This document shows positions 1 to 64,000 of a DNA stretch of 64,000 nucleotides, piece after piece. Origin of the DNA: Trichoplax sp. H2 (lineage: Eukaryota). A model generated the notes under the pieces. The model was not told the origin of the DNA, ran no database searches, and worked only from the letters and a program-made list of their open reading frames with translations. The stretch's first letter is position 1; the number at the start of each line of letters is the position of its first letter. The DNA is taken from contig NOWV01000001.1 of the NCBI GenBank assembly GCA_003344405.1, positions 558,001-622,000 of the forward strand, in the 5' to 3' direction. The translations under genes were made by a program, and so were the position numbers.

Positions 1-13
1 CATTTCATTATAA

Positions 14-1148
14 TTATTTAAGAACACCATCTTTACGAACTGCCGATCGTAAGCAAGATCTTATAAAACTGAAATCGTTATTTTATGGATAAAATTAAGA
101 ATTTATTATTACTATCATTATCAATACTACATTACTGCACCTGGCCTTGGATTCTTCCTTAAGTCTGTCCCTCCTCCTTTTCTTCTTTAGTTTACGTTTT
201 TGATTTTTTGTTAAGATATTCTGCTCAGAAACTTGATCATTCAACGTTATTTCCTTTTTTCCAGGTAACTCCGCAAGATGAATCTTATTTGAGATTTCAC
301 CTACAATATACGTATTCATATAATATTGCATTTGCTCATTTTATTTCCAATTAATTACTAACGTTGCATCCTTTTATAACCTGAATGTTCTTTAGGTCAT
401 AGCTAAACATATTCTAGGAAACGCCTAGCTATTATCTCCTCGGAGGTAAGATAACTGCTCTATTACATCGATATTCGTATGTTTTTGCAACATTACAGTA
501 TTGGCTCACTCAATACAGAAATACGAAACGTTCACACTTATGAAGTAGCAAGTGGCAGTACTAACTGAGGGTTCGTACTAAGGAATCATTGATATATGAT
601 TCATTTTATAATTTTTGTACGGTATGTTGTGCTCGATAAATAAGTTAACGTCTAGTACCCAGTATCACCGTATGAATAAGTAAATCAACTTAGAATAACC
701 GGACCGACATTACTGTACAATGTGCATCAGAGTACTGCAAATCACTATTGTACATACCTACATGCTTCTGTATTTTAGTCTTCCGAGGTAATGCGATGTC
801 GTCAGTATTTGATAAATCATGATCGTCATCATCTTTTGCCCAATTATTGTCCATAATTGGAGGCAGAGATTCTGCACCTTCGCTGTTAACTTTGTTTGGA
901 TCAGTCACATCAGTCATATCTTGTGCATCACTAGAGCTAATATTACTTTCAAATAGATTCGGATATAACTTTTCTAGTACGCGCCTCTTGAAATCTGATG
1001 AATTATAACATTGAAATGGATCGGTTAAAATCTGATAACACAGACTACAGTGTCATTAATTTTACAAGTACAACTAACAGAATTAACCCATTTCTCTGGA
1101 AAATCTTGCTTCCTCATCCTCACTGGTATCCGATCCCGCATCCTCCAT
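14..1148 (-). CDS. ERICH1: ERICH1-like (glutamate-rich protein 1 family) gene. Exons 1148-1088, 994-758, 300-141, 68-?; it may continue past the left edge (in-frame TAA at 16-14 if the last exon is not spliced).
   Basis: Phase-consistent GT-AG joining gives MEDAGSDTSEDEEARFSREM|DFKRRVLEKLYP...|GEISNK...LTKNQKRKLKKKRRRDRLK. The blocks FKRRVLEKLYP and TKNQKRKLKKK resemble the recalled ERICH1 blocks FVEKVLQRLFP and SKNKKRKLKKK. ORFs 690-917 and 95-331 are parts of exons 2 and 3. Confidence 0.6.
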
Positions 1149-1219
1149 CTTTAATGCAATGTACAGTATAGCATTAATAATAAATATCCGAACTGTGTTG
1201 TGAACGAAGACCAAAATGC

Positions 1220-1460
1220 TGTTCTGTACTGCGCTCAATTACACTTATACTGTATAATACACTACTTGACTGAGTACAGTATACGGTATAAGAGTACTAT
1301 CGTAGCGGGGAAGACGGTCTAACTTGATATATACTGTACAGTATGAAGAAATCACTATCCGACCATCAGGCCGTCTGCCTGTATGTCTGTATCAGGCCCG
1401 GCTCGGACTGCCGGACTGCTGTAATATAAGCAGAAAGAGAAGGTGACCAATGGCGGTACA
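1220..1460. promoter_or_regulatory. Probable promoter region of the ERICH1-like gene (divergent from XKR-A); relatively GC-rich patch with TACTG/CAGTA motifs
   Basis: Lies immediately upstream of the ATG at 1148 (-). Contains TACTGTACAGTA at ~1332-1343 and GC-rich repeats such as atcaggcc x2 and ggactg x2. Confidence 0.4.
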
Positions 1461-4400
1461 GAAAGCTTTTTCTTTTACCTATTACAGAGTAATTGCATCG
1501 AGCATATGCAGTTTTTTTTACTTTTATGATATTGCATGAATAACGGTGTACAATAGCTCTGATTGCTGTATACATGCGCGATATCATTAATAATATACAT
1601 ATATATGCGAGTACAATCTACTATTACAGTCATATTTTTTAGATATGGGATTTTCGAGATTTTTACCTATGGCTTTCCATTTTTTTCTTCCCAATTTTGA
1701 CTGTATAGCACCGGTATACTACAATATGTTATATACCAGTTGGTAAATTCCCTGCTCGCGATATTTTGCGAGGTTGTTTTTGAACATAATACAGTATTTC
1801 AATATATGTACTGTATAATTTTACTACATTTCTTTGTATGGTCTTAATCTCGTGCAACTCAATAATATTTCGTATTTCTTATGTTATGAACGATACTCAG
1901 AAATTGTTGGGACATGTGCTGTTGTGCACTTACACGCAGGCCCTCCGACAATGGTAATATCACACATATCATAGATAATAAATACTTTATAGTAAATATC
2001 TAGACTAATATTTTGTCAAATGTCATCCTTATTTTCGTTTTAGGCACCTATAAAAGCGTAGTCCTATCATAGATTAACCGATTAAATCGGTTCGCATCTC
2101 TTTATCTGATAGGCCCTAATTTAGAGCAAGTTACTTTTCGATATAGAACAGTGGTACTCTTGCTAAATTATCGACTCAGATGTAATTTCGTCGATCAGAT
2201 ATCTTACTATGAGATCATAATTTACAAAAATAATTTATCTTATAACAAAAATAAATTTACTGCATTAATTCTTACTAATCAATAATTCATATTCATTCAT
2301 TTACACGCTCTTACAAGCTACGTACAGTAGACGGTATCTGCAGTCTCTACTGTATATAACATCGTGCCCTGGCGTACCGATCAAAATTTTACTTGGTCTA
2401 CAACGCTACACGTGCACAGTATTAGCTTGTGCCATAAGCTTTATGCGCTTATACACAGTACCCGTGCGATAATCTCTCTACCGACAGATTATGACGATCT
2501 TAAATGGACTATTAAAATTTTGAGAATTTTTCTAGAATATTAGTTTTAACCGATAAAAGCATTATCGAAATTTAAGGTATCCTGAATTAAGTTATGTACA
2601 CAAATTTCAAGTTTGACTACAACAATTAATGTCCACCCAGGGGTTACTCAACGATTTTCCCCTCCGGTCCACCTTACTACTATATTACAGTCATCTAAAA
2701 TGAAAGCGTTTCAAAGTTGCTGCAATATAGTAAATGACTACGGTATACGAGTATATTTGTACAATACTAATCATTATACGGTTAGCATAGAATATGCATA
2801 CAGATAGAACCATATTACATTCTACTATTTTGCTACTTATCCACAGTAATTAGGATATTATAATATTTTTATCATATTTTTTCTTAAAATGAAACTACTG
2901 AATTACTTCATACGTGTAGGTAGATTTAAATTACGTTATTTAAGTAAGTTTACATTTCAATGTAGAAATGTAAACTGGACGCCGTAGCGGATTTAAAAGT
3001 GTGTATTCATCGTTTACTTTAACGGCATATCATGGATTACTAAATTACCGCTTAATCCATAGGGTACCCCTATTACACCAACGTAGTGTACGCATGTACT
3101 CGTAGCATATTGAACTACATTCATTTTGTTTTAAGCAAGAAAACTTTGATTGCAATTCATTATTATATACTGTACATCTAAATATACATATATAGAGAGA
3201 GATATTATGCAGCATTTATCAGTACCATAGTATGTTTTTCCTAATTATAATTAGATGGTGATATTATTCGTTAACAAGTTCAAGCAGTCGTAGCACCTAG
3301 ATTGTAGCTTAAGTTAAATAACTCATCACGTAACTAATTTAAATACTGTTACATTTAGTTTCACTCTTTATAAACTCATTTTTTAAATCTGTGTCATATT
3401 TGTCAGGAATGTTAACTTTCATCCATACAATCCATTTTCAAGCGCTACATAATGTAACAGATGAATTGTTCGCTATACTATTCATGAATATATTAAAAAT
3501 TATTAAATAAATCTACCGCTTCTAGTGAGTAGAAATAATCGTTAGCCAATAGCAATTGCCTATGCGGAGAGAAATTCCACCGTATTCTATTCGTTCTTTG
3601 CATCTTCTCCTCCCCTTTTACAAGGACCCAATACTGTATTAATGTAATTCTACAATTAAACAATCATTCCTATCGCAATTCAGTTCTACTGTCTAGATCA
3701 ATCTTACTTTGTAATTTTTTTCATTATCTTAGTAATAATTATATCAAATATGGCTCCGAAGTTGGATTGAGTTGATATCGTTGGCAGACAGCGTTAATTG
3801 AAAAAATTTCTTAAACAAAGAAAATGATAATAACATCTTACGTCATATTATAAATTTTTAATTACCGAAATGTTGAATATTGGATGAAATGCGTAAAAGC
3901 CGTATCTTTTAATAGCCCTATAAATTACGACAGATTTTTTAACTCCGCTATAATTATCTATTTATAATTTAAATCAAAATTAAGAAGAAACATAACGTGA
4001 ACGCAGATGAAGGCGCTACTTAATTAGATTGCTGACTATATTATTGACATAGTATTGTTACAAACAACGAAGTTCTATTACTTTAATAGAGGTCAAAATA
4101 ATTGCTATGCTAGCTTTGAATTGGGTTGTTGTTTATAATCGCTAGATTACTTCTTGACGGGACAAAAAACACTATTGTTGTCAGCAATTGATATTATCAT
4201 AGCAATAGTAGATTAGCCTATAAGGTAGCATAAAAAAGTACACAGTCAACTCGGTCATCAATTACTTTTCTATTGACTAACGATGATTCATAAACTCATC
4301 TTTTATACGTGCACTGTCGAATAACAAGATAATAAGTAACGCTGACCTTCCACCTTCCACCAAACCCCGTCAGTATTTTAATTATACTATTGGTAAAGCA

Positions 4401-4939
4401 ATATTGACGATATTTTTACCAAATTTGATAGTCTCTACTCCATTGGACTACAGCTTTAAATCGAATCATTTTGCAAAATTTATCTACAATTATAATTATC
4501 TTATTAAACTTGATGGATATTAAAAACTTGTTTTTTCTGTAAGCGTCAAGGAAATTTTGGATCGTATGGTCATCCTCTTTAGCGAAAAATATCACTCGAA
4601 GCCATGCAATAATCTGTAAGAGTACTTCCTTAATTACCATAGACATCAAGTACTGTAAGATTAGTGTTTATAATTCGGATCTAAAGTAGAGAGCATTTAT
4701 CTTGATTCATCACAATTCACTTCAAAAATTTTAATCATACAGTCTAAAAATCGACTTTCTCTTCTTTATCAATCCTTACTGGACATTTCTACATCCTCTG
4801 TAACATTAATTTATTCCCATTAAAAAAACAATATCATTCCGAAATCTTCCTAGATGGCGATAAAGCTGTTACTCTAGTATCAAAGTTTGACTAAGTTATT
4901 GTTAATGGCTTCTTAAGTGATCGTGTAACAAAGCAAAAG

Positions 4940-7900
4940 ATGATCAACATTCTCAAATCGAAAAAAGCGACGAATAAGAGCGCGGATCAAGAAGGCAAAA
5001 GTAATCAACAGAATCAACAGCAGAAAAGCGAAGAAACCAATCACTCTAATGATAACCCTAATCGCGATTTATGTGTCAAAAGTTTATCACTACCGGTGGA
5101 ATTTATTGCGCGAAATAGAAGTCAACTTGAATATGGTCTTGAACGAAAATTTCGATGGTCCAAGAAGCGTTGTTTATTCTATATTTTGAGCGAAATCATT
5201 TTTATCGCTAATTTTACCACCGATATTGTTGTTGGCATCGATTATATTTCTTATGGAAGTACAAGCTGGGGCTGGACAATCATTATCCTAGCTATTGCTT
5301 GCTTACTGTTTCAACAGCTCTTTTCCTTAATTTGGTCAATAAAGCTCTGTAGCAAAGATGGCGAAAATAACAATGCTGGAGTTCCCAACGAAAATGTATC
5401 GAACCACCGTTCCTGGAATGCCTGTCAAACAGGCTTTAAACATCTCTTTTGTCTTAGTCGTCTATATAGGTAAGACCAGAATAAGTATTAGACTTGATAA
5501 ATTATTTGATCATGATAAAAAAGAAGCGGAATTCGCTCTCAACTTGTCTGCTTAATATTATCTTATAATGCTATTTATGCTTTAATCATATTCTGAAACG
5601 TAACTGTCATTGTCAGCCTATGTAAAAAATACTAATAGTAACTAAGTAAATTAAAGATATCGTTGTTAAAGAGTTAAAATTATTCTTTTACTTGAGATGT
5701 TATTTTTGTCTTGGCTGAACAGTCATTTTCTTTTATATCACTTTTTAAAAATAGGATACTAATTACTGTCGTATATTAATCATCGAAACTGATGATACAC
5801 TTTAGTTAAGCAATGCTAATTTCAGGTGTTCTGACCTCCATCAACGTTACTAAAACTGGAAACAATTTTAATACCCTCTACTATATACTCTATTCTTTAA
5901 CATTTGCATTTTAAAATTGAGATTAGCGAGGCATCAAATTGAACATCTATATTCCGATGCCGCCATAGAAAAAACTTGCGTCATAGTAAATATCTTTTGA
6001 TAAATTAATTCACAGAATTAAGCTATATTTTGAGCCTTAGCTTTTTACAGCGTAGATGACAGTTGTGGCTTTTTCTCTCATTTACGCAAAGTGATTCAAA
6101 TATAAAAAATTCTACTGCTAAAATTAGTATCAAATACAGTTAGTGTGACAGTTACATTGTATTGGATCCTTCCTTCCATGTAAGCGTAATATTATCGAGT
6201 CCTACGTAATAATAACATCTTAGGAAGTATTGTATCATCATTACATATTATATGCATTATTTCTGTACAGTAATGCTATAGGTAAGATGGAAGAAAAAGA
6301 TCTCATATGCAATATGTTGCCTTGTTTGCAACGTCCAAGTCGATAAGAAACACTTTACAGTTGCATGATAATGTAGAACTAATTATAACGAATCACTATA
6401 TAGAAACATTCATTAACTAGTCGTCGGTATCATTTCTATTCTGTTGTTAGATAAATCTTTCAGCTGTAGTGCATATTTCAATATTAACAACAAATTAGAT
6501 ATGGAGCCATTTCTTGACTATTTAGATTGTATTACCAAACTGTTATTATCTATTTGAAAACAAGCTCCACGTGCAGCATAATAACACAAATCATCAAACT
6601 GTAGCGTGGCTTGTAATGGCATTAATAGGGATTATCCCTGCTGTTACATTATTCTAAAGTCTGCTGTCGTATGGCTTCATATTTTAGCTGCTCTAAGTCA
6701 ACGGCTATATGAAGCAATCCATCCGAGAATAGATTTAACGCATAATTGGATAAGACACATAAATTGACTTTTAAAATGTACCATACTATATTATTACCAG
6801 AAGGGATCACCCCTACTGTTATATAAGTTCATGCCTGTAAATGTAGTCGCTATCTTCAGATGAAAAGAATTTTAAATGAATATCTTTAAATAACTAGTAT
6901 TTTTGCTATCAATAGTAACTGTTTTAAAGTTATTTCGCGTGATTACTACATCTGAGACTTAAGTATAAATACTTATATAGTCTTTTCTTTTTCGATAAAA
7001 ACTCTTAGGTATATTCATTTAATACATCGAGGTAGAAAGGAACATAATAGGAGAGAGGATACGCTGATTGTATTCGAGCTATTAGAAACTACAGTACTAG
7101 ATGTCATAGAAGCTGCTGTTACTAGTGCACCGCAGTTAACGATTCAATGTTATTTGATGATAGAATTGTCTGAAGTATCGGTACTTCGAGTTATATCAGT
7201 TATCATATCGGCGGTAGAGATTAGCTACGCTATTGCACATCATGCCAGAATATTACGTGAATCGGAAAGCCAGTTACGACCTACAGCTAACACACTTTCT
7301 AAATCAGGTTGGTAATATTTTGATAGTATCTTGTATTCTCGAATATAATAATCCTACAGTGTAAATAATGTAAATATAATCGAGGTATAATTACAGAAAA
7401 ATCATGAGATCTTTATGTATTTATGATTATTGCGTTGAAGAAACGGCGCTGATATGTATCTTGTTGATCTATTAGTAATCTTGACTCTAACAGTAATGAT
7501 AGATATTTGAAGTAAAGTCGTAAAATACGTCACGTTAGAGTATTTAGCTAGTAAAATGCTAGGTAGGGCATTGGCTTACAATAATGACATTTAAGCATGG
7601 ATAACTTAACGGCTACTAACAGCAGCCTATGCAGTAAGGCTAAAATTTCGAAGTAACTATAAAAATATCTTCTTTATGTTAGAATACGATCATAAATATG
7701 TTTCAACTAAGATATTATTATTCTAAACATACTGAATTTTTCCATTATTAAATACAAGATTTGCAATTGCAATTTCATAGCTAGCCAAGGCATGCCGTAA
7801 TTAGTGAATAATGAGAAAAATAATTTTTGTTAAAACTAGGTTGAATGATGTCGATAGTATAGTCGCGAAAGCTAACTATAGTATGTAATAAGAAATTTAC

Positions 7901-9397
7901 TATCCATCATCAATTACTTAAAATATTGAAAATCAAGATTTATTCAAATATAAGTCTTTTCCTTAATGTTTTATCATGTATGAAACTGTAATACTTCATT
8001 GTGCAATTTATTAAACCTGAGTATAACTGCAGAAAATAATTTCCTTTTTGATTTTTAAACAGGTTATTTCGTCTATACCATGTGGCGATTCTGCACAGTA
8101 GCTTCACGAATGATTTTCTTAGGTATCTGCGCATATACTATTGGCATTTACATCTTTGTTATGTTTGCATGCCATTGGATTACGGTAGCTATTATCTCAC
8201 TTTGGGATGGAGCTGGAAATTACTTTGCTTCTCCAATCAGAAAGTATACGTTTTGCATTATGCTTGGCTATATAGATAACTTTTTCTTCCTTAACGTCAA
8301 GCAAGGTTTGTTATTTTACAGTACCATTATTTTAATTTATAAATTCTCTTGCTAGTAAATACATATATTATTGCCTTATTTTTTGTTAACTAGTCTTTTT
8401 TAGTGTTCATGAGATAATATTTAAATTAATTTAATTTATTTTTCATGCATGTATCAGCTAATTATTATTTCCTCTATAATGATTTTATTACGTAGGGAGA
8501 ACTCGAATGCGCTATTTGGTCCATTTTTTTTTACTTTTTGTGGAATTAACTAGTGTAGTTCTGTACTGCTTATTAACTAACAAAATATCTCGACCAGTAG
8601 TCTTACCTGTGCTTTTAACAGCTTTATTATTTTACGTTATTGGAGCTGCTTTTATGATCACCTATTACTGTTGTGCGCACCCAACTAAAGATCGACTTTC
8701 AACATATCTTATGCAGCCACGTTTACCCAAATCAGCAACACGTCAGTCTATTCAACTTTATTATTCTCAAGCTAATTCAAGGAATCCAACACCTAATATC
8801 CAAAGACGTGGAAACGTCCTATCTCAGCCCGGATCGAGACGTCATAGTATAACAGATAATATTGATAATGCAACCGGCAATCTTCCTGTGTTTAGAAAGA
8901 GTATAACTGAATTAGGCTCACAAAGAGAAGGCGAATCTAATCAATTCTTACATCCTAATAAAGCCGCCATCATATTTGCTGATCGATTAGCTAAGTTAAA
9001 CCATGATACAATTGAAGAGGAATCTGCTATTGAACAGACAGTTAGCATAACTATATCGACTGATAGCTATTCTAAACCGAATGAGGTATCAAACGGAGAA
9101 CTCGATATGGCAGAAGTATTTTCAACAAATTCTAGATCAAGTCATGAGGATGATGAAGATATTGCTGCTTCAGATTCCGGTATAGCTATCAGTTCTGGAG
9201 GTAATTCTTACCTATATCGCACTGATATGGTAAGCCAAAGTAAAAGTGTCCAACAAACCATAACGTTGGAAGAAACAAATGGAAATATTGCTATGATTAC
9301 TTCTTCCAAGAAATCAGGAAGTACCGATAAGAGTATTGCAGTAATTGATAAAGGTTCATCAAATAAAATATTAAAATACCGCACTACTACTCTATAA
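4940..9397 (+). CDS. XKR: XK-related protein (Xkr phospholipid scramblase family), paralog A. Exons 4940-5469, 7009-7307, 8063-8305, 8496-9397; about 657 aa.
   Basis: All junctions are GT-AG and phase-consistent (1974 nt). XK hallmarks: TM1 FIANFTTDIVVGIDY, WGWTIIIL, EAAVTSAPQLTIQCY, WRFCTVASR, CHW, FFFLNVKQGRTRMRY, YYCCAHP. Ends in a long Ser/Thr-rich cytoplasmic tail. Exon 2 is absent from the ORF track but is open across its whole length. Confidence 0.92.
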
Positions 9398-10939
9398 CTT
9401 CATACCTTCAATATTAACTTTACGGTTGCCAAAGTGATCTAAAACTTGCTAGGCACAAATTTTGTTATAATTTTTATTAATGCAGAGTTGACTGAAATTG
9501 CATCGGTGTATGAGTTAAAAATGAAGTTTATTTGCAACCCGTATTAATAAGAATTAATACGATAACTTGATAATTCTTATTTCTAATGTAATTAATTTTT
9601 TTAACTTTATCGTACATTTATGCCTATGTGTTTAACAGTGATCTGTAGGTAGAATACGACACAGTAATGATTATTGAATATAGAAGATATAAACCTGGAG
9701 CAATTATACGCATTTAAGATTTCTTCCTTCTAATAGCGTCTATGCCACGAGTTTTAAGTATTTGAGGCTAAATGAGACTTTATAGTTTCCTACCGAATAT
9801 TTAATGAGATTGATATTACGATCTACAATATCAAACATTTTTGTACCTACTTAAATAGTTTATTAGGATTAGATGTTTATACAGTATATACAGCATATAA
9901 GTAAGCAATGTAATTGTACCGATGTGGCGTTATAAAAAAATTTTCTATCAACAAGAAAGATAGAAAAGAAATCAAGATACAATTCGTGAAACAGCTATTA
10001 CTCAAAGTCCATTATTGATGCTGAATGACACTCCCGATATGGAAATAAATTCATGTGTTAAGTTCTTCTGCTCTATAAGTCCCTGTTCTTCAATGGAGTA
10101 GCTTAAATCTGTTAAATAAAATCCAATCTGTATCATTTCTATTGTATATAGGAGCGATGCTAGTAGTTACTAAACATCACTTCATCAGCTTAGAGTACAA
10201 CTTTTATTATATTACATCTCTTTTAACTTTATATTCAACTGAAGCAGAATCATTATAGTTCTACGACTTCTATTTGAGCTTTTTCCGGTGCTTGCCAATT
10301 TTGTTATGCTTTTTAATCTATTCATTCAAAGTCAATTTATGTAGACGAATAATTTTGATATACATGCATTGTATTAACACTAATCAAGACTCAAGTAAAA
10401 GTGTCTAAATACACTTTGCACGGTAATAATGAATGATATAATTTTACTTCGTCTCTGAGGCTGTAATTGAGAAAGCAATTTACAAATATCCTTTTAACCG
10501 CATATTCGCCTTAGTTGTGTATATCCTGTAATCATGATAGGCTACAAGTATATTGTGCAATAACTTTAATCTAGTATGTTAGTTTACGTGTATACTTCCA
10601 ATGTTTTAAGACAAGAATCTACATCTGCGTTATTTTTAGTTTATTATCGTCAAATTACTGTAAAAATTGTTTTAGAAGAGCAAAATAAAATAAATGAGAA
10701 TACAAGGTAAATTCATGCTATTTCAGCAATTTATAATTAGCGTACGTAGGAATACAATGTCATATCTATACAATATATTCGTTTCACTCTAATTATCCAA
10801 TGATTATCTTCCCTTATACAGTAAAATAATAGATGCATCATAATGATGAAGATATCCCACCAGTAATGATGAATTTTAAAATATCATCTCCTGCTAATGT
10901 AGTATAGCAATCTTACATAGACTATGCCTCCAACAGAAT

Positions 10940-10970
10940 GACTGATTATATAATTATTATATAATCAGTC
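10940..10970. repeat. 31-bp inverted repeat (15-bp arms, 1-nt spacer)
   Basis: GACTGATTATATAAT-T-ATTATATAATCAGTC read directly. Confidence 0.9.
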
Positions 10971-11339
10971 GGCAAGAACACTATTAAATCGGATATTGTT
11001 GTTAGCATCCTTTCATAAAACGAGGTCTCGATGGCGTGCTACCGTGAATAGAAAATATAGTCATAGTTAATTTAATCTTTGCACGAAGTGTATGTCAAAC
11101 TCGTATATGCAATATCTCTAAATAGTGGAAATTCCGTATTAGCTATTCATGGAATGACACCGTTTAATTCAGCAAGAGAGGAACTAGTTGATACTAAACA
11201 TAGTACGATTTCGTCTACCTGATGAAATCTTATCATTAATCAATCGATATTCAATTTTTTTGAGCTTTCAAAGAGTATGCAGTTATAAAGAACGGTTTCA
11301 TTTAAGCCAAGAAAGAATACTATAAAGTTCAGTTCTGAA

Positions 11340-11615
11340 TAAATGTACAGTACAGTACTATAACATCACAAAATATCCTCTGTGGACGATAGAATTCTAA
11401 TATTGAAGTAGAATTCTGGAAAAATAGCCCTGGCCTACAAGTGTACAAGAAACATTTATTCCCTGTTATTCCGATGATACTGCACCGGACGGATGCTAAC
11501 CGGAGAGATGGGCGGAAGGAAATGATCACAGGACAGTACAGTACAGGATACTGTACACATTACAGAGTTCATACTGTATGGTACTGCGCAGTATGTTACT
11601 GCGCAGTACCATACT
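11340..11615. promoter_or_regulatory. Probable promoter region of XKR-B with a TACTG/CAGTA cluster
   Basis: gtacagtacagtact at ~11345; acagtacagtacaggatactgtac at ~11533; two TACTGCGCAGTA palindromes at ~11582-11609; a GC-rich patch at 11480-11520. Confidence 0.4.
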
Positions 11616-12142
11616 TTACACTATAACTTTCAATCGCAAAACAAACATTTATCGTCCAGCTAAAAAGTTTATCGATCGACCAGTTGGATATAACCTAGGC
11701 ATGCTTTCAACGTTCACTTCGGCAATCATGTGCTAGATTGGTTCCATTTTTCCATGTATTTACAGCTATCTTTTAATTAGTGTGTTGGTGCTGTGCTTTG
11801 CTTACTGGCTTAGTGAATTCTCTCAATATTTCAAGCATTCAACGTACATTACTACAAGCAACATACGAGAAATCGCTAACCGAACCGGTGACAGGTCTAC
11901 TGTACAGTGGACGTTACAGTATACAGTTATCTCATCCAATTCTACGCCTAGAATTATTAATTGAATTATTAACAACTAGTTTGAATCAGTAGATGTATTC
12001 GATCCTCGACAATACTAATGTTGACATCGCAAGATTGCTAGCTAACATCCAGATTATAAAAAGGTAGAAAATACACTCATGATTGCGTTATGTCTAGCCA
12101 TTAACCCCTCCGGCCTCGAACGTTACGGTAAATGGTTAAAGG

Positions 12143-15100
12143 ATGCCTGCTAGCATAGATGATACCACAAATAACGAAACTGATGGCGCTGTTCATTCCA
12201 GCATCAGTCCTAATCATGGAAATCATAATCAGCCCAAAATATATCGATTATCTTTACTAGAATGTGGAACGTGGATATTTTCCATACTGATGTATATTGC
12301 AGATTACGTAACTGACTTTGTCGTTGGATTTTCCTACATCATTGATGGTCACCCATTGTGGGGAACCATGATAATATTATTATCTGTCACTTCGGGCATA
12401 GTCGTACAAGGATTCTCTCTTTACTGGTCTTTTGGTTGCTACTGGCGCCAGTCTGTGTCTGACAATTCGGATGAGACTAATAATTCGGGCCAATATGATA
12501 CCAACGATAGCCAAGTCGACCGGGATGTTGCTCCTGTACCTGATTACCATGAACCAATACCTGATCAACATGGACCATGTTTTAAAATATGTCATTTATT
12601 TGGTTTATCGATGATGCAGAGGTAATTTGGTAGTATGATCAAAAAAATGCAGACAGATTGTTCAATATTTATTACTTGAGATTATAATTGCTTGGAAGTT
12701 ATATCATTACCGTTCAACATTTAATTTCATCTAATCATCCTGCGTTATAGATTTACGGTACGCATCATCTTTCTATCTGAATAATCGTTCAGATTCACAT
12801 TCTTACGCTGTGTAAATATATTGTAATTTGTTTATAGTAACCTTTGCCTGGTTATTTCAGTTAAGTTGGATACTACTTGTAGTTATATAATGCGTCAAGT
12901 AATTCAAATGTTTGCATTTACACTTTACGTGCTACGACTTATGGTAAATGATCATTTAACGAATGCTGCTAGCAATCATATCAACATTCTATCCTTAGGA
13001 ATGGCTGTAATATATAGGCGTCCATTGATTGATTATTACCATCATGCTGTATTATGCATAAAGTATTAACCAACACCAGCTAGCAACTTATAGTCGATTG
13101 AGATACAAGTGTAAAATCTATACTACATATTTAAAGTTTGACAGTCCTTTTTTGTGTGTAGCTGTAGAAATATCATTTACTTCTAATATATTTACAGTAA
13201 GATGGTGATTGTAAGCTACATTAGACATTATATAGTTAGCTTAATGAAGATTGTACAGATCATTTAGCATTTAACTTAATTGTGCCTTTCATCTCATTAC
13301 AGATACTTATATATTGCAATCAAAGGTAGAAAGCGCCATGACGAATACCAACATGGTTTATTATTATACCATATAGCTGATGCTGGCCTAATTAGTACAG
13401 TTGATGTAACTGTTGATTCAGCGCCGCAACTAATCTTACAAATTTATATCATCATTACTAATGGTGAAGTCGATTTTTTCAAGATTGCTTCGGTCGCAAT
13501 CTCGTTCTTGTCTACTGCATATTGTGTCACATACCATGTAAATACGTTACGCAAGGCTCAAAAACAGATCGGAAAAAAAGTCAAGACATTATCTTTTGAA
13601 GGTATAGTATCATAATTTAGCTGTTGTACATTTCGTAACGTTAATGACTGGACTCTCCAGTTGCTATAAAATAGTGTTAATTAGAGTTAATCTTGTTTAT
13701 AAATTTACTGTCTTTCTTTGTTAAATACTTTATACTGTTTAGATCACGTCTGTAAATTCAAATTAACTACACTAAATTTACTATAATTTACAATACTAGC
13801 CCTAAAACCCATTCTACAACTTGCTATATTGACTTATATACTATACAATTACATGCGAACAATGTTACGATCTAAAAATATGTATATCTTTCTTGCATTT
13901 AATAGGCCTAGGAATGTATTTCGTATGGAGAATCTCCTTTTTAATCTCTAGACTTACATTACTAGCAGTCTTTGCGTATTACTTTCAACAGTGGATATTT
14001 TTTCTATTCTTCTGTCATTGGTTTGTTATGACTACTATATTCTGGATTGATGGCGTCGGCAGCTATGAGAAAATTGGTTGTTGTGTATTAGACCGGAAAG
14101 ATCGGTTGAACCTCTGTGAAAAATTTGTCTTATGTCTTACCAACGGATGGATAGATATCTTCTTCTTCATCAATTTAAAACAAGGTTAGATTATCAGACT
14201 TATAGAACTTAATTTTATCTACTAGTAAAATTACTGACATGGCATTTAAAGTGATAGATCAAGTTATTAACTAGTTAATAGTTGGTATCATTTACAGAAT
14301 TAAATATTACTTAGATACCTTGAAGGAAGTTAAATGAATACATTGGCGTTTTAGCATCTGTAAATCTAGACCAGTCATTTTGGTCGGTCCAGCTACATAT
14401 GCTGTACCGAGTCTGTAATAAATTCATCCTTTAACTTCATTGGAGACTTGTCTAACTTGAATTTATCTATAACTTGAGATATAGCTTTACTTTGGCACCT
14501 GTGTTAATCCTTCAAAATTAGATTTCTGTAATTAGCACAGTATTACAGCGCTTCACTGTAGGTATAAAGATGGGTTAATCTATTTATGGGGTTACACTAA
14601 TCTCCTTGATGACCGATTAAAACTGTGTAATTTACTACTTCATAAACACTACGATTTCTATACGTATATTATAAATCCTTTTCATCCAGTTACTGCCAAT
14701 AAGGTTATAATTTTCATTACCAGTAAATCAATGTTCTAGTATCGATTCTATTAAACTATTTCTTTCTAGTTTTGATACTTGAGCATAATATGAAAATAAT
14801 CGAATCATATCGAGATTGAATCCATGATAAAAAATAGTATATAGATATTTTTTATCAATCGTTTCCAATAAAATTATTCGTGATTTTAAAAGTGTCTTGA
14901 TTCTTGTTTATTAATTTAGGTAAAACTCGTCTGCGCTACATCGCTCATTTCTTCATGCATTTATTGGAACTAATTTTGACGGCTGTACTATTGGATAGCA
15001 ATAACTTCATAAATGGTAGAATAGCATATACATCTATAGGTGTTATAACTGGAGGATTTTTTGTCGGCTTGGTTTTCTTCATCGTGTATTATAGCGCTTT

Positions 15101-15389
15101 TCATCCTAATTGTACGTCAGTTGGGAAATATTATACCAGCCGCAACAGTAACAACAAACATGGATTGGCTGATGAATCACTGATGGAATGCAGTGGATCT
15201 GTTCGACAAGTTTATTTTCACTCAGATATAGTGGATACTGGTATTCACATAACAAGCAGGGAATCTGCTGCTGTCTCTACGGTTTCTAGTAAAACGGTTC
15301 CTACTTCAAAAGTGACAGAAATGAGTGGAGATACAGTCGATATCTGCCATACGCTTCGATTTAAAGAGGAAATAATTCATGCAGTGTGA
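12143..15389 (+). CDS. XKR: XK-related protein, paralog B. Exons 12143-12621, 13303-13601, 13906-14184, 14920-15389; about 508 aa.
   Basis: GT-AG, phase-consistent junctions (1527 nt). Motifs YIADYVTDFVVG, DSAPQLILQIY, WRISFLISR, CHW, FFFINLKQGKTRLRY, YYSAFHP. Confidence 0.92.
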
Positions 15390-18300
15390 TAACTTTGATA
15401 CATAATCATAAAACCTTGTAAATATTGTTTCGTATATGCTATCGCAATAATTAAGCATAGTCTGGATCCTTACGTTATCAGTGCCCAGTATAGCTGGCAT
15501 AATATACAAATCAAGTAAAGGCGGATAAGTTGTGATAACCATAAAAATCTGATTCATTTATGCACTCTGTAAACATCAAACGAATTTATAATTATGAACA
15601 AGTACGTACACAAAACATGAGCTAGTCATAGATATAATTAATGACCAACTACGATATATTTTTATAAAATATGTGCATTTTGTGTCTTCTGTATTCTGCG
15701 TGATTAGTTTAATGTCACTATAAGTAATGTCAGATATGCAGAATACCACTAGTATGGTATCAAACTACATAAATACGATTGTACAGGACGTTGTAGACTG
15801 GAGGATCTACTTATGTGATAATTTATAAGCCAGAGAAAAGGGATCTAAGTATTCTGCTTCAAGATATAATTTTTTTATAGATTTAAAAAACATCGCGATC
15901 TGGTACTGAAAACCTACTAAACTATGGATATTATTTTTATTATTTCATTTTATGAGATATAAGATGTATTAAGTAGCAAATAATACTGTAGTTTCTGTAT
16001 CCCACGCATATATTTATCTTACTGCCTCATAAATATTTCCTGAAGCATTTTTCGTTCTAATTTTCGTTTTGGGTGTTAAAATGATTGATCTAAATTCTTA
16101 ACCATTACCGTAGCGAAAGAAAGATAATAGAGTTACTTCGTATTATTAAAGTAATGATTTTTTTATGTATGACAGGATATACGCATTGCCGGAAATAAGT
16201 GTCATAAAATCGCGTTGCTAAAACGACTAGTTAATTATAAATTGTTTTATTATTTTTATAGCTATTACAGTTTTACGCCAATGCGTGTAGGCTTCCATTA
16301 TTATAATTGAATTTGCCTTGCATATGTAGAGTTTCCTCATATTAAAACTTAAAAAGTGCCGTATAGGTGATTTAATGTATGAAAGGCTGACTAATTATCT
16401 TTCAAAGAACTTGAAAGACAATACTAATGTTCATTTGCAATATTCTGTTTTTCATGATGTTTATTTGATATAGATTCTATCGTGATCATGATAAATACTT
16501 AGATTATCAAATTTTAATTGATTTATATCGTAAAAAAATTCGTATGGTCCATTTTATGATAACGTTTGCGGAATCATCTTAGGCAATAAAAGAAGTTTAA
16601 AAACTGCTTTCACTGGTACATTTGGACAAAGATTTCGTCATTAAATTATAAATGTTTTCAATTAAATATAATAAAAAGTTATTATTCATCCATAAGCAAA
16701 ACGTAAGGCTTTAGTATTTGCGCACTTAACTGATTTATATGGATTTTACAGTATTTTATAATTAATTAAATGTCAAAATGGCTTACATAATAGCATGTGA
16801 AATTAAATTTTGCTGTTCTGAATAATTTCTATACATTGTAGCTTTAAATAAATTGCATTTTCTGCAAGGATAGTACTAAAGAAATCGAAGTATTAATTAT
16901 ACACTAAAATAAATTATAGTATTGGAAAGGCTACAAAGCAGATTCACTTAGAAAGTTTACTGTTAAACTTAATTCCTAGTAAATTACGTTATAGCTTTTA
17001 AGTCTGAGCTGTTAATACAATAATATGGAAGAATTAATTTTAATAATTATTAGTGTTCTGCATAAGATATTGAATTGATTATGTAATATTGTTAGCCTCT
17101 GTAGAGTAAGATTACTCATTATTAGATAAAAAGGCCAGACTGCTTCTATTCTTGAATATTTGTCGTCTGATAAAATGAATAAATGGATTCAAATCTTTTG
17201 ATACTACTTAATTGCCTAACTTCTTTTCAAATATTTGCCAAGGTCCACCGGGTATTGAATATTAGTTTCTCATATTCTTTTATAATATTCTTGCAATTCT
17301 TCTCGGTTCCCTAGTTACTAACTGTACTCAGGAAAAATTGCGCAAGAACGTGTGTAAAAATATACCTTTTTCATCCCATGTTAATATAACATATTTTGGT
17401 TAGGCTATGAGTTCGAAAAATCAAGCAATTAATGGCTGGATAAAAGTGAGTATTGTGTAATGTATAAGAGATAATATGGAAAAAACACAGCTATCTCAAG
17501 TCTATCCCAATTGAAAGATTAGAGTATTATTATGCATCCACATTTAAATTGTCACACTGCGGGCTTTTTACCGATTAGGTTCAATATCTTACCTCGGTAT
17601 TATTAATTTTTTTGGAACGATTAATTAGGGAATCATTCGCACTTAAAGAGACAACAGCTTGCCTATTTGTTAATCATCTTTTAATAGCATATAGCATTTT
17701 TATCAAATGACGGAAGTACGTCAGACCTATTGATCAATAAATGAATACTCCGTTTTTCAGTATTTCTATCTTCAATAATATTTCATAAGAGCCTGTGTTT
17801 CCAACCTGTAATTATTGTACCTTATATTGAGCAATAATTTTAGAATATTAAATGGTAAATATTTTTATAAAACAGTTGCCTCATGATCACTTTCCCTCTC
17901 GGTCTGATAGGTTCATAGAATACCAGATGCTGTTGTTATAGGCAATGTTGCTTGTGAATCATATACTTTATTAATGTTCTAGCATAGTGTGCTGTGTAGT
18001 TAAAATCGATGAGCTTAAGATACTAATATTTTCTTACTACGGCCGCAGGGTACAGGGTACAACTGTACATAGTACGAGTTCACAGTACAAATTTTTCAAG
18101 ATCAATAGAATACCTATACACTATGCACTGTTTGTATTACAATCAGAGGATTGCAATTCTCTAGGTTAAGTAAATATTTCTTACGGTACAATCTACAGCA
18201 TATCAGTACGCTAGTTTCATAGCTTTGCTATCTACGGTATGCCAAGATTGTGATATTTACTTTTATTATATAAACTTCAAGCTGCACCTAGGACTGTGAT

Positions 18301-21300
18301 TTTAAACGTACTATGCTGTAAACTTCTAGAATACGGTATTTTATGCTAATAAAATATCACCAATAATTGTATATATACAATCCTTATTCAAATTTGCCTC
18401 AAGTTTTTAACATTCGTACATCCGTCATATAGAATCAGATTACAGGACATCAAAAAACTGATATCGTAATAAAATTAAATTAATTTATTAAATAATTGGA
18501 CTCATAATCAAAATAAACCTGGATATTGCTAGTAAAAGTGCGAATAATTATTTAATTTAGATGACTTCCGTGCCATGATAAAGCTAATTTCTTGACGCAG
18601 GGTATTGTTTGTACGGCTAAATTAAGGTAATTTTGTAGTCTTCTTTTATCAAAGAGGCCTGTCCTGTTGTAACAATATATGTTGTAGGCCGAATATCTTC
18701 AGTTGTCCTTAGCAACAGAGCATATACTGACCACTGATAGCAGTAAATTTATGCTCTCAGAGCAAATAAAATATCTAAAATAGCACAAATCTAATAAGGT
18801 ATTGTACTGTAACTATCAGTATATATCATATATCTTTTTGTTATAATCGTTGGCTAATATTAAATTAGATTAATTATGTCAAAAAAATTACGAAGATTTT
18901 CAATGTTGTGCTAAGCATAACGGTATAGTTACAAGTAAAAATTAAAACATGGTGCAGCAACTAAAAATTGCATTTATGGTCCATCTATGAAAATTTGCTC
19001 TCGTATGAACAAATACAGGTTTTTATAGATTGGATGCTCATTAGACATGTTGGCTATGAAGCAGCATAATTTCCTATTTAATATCAGCATATCCAATGAA
19101 TAGAGCATGAAATTTATATTAATGACATCTGCTGGCAAATTACAGATCGAGAACATATTTCAGAGTTAATTAGGCCAAAAAGAGTTCATGATATCTTGAA
19201 CCTAACGGACTAGAGTACATAATCAATGAAATAATTTTGTAGACCATACTGTCTCCTTGGATACAATGGTACTTTATTTTATTATTGAAGTTTCATGACT
19301 GTTAGGAATTTGAATGTACTAGTTATCGGTTGCTAGTATACTTTTTCCATGCACGTGAGTAATATAATAACATTTTAACTTCACAATTTTTAGAAATTCA
19401 TTTCTTAATATATTGAGAAATTAAGTTCCCCAAATTTCAAATTGCGATCTATTTCATTATGTTAAACTACTACAATCTGGAGGAAGGTGAAGTAAATTTT
19501 TTAATCTAGCAAATTTGAAACATCGAAGAGCTACAGTTGCTTGTTCAATGTTCACCCATGTTCATCTGTATTTTATTGACATTAAAATCTCATTTATTAT
19601 TATCTTGTCAATATTTGGATGAAATGGTAGCGTATTATATTCTAACTTACATTGGATGCTTTCCATTTGTATAAACAAAAGGATTTCTTTCTCAATGTTT
19701 TAATATTAATTCTATCTGCGCTTGTGTAGTAATTAATTATTTATCGTGATAGCTAGTATTTATGATCATTTTATGCATGCTTCATTCGATAACGGTTGCT
19801 ACATGTCTTGGTAAGGAAAACACTATGATAAAATATTGATCACCTTCCATTGTAATGATAGCCTCAGTTACTACGGTGTCACACTACTAACTAATTAATT
19901 TTGCTAGTTTGGATCATAGTTTATACCATCATGCAGTATTTTTTAACAAGATATGCCCATAATAACAAGCTATAAAATAGAGCTGCTGTTGGCTGCTAAT
20001 ACACTTGCGTCTATTAAACTGGAATGTTAGTTTAAGATTAATTTGCACTCCAATTAATCAGAATTTCTTTCATGCGACAAAAGCCATATGGCGTTGAAAG
20101 ACATTACTCATTGCTGCTAAATGTATAGGGTTACTAAACACCGATTATTGATGAATAATTCATCACTTAATAAACAATTAAGTTTACCATGCGCATAAAC
20201 AAGCGAAAAATCACACAGCTGTCTTATTCCTTCTATTGTATGATACTAGTGTTGACTATTAATTAGAACGTATCATTCAAGTGTTGGCTAATCAGTCTAA
20301 CGACTATAAAAGAAGCTCTACTGCCGAATGATTATCATCATTAAATGATGCCGCTTTGAACTTTTTAACTTCCACTATCGTTATGATATTGCGACCTTCA
20401 AATAGAAGGATGTGGGCAGCGGCAGCCAGTTTAGATAACTATAGTATTACTACAGCTGCCGAATAAGCCAGATGTATTGAATTGGAAAATGTTGATGACT
20501 TGATATGGTCAATAAGAACTGAATTCAGTACATAATTTATGAAATGACAATCAAACAGGCAATGCTATAAATCATCTACTGTACCCCGATACAATAATTG
20601 GCCATCACTGGTGCAGTTTTAGTCATAACTTATCTCCAGCTGATTACTTTGTTGATTATAATGCTATTTACTACTTATCTACCTAATTAGTGTAGATAAT
20701 ACTTCTGTTGACAGTACAATAATGCAACGAAATAGAGAACAAGCGTTTGATAGATAAAACTGTTTTTCTCTCTTCTTTTTTTGTTTTGCCGCTTGATTAA
20801 AATCAAAACATAGCCGAAATAATGTATGTGTTGTCCTAGGACGAGTCTATTCGTCGGCCATCTTAGCAGTTTTGGAGTACAACATATAAGGTCTCTAAGT
20901 ACGGGCTAGCAAAACAAAATGGATAGCAAACAGCACATTCTACGTGATGAATTAGTCATGAAGTACTCCTTGCTCTAAAATGTATCGCCTTGATTAGATG
21001 CAAAAGAGCATATAAATTCATCTCTGTATATTTCTATTTCTAATATCTTACCGAATTGGTAATGTTCAGTTTTATTGACTTCGTTTACTTAATTTACTTA
21101 GTAATCATTATCCTAGCTGTTATCAAGTATACTTTAGCGGTTAAGAGCCTTCAATATAACTGTAACTGATTTATATTTATCGTACACGAAAGCACATAAA
21201 AATTGCTGTAATGTTGCAAAGTATACATAGTGAAGATGGAGGTGCGTTGAGTATACTGTCTTTACGGAATCGATGGAATTGTTGCTGACATACTGATTGA

Positions 21301-24300
21301 TGGACGATGAGGAGCGAACTGAACAATAAATGATAACGATAAGATAGTTGATTTTTTATGTTAAAAAAATAACGATAACTAAGCTATTTCGTCTAACGGT
21401 ATCAATAGTGAGCTACATGCTCTTCTGTACTGAATTAACGAGACTAATTATAATTATTATCATTCTTTGTATCCTGTACAGTAGATAAATACAGCGCGTA
21501 ATCTGTTTTCAGATAATGAGGTATAATATTATCTGAACATAATTTCTGATCATTTATCGTTTACAAGAAAATGTGAGGACCGTTGTTTGAATAGTTGCAT
21601 CGACCCGTTTACTAGAAAATTACAACAAAGTTTCCAATAAACACGCTAGGCTTTGTTATGCAAACTAGCTTGGACAAGACAACATAAAGGAAAAAGCAAG
21701 TGTTTTTCTTCATCCAATAGTGCACCTGTACAGTGTACAGTACATAAACAATTGGCATCATTCAAAAATTATGTACGTTAGCTAATTTGTGTAACATAGA
21801 AGCACGATCAAAGGATCATCTAGTTATTCCTAAATGCAAATTAATACAGAACAGAGGGGTTATTCATTAACTTTACTTACTTATTGATCCACCTAGGAAA
21901 ATATGTACAAAATAATTTTGTATACAGAACATTATTTCACAAAGGAAAAACATTCTTTCTGAATTATATGCGTACGCGTGTGTTTTATCGCCCCTTATAC
22001 TTAAATACTGTACAAGCACGGATATACTGTATAAACTTTGAAAAAAATATTAGAACTTCGCCTTGCTGAACTGATACAAACGCACACCTATATACTATAA
22101 TCACCTACAATACTCGTACATACTTTGATAGCAGCTATCTTGAATTCATGACAACATAAAAGAGCTTTATCAAACTGGCGCTGATTAATACAAGCAGTTG
22201 GAAATAACCGAAATTATAATCGACTACACTGTTTAGATTATAAAATAGAAAACGTAACTTGATGAAAAGGGTGAACATAATATTGAGTTTGAACAATAAC
22301 AAAAATTTGAATTTCAATCGCTTGCTTCGTGGAATATCCGTGATACTGTATTCCATTTTCTATACTCAAGCTATACAATATAGGTCCATATTTATCTTAA
22401 TGCACTGTACAATGTACATATTTGTAATTTCTGTCCACTTACGCTACTCTAGCACGCTCATTGAAGAATACGCTGACAAAACAGTATTCTTTATTTAAAA
22501 TATGCAAAAAAATAGGGTAATTCAAATGGAATTTATTATGGTCTCTTCGTTTAATTTAGAACTGGATAGTGAAATACAGCACAATACAGTCTGCATTTTA
22601 ATTTAAGTAAGCATATCTTAAATCTAGTCATTGCAGAAATTGAAGTACAAGGCACCGAGGTCGAGGATATTGCAGTTCCATAATTACCTATGACCTGATT
22701 TGAGTAATATGCAGTGTAAAGAAAAAAATAGTAATAAAAGCCTACTTGACTAGCTCGATTTACGTGTAATACAATCAGGTAGAGGAAAATAATTGCTGCC
22801 ATGAACTCAGCCAGTATTGCAATTTAATACTACTTAATTACTACTGTATACTTGATGTGTTTTATGCAGGTTGTTGAGGAACAGCTATTACTAATCATGT
22901 CCAGTCCTTTACTTTAAATCAAATTAAAAGGGAAAAATGGTATTGTTTAATAATAATAGTACCGAATAACGTTAATGGACTATTGAATACCTTTGCAGGA
23001 AAGTCAAATCGCGTATAAACTTATCATTATGGTACTGCATAATAAATTTATGATTAAAATGCAAAGAACTCTTAATGCACTGCACGAAGTGAAAGAGTGT
23101 CAATGGATTGGAAAAATAGAGTCCCTATCAACGATTAACGTTAGCTCACTATTGTAGTCTATGTTTGCAGGCCTGCTTTCTATGATGAGTGAAATGTTGG
23201 CAAATTTCGGAGCTACGACTACGTCAGCCTACTCATAGTGCATGGTAACTTTAAGGCACGATATTGGCAATTCGAACAACGTTGTATCTACAAGCCTGCA
23301 GTTCATCAGAATGTTACGAACAGTAATCGATTACATTACTCGAATTAATTTACAGCTATGTTTTTTAAATAAATAAAAAATGAGGTAAAATCCGTAAATG
23401 TCGATCGCTGAACTGGTATATCTTATTGACAGCATACGTGTACAAGCAAATGCAGACTTGAGCTGCAATGGTGACCTTTTAACCAGCAAAGTTTTCGCTC
23501 GTTTGAAAGGCTGTTATCATTGCATAACGAATGTACTAAATCAAGTATCTTCAAGATCTTGTAACATGACGATAACTGAATGTACTGCATGTTTGTAATT
23601 TTATCTACACTTTACAATGGTTCTAGAATGGAAGAGAGTCAAACTTCGTTTCTTGTTTGCCACTAATTATACGTATATAATATATATAATAGGTATGCAA
23701 GTGGAGGAGATCACATTGGTTCAATCTCTCGCTGCATGGTGTAATAGTTATGTATTTCGATCGTGGAGCAAATTGAACTTGGCAGTTCATAGTTACAGTA
23801 TAATTCATAAAAGAGACTGTCGCTGCATTGTACAGAATACAGTATAGATTGTAGATAGGTCACTGAAGTTTATTCTCACAACTGGACTCTGTCCATAAAC
23901 AAGTACAATGCATCCTGCCAAGAAGTAGCAGCTGCAAACTTACAGAATAATTATAAATTATGTATGGGTTCGCCTGCCGCAAACGCTGAATGATTAAATA
24001 GTACAGTATACCGTGTCTCGGCTCTCGGCTATACTACTCCATATAAACTCAGTAGAGTTCAGTCGTTCATTTGCCGTATTCATTGTTCATATGGTAAAAG
24101 GGAATCTAATTTAGCTCCATTGGCCGCTGCACCATTACCGTGTTGTGTACTACATTACATCATTATTTTCACTTTAGTCCTATTTAAAGAGCATTACTAG
24201 TGCACGATGTTGCTGTAGTTTATGAATTGGAAGTGGTTTTCCGCGAAATATGTTTAATGCCAATTTAATGAAATAAACAAGTTTCATTTTTTAATTGCTA

Positions 24301-25614
24301 CCATGTCAAAGGCAAGGAATCCATTGTCATCGACACATTGATTAACCTATAGCTATTCTTTAAAGTGATGACGCAGCAGTCATAAAGCAACCTCATTGGC
24401 TAGCGTTGAGTGCCCTACATACCGATCTTATTTGTTGTCAGTGGGGAAATTAGGTTATCTTATCCATTGACATTTAACCTTAGTGGATTGATGCTTATGC
24501 CTGCTTAGGACAGCCCTTTCAACTCAGTGTTGACGGTGCAAGTTGACCATGTCACTAACTGTTATAGTGTACTTTAGAAGTGCATATTTATTTAAGATCA
24601 TATAAATAGTTCACTAGCTAATCTTATGATAATGTAATCATTCTAATCATTGTACCCTTGTTAATCAGTACAGTAACCTTGCTCTTTGTGGAGAATGTAC
24701 GACAGTACGAGACAGTTACAGTAAATTGTGTACTGCCTATTGTGATATTGTACTATGCTGGACACTTGGTACTGTACAGTACAGTGATAGCCTACAAATG
24801 GATAGTCACAGTTTACGAAGGAAAAAATGCATGTGATGTCATGAACTCGTTAGTCGTTTGCAGGAGCCTACGGGCAAGAACGACTTTTATGCTCTATTGC
24901 TAATGAGAGTGTATTTGTAGAACATTATGAAGTGGGTACAATCTTCCAAATTGGCGTTACTGTATCAAGTAATTCATACGTGATCATCATACCTATAGAC
25001 ATACAGTAATTGTGAATATGTGAAAGTTACGTAGCAACAATACTGTAGTGACATTGCAAATTTTTGCAACTCATGATAAGCAAGGTACTGTAGCTTAGTA
25101 GCAATGGTATGATAGAGGACTTTTTTTATGTCTTCTTTATAATACTACTCGTCTTTTTCTCTCAATGAGTTAGTTCAATGTCAGCTGTAAGGGGGAATAA
25201 AATGAGAACAAGCATGCGTGAGTGATACTGTCGTGTAGACTGGATGGCTGTAGCAATGCTAGTTATGCTATTATTGCATGCCATAAGATTGTTGAAATGT
25301 TTTGCAAAAATTAATGTAGTACTGTATTGGCATTAGACAATTGACATTGGGCAGTATATTAAGCAGGGTTAAGTTAGGCGTCCATAGTCCATACGGCATG
25401 TGACAAGGCATTTCGATGCGTATGCAATATGACTGTAGAACATTCTTGAATAATACAATTAAGCTGCAAGCGGTTTCATATTGTGCATATAATTATTTAT
25501 TTATTTATTTTAAATTTCACAATGACTTCTAAGGGACAGCTGCTGTTCTAATACATATTGCAAAATTGAATGCACCTCGTCGTAGTAGATCCTACTGGGA
25601 AAGGTACAATACGT

Positions 25615-25900
25615 TGTAGTACTGTACAGTACAGTCTACAGTACAGCGTCGTTTCCATGTCGAGTCCAGTCCGTGTTCCAGCCTGTGTGAACAACAACAC
25701 AGTTCAATAAGTTCATCAAGAATTGCGTTCTAGTATGGTACCGTCCTGTACTATACCGTACCGTACTGTACTGTACTGTATCGTACCGAATGTGGTTGAA
25801 ATTCAATCAAAGAAAGAAAAGACAATGGAAATGCCACTACAGTGCCTTATTTGTCGATTAGTCAATCGACCTTTAGTACTGTACAGTACGGTACAGTAAT
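25615..25900. promoter_or_regulatory. Probable promoter region of Mos with a dense TACTG/CAGTA cluster
   Basis: GTACTGTACAGTAC palindromes at 25619-25632 and 25876-25889 and (TACTG)3 at ~25765-25779, directly upstream of the predicted first UTR exon. Confidence 0.45.
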
Positions 25901-27605
25901 TACCAAGTCAATTTAATTGACTGGTACATTCATCGCCAATTTCATTCCTTGAGCACCACCAGCTAGAGCAAAAAGTACGCGCAATTCCCTTTGGCACGTA
26001 GTCTATCGCATTCTACAGCATTTAGAGGTAAGAAAATGAAATTGTCGATAATTTTAACTAGCGCAAGACGACCATTTCTTTCTTTCATGGTAATCCTACT
26101 TCAGTTGGAATGCTATTTCCTCAATTTTGCAGTGAAAAATTTTTTTTTCTAAGCCAGTTATTTACTGTAGTCAGTGTTGCAATGACGCTCGTTGAATTCT
26201 TCATACTCTCTTTACCCGTATGACGCTAACTAAGGTGAATTGACTTGATTAATTCATTTTGCAACGCATGGTGAGATTGACCCTAACTCGATAACTAGCC
26301 TATCATGTATATTTTATATGCATTGGATCATTTTTAATCCTCAAAATTACCTTTGTATGACTTGAAAAATCAACTGCTTAACGAAAAGGAGGAAAGAATT
26401 CAAGTCATGCTGATTAGTAGAAAATCAAGCATAGTTACCAAGCTGTTGTTGTCTTCCTGTAGCTGTATTTTTGTTTTTTTACCGATAAAATTTTTTTTCT
26501 TGTGGAGATCAATACAATAAGTCATTGTATAGCTAACTTGTATTTTTTTTTCTTTTCTTGTGATATGGATTGTGTAGAGGTCTTTCTCTCTTCCTTGACC
26601 TATTGAAGCATTATTATTCAGCCTTGTCTCTGTTTGTTATTACTGCATCAACTAGACAAAGTCAGCATTATTATTCAAATAGCCACTGTTGTTCAGTACC
26701 ATTCATTGAGAATAGACACAGACACTAAGACTACCGGTTAAGAGAAAAGGTTACTGGTCGATCCTGTCAGTTACACATTAACCGAACAGGAATTACTTCA
26801 AGACAGCACGAAAAAAAACAACATCAAGCTGAGTCTGAATTTTTCCCCTCGACTTATCTACATTGTCAACTTAATTGGACTGCAAGCTTATCTCCTCTTA
26901 ACGACATTACACTGACTTTGAAAATCATCCAAGCTTACTAGAAAAGAATTAGGGAGAAAAATTTTTTCTTTTCCCCTTACTCAACAACTCATTAGCCTTT
27001 TACGCCAGTTAACAAAATCAAAGAGAAATTAAAGATTTATATAAAGCATCCTGAAGAAAACACGACGCAATTTCATCAGTGATTGATAATTATCATTTAC
27101 GGTGAGAAAAAATATTGTTATTCATTACAACGGTTAATCAATCGTAGAGGTTTTTTATCTTTGAACGGCTTAATTTTCTAGTATACATTGACTGACTATT
27201 TAATGAATATTTAAATACAGAAAGGAAGTGGGTACTATTATACGCACTACCTTACCGGTCCTGTTGAAAAAGACAAAAGAGGCGACTTCTTCTACTTTGC
27301 TTGTCAGCGGCAATTAATAAAGCGCCGAGTGATCTTATCAAAAAGGAAAGGAAACTGATATTTGCGGAGTCTTGTTTGAACTATTTTTTTCGATAAATTG
27401 ATTCCCTCAAAGCTGAATCTATTCATTTCCTTTTCGCCTTACGTGTGTGTGGGTGCAACGTGATTCGATCTCAACGGTCCAGCTGTTAATAACTTGGGTC
27501 ACGCAGTAATCGCTTGAACCCTTTTGCTTCGTTGCAGTCAAGTGATTTTAGACTGTCAAAAATTTTTTTTCAAATCCCTCCAACCCCCACACTAGATTGA
27601 TCATC
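25898..27605 (+). other. Predicted spliced 5' UTR of the Mos gene: exons ~25898-26027, 26578-27101, 27221-27605. The transcription start position is uncertain.
   Basis: Intron 1: donor AG|GTAAGA at 26028, branch-like CTAAC at ~26533, polypyrimidine tract, AG at 26576-26577. Intron 2: donor CG|GTGAGA at 27102, CTGAC at ~27192, CAG ending 27220. The predicted exonic sequence contains no ATG. Confidence 0.6.
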
Positions 27606-28490
27606 ATGGCCTGTGAATTATTTTCATTAATTTCTCCTCATTGTACAAATTCAACGTATGCTAAAGTTGATCATAATGAGTTAAACATTGAACGCCTATT
27701 AGGTAGCGGCGGTTTCGGTTCAGTTTATGAAGGTACCTACGGTAGTAAAAAAGTTGCAATTAAAAAACTACATCAACGTGGTAAAAATGAACGAGCGGCA
27801 TTGGATAGTTTTAAAGCAGAGGTCCTAGCTATGTCGCTTTTACACCATCCTAACATTGTTGAAACTGTAGCGATATCGACAGCATCTGATTGCCTACATG
27901 ATTATCCATTACTTATTATGGAATTAGCTGGCAGTCGTAACTTACAGGAGGTCCTCAACGATACCGATACGGAAGTGATCGATGTAAAAAGACGATTAAA
28001 ATTTGCTCATCAGATTGCAATGGCATTGGAGTACACTCACTCATTTGGTATTGTGCATTTAGATTTAAAGCCTGCTAACGTCTTGATTACACCTGAAGAT
28101 AATTGTAAGTTAGCCGATTTTGGATGTAGCCAAACCGTCCAAGAAGATGGCTCATGCGTTAATAGCCCGACACGGTCTTACTTAACTGGTACTTTTGCTT
28201 ATACAGCACCGGAGTTATTACGTGGTTGTGATCCAACTACTAAAGCTGATATCTACTCATTTGCAATTTGTTTATGGCAATTAATTGCACGAGAGCGACC
28301 TTATGGATGTGAAAATCCACACGTCGTTATTTTTGCTGTAGTGGCATACAATCATCGTCCACCGATTACCACGCAAATGGAAATGGAAGAAGATTACCAG
28401 CATTTAGTTATGCAAGGTTGGAATGCTTGTCCATCTGATCGTCCAACAGCAGCAGACTGTGTTGAAGTATTAAAAAAGTTACAGCAATAG
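27606..28490 (+). CDS. MOS: Mos serine/threonine kinase (MAPKKK; oocyte meiotic maturation / cytostatic factor), intronless CDS, about 294 aa
   Basis: Complete kinase with Mos-typical motifs: LGSGGFGSVY, KNERAALDSFKAE, IVHLDLKPANVLI, CKLADFGCSQ, GTFAYTAPELLRG, KADIYSFAICLWQ, RERPY, HVVIFAVVAYNHRP. The first in-frame ATG is at 27606; the ORF track start at 27597 is a TTG. Confidence 0.93.
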   Translation: MACELFSLISPHCTNSTYAKVDHNELNIERLLGSGGFGSVYEGTYGSKKVAIKKLHQRGKNERAALDSFKAEVLAMSLLHHPNIVETVAISTASDCLHDYPLLIMELAGSRNLQEVLNDTDTEVIDVKRRLKFAHQIAMALEYTHSFGIVHLDLKPANVLITPEDNCKLADFGCSQTVQEDGSCVNSPTRSYLTGTFAYTAPELLRGCDPTTKADIYSFAICLWQLIARERPYGCENPHVVIFAVVAYNHRPPITTQMEMEEDYQHLVMQGWNACPSDRPTAADCVEVLKKLQQ

Positions 28491-29573
28491 CCATCTCTTC
28501 TTATATACTACTATAATAAATAAGCCATCATCAATTTTTTTCCGCGTTCGTTGGCCTTTTCATGACACTATTATTTGGATTCAAAAGCGAGTAGCTGGAA
28601 ATACTGTATGTACTAAGTAAAGGGTTGATATAGTAGTATGTGGGAAAAATTTTTTTTTCGATTTTTAATAGTTTCTTTCTTCACAATTTTTTTTGGAAGG
28701 GGAGAAAAAGAGCTGTAAAGCTATATCCTTCCTACAAATCATCAATCGTTGAATTAAAGTCATTGAGTCAGTGATCGTTATGTTAACTAAGTTATATCTA
28801 CCGATTGTACAGTACCATGTCGATAGATGGTCTGTCTAAATCTACGAAATTAGTGAAATAGATTCGTTTTGCAATTTGGCAAGGCAGTTATATCTTCGCG
28901 TATCAATATTGTTCGATTGTATACTTTTTCCAACTATACTGTATAGTACATATATTATTCAACTGAACGTATAAATGATCTCGTTTAGCCATATTTCTCC
29001 GTAATTTATAAAGTATGCCCATATGAAAACTAGTCTTGGTACAGAAGCATACGACAGCGTTTATTCTCTAAATTAAAACTTTATCATACAAAATTTATTA
29101 GACGGAATATATTTGTCGACGATCTTGTTAATCTGACATGTTTAAGAATTTTTTTTGTATATTTTAAAGATTAATGGAAATGATTTGTTGAATGAATCAT
29201 GAAATCAATCTTGATGGTCGATATTGGTTATCATTCATGTTCTATATTTATTAGTTATTCTATTTGCTTTAAATAGTGTACCCAAGGTACTATTAATTAT
29301 GATATGAGTTATTTTCGAGATCGTTAAAAAATTTCTAGTATGATGAAAACATTTTGTTAGCCTACTACGCTTTATCGGCGTTTATTGTATTATAGTCCAT
29401 TTGCAGTCTTCATTTTCATCATGAAAACTACGTATGCATTTTCTTGTTGTTATACATACAGAAAATATATTTTCATTTGCTGTAAAATTACTAATTTGGG
29501 TGCAGAGCACCGAAATTTTCATAATCTAATGATTGATAAAACGCTGTCAAGTCTTCACGTTTACATATAAATT

Positions 29574-29592
29574 TATATATATATATATATAT
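29574..29592. repeat. (TA)n microsatellite
   Basis: Run of TA dinucleotides read directly. Confidence 0.85.
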
Positions 29593-30488
29593 GGATATAG
29601 TAAGAGTGTAAACTATTCATATCGTTTAAACTATTACTGTATTATCTCATGAAATACTTTCTAGAATTACTTTTACGTCATGTAAAGTATATAATCGTGA
29701 TTTACTGCTGCTGTTTTTCGTTCAGAAAACATTGTATTACAAGTTGATTGAAAATTTTTTTCTTGTAACTTTGAAAAATAATAATTTTATGTTTTTTGTT
29801 TGTTATATGGTATTACGAAATTAACATTGATTATTAATTAATTATTAATGCTAAGTTCCCTCCATCTTGCTGTGATAATATTGATACGTTGTTTTGTATG
29901 ATATGCATATGTTTGTCAATAACTGTAACTGTTATGCGTATGATTGCTATACTTTACTACCTACCTGCTTAATAACTAGTAAGTTAATGCAAAGTCAGTA
30001 AGAATGATGATGACAGTTAATATTGTGAATACGTATTTTGAGATTACGATAAAATCTGTTCTCAGTTATGCAGGTGTTCTATATTTTTCAGCTCGTGGCT
30101 GATTATTATGATCCTAAAGTATAAATTATTAATATACATAAAATAACCTGTCTTATAATAATTATTACTACTACGCATAGCTGGATATACTTTATTTTAC
30201 GTATCGTTTTTCTGCTTAATTTGAAAATGGAATATTAACTAGTCATCTAGTTTTGTCATCGTACATCCATAATTACGATATTGTGATTCAAGGCAGGTGC
30301 TGTCTATGTAAGAAATATTTGTATGACTACTTCTGTAACTTTTGCGTTGATATCATCAATATTATATTCAGGTCATTTTTCAATAATGTATCTTCTGAAC
30401 TAAAATTACGTAAAATTTTGACAAACTTTACGAAACAACTTTGAGGGAGTATTCGATGAAGCAATTTTTCATTTGAAAATATCGTGCT

Positions 30489-30536
30489 CTTATTATTATT
30501 ATTATTATTATTGTTTAATAATATTATTATTATTAT
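30489..30536. repeat. Interrupted (TTA)n microsatellite
   Basis: Two adjacent ATT/TTA runs. Confidence 0.8.
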
Positions 30537-33500
30537 GATAAAATGGAGATTTCATGTTGTCTACATCATTGACGGTAGATTATTTAAATTATAATTTATT
30601 ATTGCTTGAAAATAAAGCATATTCATTGGGAAAAAACGCCTATTGAAATTTGGTGATTATACTGTGCAATGTAATTTTTCCATGATAGTAAGAGTCGATA
30701 AGAGAGTTTACAGCAGCAATTAAGGATAACTTAAAGAATAAGAAGAAAGTGACCAGTTTCCTCTACTGTAACTTGATCATTACCAATTCATAATACAATT
30801 TCAATTAGGAATTATTTTTCCATTTAAGACAAGAAAAAATATTTATTTTATCTTTCTCTTCATAAATTTTAAGTTCTTACAAAGTCATATAAAAGGAATA
30901 ATTTATTTTCTCTTCCTGTTAGTACGGAGAAAATGAAAATGGCTTAATATAGCAAATAGTTGGTTTACTACTTTGAAAATTGATTCAGTAAGAGTTTAAT
31001 GGGCAATATATCACATACTGATCTTAACTGCTACTGGGGCACCAAAGTAAAGTATACGGGACTACCGTAATTGTCTAAGTAGCTGATGGATAGGATTCGT
31101 CAAATTGTAGTAAATTAAGAAAGTCGATTCGAAATTAATTCACTACGGTATGAAGAATCAATGTTCGAAGCGCGTTAAACATTTTTCGATTACTTCATTT
31201 ATGTAATTTTTAAATTTTAATGTTATTAAACTTCTAGGAACTTTACTAATTGCATTACCAATGGCATTCACTTAGCCCATAATAACACTTCGTTAAACAG
31301 CTGGATGATCAAGGTGTTAATATTGCATCGCTCCAGCATAAGTGATAAGTTATTAGCCATGTAAATGACTAATTTGTTATTTGGAGGCTGTGAATAACAT
31401 TAACAGAACTGTTAGCGATAAAATTTCTCATTCTAATGTACATGATTGTATTAATTCCACCATAATAAAGCGGTTGCAATTTCAATTTTGCATTACACGC
31501 TATACGCGTATTCACAAGTAGCGTGGATCACAGTAAAATTATTAGCGTCTTGACCATGTTATTTTGTCTCTTATCGTTGCAATAATACATTAATCCAAAG
31601 TAATCTTTTATACCTTACGTAATCTAAATATTATTTATTTTTTTAGCATAGAACACGATATCCGTAGCTACTACTGTTAAATAGACTTGCAATATTGGTT
31701 CATAGAATGGAGACGCTATTTCTTTTTTTCCATTTAAAATTTTACAGCGAAAAATTGGTCATAAATGGTTGCCGCTGTACATTGTGTCTAGGTTAAAGGA
31801 TGATTGTAAAGGGATGCTATTCAGTAAAAGCAAATACATTATAAATAAAATTAGCTATTATTGGAAATATGATGCATGATTGATTAATTGATTGATTAAT
31901 CAATTTAAAAACTTTACTCCAACTTAGTAGAATGTCTGCTTTATATAGACGGAGAATTTAATTGCGTAACCAAAAAATTTGAGCGTTGGCGTTGATGCAT
32001 TAGCTAATGATAGAATATATCACTAATCACATTACACTCTATCGTACTGTTCCAGTAAGTCAAATTGGATTAAGGTTGTTGTAATGCTATTTTTAGCTTA
32101 GCTACATCAGTAAGATCGTTGTTTATGGTGCAGAATTTACAGAGGCAATATGGGGAATGGCCAGTAACTACATTTACAAATCACAGTAGTTCAGTCTTTT
32201 ATTAATGAATCTTGTCCTTATTGGTAGTAATTAATTAAAACTACACATCGTAATATCTCAATATAGTAATCGCATTACTATCCTGTAAGTAAGGATTTTT
32301 CGATGGTGGAAGTACAATCAGTGTAACTTCATAAGATATTAAATTTTGACGATTGAAGTAAAAACTGCTGTACAGTAGCGGAATTAGCTACTAATAATAA
32401 AGTCCGACGGTTTTATGAATCGGCTTTACAGTAGTTGTGATTGCAATGATTAATAAGTTATGAGGGTAAAAAAATATAGTGAGACTACAAGATAGTCGAA
32501 TTAGCTGTAGTGGTAGCGGTTCTTAATTAATTATCAATTAATAAAAAAGATTTTCCATATTGTAGGGTAGATGAATTTTATGTCGTGGCGTGGCGTTGTC
32601 GTTACAGCTCATGGTAACCATTTGCTCGTAACCTTAAACTGTGCGACGGAGGTAATTCCCAACGGTGCCGTACGTAGCCTGTGGCTATTAATCCATATTA
32701 TTCACATTAAAGATTGCTAAACGAGACATATTTTTTTGCTGAACCCCTTTAGTACCTACTGTGCAGCTCGGGGCAGCGATAGGATTATTTTTTTCCATGC
32801 GCTTTATCAAAGTAAAATTTCATGCAGAGTAAAGCTGTCTGCTTTCACCTTATGGATTTTTTTCAACCTTGCCCACGCATCTAACTTATCACTAAGCATA
32901 AGCTATGTAGAAATCTTTAAGGCCACTAGAACGTGGCATTGCGGTAAAAAAATCTTTCTGTAAATCACTCCCTTCAACGGTTTTACGATTAATCCAATAT
33001 TTTACGGTAATTATATTAATGCCACGCCTTTATCGATCAGGGCCGTACTAGAGTCCAGTGAATGCAAGCTAAAAGTACTGTGATTATAATGAGCATTCCT
33101 TTCACACCAGTACCACTTTTCCTCGTAATAAATTTTAATTCTTACAACATTGCTAATTTAAACCACAATGAAAACGTCTAATTATGACCATTATCGTTAT
33201 TGCCATAATGACAATGCTAATCTTTCTATGGCAGAATATGATTGTGTCAACTTTGTTGTCACGACTGTTGTCTAAATCATATTGTTGGACTCATTTACCA
33301 GTTGGATACTATCAGACTAAATGATAAGTATTACAAGAATTTAGCTTTAAAGGTTATTCATAACTTATTGTCACGTAAATCGAGTTCAATAGTTCACTTA
33401 CGTTGTATCAGTCGATACAATTCTGCTATTGATTTCTTTATTAATGAAATCAGATTGATTTAAATAATTGGTCGAAATATCTTCCCTGCCCCCAGCTTAT

Positions 33501-33965
33501 TATCTTATGTCCTACTGTACTAGAAATGGAATAGAAATGCTAAAATTGTCATAAAAATATTAAAATATGGTCTAAACTATCACTTTTCATAATCTATCGT
33601 TAACTATAATGATCGGTAAAAACGTTTAAATCTACCCTAAAATACTGAAATAGAGCATAAATTATCATCCTCGATTATTTACCGTCTTCTACGTGATTGT
33701 TTTTGATCGTTTAAGATGATGAGGATATCTATAAAATTGATTTCTGTAGAAGTAGGTTAATAATAATGCATACTGAGTCCATATCATTTATTTCCACCTG
33801 TCAAGAGTACCGTAGTTATAAATATATAGTACATGTAAGCCCGTAAGTACTAACGTTGGAACTTTAGATCTTGCACTAGAGCTATTTGTGTAACCTCTAC
33901 GGGACGCATATGCACACATCGGATAGTTCCTAATATTTACTACCGTTTACTCGCTCTTCCATCAT

Positions 33966-34002
33966 TAGTAAAGACTAATATAATCTTGATTAGTCTTTAC
34001 TA
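33966..34002. repeat. Inverted repeat (14-bp arms, 9-nt loop)
   Basis: TAGTAAAGACTAAT...ATTAGTCTTTACTA read directly. Confidence 0.85.
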
Positions 34003-37000
34003 TCACTAAAATAAATAGATGCTATCAGTTTCGTTCGTACTAAGATCATATCAATTTAAAATCATCATCAGGTATACTACAGATGAAATTGCTAATCCTA
34101 TTGCTAACTCCACATTTGTATATATGCCAATTACAAAGTTCGATGAGATTTGTCTATCTACGAGTAAATGTAAACGCCCGCACATCTCGTGATAATCGCA
34201 AGATGAGTCATTGCTATGACTCACAAGCCATTGAGCTTATTTAGTTATTATTTACTATTATCTGTCATTTTATATTTACCCCTCTACATTCTATCATAAA
34301 CAGTACTGGTAATCGATCTTTATCCCGTTATATCTACCCTATAATTCAAATTATTACTTCATTTTCCAGCCGTTTCATAAATTTTTCCATAAATTTCGAG
34401 AGTAGAACTTTTTAAAATTTGTGTCTTATAACTTTTGATCGCATTCGATTGCAACTTTTTTTAATTAACAATGTCTATATAAAATGAATGGAAAAAGTAT
34501 CTCTGTGTTGATGTCAAATAGATGGATGCATACACTTTTCAAGCTACTATTTTACTCTACCCGTGAAATAGTAGACCAATTGAAGATTTGTCAGTTTAGA
34601 ATAGAAGTAAGCCAACAATAAGGCGAACAATTGTTATCATTGTTTCATATATACTACCAAGTAATCTTGTACTACGAATAATCCATTAGATAATAATTTA
34701 TTCACGCCATTTATATGTTTTACGTCACTTTAACATTAGTCTATTATTATTATTTTTAGGTTAATTATTTCTTCTATTCTATCGGTACAAGCAAAAATCA
34801 TTATTTCAACGTGATAACAATAGGCACAAATCGCACAATCATAACAATTAGCTTCGATATTGTATATAATTGTGGCTAAATTATATACGTAGTTATATTA
34901 TGATTTCTATTGCTAATGACGCTGGAATGACGTAGATTCTGCAGTCTCTGCGTCGTATCTCTATCTATAGCCCACGGGACATATTCAATTCAATATGTAG
35001 TTGGTCAAATACAATCTATGTATGTCACAATTAGAGATAAGTTACAAATTAAAAGAATTAAAAGTATATCTTTATGTCAAACGTAAATGTTTGAAGGCAT
35101 TTACTAATATGAAATAATGATTGCTAAATCGTGAGATTGTTAGCGAATTTCAAAGACTATTTTAGCTTAGCTCAAGGTTAATGTACTCGTATTATCGCTG
35201 CATGTTGTATAGCTCTAAGGCTAGAATTAAGCTTACTTTATTAATTGTTTGTAAATGAGTCAACTGCTCGCATCCTGTATTTCTTGAGTGGGTGTGGGAA
35301 CGGGAGCGATACATATTACAATCTTATTTGATAGAAATCAAAACAGGCCTAGCCTAATTAGCTTTATTTACCACTTCATAATTGCCTAAAGACATTTGAA
35401 TTCCATTAGTAAGGTCTAAATGTGCTAAGTAACTATTATAACTCAACAGGCTTTCAATAGTTACCGAATTAAAAAATTGTATTTCTAGACTGACTATGAG
35501 GTATAAAATAACTGAATGATTATAATCCTGTTTACGTTCTGCTTCTGGCTATAAATAAGAATATAAAAATTTGTATACATCTTTATGTGTTATTAGTAGA
35601 AACTATAGCTTAAATCTATGCCATTAATAGTTTAATTGAAAATTTTTACCTCCATATACTGATTGTATATCCCATTGCTATGCTGTCGCATGTACGAAGT
35701 ATAACGTGTAACGATTTTATTAACTATATATTATAAAATAAATACGTTTACTGAATAGCATAATATATAACCTTAGGTGAATACAAAGCTAGGCATGTTC
35801 GCATACGTGAGGAAGTAAACTTAACACAATGTGCAAAGAGGTAACGATGTCATATCGTATACATATCGGATAGAAACATTAATAAATCTCTACTTATAAT
35901 AGTTGCATTACAGTCCGACAGAAGTAAGATTATAGTGAATTATGGTAGTAAATGTAAAGAAATAGATGAAAAGATGATAGTGTTGCATATAATTACTATT
36001 CCATACTTAGTATTGCAAGGTTCTATATACTGATTATTTTAAATTACCGATGAAATTCTTTTACCACTGTCTATCTCGCATGCATAATCCATATATATCT
36101 CTATTGGCGTGTATTATCCATGTCAAGTATAGAAAATATCATCCATTAATTATTAATGAAGATTGTATTTTGAATGTAAATTATGAAAGGGTTATTAAGA
36201 GCAGAACTGTAGGATGCTAATCAGCAGGGTGCAGAAGAATGGTTTGCTTATTAGTGGTTGTTATGATAAATATGAAAAGACATAAACCAATGTTGGTATC
36301 GTTTGCTTATGTATTTTCTGTACTTATAATTTCCATTAAAGAGCGACAGAATAGGGAAATCTGTTTTTTCTAGGCATTCATATTGAACAATGTGTTGGCT
36401 TAGTTGATTACAGTTAATCGGATTGGTACGAGGCCGCGCCTACTTCCTTCCTGTGTAGCTAAGTAGGATTTTATACTTGTGCACCAGTAGAGTTTTTTCG
36501 TAATTTCGTAATGTGAGATAATAATATGAAAGTCTAATTTGCGGAATGATACTTGAGCTGCAGACTGTACTAATTTGCAATCTTGAAGGGATTGTTATTG
36601 GTAAAATTTCATTGTATACATAGTATGCATACGGTAATTACTGGATATGGTATTTAATACTAGCAATGTATTGATAATGAATTGATACTAGTTCAGCTAC
36701 AGTAGCGATCCAATATTTATCAAATGATACTTCCATTTACAATGATAACTTACTATTAGTTCATATTCAATATTGCTCTCAGATACTGTTTATTGCACTT
36801 AGTGAAGTTAACATGGAAAAGTAACCTGCACAAAGAAGCTAAGAGAGTCGACTCGTGTACCTTGGTCTGTAACGTTTGCGAACACTAATATTGTATTGCT
36901 ATGATGAAAAACGAACAAGATACCCTAAACAACATAGATAACTTTAGTTGATGTATAGTGCAATTCCAGTATGGATTTAATTTAAGCCAACTTGTATGGT

Positions 37001-40000
37001 AAGTATTTCGGCTACTCGCTTCGTTATGCAACATCCGAGTCGCATAATTGTAGGAGAACATACGAAAGCACAGCCACAGTATTGGAACCTACGGCAAAGT
37101 CTAGCAGATAGATGGACTCTACCCTTTAGTCTCTACGGGATTTCTAGTCTTAGACTGTGGTCAAAGACTAGCTTCAGACAACTCAAATATAGAATTAGCT
37201 GGGTTCGATGTCCAATCACTCGCAGCATATGCATTTATGCATACTATAAAATAATGATTCAGGACGCCTGATATCTACATTATCTTCCGGCATGCAATTA
37301 AATTTCGAGGTATATTGTATTTGCATAGTTCACATAGTGAACTTAGTACTAGAAAGTAGATAAAGTGAACTATATCCTTACCCTACAGGAGTTGATACAC
37401 CATGCTAATTACGTTTAGGTATACTATTGAATCTTGCAGTATGCGTATATTGCAATTACTTAATTATTGTAGTAAACTCAAGATACTTGAATTAATACAC
37501 GAACCAAAAAACCATATCGACAATTTTCCTAATAGTTGTTAGATTGCATATAGATCTACTAGATTTGCATATCAACTCTTTTCCTAAACGAATTATTTCC
37601 TTTGCACATTGCTCGTAACTATTGTTCTAATATGTCATAACTGGTATAATTACGTAAGTGGCGATTAAGCGGCTAATTCCTAAAATAGTTTTATGAATTT
37701 ATATGATTGTACGCTACTATTTTCATAAATTTCTTGCACTATGAGCTCTGTACAGAGATCATCTGTCTGGACAGCAGTGGTCCAGCTACTAGTTTAAGCG
37801 TAAGCAAAAGCCTTTCTTTATTTTATGAGATGCAAAATCATGCTAGTGATATTTTAAAATATACTGTAACCTTTCATGCTTCGCTTAATAATTTCGTCAC
37901 GTAGTGTGCAGATTATACCCTTTTTTCTACGACACATGTGGCGTGCAAATTATTACAGTCTTCCGGCCTAGCCTTCTAGATTAATAAAGGCTAGCGTATA
38001 ATTTGTGCACACCTGGTAAATATTTATTGTTATACTGCACATATTTTGTACTTTTAAAATTAATTATATATTATTTCTAAGGCTATTATTATACAACTGG
38101 TAATGCGATCTGTATCCGTATCTGAACTATTTGATATTGGTTTATAGAATTTGTCCCAACTTATTTCCTTCTATAGATTAGGTCTACTATGGGTAATTTA
38201 TGTAAGTATTTACGGAAAATGACACTAAAAACTATTCCAGTGTGGAATTTTCATAACAATTTTAGATATATTTGATACGATTTGGTACTGTACCACAATT
38301 TGTCGAGTTATTTGTCAAATAATTCTGCTGTACATCACGTAGGATTATTTTCATTTTACAGTTGTTAAAATTACGATGAATGTCATCATCTTGCGGAAAT
38401 TAAATATCCGGTAAAAGTTAAATCTATTCATGAATTAATTATTATGCGAAGATAGAGTTTATTAAATCGTATGTGTAAATTATGATGAGTTCCATATTTG
38501 ATTATGAATTTGACAAGATTAAGTCGCTAATATTAATGCTAAGGTTAAATTTCTATGAGAATAGTTTTTGAGGCTGCTCTTTAGCTATAATGCAAAGGAA
38601 ATAAAACTGCAATTCTAGGTGGATTATCCGGCCACATAGTAATCTTTAATAATTCTATATGTAATTATGATTTATTAAAAGTAGGAATACATTACTTCTA
38701 AACTAGCATGACCGAGAGTCATTTTACTAGTCAGGGTTTTATTGCATTACACAATGTGTCTACAAGGCACGAATAAACACCGTAGGAGACAGGAAAATAA
38801 TTTATGCATTGTTAGGCATACATTCTTTGAATGCTTGCATACTTGTGTATATCTCTAAGCCATTTCTATTGATTACAGGTACCTGGTATTTTCTTCAAAT
38901 TTATTTTTACGAGTATGCGTAATATCTAGCCTTAAATCATCTTATTTCTTTAGCTCGAAATTTTTACCGCAAAAGTAATCATTTTAGAATGTTATTACCT
39001 AATGAAATCCGCTTCAGAATTACTTAAATAAATTTAAACAGCGCAGTCATAACAAGGATAGCTTATAAAAATTTATAGTACTAAACTCCATGTGGGAATG
39101 TAAATGAATAAAGTAGTTGAAAAGGTTATTAGCTACATTGCTAGCTCTTGCACACATTTGACCCTCAAAGGACACTACATCAAGTTTAGGTATACGAGTA
39201 TAATTAATAAGTTGCATACTATTTGTCTAGTCAGCTGGTGGATATTGCAATAAATTGTAATAGTAATAAAGAAACCATATCATTTAATTATGTCTCACTG
39301 CAGTCTGGCAGCTGTATAAGATTAATTATTTTGTTATCGAAGAAATAAAACTAATTAATGGAAGATAATACTAAAGCATAGCAATTATAATAGAAGGCCA
39401 ATGTATTCGATCACAAAGGACACTGGAATATATTCATGAAAGTACGTTCCAGTTGAGCACGGAATTAGACTGTAGAGTTATAGCACCATTAGATGCATTA
39501 GCTTCGGACGTGGTAGATGCATGGGTAGTGGCTAGCAATTTAAAATTAAAAACTACGGGGAATCGATGGAATAATGATTAAGATTGAAAAGTACTGATAA
39601 TTGTACAGTTTTTCTACTAATTAGCTAATGATATGACGCATTTGCCGCATACATACCCTAGCATGACATAAACAACGTATTGTAGAAAGGAAAGATATGA
39701 GATTATAACTACACCTGTACAGCATCATGTCAACGAGTCTTTACAACATAATTCGACATAGACGTAAAGCACGATCCTGCATGGCCAACTAATACGTGTG
39801 CAAGGTAAGGGTATTGCCGTAAGGCATGCAAACATATAGTTCGTTTTTGTTTTTCTACTATCACATTTAAAATAGCTCGACTTTGGCTACGTCTGTTATT
39901 TAAGTTTTGAAGAAACGAAGGAGACAATATAGCGTTCACGTCTTAAGTACTACAATAGCTATTATGCAATATGCAGTAATTAATTAATTACTATTGTCAA

Positions 40001-40681
40001 GATACAGACAGGCTTTTAAGTCGTCATAGTAACTTTTGTCATTAACGGATGCAGTAATAATAAATTAGCGAATTAATTAATATAAGACATATTATCACTT
40101 GGCATCAGCTGTCTTGAGTCATCCTGCAAATTGATGGAAACTTATTAAGGTCTTTATTGTGTTGCACAGCTGATTTATGATGAGGCAACAGAATTATTGA
40201 TTATGCTAGACCGTTGTCTGCATCACCTTTTCCATTATGATAGATATTTATTAGACGATATGAGGTAATAAAAGATAAAATAAATAATGAACTATTTCAA
40301 ATATGCTACGGTATGTAGTCTGTTTAGATATGATTATGAAAACAAGAGATAAAGTAATTTCCTAGGTGTAATACTGGACGTCGTTATTTCTATAACATGT
40401 TCCTAGTACAATATTTAATAATAAAAATTATCATATCTGCACCATCAACTCTTATGAAGATTCAACACATGAAATGTATGCCGGGTGCATCTGCTTTGCT
40501 TGTGAAAACATCAGATGATCGAGCTTTCTTTATTATAGGTCGTGTTAGAAAATTAGGCATTAATTGCGATGATAAAGTATTTGAAAAAGCATATATGGCA
40601 TAGCGCCAATTAAAATGGTTGCATAATGCCACGTATTTCAACACTTACATCTGTAATATTAATTACTATAAGAAAGGAACA

Positions 40682-40712
40682 TATAAAGTATACGTATAGT
40701 GTATACTTTATA
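40682..40712. repeat. Inverted repeat (12-bp arms, 7-nt loop)
   Basis: TATAAAGTATAC...GTATACTTTATA read directly. Confidence 0.8.
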
Positions 40713-42683
40713 AAATCAAGCATTAAAGCAGATAAATTTAGCTCTTTCATGATTCGTAGCTGAAATGTCTAAATCATCGACTATCTTAATGTAAAGGAAT
40801 TTAAATCTCATATAGAAGATGTAGTCAGCTAATACGGTACTCTGCGAGATATTCCGTACAAACATGCTAGTATCTGTAAAATATTCGTTATCGAATTCGG
40901 TCATATAGAAGAGTAGAAACTTACAGAGTGCACATGCTTTGGTTCTAAAATCTAGTGCTAAGATCAAATAGGTTTAGCGTTTGCATCGATAATTATTAGA
41001 TCGCTGTAGAGCGTTACGCATGGTAGTATTTGTCGATTTTTGATTCGAAAATGTAGAGATTTAGAAGATTAAGCGAGAAGAAACTTACAGCATTTACATC
41101 TTCGTATGTTCAGTGCATAAAAACTAGTATCAGAATAAGCAAAACTAACACTTAGTACACTGTACGGCCGAAATTTTATGCTTGATTATCAAGGTGGATC
41201 ATTCTAAATGTCATATACAGTACAGTAAGGTGTCAACTACGTATCTGCAGAGTAAACTATTAATGCAGGTCTGTATTGACATTTTTTTCGACAATTTCAC
41301 CATCAATACTTGATGAATCGTTCTAAATGTATTTAGATATGCTAAATATTGTGCTTTATAAGATAAATACAGGCAAATCATTAAGTTTTGCCTACAGTTT
41401 ATTTGGCATCATTCATTACTTAATTCAGAATTTAATATTAACTTACAAAGTATCTTGCCTGTATGTTAATCCTGACAGGCTGGATTCATAGCAATACTAA
41501 ATATATCATAACCCACTATGCTCATGCTAGTGAATTAGCGCCCGAGGTTAGGTTTGATATATGATATAAAATTATGAGCTCATAGACCAAGTGTTTGTGC
41601 TTTAAAGGTCTTACTGCTCTCAACTGTGATTAAATATTCACACAGTAAAATGCATGAACAACAAATATCCAGTCTATTATCCACCCTGTTAAAGAGGTAA
41701 TCGATTTTATATTATTTCTTATATTCAGGAAGGTAATTTTAAATAAGGCTAAACAAATTAGCTCCCAAAAATGTCAAGTTATAATTCGTATCACTATTCA
41801 ATTTATATAGTCTAAGATTAATGATAATGCTATAGATTACTATTTACGCTCTATATGTATAACCATAAACTTTTAAAATAGAAGTACATTTACATGTAGA
41901 GTGATTTAATCTTCTGTCATTTATAGATCTTGGTTGACGTTTATCTGAATAATAATCATGAATATTAATATACTGTATTGCGGAAATGCTATGATTTTAC
42001 AATCGAGAAGGTATCATACCTAAAAGAGAAACATTATAAATAACCAACTTATGACAAATTGCGAGTGCAAATAGTAAGTCAGGCGATTGATTCTTATATT
42101 TCTTTATTTATCTCTTATCGAAAATTTTAAATATGACTAAGAGATAGTCAAAAGTAAGTAAAGCAACAAGTTGCTTTATTATATGAAAACAGTTTCCGTG
42201 CGAGGCAGAAATTATACTAAAAGTAGCGGAACAAACGCAAATAGTAGTTATTTACTACAAGCTCGTTAGTAACTGTAGAAGATTTATAACTTTACAGTAA
42301 ATCAGTAGTTATTATCAACAACTTAAAGTTATAAAATATTATGGAACAGATTGGTGATGGCTAATATTTTACGAATCACAATCATACTTACAAAGATAAC
42401 GATTTAACATATTAATTTAAATAAATTCTTTTGATGCAAACAAATATTACTGTATGTATCACTTTTCCATTCGCAAGAAATACGGTTATTGCTATTTAAA
42501 GGGCTAGATGCAATATATTCAGATAGTGCATACAGTATGTCAAAAAAGACATTTATGGATAACTTAACGTTTAACATACAGGTAAAAGAAATATACGCGT
42601 TAGAGTAACCCATAGGAATTCCATTTGTTTAAAACGATTTTACTCTAAGAGATAATTGTCCTTTGAAGTTGATAGTGGCATGT

Positions 42684-45600
42684 TTAAGTGAAGTTATACC
42701 GGTATAGTCTGTAGTAAAATAACGAAAGAATTATTCTCGAATCACTTTTAGAGGGAAGAAGTAGAATTCGACGGATACTTTACTATTAACAATTAACTCA
42801 AATATGTTTACCTTGGCAAATTAGAATCATTTCTTACTCTTGAACCACTCAGCATTTGAGAACTAGTACCCTAATAATTTAACAATATCGTCGATAATCA
42901 TTAGATAATCTACGTAACGTACCGTACTCATTCGTCTTCCTTTATCGGAAGAAAAACTAATTAAGTAGCATCTTCTATAAGTTGCATGTCATATAATATA
43001 AATCTTACTCGATTTCGAAACGATTTAATAACATGATTTGTTAACTCTGGTGGAAGTTCATAGCTACGACATAGCAAATATGCTTGTTCCATTGTGATTG
43101 CTGCCAACGTTCTATAATGCATATCAAATTGCAGTAGTATTAGTATTATCTAAGTAAGTATACGATTAAATTAATTTCATTATTTTCTTGATATGCCTAA
43201 AGATACAGAAAGACTACCTTTCCGCTCCAGAGCGGCAACCAACAATTTGTATAGCTCCTATTCTAGCTGCCGCTTCTGATGAAAGTAACAAGATGTTAGC
43301 GTTATCTTGTCCCATCGACGCATCCATGATGCACTTGTCTAGCAGTTTAATTAGCTTCTCAGCTGTATAAAGAGGACGATATAGCTGCAATCATAAAATA
43401 ACAGATTATATCTCTCGCATGTATAATTTAAACCAAATCCGATTTTATACGACAGAATATATACACATCCTTACTCTATGAAAACAGACAACTTGTGACG
43501 ATCTTGGCAAATGTTTTGTATCAAATATGGCGTTTCTATAATTGAGATTATTAGTAATTTACATGATTTAAGCGAGGTTAAACATGATTAATCGGCGCTA
43601 AAAATAAAAGAATGAAAATTACGATACGTAAACATAAACGATATCTCAACCTATAATACCACTTACTTAAATTTTCTATAATACTTGCGTAACGACTTCA
43701 ACGAGTCAGTATTAATTGCAGTTTGCATATGAATGGCTAAGGAGTTTTCCGGATCGGTTTTATCTTCAACTTTTTCTAATCCTATTTATGCGAAAATACC
43801 AGCATTTTAGTCTGGTATTTTGCAAATAGTACAAATTTACAATTGTAAAATACCATGCGTAAACAAAACCGGAGTAACTTGCACACTTTGGCCTCGCTGC
43901 AAAGCGTCTGGTAGCTTTTGGAATAAATTTTCGCCCAAGTTTATTATCACATCCAGGTCTGATCTATCTCCTTCAAATACCACTTGATATTCATCAGCTA
44001 CATTACAATATTAAATGAAGTAATTATTAGCGAAATAAAATACTCACGATATAATTAGTCATTTTGATGCTCTGAACAACAACATTTAGTATAAACTATT
44101 AAAAACTGTATCCTAAGATTAGGTGATACAAGTAGACAATTGTGGCATCTATGATATTATTTTATGTGTGCGTGCGTCTAGTAGCTTATGTCATGTTCGA
44201 TAAAATACTCATACATTTATATTTTCGGATTCTAAGTTCTGTATTTTAAATTTTAGTTTATGTAATGTATCTATTTTAGAGATACCTGTGTTGAACATAC
44301 TATCGTCCAATAATTTAAATCGAATAGCAATTTTCGAAAGATCTTGAATAGCTACCGACATATCTTCTAGCATTGCAGTTTCACTGCCCTGTAAAAGTAA
44401 GATCTGTTGTAAGATCTTATTACAGTTCTCTGACACACGAAATTTATCCCTTAACTTACTGTTCGTGATGATAATAAAGCTTGAAAGTAGACTAGTAGTC
44501 CAATTTTACTAAGTTGCTGTAACCATTTCGCACTAGTAGATTCGCTGTCGGTAGTGTATTCTTGCAAGTTATTATATATATCGTGGATAGCAGAGTATAA
44601 TTGCGAAATGAACGTAGATAATACAGCCGTTAAAGCTTGACTGAAAACCGCATCGCGTCTCTCGACACATTTTGTATCTAAAGTTATATGCAGAGCGGGT
44701 AGAGTTAATATAAGAATGCTATGAAGACAAAATTCAAATTTATCTTAAGATATAATTATAGCTTACTTTCATCGCTAAAGATGGTCATAAGTAATCGTAA
44801 TCGAACCTCTGTTAAAATAGCGGTTAAAAAAATACCGTTGGAAGATAAGTATATTTATCATTCCTTATTTTAAGTACGTAGCGACGTTAATAAACACTTT
44901 AATTTTTAGTACATATGAAGATTTAGATATATGAGTGAATGAAATCGTTTGTATTCTGCTATCGCTACAGTTTAAGTATTTGATAATATGCACCTCTTAG
45001 AGATTGCTTAAGCTTCTCTACTTTCTTATTAAAAGTCTCTATACAGTTGAAATTTTCTTCGGTATCTTTATCAGCTTGGTTAAGTAAAGCGATTAATTCC
45101 GTACTAATGGTAGTGAAGTCCCTTTTAACCTCTAAAATGATGTCCAGAAAAAATGTTAAAAGTAGATATGCTTCTATTAAGCGATAATGAATTAATTCTA
45201 TTAAGCGATAATGATAAATTATGATACATCTAATGAAATGAAGTAAGAACTTAGTGTCGTTTTGATGCTCTTAGTTGTAAGATTGATATGATTTAATAAA
45301 CTGGCATTTCCTTGTTATCCTTATAACTATTGTAATTTACCTGACAGCAGTAAAGGTCGATTAGATTCGGTTTGCTGAAAGATTAGTTTAATATGATTTG
45401 ACGATACAATAGCATTTAACTTCTCTATCATATCCATAAACGAATTGCACTTATTTCTTTCTTTTAAACCGTTATTGTCTGCGTTATCCATTTCATTGAG
45501 AAAAATCCTTATTTGGTTCAGCATATGGCGACACTTAGCAACAAAATCTTGCTTGCCACGTAATAAGCGCTAAGAAATAGTCGTACATCAATTATGCGAC

Positions 45601-48600
45601 TTAAAACAGATTATGAAATTTCGGATTTTACCTTTAAGCCGCCTGCATGGAATCCTTGCATAACACCTGATGGAATGGCCATCCCAGTCTTGGAATGGAT
45701 TGTTCGAGTAACTAGCAGTCCATCAACTGCAAAATTAGCAGTAAGATAATAGAAATTTAGGGAGTACTTATGCAATGAAATTTTAACTATTAGGTTAATG
45801 AATAGTTTTATCAGGGCATTGTTAACAGATGCTGTAAGCCATACTATGAAATAATTTGGAATTATGCACTGCTATTGCTATCAAGAATACAGATAACTGT
45901 GTAATGGATCAAAATTACCTGGATAAGTAAATTCTTTCAAATGGAGATAATCGATATCTTCCCCATTATGCGTTTCCGGTACTAATGACGGCCGGTAATT
46001 CGTAGAGCAGTAAACTTCCAGTTCATGCAAATAGCAACGCAGTGGACAGAAAGGATACCGAGCAATCAGATTATTATTCTCTTGTTTGGCTTCTCCTTGG
46101 CATTTAATGCAATTTAACGAGCTAGCAGACTACCATAAATACAGCGTAATGATTATAACGTAGTCAGAATTCTATGTACAATAATAATTTTAATTCAAGA
46201 TATTATTATGTGGTGTACTGTAAAGTTAAGCACCTCCCGATAATTATCAATCCGTTCTTTGATAGTAGAGAGGAAATTTGTATAGCTGTTAGCCCATGAT
46301 TTTGACCTTTTCTTTTGGTCACCGATTGGACTACTACTCTTAGAGGGTATAGTTTCTGCGTTACTAACACCAAGAAGTTTAGCAGCCTGTATATATACGT
46401 GAGATAATTTGGGTTACCTATCGTAATGAAACGTATAAAATTGTAACACCTAAATTTCAACAACTGCTTGTCATTGCCTTGCTCATCTGTAGTACTTGAT
46501 CCGGAAAAGCGGATGAAAATTCCATCTCAGGCGATGCTTTCTTTCTGGTTTTACTGAAGGACTTTAAAAGTTTTCGTCGTATTCCACTTTTTTCTTTATT
46601 AACCATTTCATCTGCTCCTAACAATTTCATTGCCTAAACATGTAAATTAGAAAATAAAGTTATGACATCATTTTATTTCGTAAAAAGATCTCCAGAGAAT
46701 TAACATGGTCTCTATTAAAAGGACTTTTGGACACCGCATATAGAGGATGTACAGCTGTGTATAACTTGGGTAGACTGTGTATAATATATATTTGAGAATA
46801 TAATGACTGTAGTGAAAATATAATATTCATAATATTATTCAAAAGTTTCTTTCACCTTCAACTGCTGTCGAGCTAAATCAGATTTACTGGAGTCTTCACT
46901 AGTAGAGACATCATCTTCTTTGTCATTTGGAGTAATAAATTCAACCTCAATTGATTCCAACTCTTGCAGTAAGCGCTCATCAATATAACTAAAATGATAA
47001 TACAACTGAAGAAATGCAGTAAATTAAGTAAAATGCGACTGTTAGTTTCTCAAGTTATGACTTTCACAACGACACTACGATGCAACTTCCTAACCCTAAC
47101 CTCAATCCTAATGGGGAGGCTTAGAATTTAGGTAGGAATGAAACAAAAACACTGATGTACAAATACTACATTAAATATAATTTTGCATTTTAGTAGTACA
47201 TGATTTTTCATACTTCAGCTGGTACTGATGTAGTTAAATCACTTTCGGTTACTCTTTCTTGAAGTTGACAAGGCTTCTTGTCAATTGTTAAGTATTCGTA
47301 ATTAGTAGATATTTCCGTAGACAGACTAACGACACTTGATATATCAGAATCAGAACTGAATATGCTATGATGGCGTTCTCGTGAATAGCCACTATCTTTA
47401 AGGCTTGCTTCATCACCAAGACTTTCAGCTGTATTTTCTATCAAACTGCTATAAGATCCACTGCTTATGCTACTAACTCGGCGGTAAAATTGCCTTGGCA
47501 TACTGTTGCCGGTACTCGTAGATTCAAAGCGATCTCTACTCTCCCTATCGTAAGGCATTAAGACAATAGAACATATTAAGCTAATGAGTTAGTGAAGACT
47601 TATTTTACTGATGTGAACTTCCTCAGTTACTTATTTTACAGGAATTAATACTCTACTAATAAGCTTAACAAGATAGAATTTGCCTGTCAGTATGTTATTA
47701 ACATGTGGAATTTACATGTAATGAAGTATTTTAGATTGATGTAGATTGCATTTATCTGCTACATGTTGAGTTATGAATTATAAATTTGTAACTTTATTAC
47801 TTGTATGATTCATCATCAACTTGATCGATGTCATCAAAGTAAACAGAAGATGTATCAAAACCAGTATTGTCTTCACTTATTAAACTTGTTAAGGATCGAG
47901 TTCTAAGTAATTCCGGATGTTCACTATTAAGATGAGTTGGGACTGGAATTGTTTCAACTAGGTATGTACAGATATACAGATAAATAATTAACAAAACATA
48001 TATTGAGAGTCTTCACATCAGATTAGTGTAGTAGATTAATTTAATTTTGATTTAATTTTGTATAAGCCATTCTTTATCGTATTTTACTACAATACCATCT
48101 TTTATTTCTAGTGAATCATCGGACTCAGTGGGTGAATTCTGAAGGGATGGCGCTAATGAACGAGAAAAATAACTCTCTCGAGATGGTGATCTTGATGACA
48201 GTCTAGGAGAAGCTAGATGATTGGAGTGCATTGGTATGGACAAAAAAGAATCCTTTTCCACGCTATTGGTATTGCCATAGCGATATAAAAAGAGGGGCAA
48301 AAAATATCATAATGAATATTAGTTATCGAAATTAGTAGAGAATTAGTCTAGTTCCGTGCTATAAGAGTACCTATAATCTTCAACAGGGATTATGCTTTGC
48401 AATAGGGTAATTTCATCAATGATTTTAAATTTACCGTCGTTGTCAGTCGGAGAAACATTACCACTCTCTCTATAACCAATCTCATCGGTATGGAAACGAT
48501 ATAATTGGTTGGAATCTTTAAATTGGCCACGATCGTTGACTATCAAGCCAAATTACGACACATATAAACCTCAGTACAGAACATGTATTTTGATAAACTT

Positions 48601-51600
48601 AATAAAATTGAAATGCTACCCCTACCATGTCGGAGATATTTCGTTTCGCACAACAACTGGCCTAATACACACCCTTCTTCCCTTGTGTCAACGTCGCCCT
48701 AGGAAATTTAATGTAATATTAGTTCTCAGAAATCAAAATTCTCATAAGGGATTATGCCCTAAGCAGATACTTTGCAGTAGTTTATAGTCCGATTTATATT
48801 TATATACACGTTCACGGGTGGAATACGCAAGCAGGATACGGTACAATAGATAATCTTGTTGGCTATTTCTCATATTACTTGCGCTAAAAATGCTTACTTG
48901 TTCGATTAGCCAATTAACTAACTTAATACCGGTCACAGATTGAGGGAAAACTTTCAGTTTATCCTTGTAATTTCTAAATCATTGAAATATGTAGTTACGT
49001 TATAACAAATTACGAGAATCGTCTTACACTATTGATTTAGCGAATGAATTATTGTGATGCATAGACAAAATCACTATTATTGCTACTTACTTCAATGTAG
49101 GCTTAAGCATCCCATGTAAGCGAAAGTATATTAATGCAGACTGGATATGATAAAGCAATTAATTATGAGCGCAAATGAACATTCACTTTTTTAGAAGTAC
49201 TATCGCAATAACTATTTATTTAAGCTTTGAACATGTTGCTAACAATGGATAAGGCATCCAACGGTGCGGTAGCATCTTCATATGTGCCATCATCATAGCG
49301 GAATCGATACCAATAATCATGGTTATCAAATTGAATTTGATCATCCACTGGAAGTGATGTGAATTATCAAAGGCAAGGCATTAATATCAAAGAACTTTTG
49401 ACTCTACAGGAATTTTAAACTGATTTATTTCATACCATGATGGATTAAGTTGCATTCTTGAAATGTTTGACCTAATTTAATTGCTTCTTCGACAGTAGAT
49501 GATAAATCATTTTTCATCAGCCAAGAAACAAGATCGCTTTTCAAATTAAAAATATTAAATCATCAGTGCTAAAATGATGCCGTCCAAATGCGAGTACTCT
49601 CAAATATTAGATAACTACTACAGTGTATTATTATGAGGGTGAAGAATCAGTAACCGTTCCTAAAGAGTTTTAGCATAATCACCTCCCAGTAAAGCATTTG
49701 TCTACACCAACTTTATCCTTTTTAGTTCGATAACGTATAATCGAATCACTTTCTGCATGTATTCTTTGATAGATTTGCTCGGCTAGTAAGGGAATATGTC
49801 AATACAGTAATATCATTGGAATATTCTCGAGATGTGACGTAATTTTTGATATAAAAGTTTGTTGAAGTCTATACTTAAATTAATTGCGTAGCGGTTTAAG
49901 GACTATATAAATAAACACCATTAATTTATATACTATATTAGGAATGCATTGATTCTACCTTTGATGACTAATCTCCTGGATATATATTTCTCGCGAGGTG
50001 CACTACTGCCAGCTAAATAGAAACGGAAGATATGTGGTTGCTTAAAATTATCATATAAATGATGCAAAATAGCTGAAAAATTATATAAAGACCGAAAATT
50101 TTCATATGCGATATTTCGGTAACTAACTTGCATTAGGTCGCTTAGCATTTATGCTTGTTAAAGCCTCTAACCATAAATTCTTTTCTTCTTGAGAACTTGC
50201 ATAAACTGTTATCCACTTGCCTTTTGACATATTATATATTTTCCAGGCGTTATATACCGGTTTATGGTTACCAAGCTTATCTAGAACTAAAAACGTTATA
50301 ATAAAATAGCAAATTAGCCTTGCGAATCTTGCCAATGCAGAAGAACATCAGATATGAGACGTTAGAATGACACATGTCTACTGTTTAGTATGACATTTAG
50401 TTATTTCTAAATAATCAAAATTGGTGAAATCAGGCTTATAAACACCTTTGCCATCCTTTACGCTTTCTATATTCATCCCCCGTGTCATAATTTTACCGCG
50501 ATAAGTATATTCTGTAGCACCCAACGTTACTATAATTTACGGTAATTTTATATGATTTAAGCTTGCAAATTTTGAGTGTTTAGACATTTATGATGATGCA
50601 AGTTATCAACTTTTCTTACCGTTAGCAACACGTTGAGATAGGCTTCAAGCAATAGGAAGAAAAAAAATATTTAATTCAGAATCAAGGTAGGACCACAGAA
50701 TTTAAGTTCACAGTCAAGTAACGCGCTAAGTTTAACCGGTAGTGCGAAAATCATTGCATTTTCGTTCAACTGCAGTAATTCCAATATAGTGTTGCATATA
50801 CACCATAGAGAACGTTTAAAAGTTATAGCAGTTTGTTTCAGTGCTTAAAATATTCTGATATTAATAAAATCTAAGGTATAACTAGATCTGCTGTATTAGG
50901 TAATGGAAGAAAGGGTAAACTTTTCAAAAAGTAACTCAGCTGATACTTAGATTCCGGATAATTTCCGCTAAATCGCTAGTGAATGGTAAATCATTCCCTC
51001 ACCTTCTACTTTCCTTTTTACAACATATTAATTGCTTCTTAAATAAAATAAAATAAAGTTCTTCAGCTCCATGGGGTGTCAATTTCATTAAAGATCCTTT
51101 TTTCAGTATTTTAACCTCTTTTTTACTAAAATCCAATCCCTACAAAGTTCATGGTATAGTCAGGGTTTTTCATATCTACAATTCATATCTTAAATGTATA
51201 ATTTTTAGCTGATATACATATTGATTCTTAGGATATTACAAATGACATTATAAATTGCCATTATTGCTACGGTTTAAGCTTTAGCGCGATTATTATCGCG
51301 GTAGATTTGTTGTAGTGTTCCTCGCTTTTATAGCTAGTTTGGAGGCTGAATTGTATGGTACAATATTCACCATACAATAAACTCACCGTCCACCCTTTTA
51401 TAGAGGCAACCAACTCTTCAAGGGACTCTAATTCTTCCAGTTGTCGCTTTATCTCGTTGACTTCTGAGCAAACATTTTTAATTTCCTGAAATGTATCTAG
51501 TACCGTTTGGTAGTCTACGTGACTTTCAGGCGTTTGCCTTAGTAGCTCCTAAAACAAATAATAGCAATATAATTACCGCTCTAAAAATGTTATAAATAAT

Positions 51601-53240
51601 TTGATATGCACTACGCATTACCTAATTAGTAACCTACATTCTATGATATAGTATGCAAATAATAAAACCACGAAATGATATTTACTAATTATTGCACTGT
51701 AATTATGAGCTCAAGATATATATGTAATGTGCGAAGGATATAAATTCTGAAGGTAACCGAAATTAAGTACAGATATATAAGTTTGATCAGCAAATGTATT
51801 CAAAGGACCGAAACATTCATTGTGTTACGTTTTCATCATATGTATCAATAATTATATTACCTTGAAAAGTAAAGGATATTTACAAATACGTTGTACAGGA
51901 GTAACAAGGCAGCTTGCAAGATAGTCAATTTCCTTCCCTTTAGTTACTTTTTCCATACCTTCCACTTTGGCTGCTTGTTCTACACATGACTTAATTAATA
52001 GTGATATCGTGAAAAACACAAGTAACTCATATTTAGTATTACATAGAGGTATTACATTCAAAACATGGAACTTACATTGCATCTTATAACTACTACCTTA
52101 ACATCAGGTGCACTATCGTATGAATCGCATAATAGCCATTAATGCTAGATTTTATATTGTTAATGCCTCACATTACTATAGATACCTTAACGTTATCACT
52201 TTTGAGCTGATCTTTCAGAATATCTTCAAGAAATCCGATAGCTACTTCATGACTATTACAATAGCTTGCATAAATTTTTAAATCTTTAGCCTAAATAAAA
52301 TTGAAATTTATACAAATGCGTTAATAATTACCAAGAAATAATGTCCGCAAGACGACTATAATATTATCATTATTGATACAGATCACTAAAACTAGTATTT
52401 TAATATTTCTAAACTCACAATATTGTACTATTATAATAAATTTATTTTACTCTATTACTAGTATTACTGCTGTGCCTGTAAGAAAGCAGAAACTGCACAA
52501 AAACTAATTACTGTTATGAGATGCAAGATCTACCATTAGAAAACCATCTTGATATAGTATGGTTAATGAAATAATATTGGAGCAAACAAGGCAATCGAAT
52601 TCTTGTAACGGTATAACTAACTAACGATAACATAACTGCATTAAAATGAATTATTTCTATAGAAAATAGTGTAGCTTTGCATATATCCATTGCAAAAGCC
52701 TTCTGAAACTATTTACTTTCAATGCTCGTTTCAATAACATAATTTCAATATACATTATCTTAATTTGAACTTACAAATGTAAAAAAAGTATTTGCAATGG
52801 AATTTTTGTCGTCGTTCTTTTCATTCATATCATGCAATAATTTACAACTTAATTGATATAATTCTTCAACATTGCCCATCAGAGATTCTACTTCACTGAT
52901 TGATATGCAGCTGGTTAACTTTTTACTGGACCGAGCCAATAAAATCTCTTTTACCTATACAGAGATCAAACTTATTTTAATGTCCTATGACGTAACTACA
53001 TTGATAGTTATATACTACCAACGGCCATAGATCAATGAGTAAAGTTTACTCATTAATGTAAAGGCAATCAATAGGAAGAAGTTAAAAATTACGATAAATT
53101 TGTTACTGTACCTTCACCAGAAATCGCAAATTTTTAGCATAAACTTGTTCCGTAGAAACAATTTCATTCAAGACCATCAATCTTATCCTTGCAATTTTAT
53201 CCATTTTTTCCTGACTTTTATTGCGTGTTTCATGATTCAT
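42684..53240 (-). CDS. PREX: P-Rex family Rac guanine-nucleotide exchange factor (DH-PH-DEP-DEP-[no PDZ]-IP4P-like), 37 coding exons, about 1545 aa. Exons: 53240-53112, 52954-52775, 52290-52186, 51989-51861, 51548-51387, 51139-51003, 50642-50620, 50529-50446, 50280-50128, 50012-49959, 49782-49683, 49536-49436, 49347-49244, 49140-49091, 48973-48898, 48698-48626, 48539-48371, 48262-48096, 47957-47801, 47544-47214, 47005-46856, 46633-46478 (or -46496), 46386-46234, 46129-45919, 45726-45632, 45569-45341, 45131-44994, 44808-44767, 44677-44460, 44388-44301 (or -44286), 43997-43854, 43781-43667, 43535-43475, 43384-43218, 43111-43009, 42870-42812, 42708-42684.
   Basis: Manual splicing gives one open frame with P-Rex signatures. 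DH: RLMVLNEIVSTEQVY, PVQRICKYPLLFKELL, VCSEVNEIKRQ. PH: YRGKI, NAWKIYN, KNLWLEA. DEP1: WYRFRYDDGTY. DEP2: KLVNWLIEQGDVDTREEG. IP4P region: FCPLRC, RRDAVFSQAL, AMLEDM, CRSGAERT, and terminal PRLYR. An AG acceptor at 53256-53255 implies a further upstream exon. Confidence 0.93.
45172..45214. repeat. Intronic 19-bp direct duplication
   Basis: TTCTATTAAGCGATAATGA occurs twice, 5 nt apart, inside a P-Rex intron. Confidence 0.8.
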
Positions 53241-56200
53241 TATTGAGCTAAGCTCTAAATTACTAACAAGATAGGCACATTAATCAATAAGGTGTAACCA
53301 TATATTAGAATTAAATATAAATACACTCTTTCGATTATAATATGTAAAAGCCCTTCTATACCAGCATAAATTTTTAGAAGCATCTTATTCATTAAGTTTA
53401 GAGAATTGATTCCTGATGAATGGCGTACACTTTATACTATAAAATAAGTGATTTATATAATGTTGGAAGTTGAGTAAAAATTCTGATTATCTCCATAAAT
53501 AACTTTCAATCAATGACATTTGCACTCCCTATCTAATTCATTAGGATTGCCTTGAAATTATGAATATATCTAGGGACATTACATTTTCATTTACAATTCG
53601 TTTTTTTCTTTTAACTGCTAGATTATTACAATATTAGTTACTCATTGTTTAATTTATTAGACATTTTCTAATTGATAACGTAAAAGAAGATATTTTGTCT
53701 CTTTAAAGAAAACCAGACTCTTAAGTTTATACTGTCATATATATATTTAGTGGGTGCGGCAATTCTCTATGACCTAGTTAATTCAAGTCTAGATTGATTT
53801 TTCAAATAACTTAGAGATAATACAAGGCCAATGACGGTTATATAGTAATGACGTTATTTTTTTCTAATCGGAGCGATTACTTAAGCCTTGAAGACTTGAT
53901 TTAAAGCTATAAATGTAATGAGGTAACACTACTCGTTCAATAGTCACATGGTAACGATACATAAAGTAGTAATTCTATTGCCTACAAAGGCCTAGAAGAG
54001 TTGAGCGAGTGAGATCATTAGATATTGCACCTTCATTATACGTTATAACTACTTTTATTTCAAGGATGAACCCCAATAATATGAAGTTATTAATCAGTTT
54101 AATGATTCTTATATTGTTATCAAAATTTTACACTGTTGATAATGTGGTACCGTAGCTTAACCCAAAAAAGACATAGTTAATGAAGAAAGTAAAATTGTTG
54201 CGCAGTTTACCCGTCGTTATATATAGTCATTTGATGTTTAAATTTGTAAAGTATAGAAGTAATGAGTAGAAAGAATGCGTAATAATTTCAAAGTGGTCAT
54301 AATCGTTGTGAGAGATATAATATGTTCCAATTGCTCTTCATTGAAAAGAATGAAATTCAATGTTGATGGCATAGAAAATTAAAAATCGACATAGTTTCGA
54401 AATTTTTTCGTTAGTATGAAATCCGATCATATTGTAATCTGACCAGATAAGATTAAAGGAAAATAATTTCTAAGTAAATAAGTGATGGTAGAAGACTACA
54501 AATTATATGTACCTGCAAATATATCTCGATGGTCTATAGAGATGTTCCAAGTAAAACAATTTTCACTGATCGTTTGTATACAAGTAATTGAAAAAATTAG
54601 TGAAAGCTGTATGTAAAAATAGACGATCAAGATCGAAGCAACAAGTATAGGTAGAAAGAGGAGTAGGGACGATCAAACCATACGTATAGAAGGGAGGACG
54701 AATTAGATAACGCATGACGGTTATCATAAGGATCTGTTACCCTTTCTGTACAGAATGAATATCCTATAACTAATTAACATTCTGTAAGAGCAATAATTGT
54801 ACTGCATTATTGCAGCCATAATAAAGAGCAATCGGCTATTCATCTATTAGCTAGTAAAATAAATTTATTCAGCACGAACTCTCGTTAACATTAATAAACA
54901 TATATTAAATTTAATAATTTAATTAAATATGTACTCTACGCAAGGTTTATTGTACGTTAGTTCCATCGTAGCAGTTGTGGCACTAGTTATCATTATGATT
55001 AATCTGCTGCAACTCGGAAAAGCTGCGTAAGAAATTACATCTTTAGCGAGTGGCTAGCAGACCTTAGATTTCGATTGCACACTAATATTTAGTAGACATT
55101 TATCCAATTCGGCTCGGTTACAACCTTTTCAAATTTAACGATAAAAGTTTATGTCAGATAGGTGTTTATTTCTATTGTATTGCCCCCATTGCTATTACCA
55201 TCAATACCACCGACACCGATTGATTATTTATCGAGATGACTCCATCCTATTCTATTGGATAAACTTTAGCAACTATCATCCAATCATCAACATTAAATAG
55301 GTCTTAAACTCATAACTGATCTGATGGAAATTAAAATAACATGCAAGATGGGCAAATTCCGGTTCAAAATGGTGAAAGTTCTGTTACCCATAGCAATTTT
55401 AGAATAAATTAATTTTAATAAACCAATTGAATGAATACAAAAAATAACTTTCCTTCTTTTACAAGCAAATGACTAAGTATTTTAGATCATATTAGGTACC
55501 ATGTGCTCGAATGACGGACCCCCCAAAAACTAAATAAAACGCATTTTTCGTGTTAGTTTAGACTACGCTAAAATTTTCATTGTCAAGCTTGTAACACAGA
55601 AATATTGATAAAATGTTGACTTATTTAGTATTCAAGGTACCGCTGTTATTATCAGTTCACCGAATTACTAATAATCATAATTATTACTAATACAATATAT
55701 CATACGATAATCAGGTTAAGATATCGTTCTGTTACGAGTAAAAATTTTTGAAAATCATCACTCAGTATTTACAATCGCGGCTAGAACGACAAATGACGAT
55801 CACGTGCATCATCCAAAGCTATCAGTTACTTATTGCTTGTAAAATCCACACCTGAAAATTGAATATGTGATACAGTGGCTGCCTGTTTCAGTATCATAAT
55901 AAATTTTATGCTCTAATTATAACGTGGCCCTGGTTATTTTCACGTCCGAGAACATCAAGAATTCATGCACTTACATTACTGTACCCGTAACGAATGGATA
56001 GACATAAATTCTATCGTAGTCACTTTCATCTATAATAGTAGCTATTTCTGGAATATTTTACTGAAACTTATGGGTAAGGAAACAATTAAAATAGTGGCTA
56101 TGATACAAATTCCTTACTGATATACGAGTGAGGCCTGGCTAGTTGAGAACTATATAAAGCTTACAGCATCTAACGCTAATCAATATATTGCGTCATGAAG

Positions 56201-59200
56201 TGTACAGTAAATACAGAAGGAAACTGCTAGAAGGTATAATACTTGTCCTATCAGAAGTGAAATGTTACACTTTTTAATAAATCAATTCCGCGACTCTGTA
56301 GCGATCTGAATTAATCTTCTCACATTTTAGTTTTATAGTACAAGATTATGTATAAGAAAATTGTGTACATGCATTCGGAATTGCTTTCGTAGCCCAAGAT
56401 TTTACGAAAAATGATCTTTTGATTACGTTATTACAATACTTTAGACCATCTTAGTGCTATAATAACACTCGTCGAAAAAAAACTACGCTGCGTTTCAATT
56501 CAATCATTAAGAGTTATCCTACAATGACTCAATTTTATCTCAAGTTGTTGCTGATGTAAAGTCAGTCAGTGTCTGCTTTTTAGCAAGCACATAGAAATAA
56601 ATGTAGACAGGCCTTATCTCGACAATGGATCGATATAATATGGCCATAAACGATGAAAATTTAAGTCATAATCGATATGCAACAGAGGATTATAAAAAAA
56701 AGAGACGACATAAAAATCCATATCGTCATTATAAACATACTTGATGCGATCCATACTGTAATTTGGAAATAATTAACGATGAATTATTACCGGGATAATC
56801 GAATTAATATAATCAATAGAGATAATACGGCATGATGCTTTTAGCATTACTGAGCTACTTGGTTTTCCTACCTTTCATCTGGTACTACGTCCATTGCAAC
56901 ATGTATTGGGATAAATAAACTTCCTGGTAGTAAAGAAATGTAAAATCAACGCGAAGTCATAATAATTTATTTTTACCGTAGCCTTACTCAACGTATCGAC
57001 ACAAGACGCTACAATGAATAATAATTCTGATTAATCAATTAGAAAAGCTTTATGCAGAATATCGGCTTACATGCAGTATTGACAAGTGTATTAATTCAGT
57101 CGACGATTACTATACAGTGATAATACCATCTCCAACTAACCTGTAATGACTTAGTGAACGTCTTTTATATTTTCCTTTGATTTGAAAGTGATAAGTACGT
57201 CAAACAATAATAACAATTGAGGATATTTGCAACTTTCTGATCACCGTAGATCTACCTACCGTGCAGGATTACTAGCGTCAAGATATTATTGTCATTAAAA
57301 TAGTGATAACATGACGTTTTGAAAAAATATTTAAAATATATCTTAATTAAGTCATCAGTACTAATAGTAATCAGTCGAAATCATCTATAATTTAAATTTC
57401 CCAATCTGCTATGACATCATACCGAAAGAGCGCATAATAAGAGGTTTTTGTTCCTAATTATTATTAGATCGACTATTTATCGTCATCAATAGTAAGTTCC
57501 AAATCTGTTTCTGGTAACCACTCCGTTCATCGATCTAAACTATTAGAGATCGAATTTAGCACATTCAACTATATTAAGATATAAAATATCTACATCAGAT
57601 TACGATTATCTGGCACAATATTATTTTTCAGCTATTATTAGCAAGGTTTATTGATTAAGTTCTATTTTTGACGTAGTCTAAATACGAACTTATCCGTTAT
57701 TTAGATTGCTGACTGTCTTCTCCCTCTTGCCCTATATAGCGTTGTTGTTTACTTACATTGGACTATTATAAAGATGTTATAGTGAAATTAAAAGCCACTG
57801 GGAAATGGATTAATAATCACTATCACTAATGCTAAAAGTCATATATAATTTACAATAATTTTGGTATGAAGAAGGAATCTTGTTATACAATACTTGATTA
57901 GTTTTATCACGCATCCCTTTCTAGAGTGCTATGTATCAGGGCCAGGCTAAAGCAATCTACAGTGTATCTAGGTCTAAGTTGTAACATGGCAACTATACCC
58001 AAACAAATACGACGTTTAAAAATGTCGTAGCTTGTAGCTTTAAACATGTAATACTAATGAAATGATGATTTTACACTCATTAATAGATACTTTCTACATG
58101 ATATATACTGTAGGAGAATAATCGTTAGACTAAGGCTAGATGCAATCCTTAATAGTTAGTAAATTAGTCGACATGTTACAATGACAGAATTCAGCTTCCA
58201 ATGTTCTACTTTCGCATATTAATTACTCGTATTAGAAGGCGAATATTATGGCATGATAATGTTTGATATAATTATTCAGGAATGAACTGACTATGCGTTA
58301 AATTTAACCGTCTTTATATTACGGTATATTATATTTATTACGTTGATTTTTAAACAATTAACTCACAACATACAACCTTTTCCAATCTTAGTATCAAGTT
58401 TTTTGCTTAAACTCAATCCAATTTGGGCCTACCATGGTATCTACTCGTTCACCTTTCTCTATTAGTGCTAGGAAAGAAGTACGATAGAATAGTATAATTC
58501 CATAAGAAACTGCAGCTTTGACTTATCACTAATAGAGGTAAAGCAGCGCTGAGTAAGACGATTTTCGAAGTTGTTGAACTTTTCAAACAGGCACAAAAAC
58601 TGAGCTATCCCAGATAAAGATCGGCGGACAGAATAAGCAGATATCACCATCATTGAAACTATTTCACGGTACTGTCATGTATGGAAAGGAAAATATTTGA
58701 AGAGATAGTATTGATAAAATATTAAGACCAACTATAGAAATAACCAATTACGCCTTAAATAACTGCAGCAAAAGATCTATCGTAACATAGATAAATATAT
58801 AAAATATTGCTAACTTGAGTAGTTCACTAACTAGAAATTTACTCATGTCTGAAGTATTACTGTATCGATTAGAATTTATCCATTCGTAGAAATCGATATT
58901 GGCTGTCGTCTAGGCTCTGGATATGTAGTTAGTACCTTAAAATTGCAACTTTTAACAGGAATAAATCAGTTGAAAAGGAGTCAACAAAGGTCATTGAAAT
59001 TGCAGCGATTAAGTAGACTAGAAAGGAAGTAACTCGCTTGGCGTTATGCTGCCTTCTACGGAAAAATTGAGTTATCATACCTAGCAAAATCGATAGCGTT
59101 TAACACGATTATGGGGCTGCTAGAAGAATGCCCAAATACATACTGCAGTGCTGGCAAAATATCAAGACAAACAGTTGATGGAAAGAGTCAATTATCCTCG

Positions 59201-61051
59201 CTAACAGCCGTAATTTATGAAAAGATTTGAAATTTTATATTAGAACCCTTTCTGTAAACTGAAGTTAACTTTCATCCATCATCTAGCAGCTAGATAGGTA
59301 GTCAGCATACTGTATTGAAGTGGCCTAATTTTCTTGAAAGAAATTAATTGAGATTTAAAAAGAAGCAACTCGCTTTCCACTGACTCTGTATATGCGTATG
59401 TTACTGCCCTAGCTAATAGAACGAGAAAGAGCAGCTCGCGGCTGCTGTTCGATGAATTCAAAAATTCTCTAGCAGCAATGCTGGTTCAGATTTTTCATCA
59501 GAAAGTGAGCCTTATTCTTTGGTAGCCTATGCGTTAAAATGCTATTGACCGAGATACAATCGCGAACAACGGCTTCCAGGATTTTTGTTAATTATAATTA
59601 TACTTCCTTGTACTACTAATGATCGTGATCAACAATCTGTAGAATTTTGATCACGCAAGACTCGTTAATTCTGAGACTCATCGTAATAGGATTTGAGGGT
59701 TCTATCTTAGTAATTCATGGTTATAATGCCGTAAAGTAGGAAAATATTATTTAATGCTATGCATTTATTGACTCATTAAAAAAAAAAATGATTGTCAGCA
59801 TTACCGTAGATAGTGACTTAGAGGTTACTAGTTTAATTTCTGCGAACAGGACTGACTATTTAAGAAAAAATTATTTATTTATTATTTTTTCTTTCCCCCT
59901 AAAAGAACAAAGATGGCAAGTGATACTTCATGTAAAGTCTCCTGTTTTGATTAGTGTGTATACAGTACTATAGTCGATTGAGCGACTTTTATCGAGGAAA
60001 TTCCTTTCTCGCGATGCACAGCCAGATAGTTGATAATATTTTATGACCAGCATATGCACATTGTATAGTAATTTGTCTTTCTGCTTATAGACTGTAGACG
60101 AGAGAGAGAGCTGTTTTAGAGAAGAGAAACTTTATTACCCAAAGTCAATCACGTACAAGGTAGAGATATACAATAGATATGCGGCTATACAGAGAAAGGA
60201 TTCTGAACCCAACACGCAAATACACATATACATAAATGGGCAATGATATTATACCTTGTATAATCTAATCACTTATTATAGTAATCGTTACCTTATTGAC
60301 GAATCTCGCTCTAAGCGAGCAGAAATGCGTCCGAATTTTGTGCAAATCAGTAATTGTAACAGAGTATTCTCACTAAAAGTGGGCAAGCTTGCTCAATTGC
60401 GGTATCTAATGGCGACGTTTGTATAGTATACGTGTTAATATAATCAATGGATTATAATGATTGCCACTCGAACTAAACATCGGCTTACAGTATTATAAAA
60501 ATCTTTTAGTGCACTGTCCGAATCAACAAAAAACATCCTACAGATGTTGTTGCTGTAGGAAAAGCAATATCGTAACAACATTAGCTTATTGGAGAAATGT
60601 GCCATCAATATTCTTGAAATATGCCTCTTATTTATTATGCGATCGGAGGCTGCAAGAACATTCATTAATAGGGAAGTTTGTGTTACTGGCATAAGCTATA
60701 CCTGGTGGCCTTAAAGAAATGTAAAGACATTTGCGGAGATACTATTGGTACGGCAATAATTAACTACTCATGGATTTTGCGTCGGTATATGGGTATTTCC
60801 CAATGCAAAAGTTTCAGTCGAGTTTTTGTCACAAGCGCCGTTGCCTGAAAATATAGCGGTGAGAGCATTATTGTAGTTCAGTATATGTGGAAAAATACGA
60901 GCATATCGATGTTGCATAATAATAATTAAAAAGATAGTGTTATACCAGTACATTATATTCAAAAATGATCGGGAAAATTCCACTTCTACCTGAAAGTATT
61001 TTATCTACTTTCTAGCCAGTAGGTTGATATTTCTACATATAGATAATAAAT

Positions 61052-61069
61052 TGGCGTAATTGGTAGGAT
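61052..61069 (+). other. Retrotransposon primer-binding site complementary to the tRNA-Ser 3' end
   Basis: TGGCGTAATTGGTAGGAT matches TGGCGTAGTCGGCAGGAT (reverse complement of the recalled tRNA-Ser 3' end) at 15/18 positions, with all mismatches being transitions. It overlaps the putative gag ATG at 61068. Confidence 0.65.
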
Positions 61070-62240
61070 GGCTGCTTATTGATACATTCCCGCTAAATGG
61101 AATCCAGACGGAGAAGGAGTTATTCCATTGTTGGACAGATTAGCTTATGTCTTTGATATGCGTACATGAAATTACCAAGAAAAAGTATTAATAACATTAA
61201 GAGCCGTACCGCTATACGTTAGGTCCAGACAACTGGGGCTGCAGTTCATGTACTGTTGTCCACGAGGCCTTGAGGATGGCCCCACCGATAAAGTGTTTAC
61301 CGACCTACGCATTTGAAGAACTAGTCTATAACCTAAAGTCAAAATTTCTTTCCTTGAGCACTCAATTATTAAAGCGAAGAATACAGCTAATTCGGAGACA
61401 ACAATCGAGTTAGGAAACCACAAAAGCAAACGGAAGAGATTTGTTAAGATTAGCCAAAAATAATCAATTTGGAGGCGCTCAACAACTTATTCCAAGTATA
61501 ATATTCATATCAGGCCTGCGAGATCGTTATCTGCAAGAATTACTGATAATGTGAGGAGGATTAAAATATCTTTCAGTTGACCCTGGAGCTGATCCGTCAT
61601 GATGTCGAGGGCTACTAATCTCATCAGAAAAGCCAGTAAGGACGTACCTGCTATATAGAAATAAAGAAAAATAGAAGTAACCTACGAAATCTTTCCAAAG
61701 CAAGTTGGCGCCCAAGTCGAGTCGGAATGATATGCTCTCGCGATAGAATAGACCATAAACCGCAGGAATATCCATACCGAAAATATAAATGTAGTTTATA
61801 TGGAACTATAGGTCATCTTAAACACGTGTACCGAAACAAAAACGTACAGGTAATTGAGACTAATAGAATTAACTAAATGAGAGAAATTGTCTACCAGGAT
61901 AATAAAAACTTACCGAAATCGGGCTATGGACGTAGAGCAAGAACAATTACAATCAACCGAGAAAGCAGAAAACGAAATTGAAGAAGTTGCTCTCTTAACC
62001 ATTTCGCAAGTTGATGACTGTCTAGTGCCACAATCCAACGATAGTACATCACTGTTTAAACCCAATTCGATGCGATAAGATTTAAATTTTTGACGCTTGA
62101 TAATGTAACTGCGAATAGTAAAAGTTAATGATTACAACATGGAATTAGATGACTTAATGTTTTTGTATCAACGAAACCTTGCAGGTCAAATCATATATTG
62201 TTAATACGGTAAGCTGGCGATGCGAGGGCAGAAAGAGTGT
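61052..62240 (+). mobile_element. Decayed Ty3/Gypsy (Mag-like) LTR-retrotransposon remnant: primer-binding site, gag with degenerate double Zn knuckle, and a possible protease trace
   Basis: Stop-interrupted frames read FEELVYNLKSKF...RRQQSS*ET...DLLRLAKNNQFG...IFISGLRDRYLQELL, which is gag-like. CSRDRIDHKPQEYPYRKYKCSLYGTIGHLKHVY has double CCHC spacing with C>Y changes. IVKVNDYNMELD at ~62115-62150 resembles the start of an aspartic protease. No intact pol or LTR pair was recognised. Confidence 0.72.
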
Positions 62241-64000
62241 AATTTTGATGCGTTGAAATACATTTATAAACAGTCGTAAATAGGATATTTTGTCAGCACG
62301 ACAAGAATTTTAGAATCGTTAATAGCAAGGATGACGAAATAGATTGAAAAATGTTCTGAATTCATACAAATTTTAACTAGCCAAGCAAGCTACTGCAAAG
62401 ATGTAATAACTTTTTATATCTAAATTTTATCTGATAAGATTAGGATGAGCATGTTTAATGAATGACCAACTAATGAAGTAATAAATAAGTCAACTCCGTT
62501 TTCTTGTGTACGAATGAATATTCATGGTTAGATCCTGCTTTCGCTGCTGTACCATATAGTATCGTTTGTTATGGTAATTTATGAGGCATATGTAAGGAGC
62601 CATAATCGACAACATCGTATGTAACAATCAGTGGAAAATAAAGAAATCAGGCGTAATTTGGCTTACTATGATACAATATTTGACATTCTATATATTTTAG
62701 AAGACCGAAATGAGAATCAAAAGATGCATTACAGTACAGTAATCTGCAGATATGCACGTATATACTTGCATATACTGAAATTCTATGTAAATCACTAAAA
62801 TGTATAATTAGCGGCGCCGACGATATTTTAGATCCAAGCGAAATTGTAGAAATAGAGTATCGGTACTATAATCATGCCAGATGGAACGGGATAGGACATA
62901 GTTCATCAGATGTTGCAGACCTCTGATTCAAGTAATTGCGTATAACACGAGTGTGAGCGCATTTTTAGTATTTGCGCTGAGATACGGGCTGCTATGCTAT
63001 CCTAAAGGTATTTTGCCGGCGCATGTGCCAAATTATACGGGTACCTTATGTAGTAGAAAATCACTTTCATGCATAAAATTCTCGCTCCTGCCAGTAGCTG
63101 CCACTCGAATATCGAGTTGGTGTTACTGGTAAGACTACACAAATCTACCAGACCATGTACGAATATAGTAACTGATGTAAAATAAAGTATTTTTGACCAG
63201 AACTGTTGCTAATACAGTATGTTGAAACGGGGTACTTGTATTAATCGTATTACTGTATATGCTAGGGATTCTCTCCTTCAGTGGCCGTCAATAAGAGGTA
63301 TTGTTCTGTTATTAGGTGAAGCACTACATTATTGCAACTTGTAAGTAGGCATTTATACCACAGTAAACATGTTCGTCTAGAGAGTGCAAGGTGGAAGTAT
63401 CTAGGTTTTTTTTACCGTAATAAAAAAATACCAAAATTTTAGAATTTATCCCTAAAATTGATTGTTTCGATCTTTTACTATTATACACGACTGATATTTC
63501 GGTTTGGGACAACTTCTAATTTGAATGGTTATGAAGATGTATCATAAAATGGTATTCGTTAGCTTGTTCATTAATTTATAACGCTTAATAGCTCTGTTTG
63601 GACCTCAAAAGGTCAGCAATAGCAGATAAGATACGCGTAAATCAATTACGAATAAGTACGTGCATTTGCTTAAGAAATCATTTTAACGTCCGTCTCTACC
63701 TATTGCACGAAATATAGATTCATCATCTGATAAAGTATTAAAGTTACTATAATTGTAGTTGCTAGAAAATGAAAATATCTGATACAATACGTGATTCAGT
63801 CACTAATTCACCACAATAATTAACATCGCATCTAAATAGATCATTATGTTATACTGTACTTTTATTCTATTTTATGATGCCTAATAAATATGCGTAGATT
63901 TATGATATTAGATAACATCTAATATAAATTAATCAAGCATTGGGCTAGTATATCTACAGCCATAATTACAATTAATTAATTATGATATTAAGGTATATTT

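What the first reader, a model, noticed from the sequence alone, without database searches (positions are those of the whole stretch)
43009..43384. P-Rex IP4P domain has an INPP4-like catalytic loop (CRSGAERT): possibly an active phosphatase-GEF
Seen: codons 43237-43218, spliced to 43111, encode C-R-S-G-A-E-R-T followed by LAAITMEQ. Known (recalled): active INPP4A/B use CKSAKDRT, while the vertebrate P-Rex1 loop is CGTGMQRS and the domain is regarded as a pseudophosphatase. Here the CX5R Cys and Arg, the basic +1 residue, the Ser, an acidic +5 residue and the following Thr are all INPP4-like; the second Lys is missing. Inference: an intermediate or ancestral state in which a Rac-GEF is fused to a potentially functional phosphoinositide 4-phosphatase.
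Basis: partly seen in the sequence, partly recalled or inferred. Interest (0 to 1): 0.78.

Follow-up and report, generated by a model that had tools for sequence, protein, structure and literature searches.

The report
Placozoan P-Rex with half-decayed phosphatase loop
A Trichoplax Rac-activating protein carries a phosphatase-like tail whose catalytic loop lies midway between working INPP4 enzymes and the inactive vertebrate P-Rex domain; it is probably a relic of a once-active site, not a working one.

Summary
On the minus strand, exons 43384-43218 and 43111-43009 encode ...VGCRSGAE|RTLAAITMEQ... RNA contigs from 3 of 4 runs laid join exactly 43218|43111. The spliced chain equals residues 1372-1546 of the public Trichoplax sp. 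H2 "P-Rex1" model.

The recalled comparison loops are right. INPP4 has CKSAKDRT. Human P-Rex1 has CGTGMQRS and P-Rex2 has CSSGVHRC.

- "Intermediate" is supported. Two choanoflagellate proteins with P-Rex architecture keep a canonical CKSGKDRT loop. A tree uniting all RhoGEF-linked IP4P domains is not rejected (p-AU 0.979).
- "Active" is unlikely. Trichoplax has Ala where INPP4B K846M abolishes lipid-phosphatase activity. It has Glu where 114 of 116 INPP4-type rows have Asp.
- Outside the loop it keeps 10 of 17 INPP4-invariant residues, the same as a vertebrate-type P-Rex1. That protein is inactive despite having CX5R plus Asp.

Best reading: a PDZ-less P-Rex orthologue whose IP4P domain is a regulatory scaffold with a partly decayed catalytic loop (confidence 0.68). 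Residual phosphatase activity: about 0.12-0.15.

The parts
42684..53240 (-). Coding span of the Trichoplax P-Rex orthologue. It matches the 1546-aa public model P0002 and has the order RhoGEF-PH-DEP-DEP-(Ser-rich linker, no PDZ)-IP4P.
   Evidence: tblastn of P0002 on the window; Pfam; PDB best hits are P-Rex1 at 2e-157 and P-Rex2 at 1.1e-143, with the next RhoGEF at 2e-32; stop at 42686-42684.
51387..53240 (-). Exons of the DH (RhoGEF) domain (approximate bounds). Both GEF-critical residues of P-Rex1 (E56, N238) are kept.
   Evidence: In the alignment, LNEI and VN|E align with P-Rex1 E56 and N238. E56A/N238A is the GEF-dead mutant (passages).
48500..51139 (-). Exons of the PH domain and the two DEP domains (approximate bounds).
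   Evidence: Pfam PH 245-361 and DEP x2 up to residue 571, mapped by tblastn.
43218..43384 (-). Exon encoding LYRPLYT...IQIVGCRSGAE plus the first two bases of the loop Arg.
   Evidence: RNA joints lie at both ends (43384|43475 and 43111|43218) in X4, X5 and X7.
43218..43237 (-). P-loop codons for Cys1479, Arg1480, Ser1481, Gly1482, Ala1483 and Glu1484, plus AG of Arg1485.
   Evidence: numbering from P0002.
43112..43217 (-). 106-nt GT..AG intron that splits the Arg1485 codon of the CX5R motif.
   Evidence: It is skipped in contigs of 3 of 4 runs laid.
43009..43111 (-). Exon that starts with the last base of Arg1485 and continues T-LAAITMEQAYLLCRSYELPPELTNHVIKSFRNR. This is the helix after the P loop.
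   Evidence: The model places a helix at residues 161-179 of the 224-aa stretch.
42812..42870 (-). Exon encoding GTSSQMLSGSRVRNDSNLPR, the counterpart of the P-Rex1 TI-loop region. P-Rex1 D1638 aligns with Asn1533, and Asp1534 is adjacent.
   Evidence: alignment; for D1638; joints in X5 and X7.
42684..42708 (-). Last coding exon piece (LYRYNFT plus stop).

Best explanation
The window holds the placozoan orthologue of the P-Rex Rac exchange factors. Its N-terminal DH-PH tandem most likely activates a Rac-type GTPase; this is inferred from kept catalytic residues.

Its C-terminal IP4P domain has the P-Rex1 fold. It most likely serves as a non-catalytic regulatory or scaffold module, as it does in vertebrate P-Rex.

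The CRSGAERT loop is a partly decayed remnant of an INPP4-type active site, CKSGKDRT, which the common ancestor of choanoflagellates and animals probably had in its P-Rex. Cys, Ser, Gly, Arg and Thr survive. Lys +1 has become Arg, Lys +4 has become Ala, and Asp +5 has become Glu.

Shown here: the sequence, the splice, the orthology, the fold and the distribution of loop states. Inferred: loss of phosphoinositide 4-phosphatase activity and the scaffold role.
For: Orthology:
- RhoGEF, PH and 2x DEP by Pfam.
- Best PDB hits are P-Rex1 at 2e-157 and P-Rex2 at 1.1e-143, against 2e-32 for the next RhoGEF.
- The IP4P tail aligns to P-Rex1 at 2e-26.
- The 224-aa model (pLDDT 87.3) matches P-Rex1 at TM 0.76-0.81 and Z 15.4 over 222 residues.
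- In the tree, Trichoplax lies in a 21-row P-Rex clade (SH-aLRT 97), outside the other 19 metazoan rows (SH-aLRT 96).

Loop decay:
- In 116 INPP4-type rows, position +4 is Lys in 114, +5 is Asp in 114, and +1 is Lys in 108.
- INPP4B K846M is reported to keep protein-phosphatase but lack lipid-phosphatase activity (passages).
- Cash et al. attribute INPP4A's basic pocket partly to its two P-loop lysines. [quoted passage not shown]
- By simple counting, the Trichoplax loop has net charge +1 (R, E, R), as in P-Rex1, against +2 in INPP4.
- Outside the loop, Trichoplax keeps 10 of 17 INPP4-invariant positions, equal to P0010, which has the P-Rex1-type loop CGTGMQRS. It has lost K1456 (now D), R1475 (Q), R1522 (S), N1529 (S) and N1373 (E).

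Ancestral state:
- P0019 (S. urceolata) has RhoGEF-PH-DEP-DEP-PDZ and P0133 (H. gracilis) has RhoGEF-PH-DEP-PDZ. Both carry CKSGKDRT.
- P0019's best PDB hits are P-Rex2 at 9e-104 and P-Rex1 at 1e-96.
- With the loop columns removed, the tree that holds all 22 RhoGEF-linked IP4P rows together scores 54.9 log-likelihood units higher than the free quick tree, p-AU 0.979.
Against: - No assay exists for this protein. Inactivity is inferred.
- The catalytic minimum is present: Cys, Arg, an acidic residue in the loop, and an Asp (1534) next to the position of P-Rex1 D1638.
- The loop is the most INPP4-like of the metazoan P-Rex-type loops sampled. This could reflect retained constraint and not just slow decay.
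- From recall, checked by no call: other CX5R lipid phosphatases such as the myotubularins and Sac1 work without P-loop lysines.
- K846M is said to keep protein-phosphatase activity, so a non-lipid substrate is not excluded.
- Cash et al. themselves leave open an unidentified P-Rex1 substrate.
- The protein lacks the PDZ domains that form part of the G-beta-gamma site in P-Rex1, so the vertebrate scaffold model may not transfer fully.
- The tree rests on about 206-214 columns and a quick search. The position of the two canonical-loop choanoflagellate rows is unresolved in the free trees.
Confidence: 0.68

Rival explanations
1. One reading: the Trichoplax IP4P domain is a working cysteine phosphatase. 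The protein would then be a bifunctional Rac-GEF/phosphatase, acting on phosphoinositides or on a non-lipid substrate.
For: - CX5R has Cys and Arg in place, with Ser +2, Gly +3, Thr +7, a basic +1 and an acidic +5.
- Position +1 tolerates Arg or Met in INPP4-type rows (R in 1 and M in 5 of 116).
- Choanoflagellate orthologues keep the full loop, so an active ancestor is plausible.
- INPP4B K846M reportedly keeps protein-phosphatase activity.
- The gene is transcribed and spliced so as to keep the motif.
Against: - Ala at +4 and Glu at +5 sit at positions held by Lys and Asp in 114 of 116 INPP4-type rows each.
- K846M abolishes lipid-phosphatase activity.
- 7 of 17 invariant positions outside the loop are changed, three of them basic.
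- P-Rex1, with CX5R plus Asp, is inactive in vitro.
- Retention outside the loop is no better than in chordate P-Rex.
Confidence: 0.14
2. The loop no longer catalyses but still binds a phosphate-bearing ligand, such as an inositol phosphate, a lipid head group or a phosphoprotein. It would act as a sensor that tunes GEF activity or membrane targeting.
For: - The P-loop backbone, Arg1485 and Arg1480 are kept.
- The P-loop-then-helix arrangement is modelled with block-mean pLDDT 80-94 around the loop.
- The idea that pseudophosphatases retain ligand binding is general knowledge (recalled).
- The missing PDZ module suggests that regulation differs from vertebrates.
Against: No direct evidence. 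Loop net charge is only +1, and several basic INPP4-invariant residues are lost. The P-Rex1 pocket is partly occluded by the TI loop, and that region is present here.
Confidence: 0.12
3. The motif is an artefact of gene prediction: real transcripts splice differently and break CX5R.
For: The Arg codon of CX5R is split by an intron. The two public models differ elsewhere.
Against: Contigs from 3 runs in 3 studies join exactly 43218|43111. The RNA-supported chain translates to P0002 1372-1546 without a break.
Confidence: 0.02

Closest known systems
Human P-Rex1 and P-Rex2 (PDB 6pcv, 7syf, 8tua; 9zq7)
   Same: DH-PH-DEP-DEP N-terminus and a C-terminal IP4P domain with CX5R at the same position. 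The fold of the last 224 residues matches (TM 0.76-0.81, Z 15.4). GEF residues E56 and N238 are kept.
   Different: No PDZ domain is detectable, even at E<=10. The loop is CRSGAERT, against CGTGMQRS and CSSGVHRC: basic +1, acidic +5, Thr +7. R1522 and N1529, kept in most chordate P-Rex rows, are Ser here.
INPP4A/INPP4B inositol polyphosphate 4-phosphatases (for example Nematostella, Sycon, Capsaspora and salmonid proteins P0015, P0021, P0016, P0041, P0144)
   Same: Homologous C-terminal phosphatase domain (E down to 3.7e-14). Shares Cys, Ser +2, Arg +6 and Thr +7, plus 10 of 17 invariant positions outside the loop.
   Different: No C2 domain; RhoGEF-PH-DEP instead. Lys +1 is Arg, Lys +4 is Ala, Asp +5 is Glu. 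K1456, R1475 and R1522 are lost. It lies in the P-Rex clade, not among the INPP4 rows.
Choanoflagellate P-Rex-like proteins: P0019 (Salpingoeca urceolata), P0133 (Hartaetosiga gracilis), P0082 (Mylnosiga fluctuans), all from EukProt transcriptomes
   Same: RhoGEF-PH-DEP(-DEP) plus IP4P architecture. P0082 groups with Trichoplax at the base of the P-Rex clade.
   Different: They have a PDZ domain. P0019 and P0133 keep the full CKSGKDRT loop and 12 and 14 of 17 outside positions. P0082 has lost the Arg (CGNGGQLC).
Bacterial phosphoinositide phosphatases SidF (4fye) and SopB (8jzl)
   Same: Apart from P-Rex1, these are the only chains in the 50 rows shown that align across nearly the whole model (187-202 residues). 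Cash et al. report SidF and SidP as structural homologues of the P-Rex1 IP4P domain.
   Different: Z is only 7.8-8.5 at rmsd 4.4-4.9, within the range the tool calls middling. Sequence identity is 7-10%. These are secreted bacterial effectors of unrelated architecture.

Membership tests
P-Rex Rac-GEF family | DH-PH tandem most similar to P-Rex, with the GEF-critical Glu and Asn | tested here: met
   Pfam RhoGEF 2.6e-33 and PH. P-Rex1 at 2e-157 against ARHGEF4 at 2e-32. The E56 and N238 counterparts are kept.
P-Rex Rac-GEF family | Two DEP domains after the PH domain | tested here: met
   Pfam DEP 8.8e-35, 2 stretches.
P-Rex Rac-GEF family | Two PDZ domains between DEP2 and IP4P | tested here: not met
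   No PDZ family for P0002 at E<=0.01 or E<=10. The same scan finds PDZ in amphioxus, Ciona and the three choanoflagellate proteins. A very divergent PDZ cannot be excluded. The protein is therefore filed as a PDZ-less orthologue or variant.
P-Rex Rac-GEF family | C-terminal IP4P domain of the P-Rex type | tested here: met
   Aligns to P-Rex1 residues about 1192-1615 of the PDB chain (182 bits) and at 2e-26 for the last 224 aa. Fold match. P-Rex clade at SH-aLRT 97.
P-Rex Rac-GEF family | Synergistic activation by PIP3 and G-beta-gamma | not testable with these tools
   Biochemical property. The PDZ part of the G-beta-gamma site described is missing here.
INPP4-type active 4-phosphatases | CX5R with nucleophilic Cys and Arg | tested here: met
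   C1479 and R1485.
INPP4-type active 4-phosphatases | Two P-loop lysines (+1, +4) | tested here: not met
   Arg at +1 (K in 108 and R in 1 of 116 rows). Ala at +4 (K in 114 of 116). K846M lacks lipid-phosphatase activity.
INPP4-type active 4-phosphatases | Asp at +5 of the loop (counterpart of SidF D650) | tested here: not met
   Glu1484. Asp in 114 of 116 INPP4-type rows and Glu in none. SidF D650 lies on the P loop.
INPP4-type active 4-phosphatases | Other near-invariant residues of the catalytic core | tested here: inconclusive
   10 of 17 kept. The INPP4-type rows themselves have a median of 1.00 and a minimum of 0.41.
INPP4-type active 4-phosphatases | N-terminal C2 domain | tested here: not met
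   No C2 family in Pfam scans.
INPP4-type active 4-phosphatases | PI(3,4)P2 / Ins(1,3,4)P3 4-phosphatase activity | not testable with these tools
   Needs an enzyme assay.

The most novel reading that the evidence does not exclude
P-Rex began as a true bifunctional enzyme: a Rac-GEF fused to a working INPP4-type phosphatase that removes PI3K-pathway lipids. This form would still exist in some choanoflagellates. Trichoplax would be a living intermediate that retains Cys1479-dependent phosphatase activity, perhaps shifted to a non-lipid or soluble substrate, before the domain became a pure scaffold in chordates.
Probability: 0.12. Interest if true: 0.75.

Novelty: new variant of a known kind. 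Interest (0 to 1): 0.48.

Why it matters
Why P-Rex proteins carry a large, apparently dead phosphatase domain is an open question. The reviews and the structure paper read here say only that no activity has been detected.

The series found here turns that question into a testable evolutionary path:
- a canonical CKSGKDRT loop in two choanoflagellate P-Rex-like proteins;
- CRSGAERT in Trichoplax;
- Arg-less or uncharged loops in other lineages.

The path would run from a GEF-phosphatase fusion to a scaffold. It also names concrete proteins to assay.

One review states that P-Rex is "absent from invertebrates" (passage). These data and Fort & Blangy show a patchy, much older distribution.

For Trichoplax itself the practical message is modest. 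The gene is a P-Rex orthologue already present in public annotation, and its phosphatase loop alone is weak evidence of activity.

Tried and rejected
- Own-genome search: no genome is held for this window. I could not check whether Trichoplax has a separate canonical INPP4 gene.
- Word-index homologue searches: the first found only the two placozoan models. A profile of 14 fragments added two unnamed JGI proteins, P0163 and P0164, which I did not analyse.
- Naming of metagenome fragments: those with P-Rex-type loops (P0012, P0014, P0020, P0030, P0048, P0112, P0140, P0017) carry no organism, so their taxa remain unknown. My guess that some come from sponges is untested.
- PDB by sequence: at E<=1 only 4 distinct chains match the tail, all of them P-Rex. 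No INPP4 structure matched.
- Foldseek against the PDB listed only P-Rex1 entries at E<=0.001 (3 of 343). No SidF or SidP appeared among the rows shown. VIA-wide gave SopB at Z 8.5 and SidF at Z 7.8, which is middling.
- The model covers only the last 224 residues and no coordinates are returned.
- Run X11 gave no joints, and its contigs cover intron sequence, so it says nothing about splicing.
- Earlier scan notes: none for this genome. The word search returned only unrelated phage CX5R items.
- Chance or mis-splicing as an explanation was rejected.
- The first invariant-residue count defined INPP4 rows by their loop motif, which is circular for loop positions. I repeated it with rows defined by exclusion.
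- Literature: searches found no paper that discusses P-loop states of non-vertebrate P-Rex. In one search all 10 listed papers (of 30 hits) have zero occurrences of 'choanoflagellate'. The 2012 review by Rynkiewicz et al. (cited) is not in the library. The supplements of Fort & Blangy are closed and may list choanoflagellate or placozoan PREX members.
Full report
**What is in the sequence**

Read on the minus strand, 43390..43214 is an open frame ending ...IGAIQIVGCRSGAER followed by a stop. The Cys codon is 43237-43235. AG at 43219-43218 precedes a GT donor at 43217-16. After an AG acceptor at 43113-12, base 43111 completes AGA (Arg), followed by Thr and LAAITMEQAYLLCRSYELPPELTNHVIKSFRNR up to a GT donor after 43009.

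Contigs of four public runs were laid on 42600-45600. Three of them join 43111|43218 (106 bases skipped, GT..AG on the minus strand) and also 43384|43475. These are X4, RNA by its record, and X5 and X7, RNA guessed; they come from three studies. The two downstream junctions, 42869/70|43008/9 and 42708|42812, are seen in X5 and X7 only. The fourth run, X11, has no joints and covers intron sequence, so it is uninformative.

Joining the RNA-supported exons in a script gives a 175-aa translation. It is identical to residues 1372-1546 of protein P0002 and ends at a stop, with all five introns GT..AG.

**What gene it is**

The exon peptide finds two public proteins at 100% identity:
- Trichoplax adhaerens TRIADDRAFT_58074 (P0001, 1436 aa);
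- Trichoplax sp. H2 "P-Rex1" (P0002, 1546 aa).

P0002 maps to the window's minus strand from 53240 to about 42800 in some 26 tblastn pieces. Pfam finds RhoGEF, PH and two DEP domains, but no PDZ even at E<=10.

Against the PDB, the best hits are human P-Rex1 (2e-157) and P-Rex2 (1.1e-143). The next RhoGEF is ARHGEF4 at 2e-32. The counterparts of P-Rex1 E56 and N238 are conserved in the alignment, and the double mutant of these residues is GEF-dead (passages).

The gene is therefore a placozoan P-Rex orthologue that lacks detectable PDZ domains.

**The loop compared with known loops**

The last 224 residues align to P-Rex1 (2e-26) and P-Rex2 (1e-21). This shows P-Rex1 ...VMCGTGMQRS... and P-Rex2 ...IMCSSGVHRC... 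opposite Trichoplax ...VGCRSGAERT....

CX5R itself is shared by the human proteins. The literature says the same. Cash et al. 2019 (PMC6795519, passages read) make these points:
- P-Rex1 keeps Cys1583, Arg1589 and Asp1638.
- It showed no activity, wild type against C1583A, on lipid and peptide substrates.
- Its TI loop partly occludes the pocket.
- In SidF the catalytic Asp sits on the P loop.

CKSAKDRT as INPP4B residues 842-849 is in print (passage).

**Wider sampling**

A full HMMER scan of 1.84 billion representatives with the 224-aa tail gave 215 proteins at E<=0.001, of which the best 150 are listed. I aligned these 150 plus P0002 (151 rows) and read the loop column.

Rows were classed as follows:
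- 32 metazoan P-Rex-type rows. Twenty were placed by the tree clade. Twelve are short fragments placed by loop type and similarity, which is my judgement. One of them does not cover the loop.
- 3 choanoflagellate RhoGEF-linked rows.
- 116 others.

The 116 others are INPP4-like. They include named INPP4 proteins of Nematostella, Sycon and two salmonids, and an unnamed Capsaspora protein.

| Loop position | Residue in the 116 INPP4-type rows |
|---|---|
| +1 | K 108, M 5, R 1, D 1, S 1 |
| +2 | S 113 |
| +3 | A 62, G 53 |
| +4 | K 114 |
| +5 | D 114 |
| +6 | R 115 |
| +7 | T 111 |

In the 30 other P-Rex-type loops, +1 is never basic, +5 is acidic in 2, and +7 is Thr in 3.

Trichoplax keeps 4 of the 7 invariant loop positions. 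The 14 other P-Rex-type rows scored (13 metazoan-type plus Mylnosiga) keep 1-3.

**Why activity is nevertheless unlikely**

- The two positions that are nearly invariant in INPP4-type rows and changed here are +4 (Lys to Ala) and +5 (Asp to Glu; no INPP4-type row has Glu).
- INPP4B K846M, at the +4 position, is described as keeping protein-phosphatase but lacking lipid-phosphatase activity (passages of PMC4908438 citing earlier work).
- Loop net charge is +1, as in P-Rex1, against +2 in INPP4.
- Outside the loop, 17 columns are at least 90% invariant in the 116 rows. Trichoplax keeps 10. The chordate rows keep between 7 of 15 and 12 of 17, and the P-Rex1-type row P0010 keeps 10 of 17.
- The changed positions include three basic ones: K1456D, R1475Q and R1522S.
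- P-Rex1 Asp1638 aligns with Asn1533, with Asp1534 adjacent.

A first version of this count defined INPP4 rows by their loop and was circular for loop positions. One search corrects that.

**Fold**

The 224-aa tail was modelled with a 50-row alignment: mean pLDDT 87.3, pTM 0.82, and the loop followed by a helix at 161-179. It matches P-Rex1 structures at TM 0.76-0.81 and Z 15.4 over 222 residues.

In the 50 rows shown, the only other chains aligned across almost the whole model are SopB (Z 8.5) and SidF (Z 7.8). Both lie in the range the tool calls middling. Because no coordinates are returned, pocket shape could not be judged.

**Evolutionary context: the most interesting result**

Eleven of the 150 hits carry a P-Rex-like N-terminus. 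Named ones include amphioxus, Ciona, hagfish and fish P-Rex, plus three choanoflagellate transcriptome proteins.

Pfam on the choanoflagellate proteins:

| Protein | Species | Domains before IP4P | Loop |
|---|---|---|---|
| P0019 | Salpingoeca urceolata | RhoGEF-PH-DEP-DEP-PDZ | CKSGKDRT |
| P0133 | Hartaetosiga gracilis | RhoGEF-PH-DEP-PDZ | CKSGKDRT |
| P0082 | Mylnosiga fluctuans | RhoGEF-PH-DEP-DEP-PDZ-SH3 | CGNGGQLC |

P0019 and P0133 keep the canonical loop and 12 and 14 of the 17 outside positions. P0019's best PDB hits are P-Rex2 (9e-104) and P-Rex1 (1e-96), against ARHGEF4 at 1e-32.

In a quick maximum-likelihood tree (138 rows, 214 columns):
- Trichoplax and Mylnosiga sit at the base of a 21-row P-Rex clade (SH-aLRT 97).
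- The other 19 metazoan rows form a clade (SH-aLRT 96).
- P0019 and P0133 pair (SH-aLRT 95), but their position is unresolved.

I then dropped the eight loop columns. This left 134 rows, after also dropping one long-branch row and rows with fewer than 165 filled columns. The tree that holds all 22 RhoGEF-linked rows together scores 54.9 log-likelihood units higher than the free quick tree, with p-AU 0.979. A single origin is therefore not rejected, though it is not proven either.

The simplest reading is that the choanoflagellate-animal ancestor had a P-Rex with an INPP4-type loop. The loop then decayed independently in Mylnosiga and in animals, and Trichoplax is the least decayed animal state sampled.

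**Literature**

One review says P-Rex is absent from invertebrates (passage). Fort & Blangy 2017 report the PREX branch missing in Ambulacraria, protostomes and Cnidaria (passages), which fits the patchy set of hits.

Four searches found no paper on loop states of non-vertebrate P-Rex. A 2012 review that is not in the library, and closed supplements, may bear on this.

**Verdict**

The gene is a publicly annotated P-Rex orthologue, so it is not a new kind of system. It is a variant: it lacks PDZ domains and has an intermediate loop.

It is most likely a pseudophosphatase (0.68). There is a small chance of residual activity (about 0.12-0.15) or of ligand sensing (about 0.12). The choanoflagellate orthologues are the better candidates for a living GEF-phosphatase.

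Noticed in passing
window about 46200-48500 (-), P0002 residues about 575-960: The stretch between DEP2 and the IP4P domain is Ser-rich and has no PDZ hit, even at E<=10. Amphioxus, Ciona and choanoflagellate P-Rex-like proteins do have PDZ. In P-Rex1 the PDZ domains form part of the G-beta-gamma site, so regulation here may differ.
   Followed up: partly
window 42684-42870 and about 47800-48540 (-): The two public models disagree. The T. adhaerens model P0001 lacks about 110 residues after DEP2 and has a different C-terminus. The RNA-supported exon chain equals P0002 and is not a substring of P0001.
   Followed up: partly
window 44767-44808 (-): A 42-nt micro-exon inside the IP4P region is supported by RNA joints 44677|44767 and 44808|44994 in X4, X5 and X7.
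   Followed up: no
window 4895-9397 (+) and 12140-15389 (+): Two neighbouring sets of ORFs each cover the XK-related (Pfam PF09815) profile from start to end. This suggests two tandem XK-related genes.
   Followed up: no
window 27552-28490 (+): A single 312-aa open frame with a complete protein kinase domain (Pkinase 3.5e-47).
   Followed up: no
P0120 (Rhodelphis marinus, 1671 aa; not in the window): A non-animal protein joins PH and four LIM domains to an INPP4-type domain with loop CRSGKDRT. It is the only INPP4-type row with Arg at +1.
   Followed up: no
P0012, P0112 (unnamed metagenome fragments; not in the window): These P-Rex-type tails have lost the loop Arg (CLRGTDAT, CYKGLEET) but keep an acidic +5 and Thr +7. 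P0012 branches just inside Trichoplax in the tree. Their organisms are unknown.
   Followed up: partly
P0054, P0105, P0118, P0125, P0150 (not in the window): A well-supported group of five INPP4-type proteins has Met at +1 (CMSGKDRT). Two are about 1685 aa long, and their N-terminal domains were not examined.
   Followed up: no
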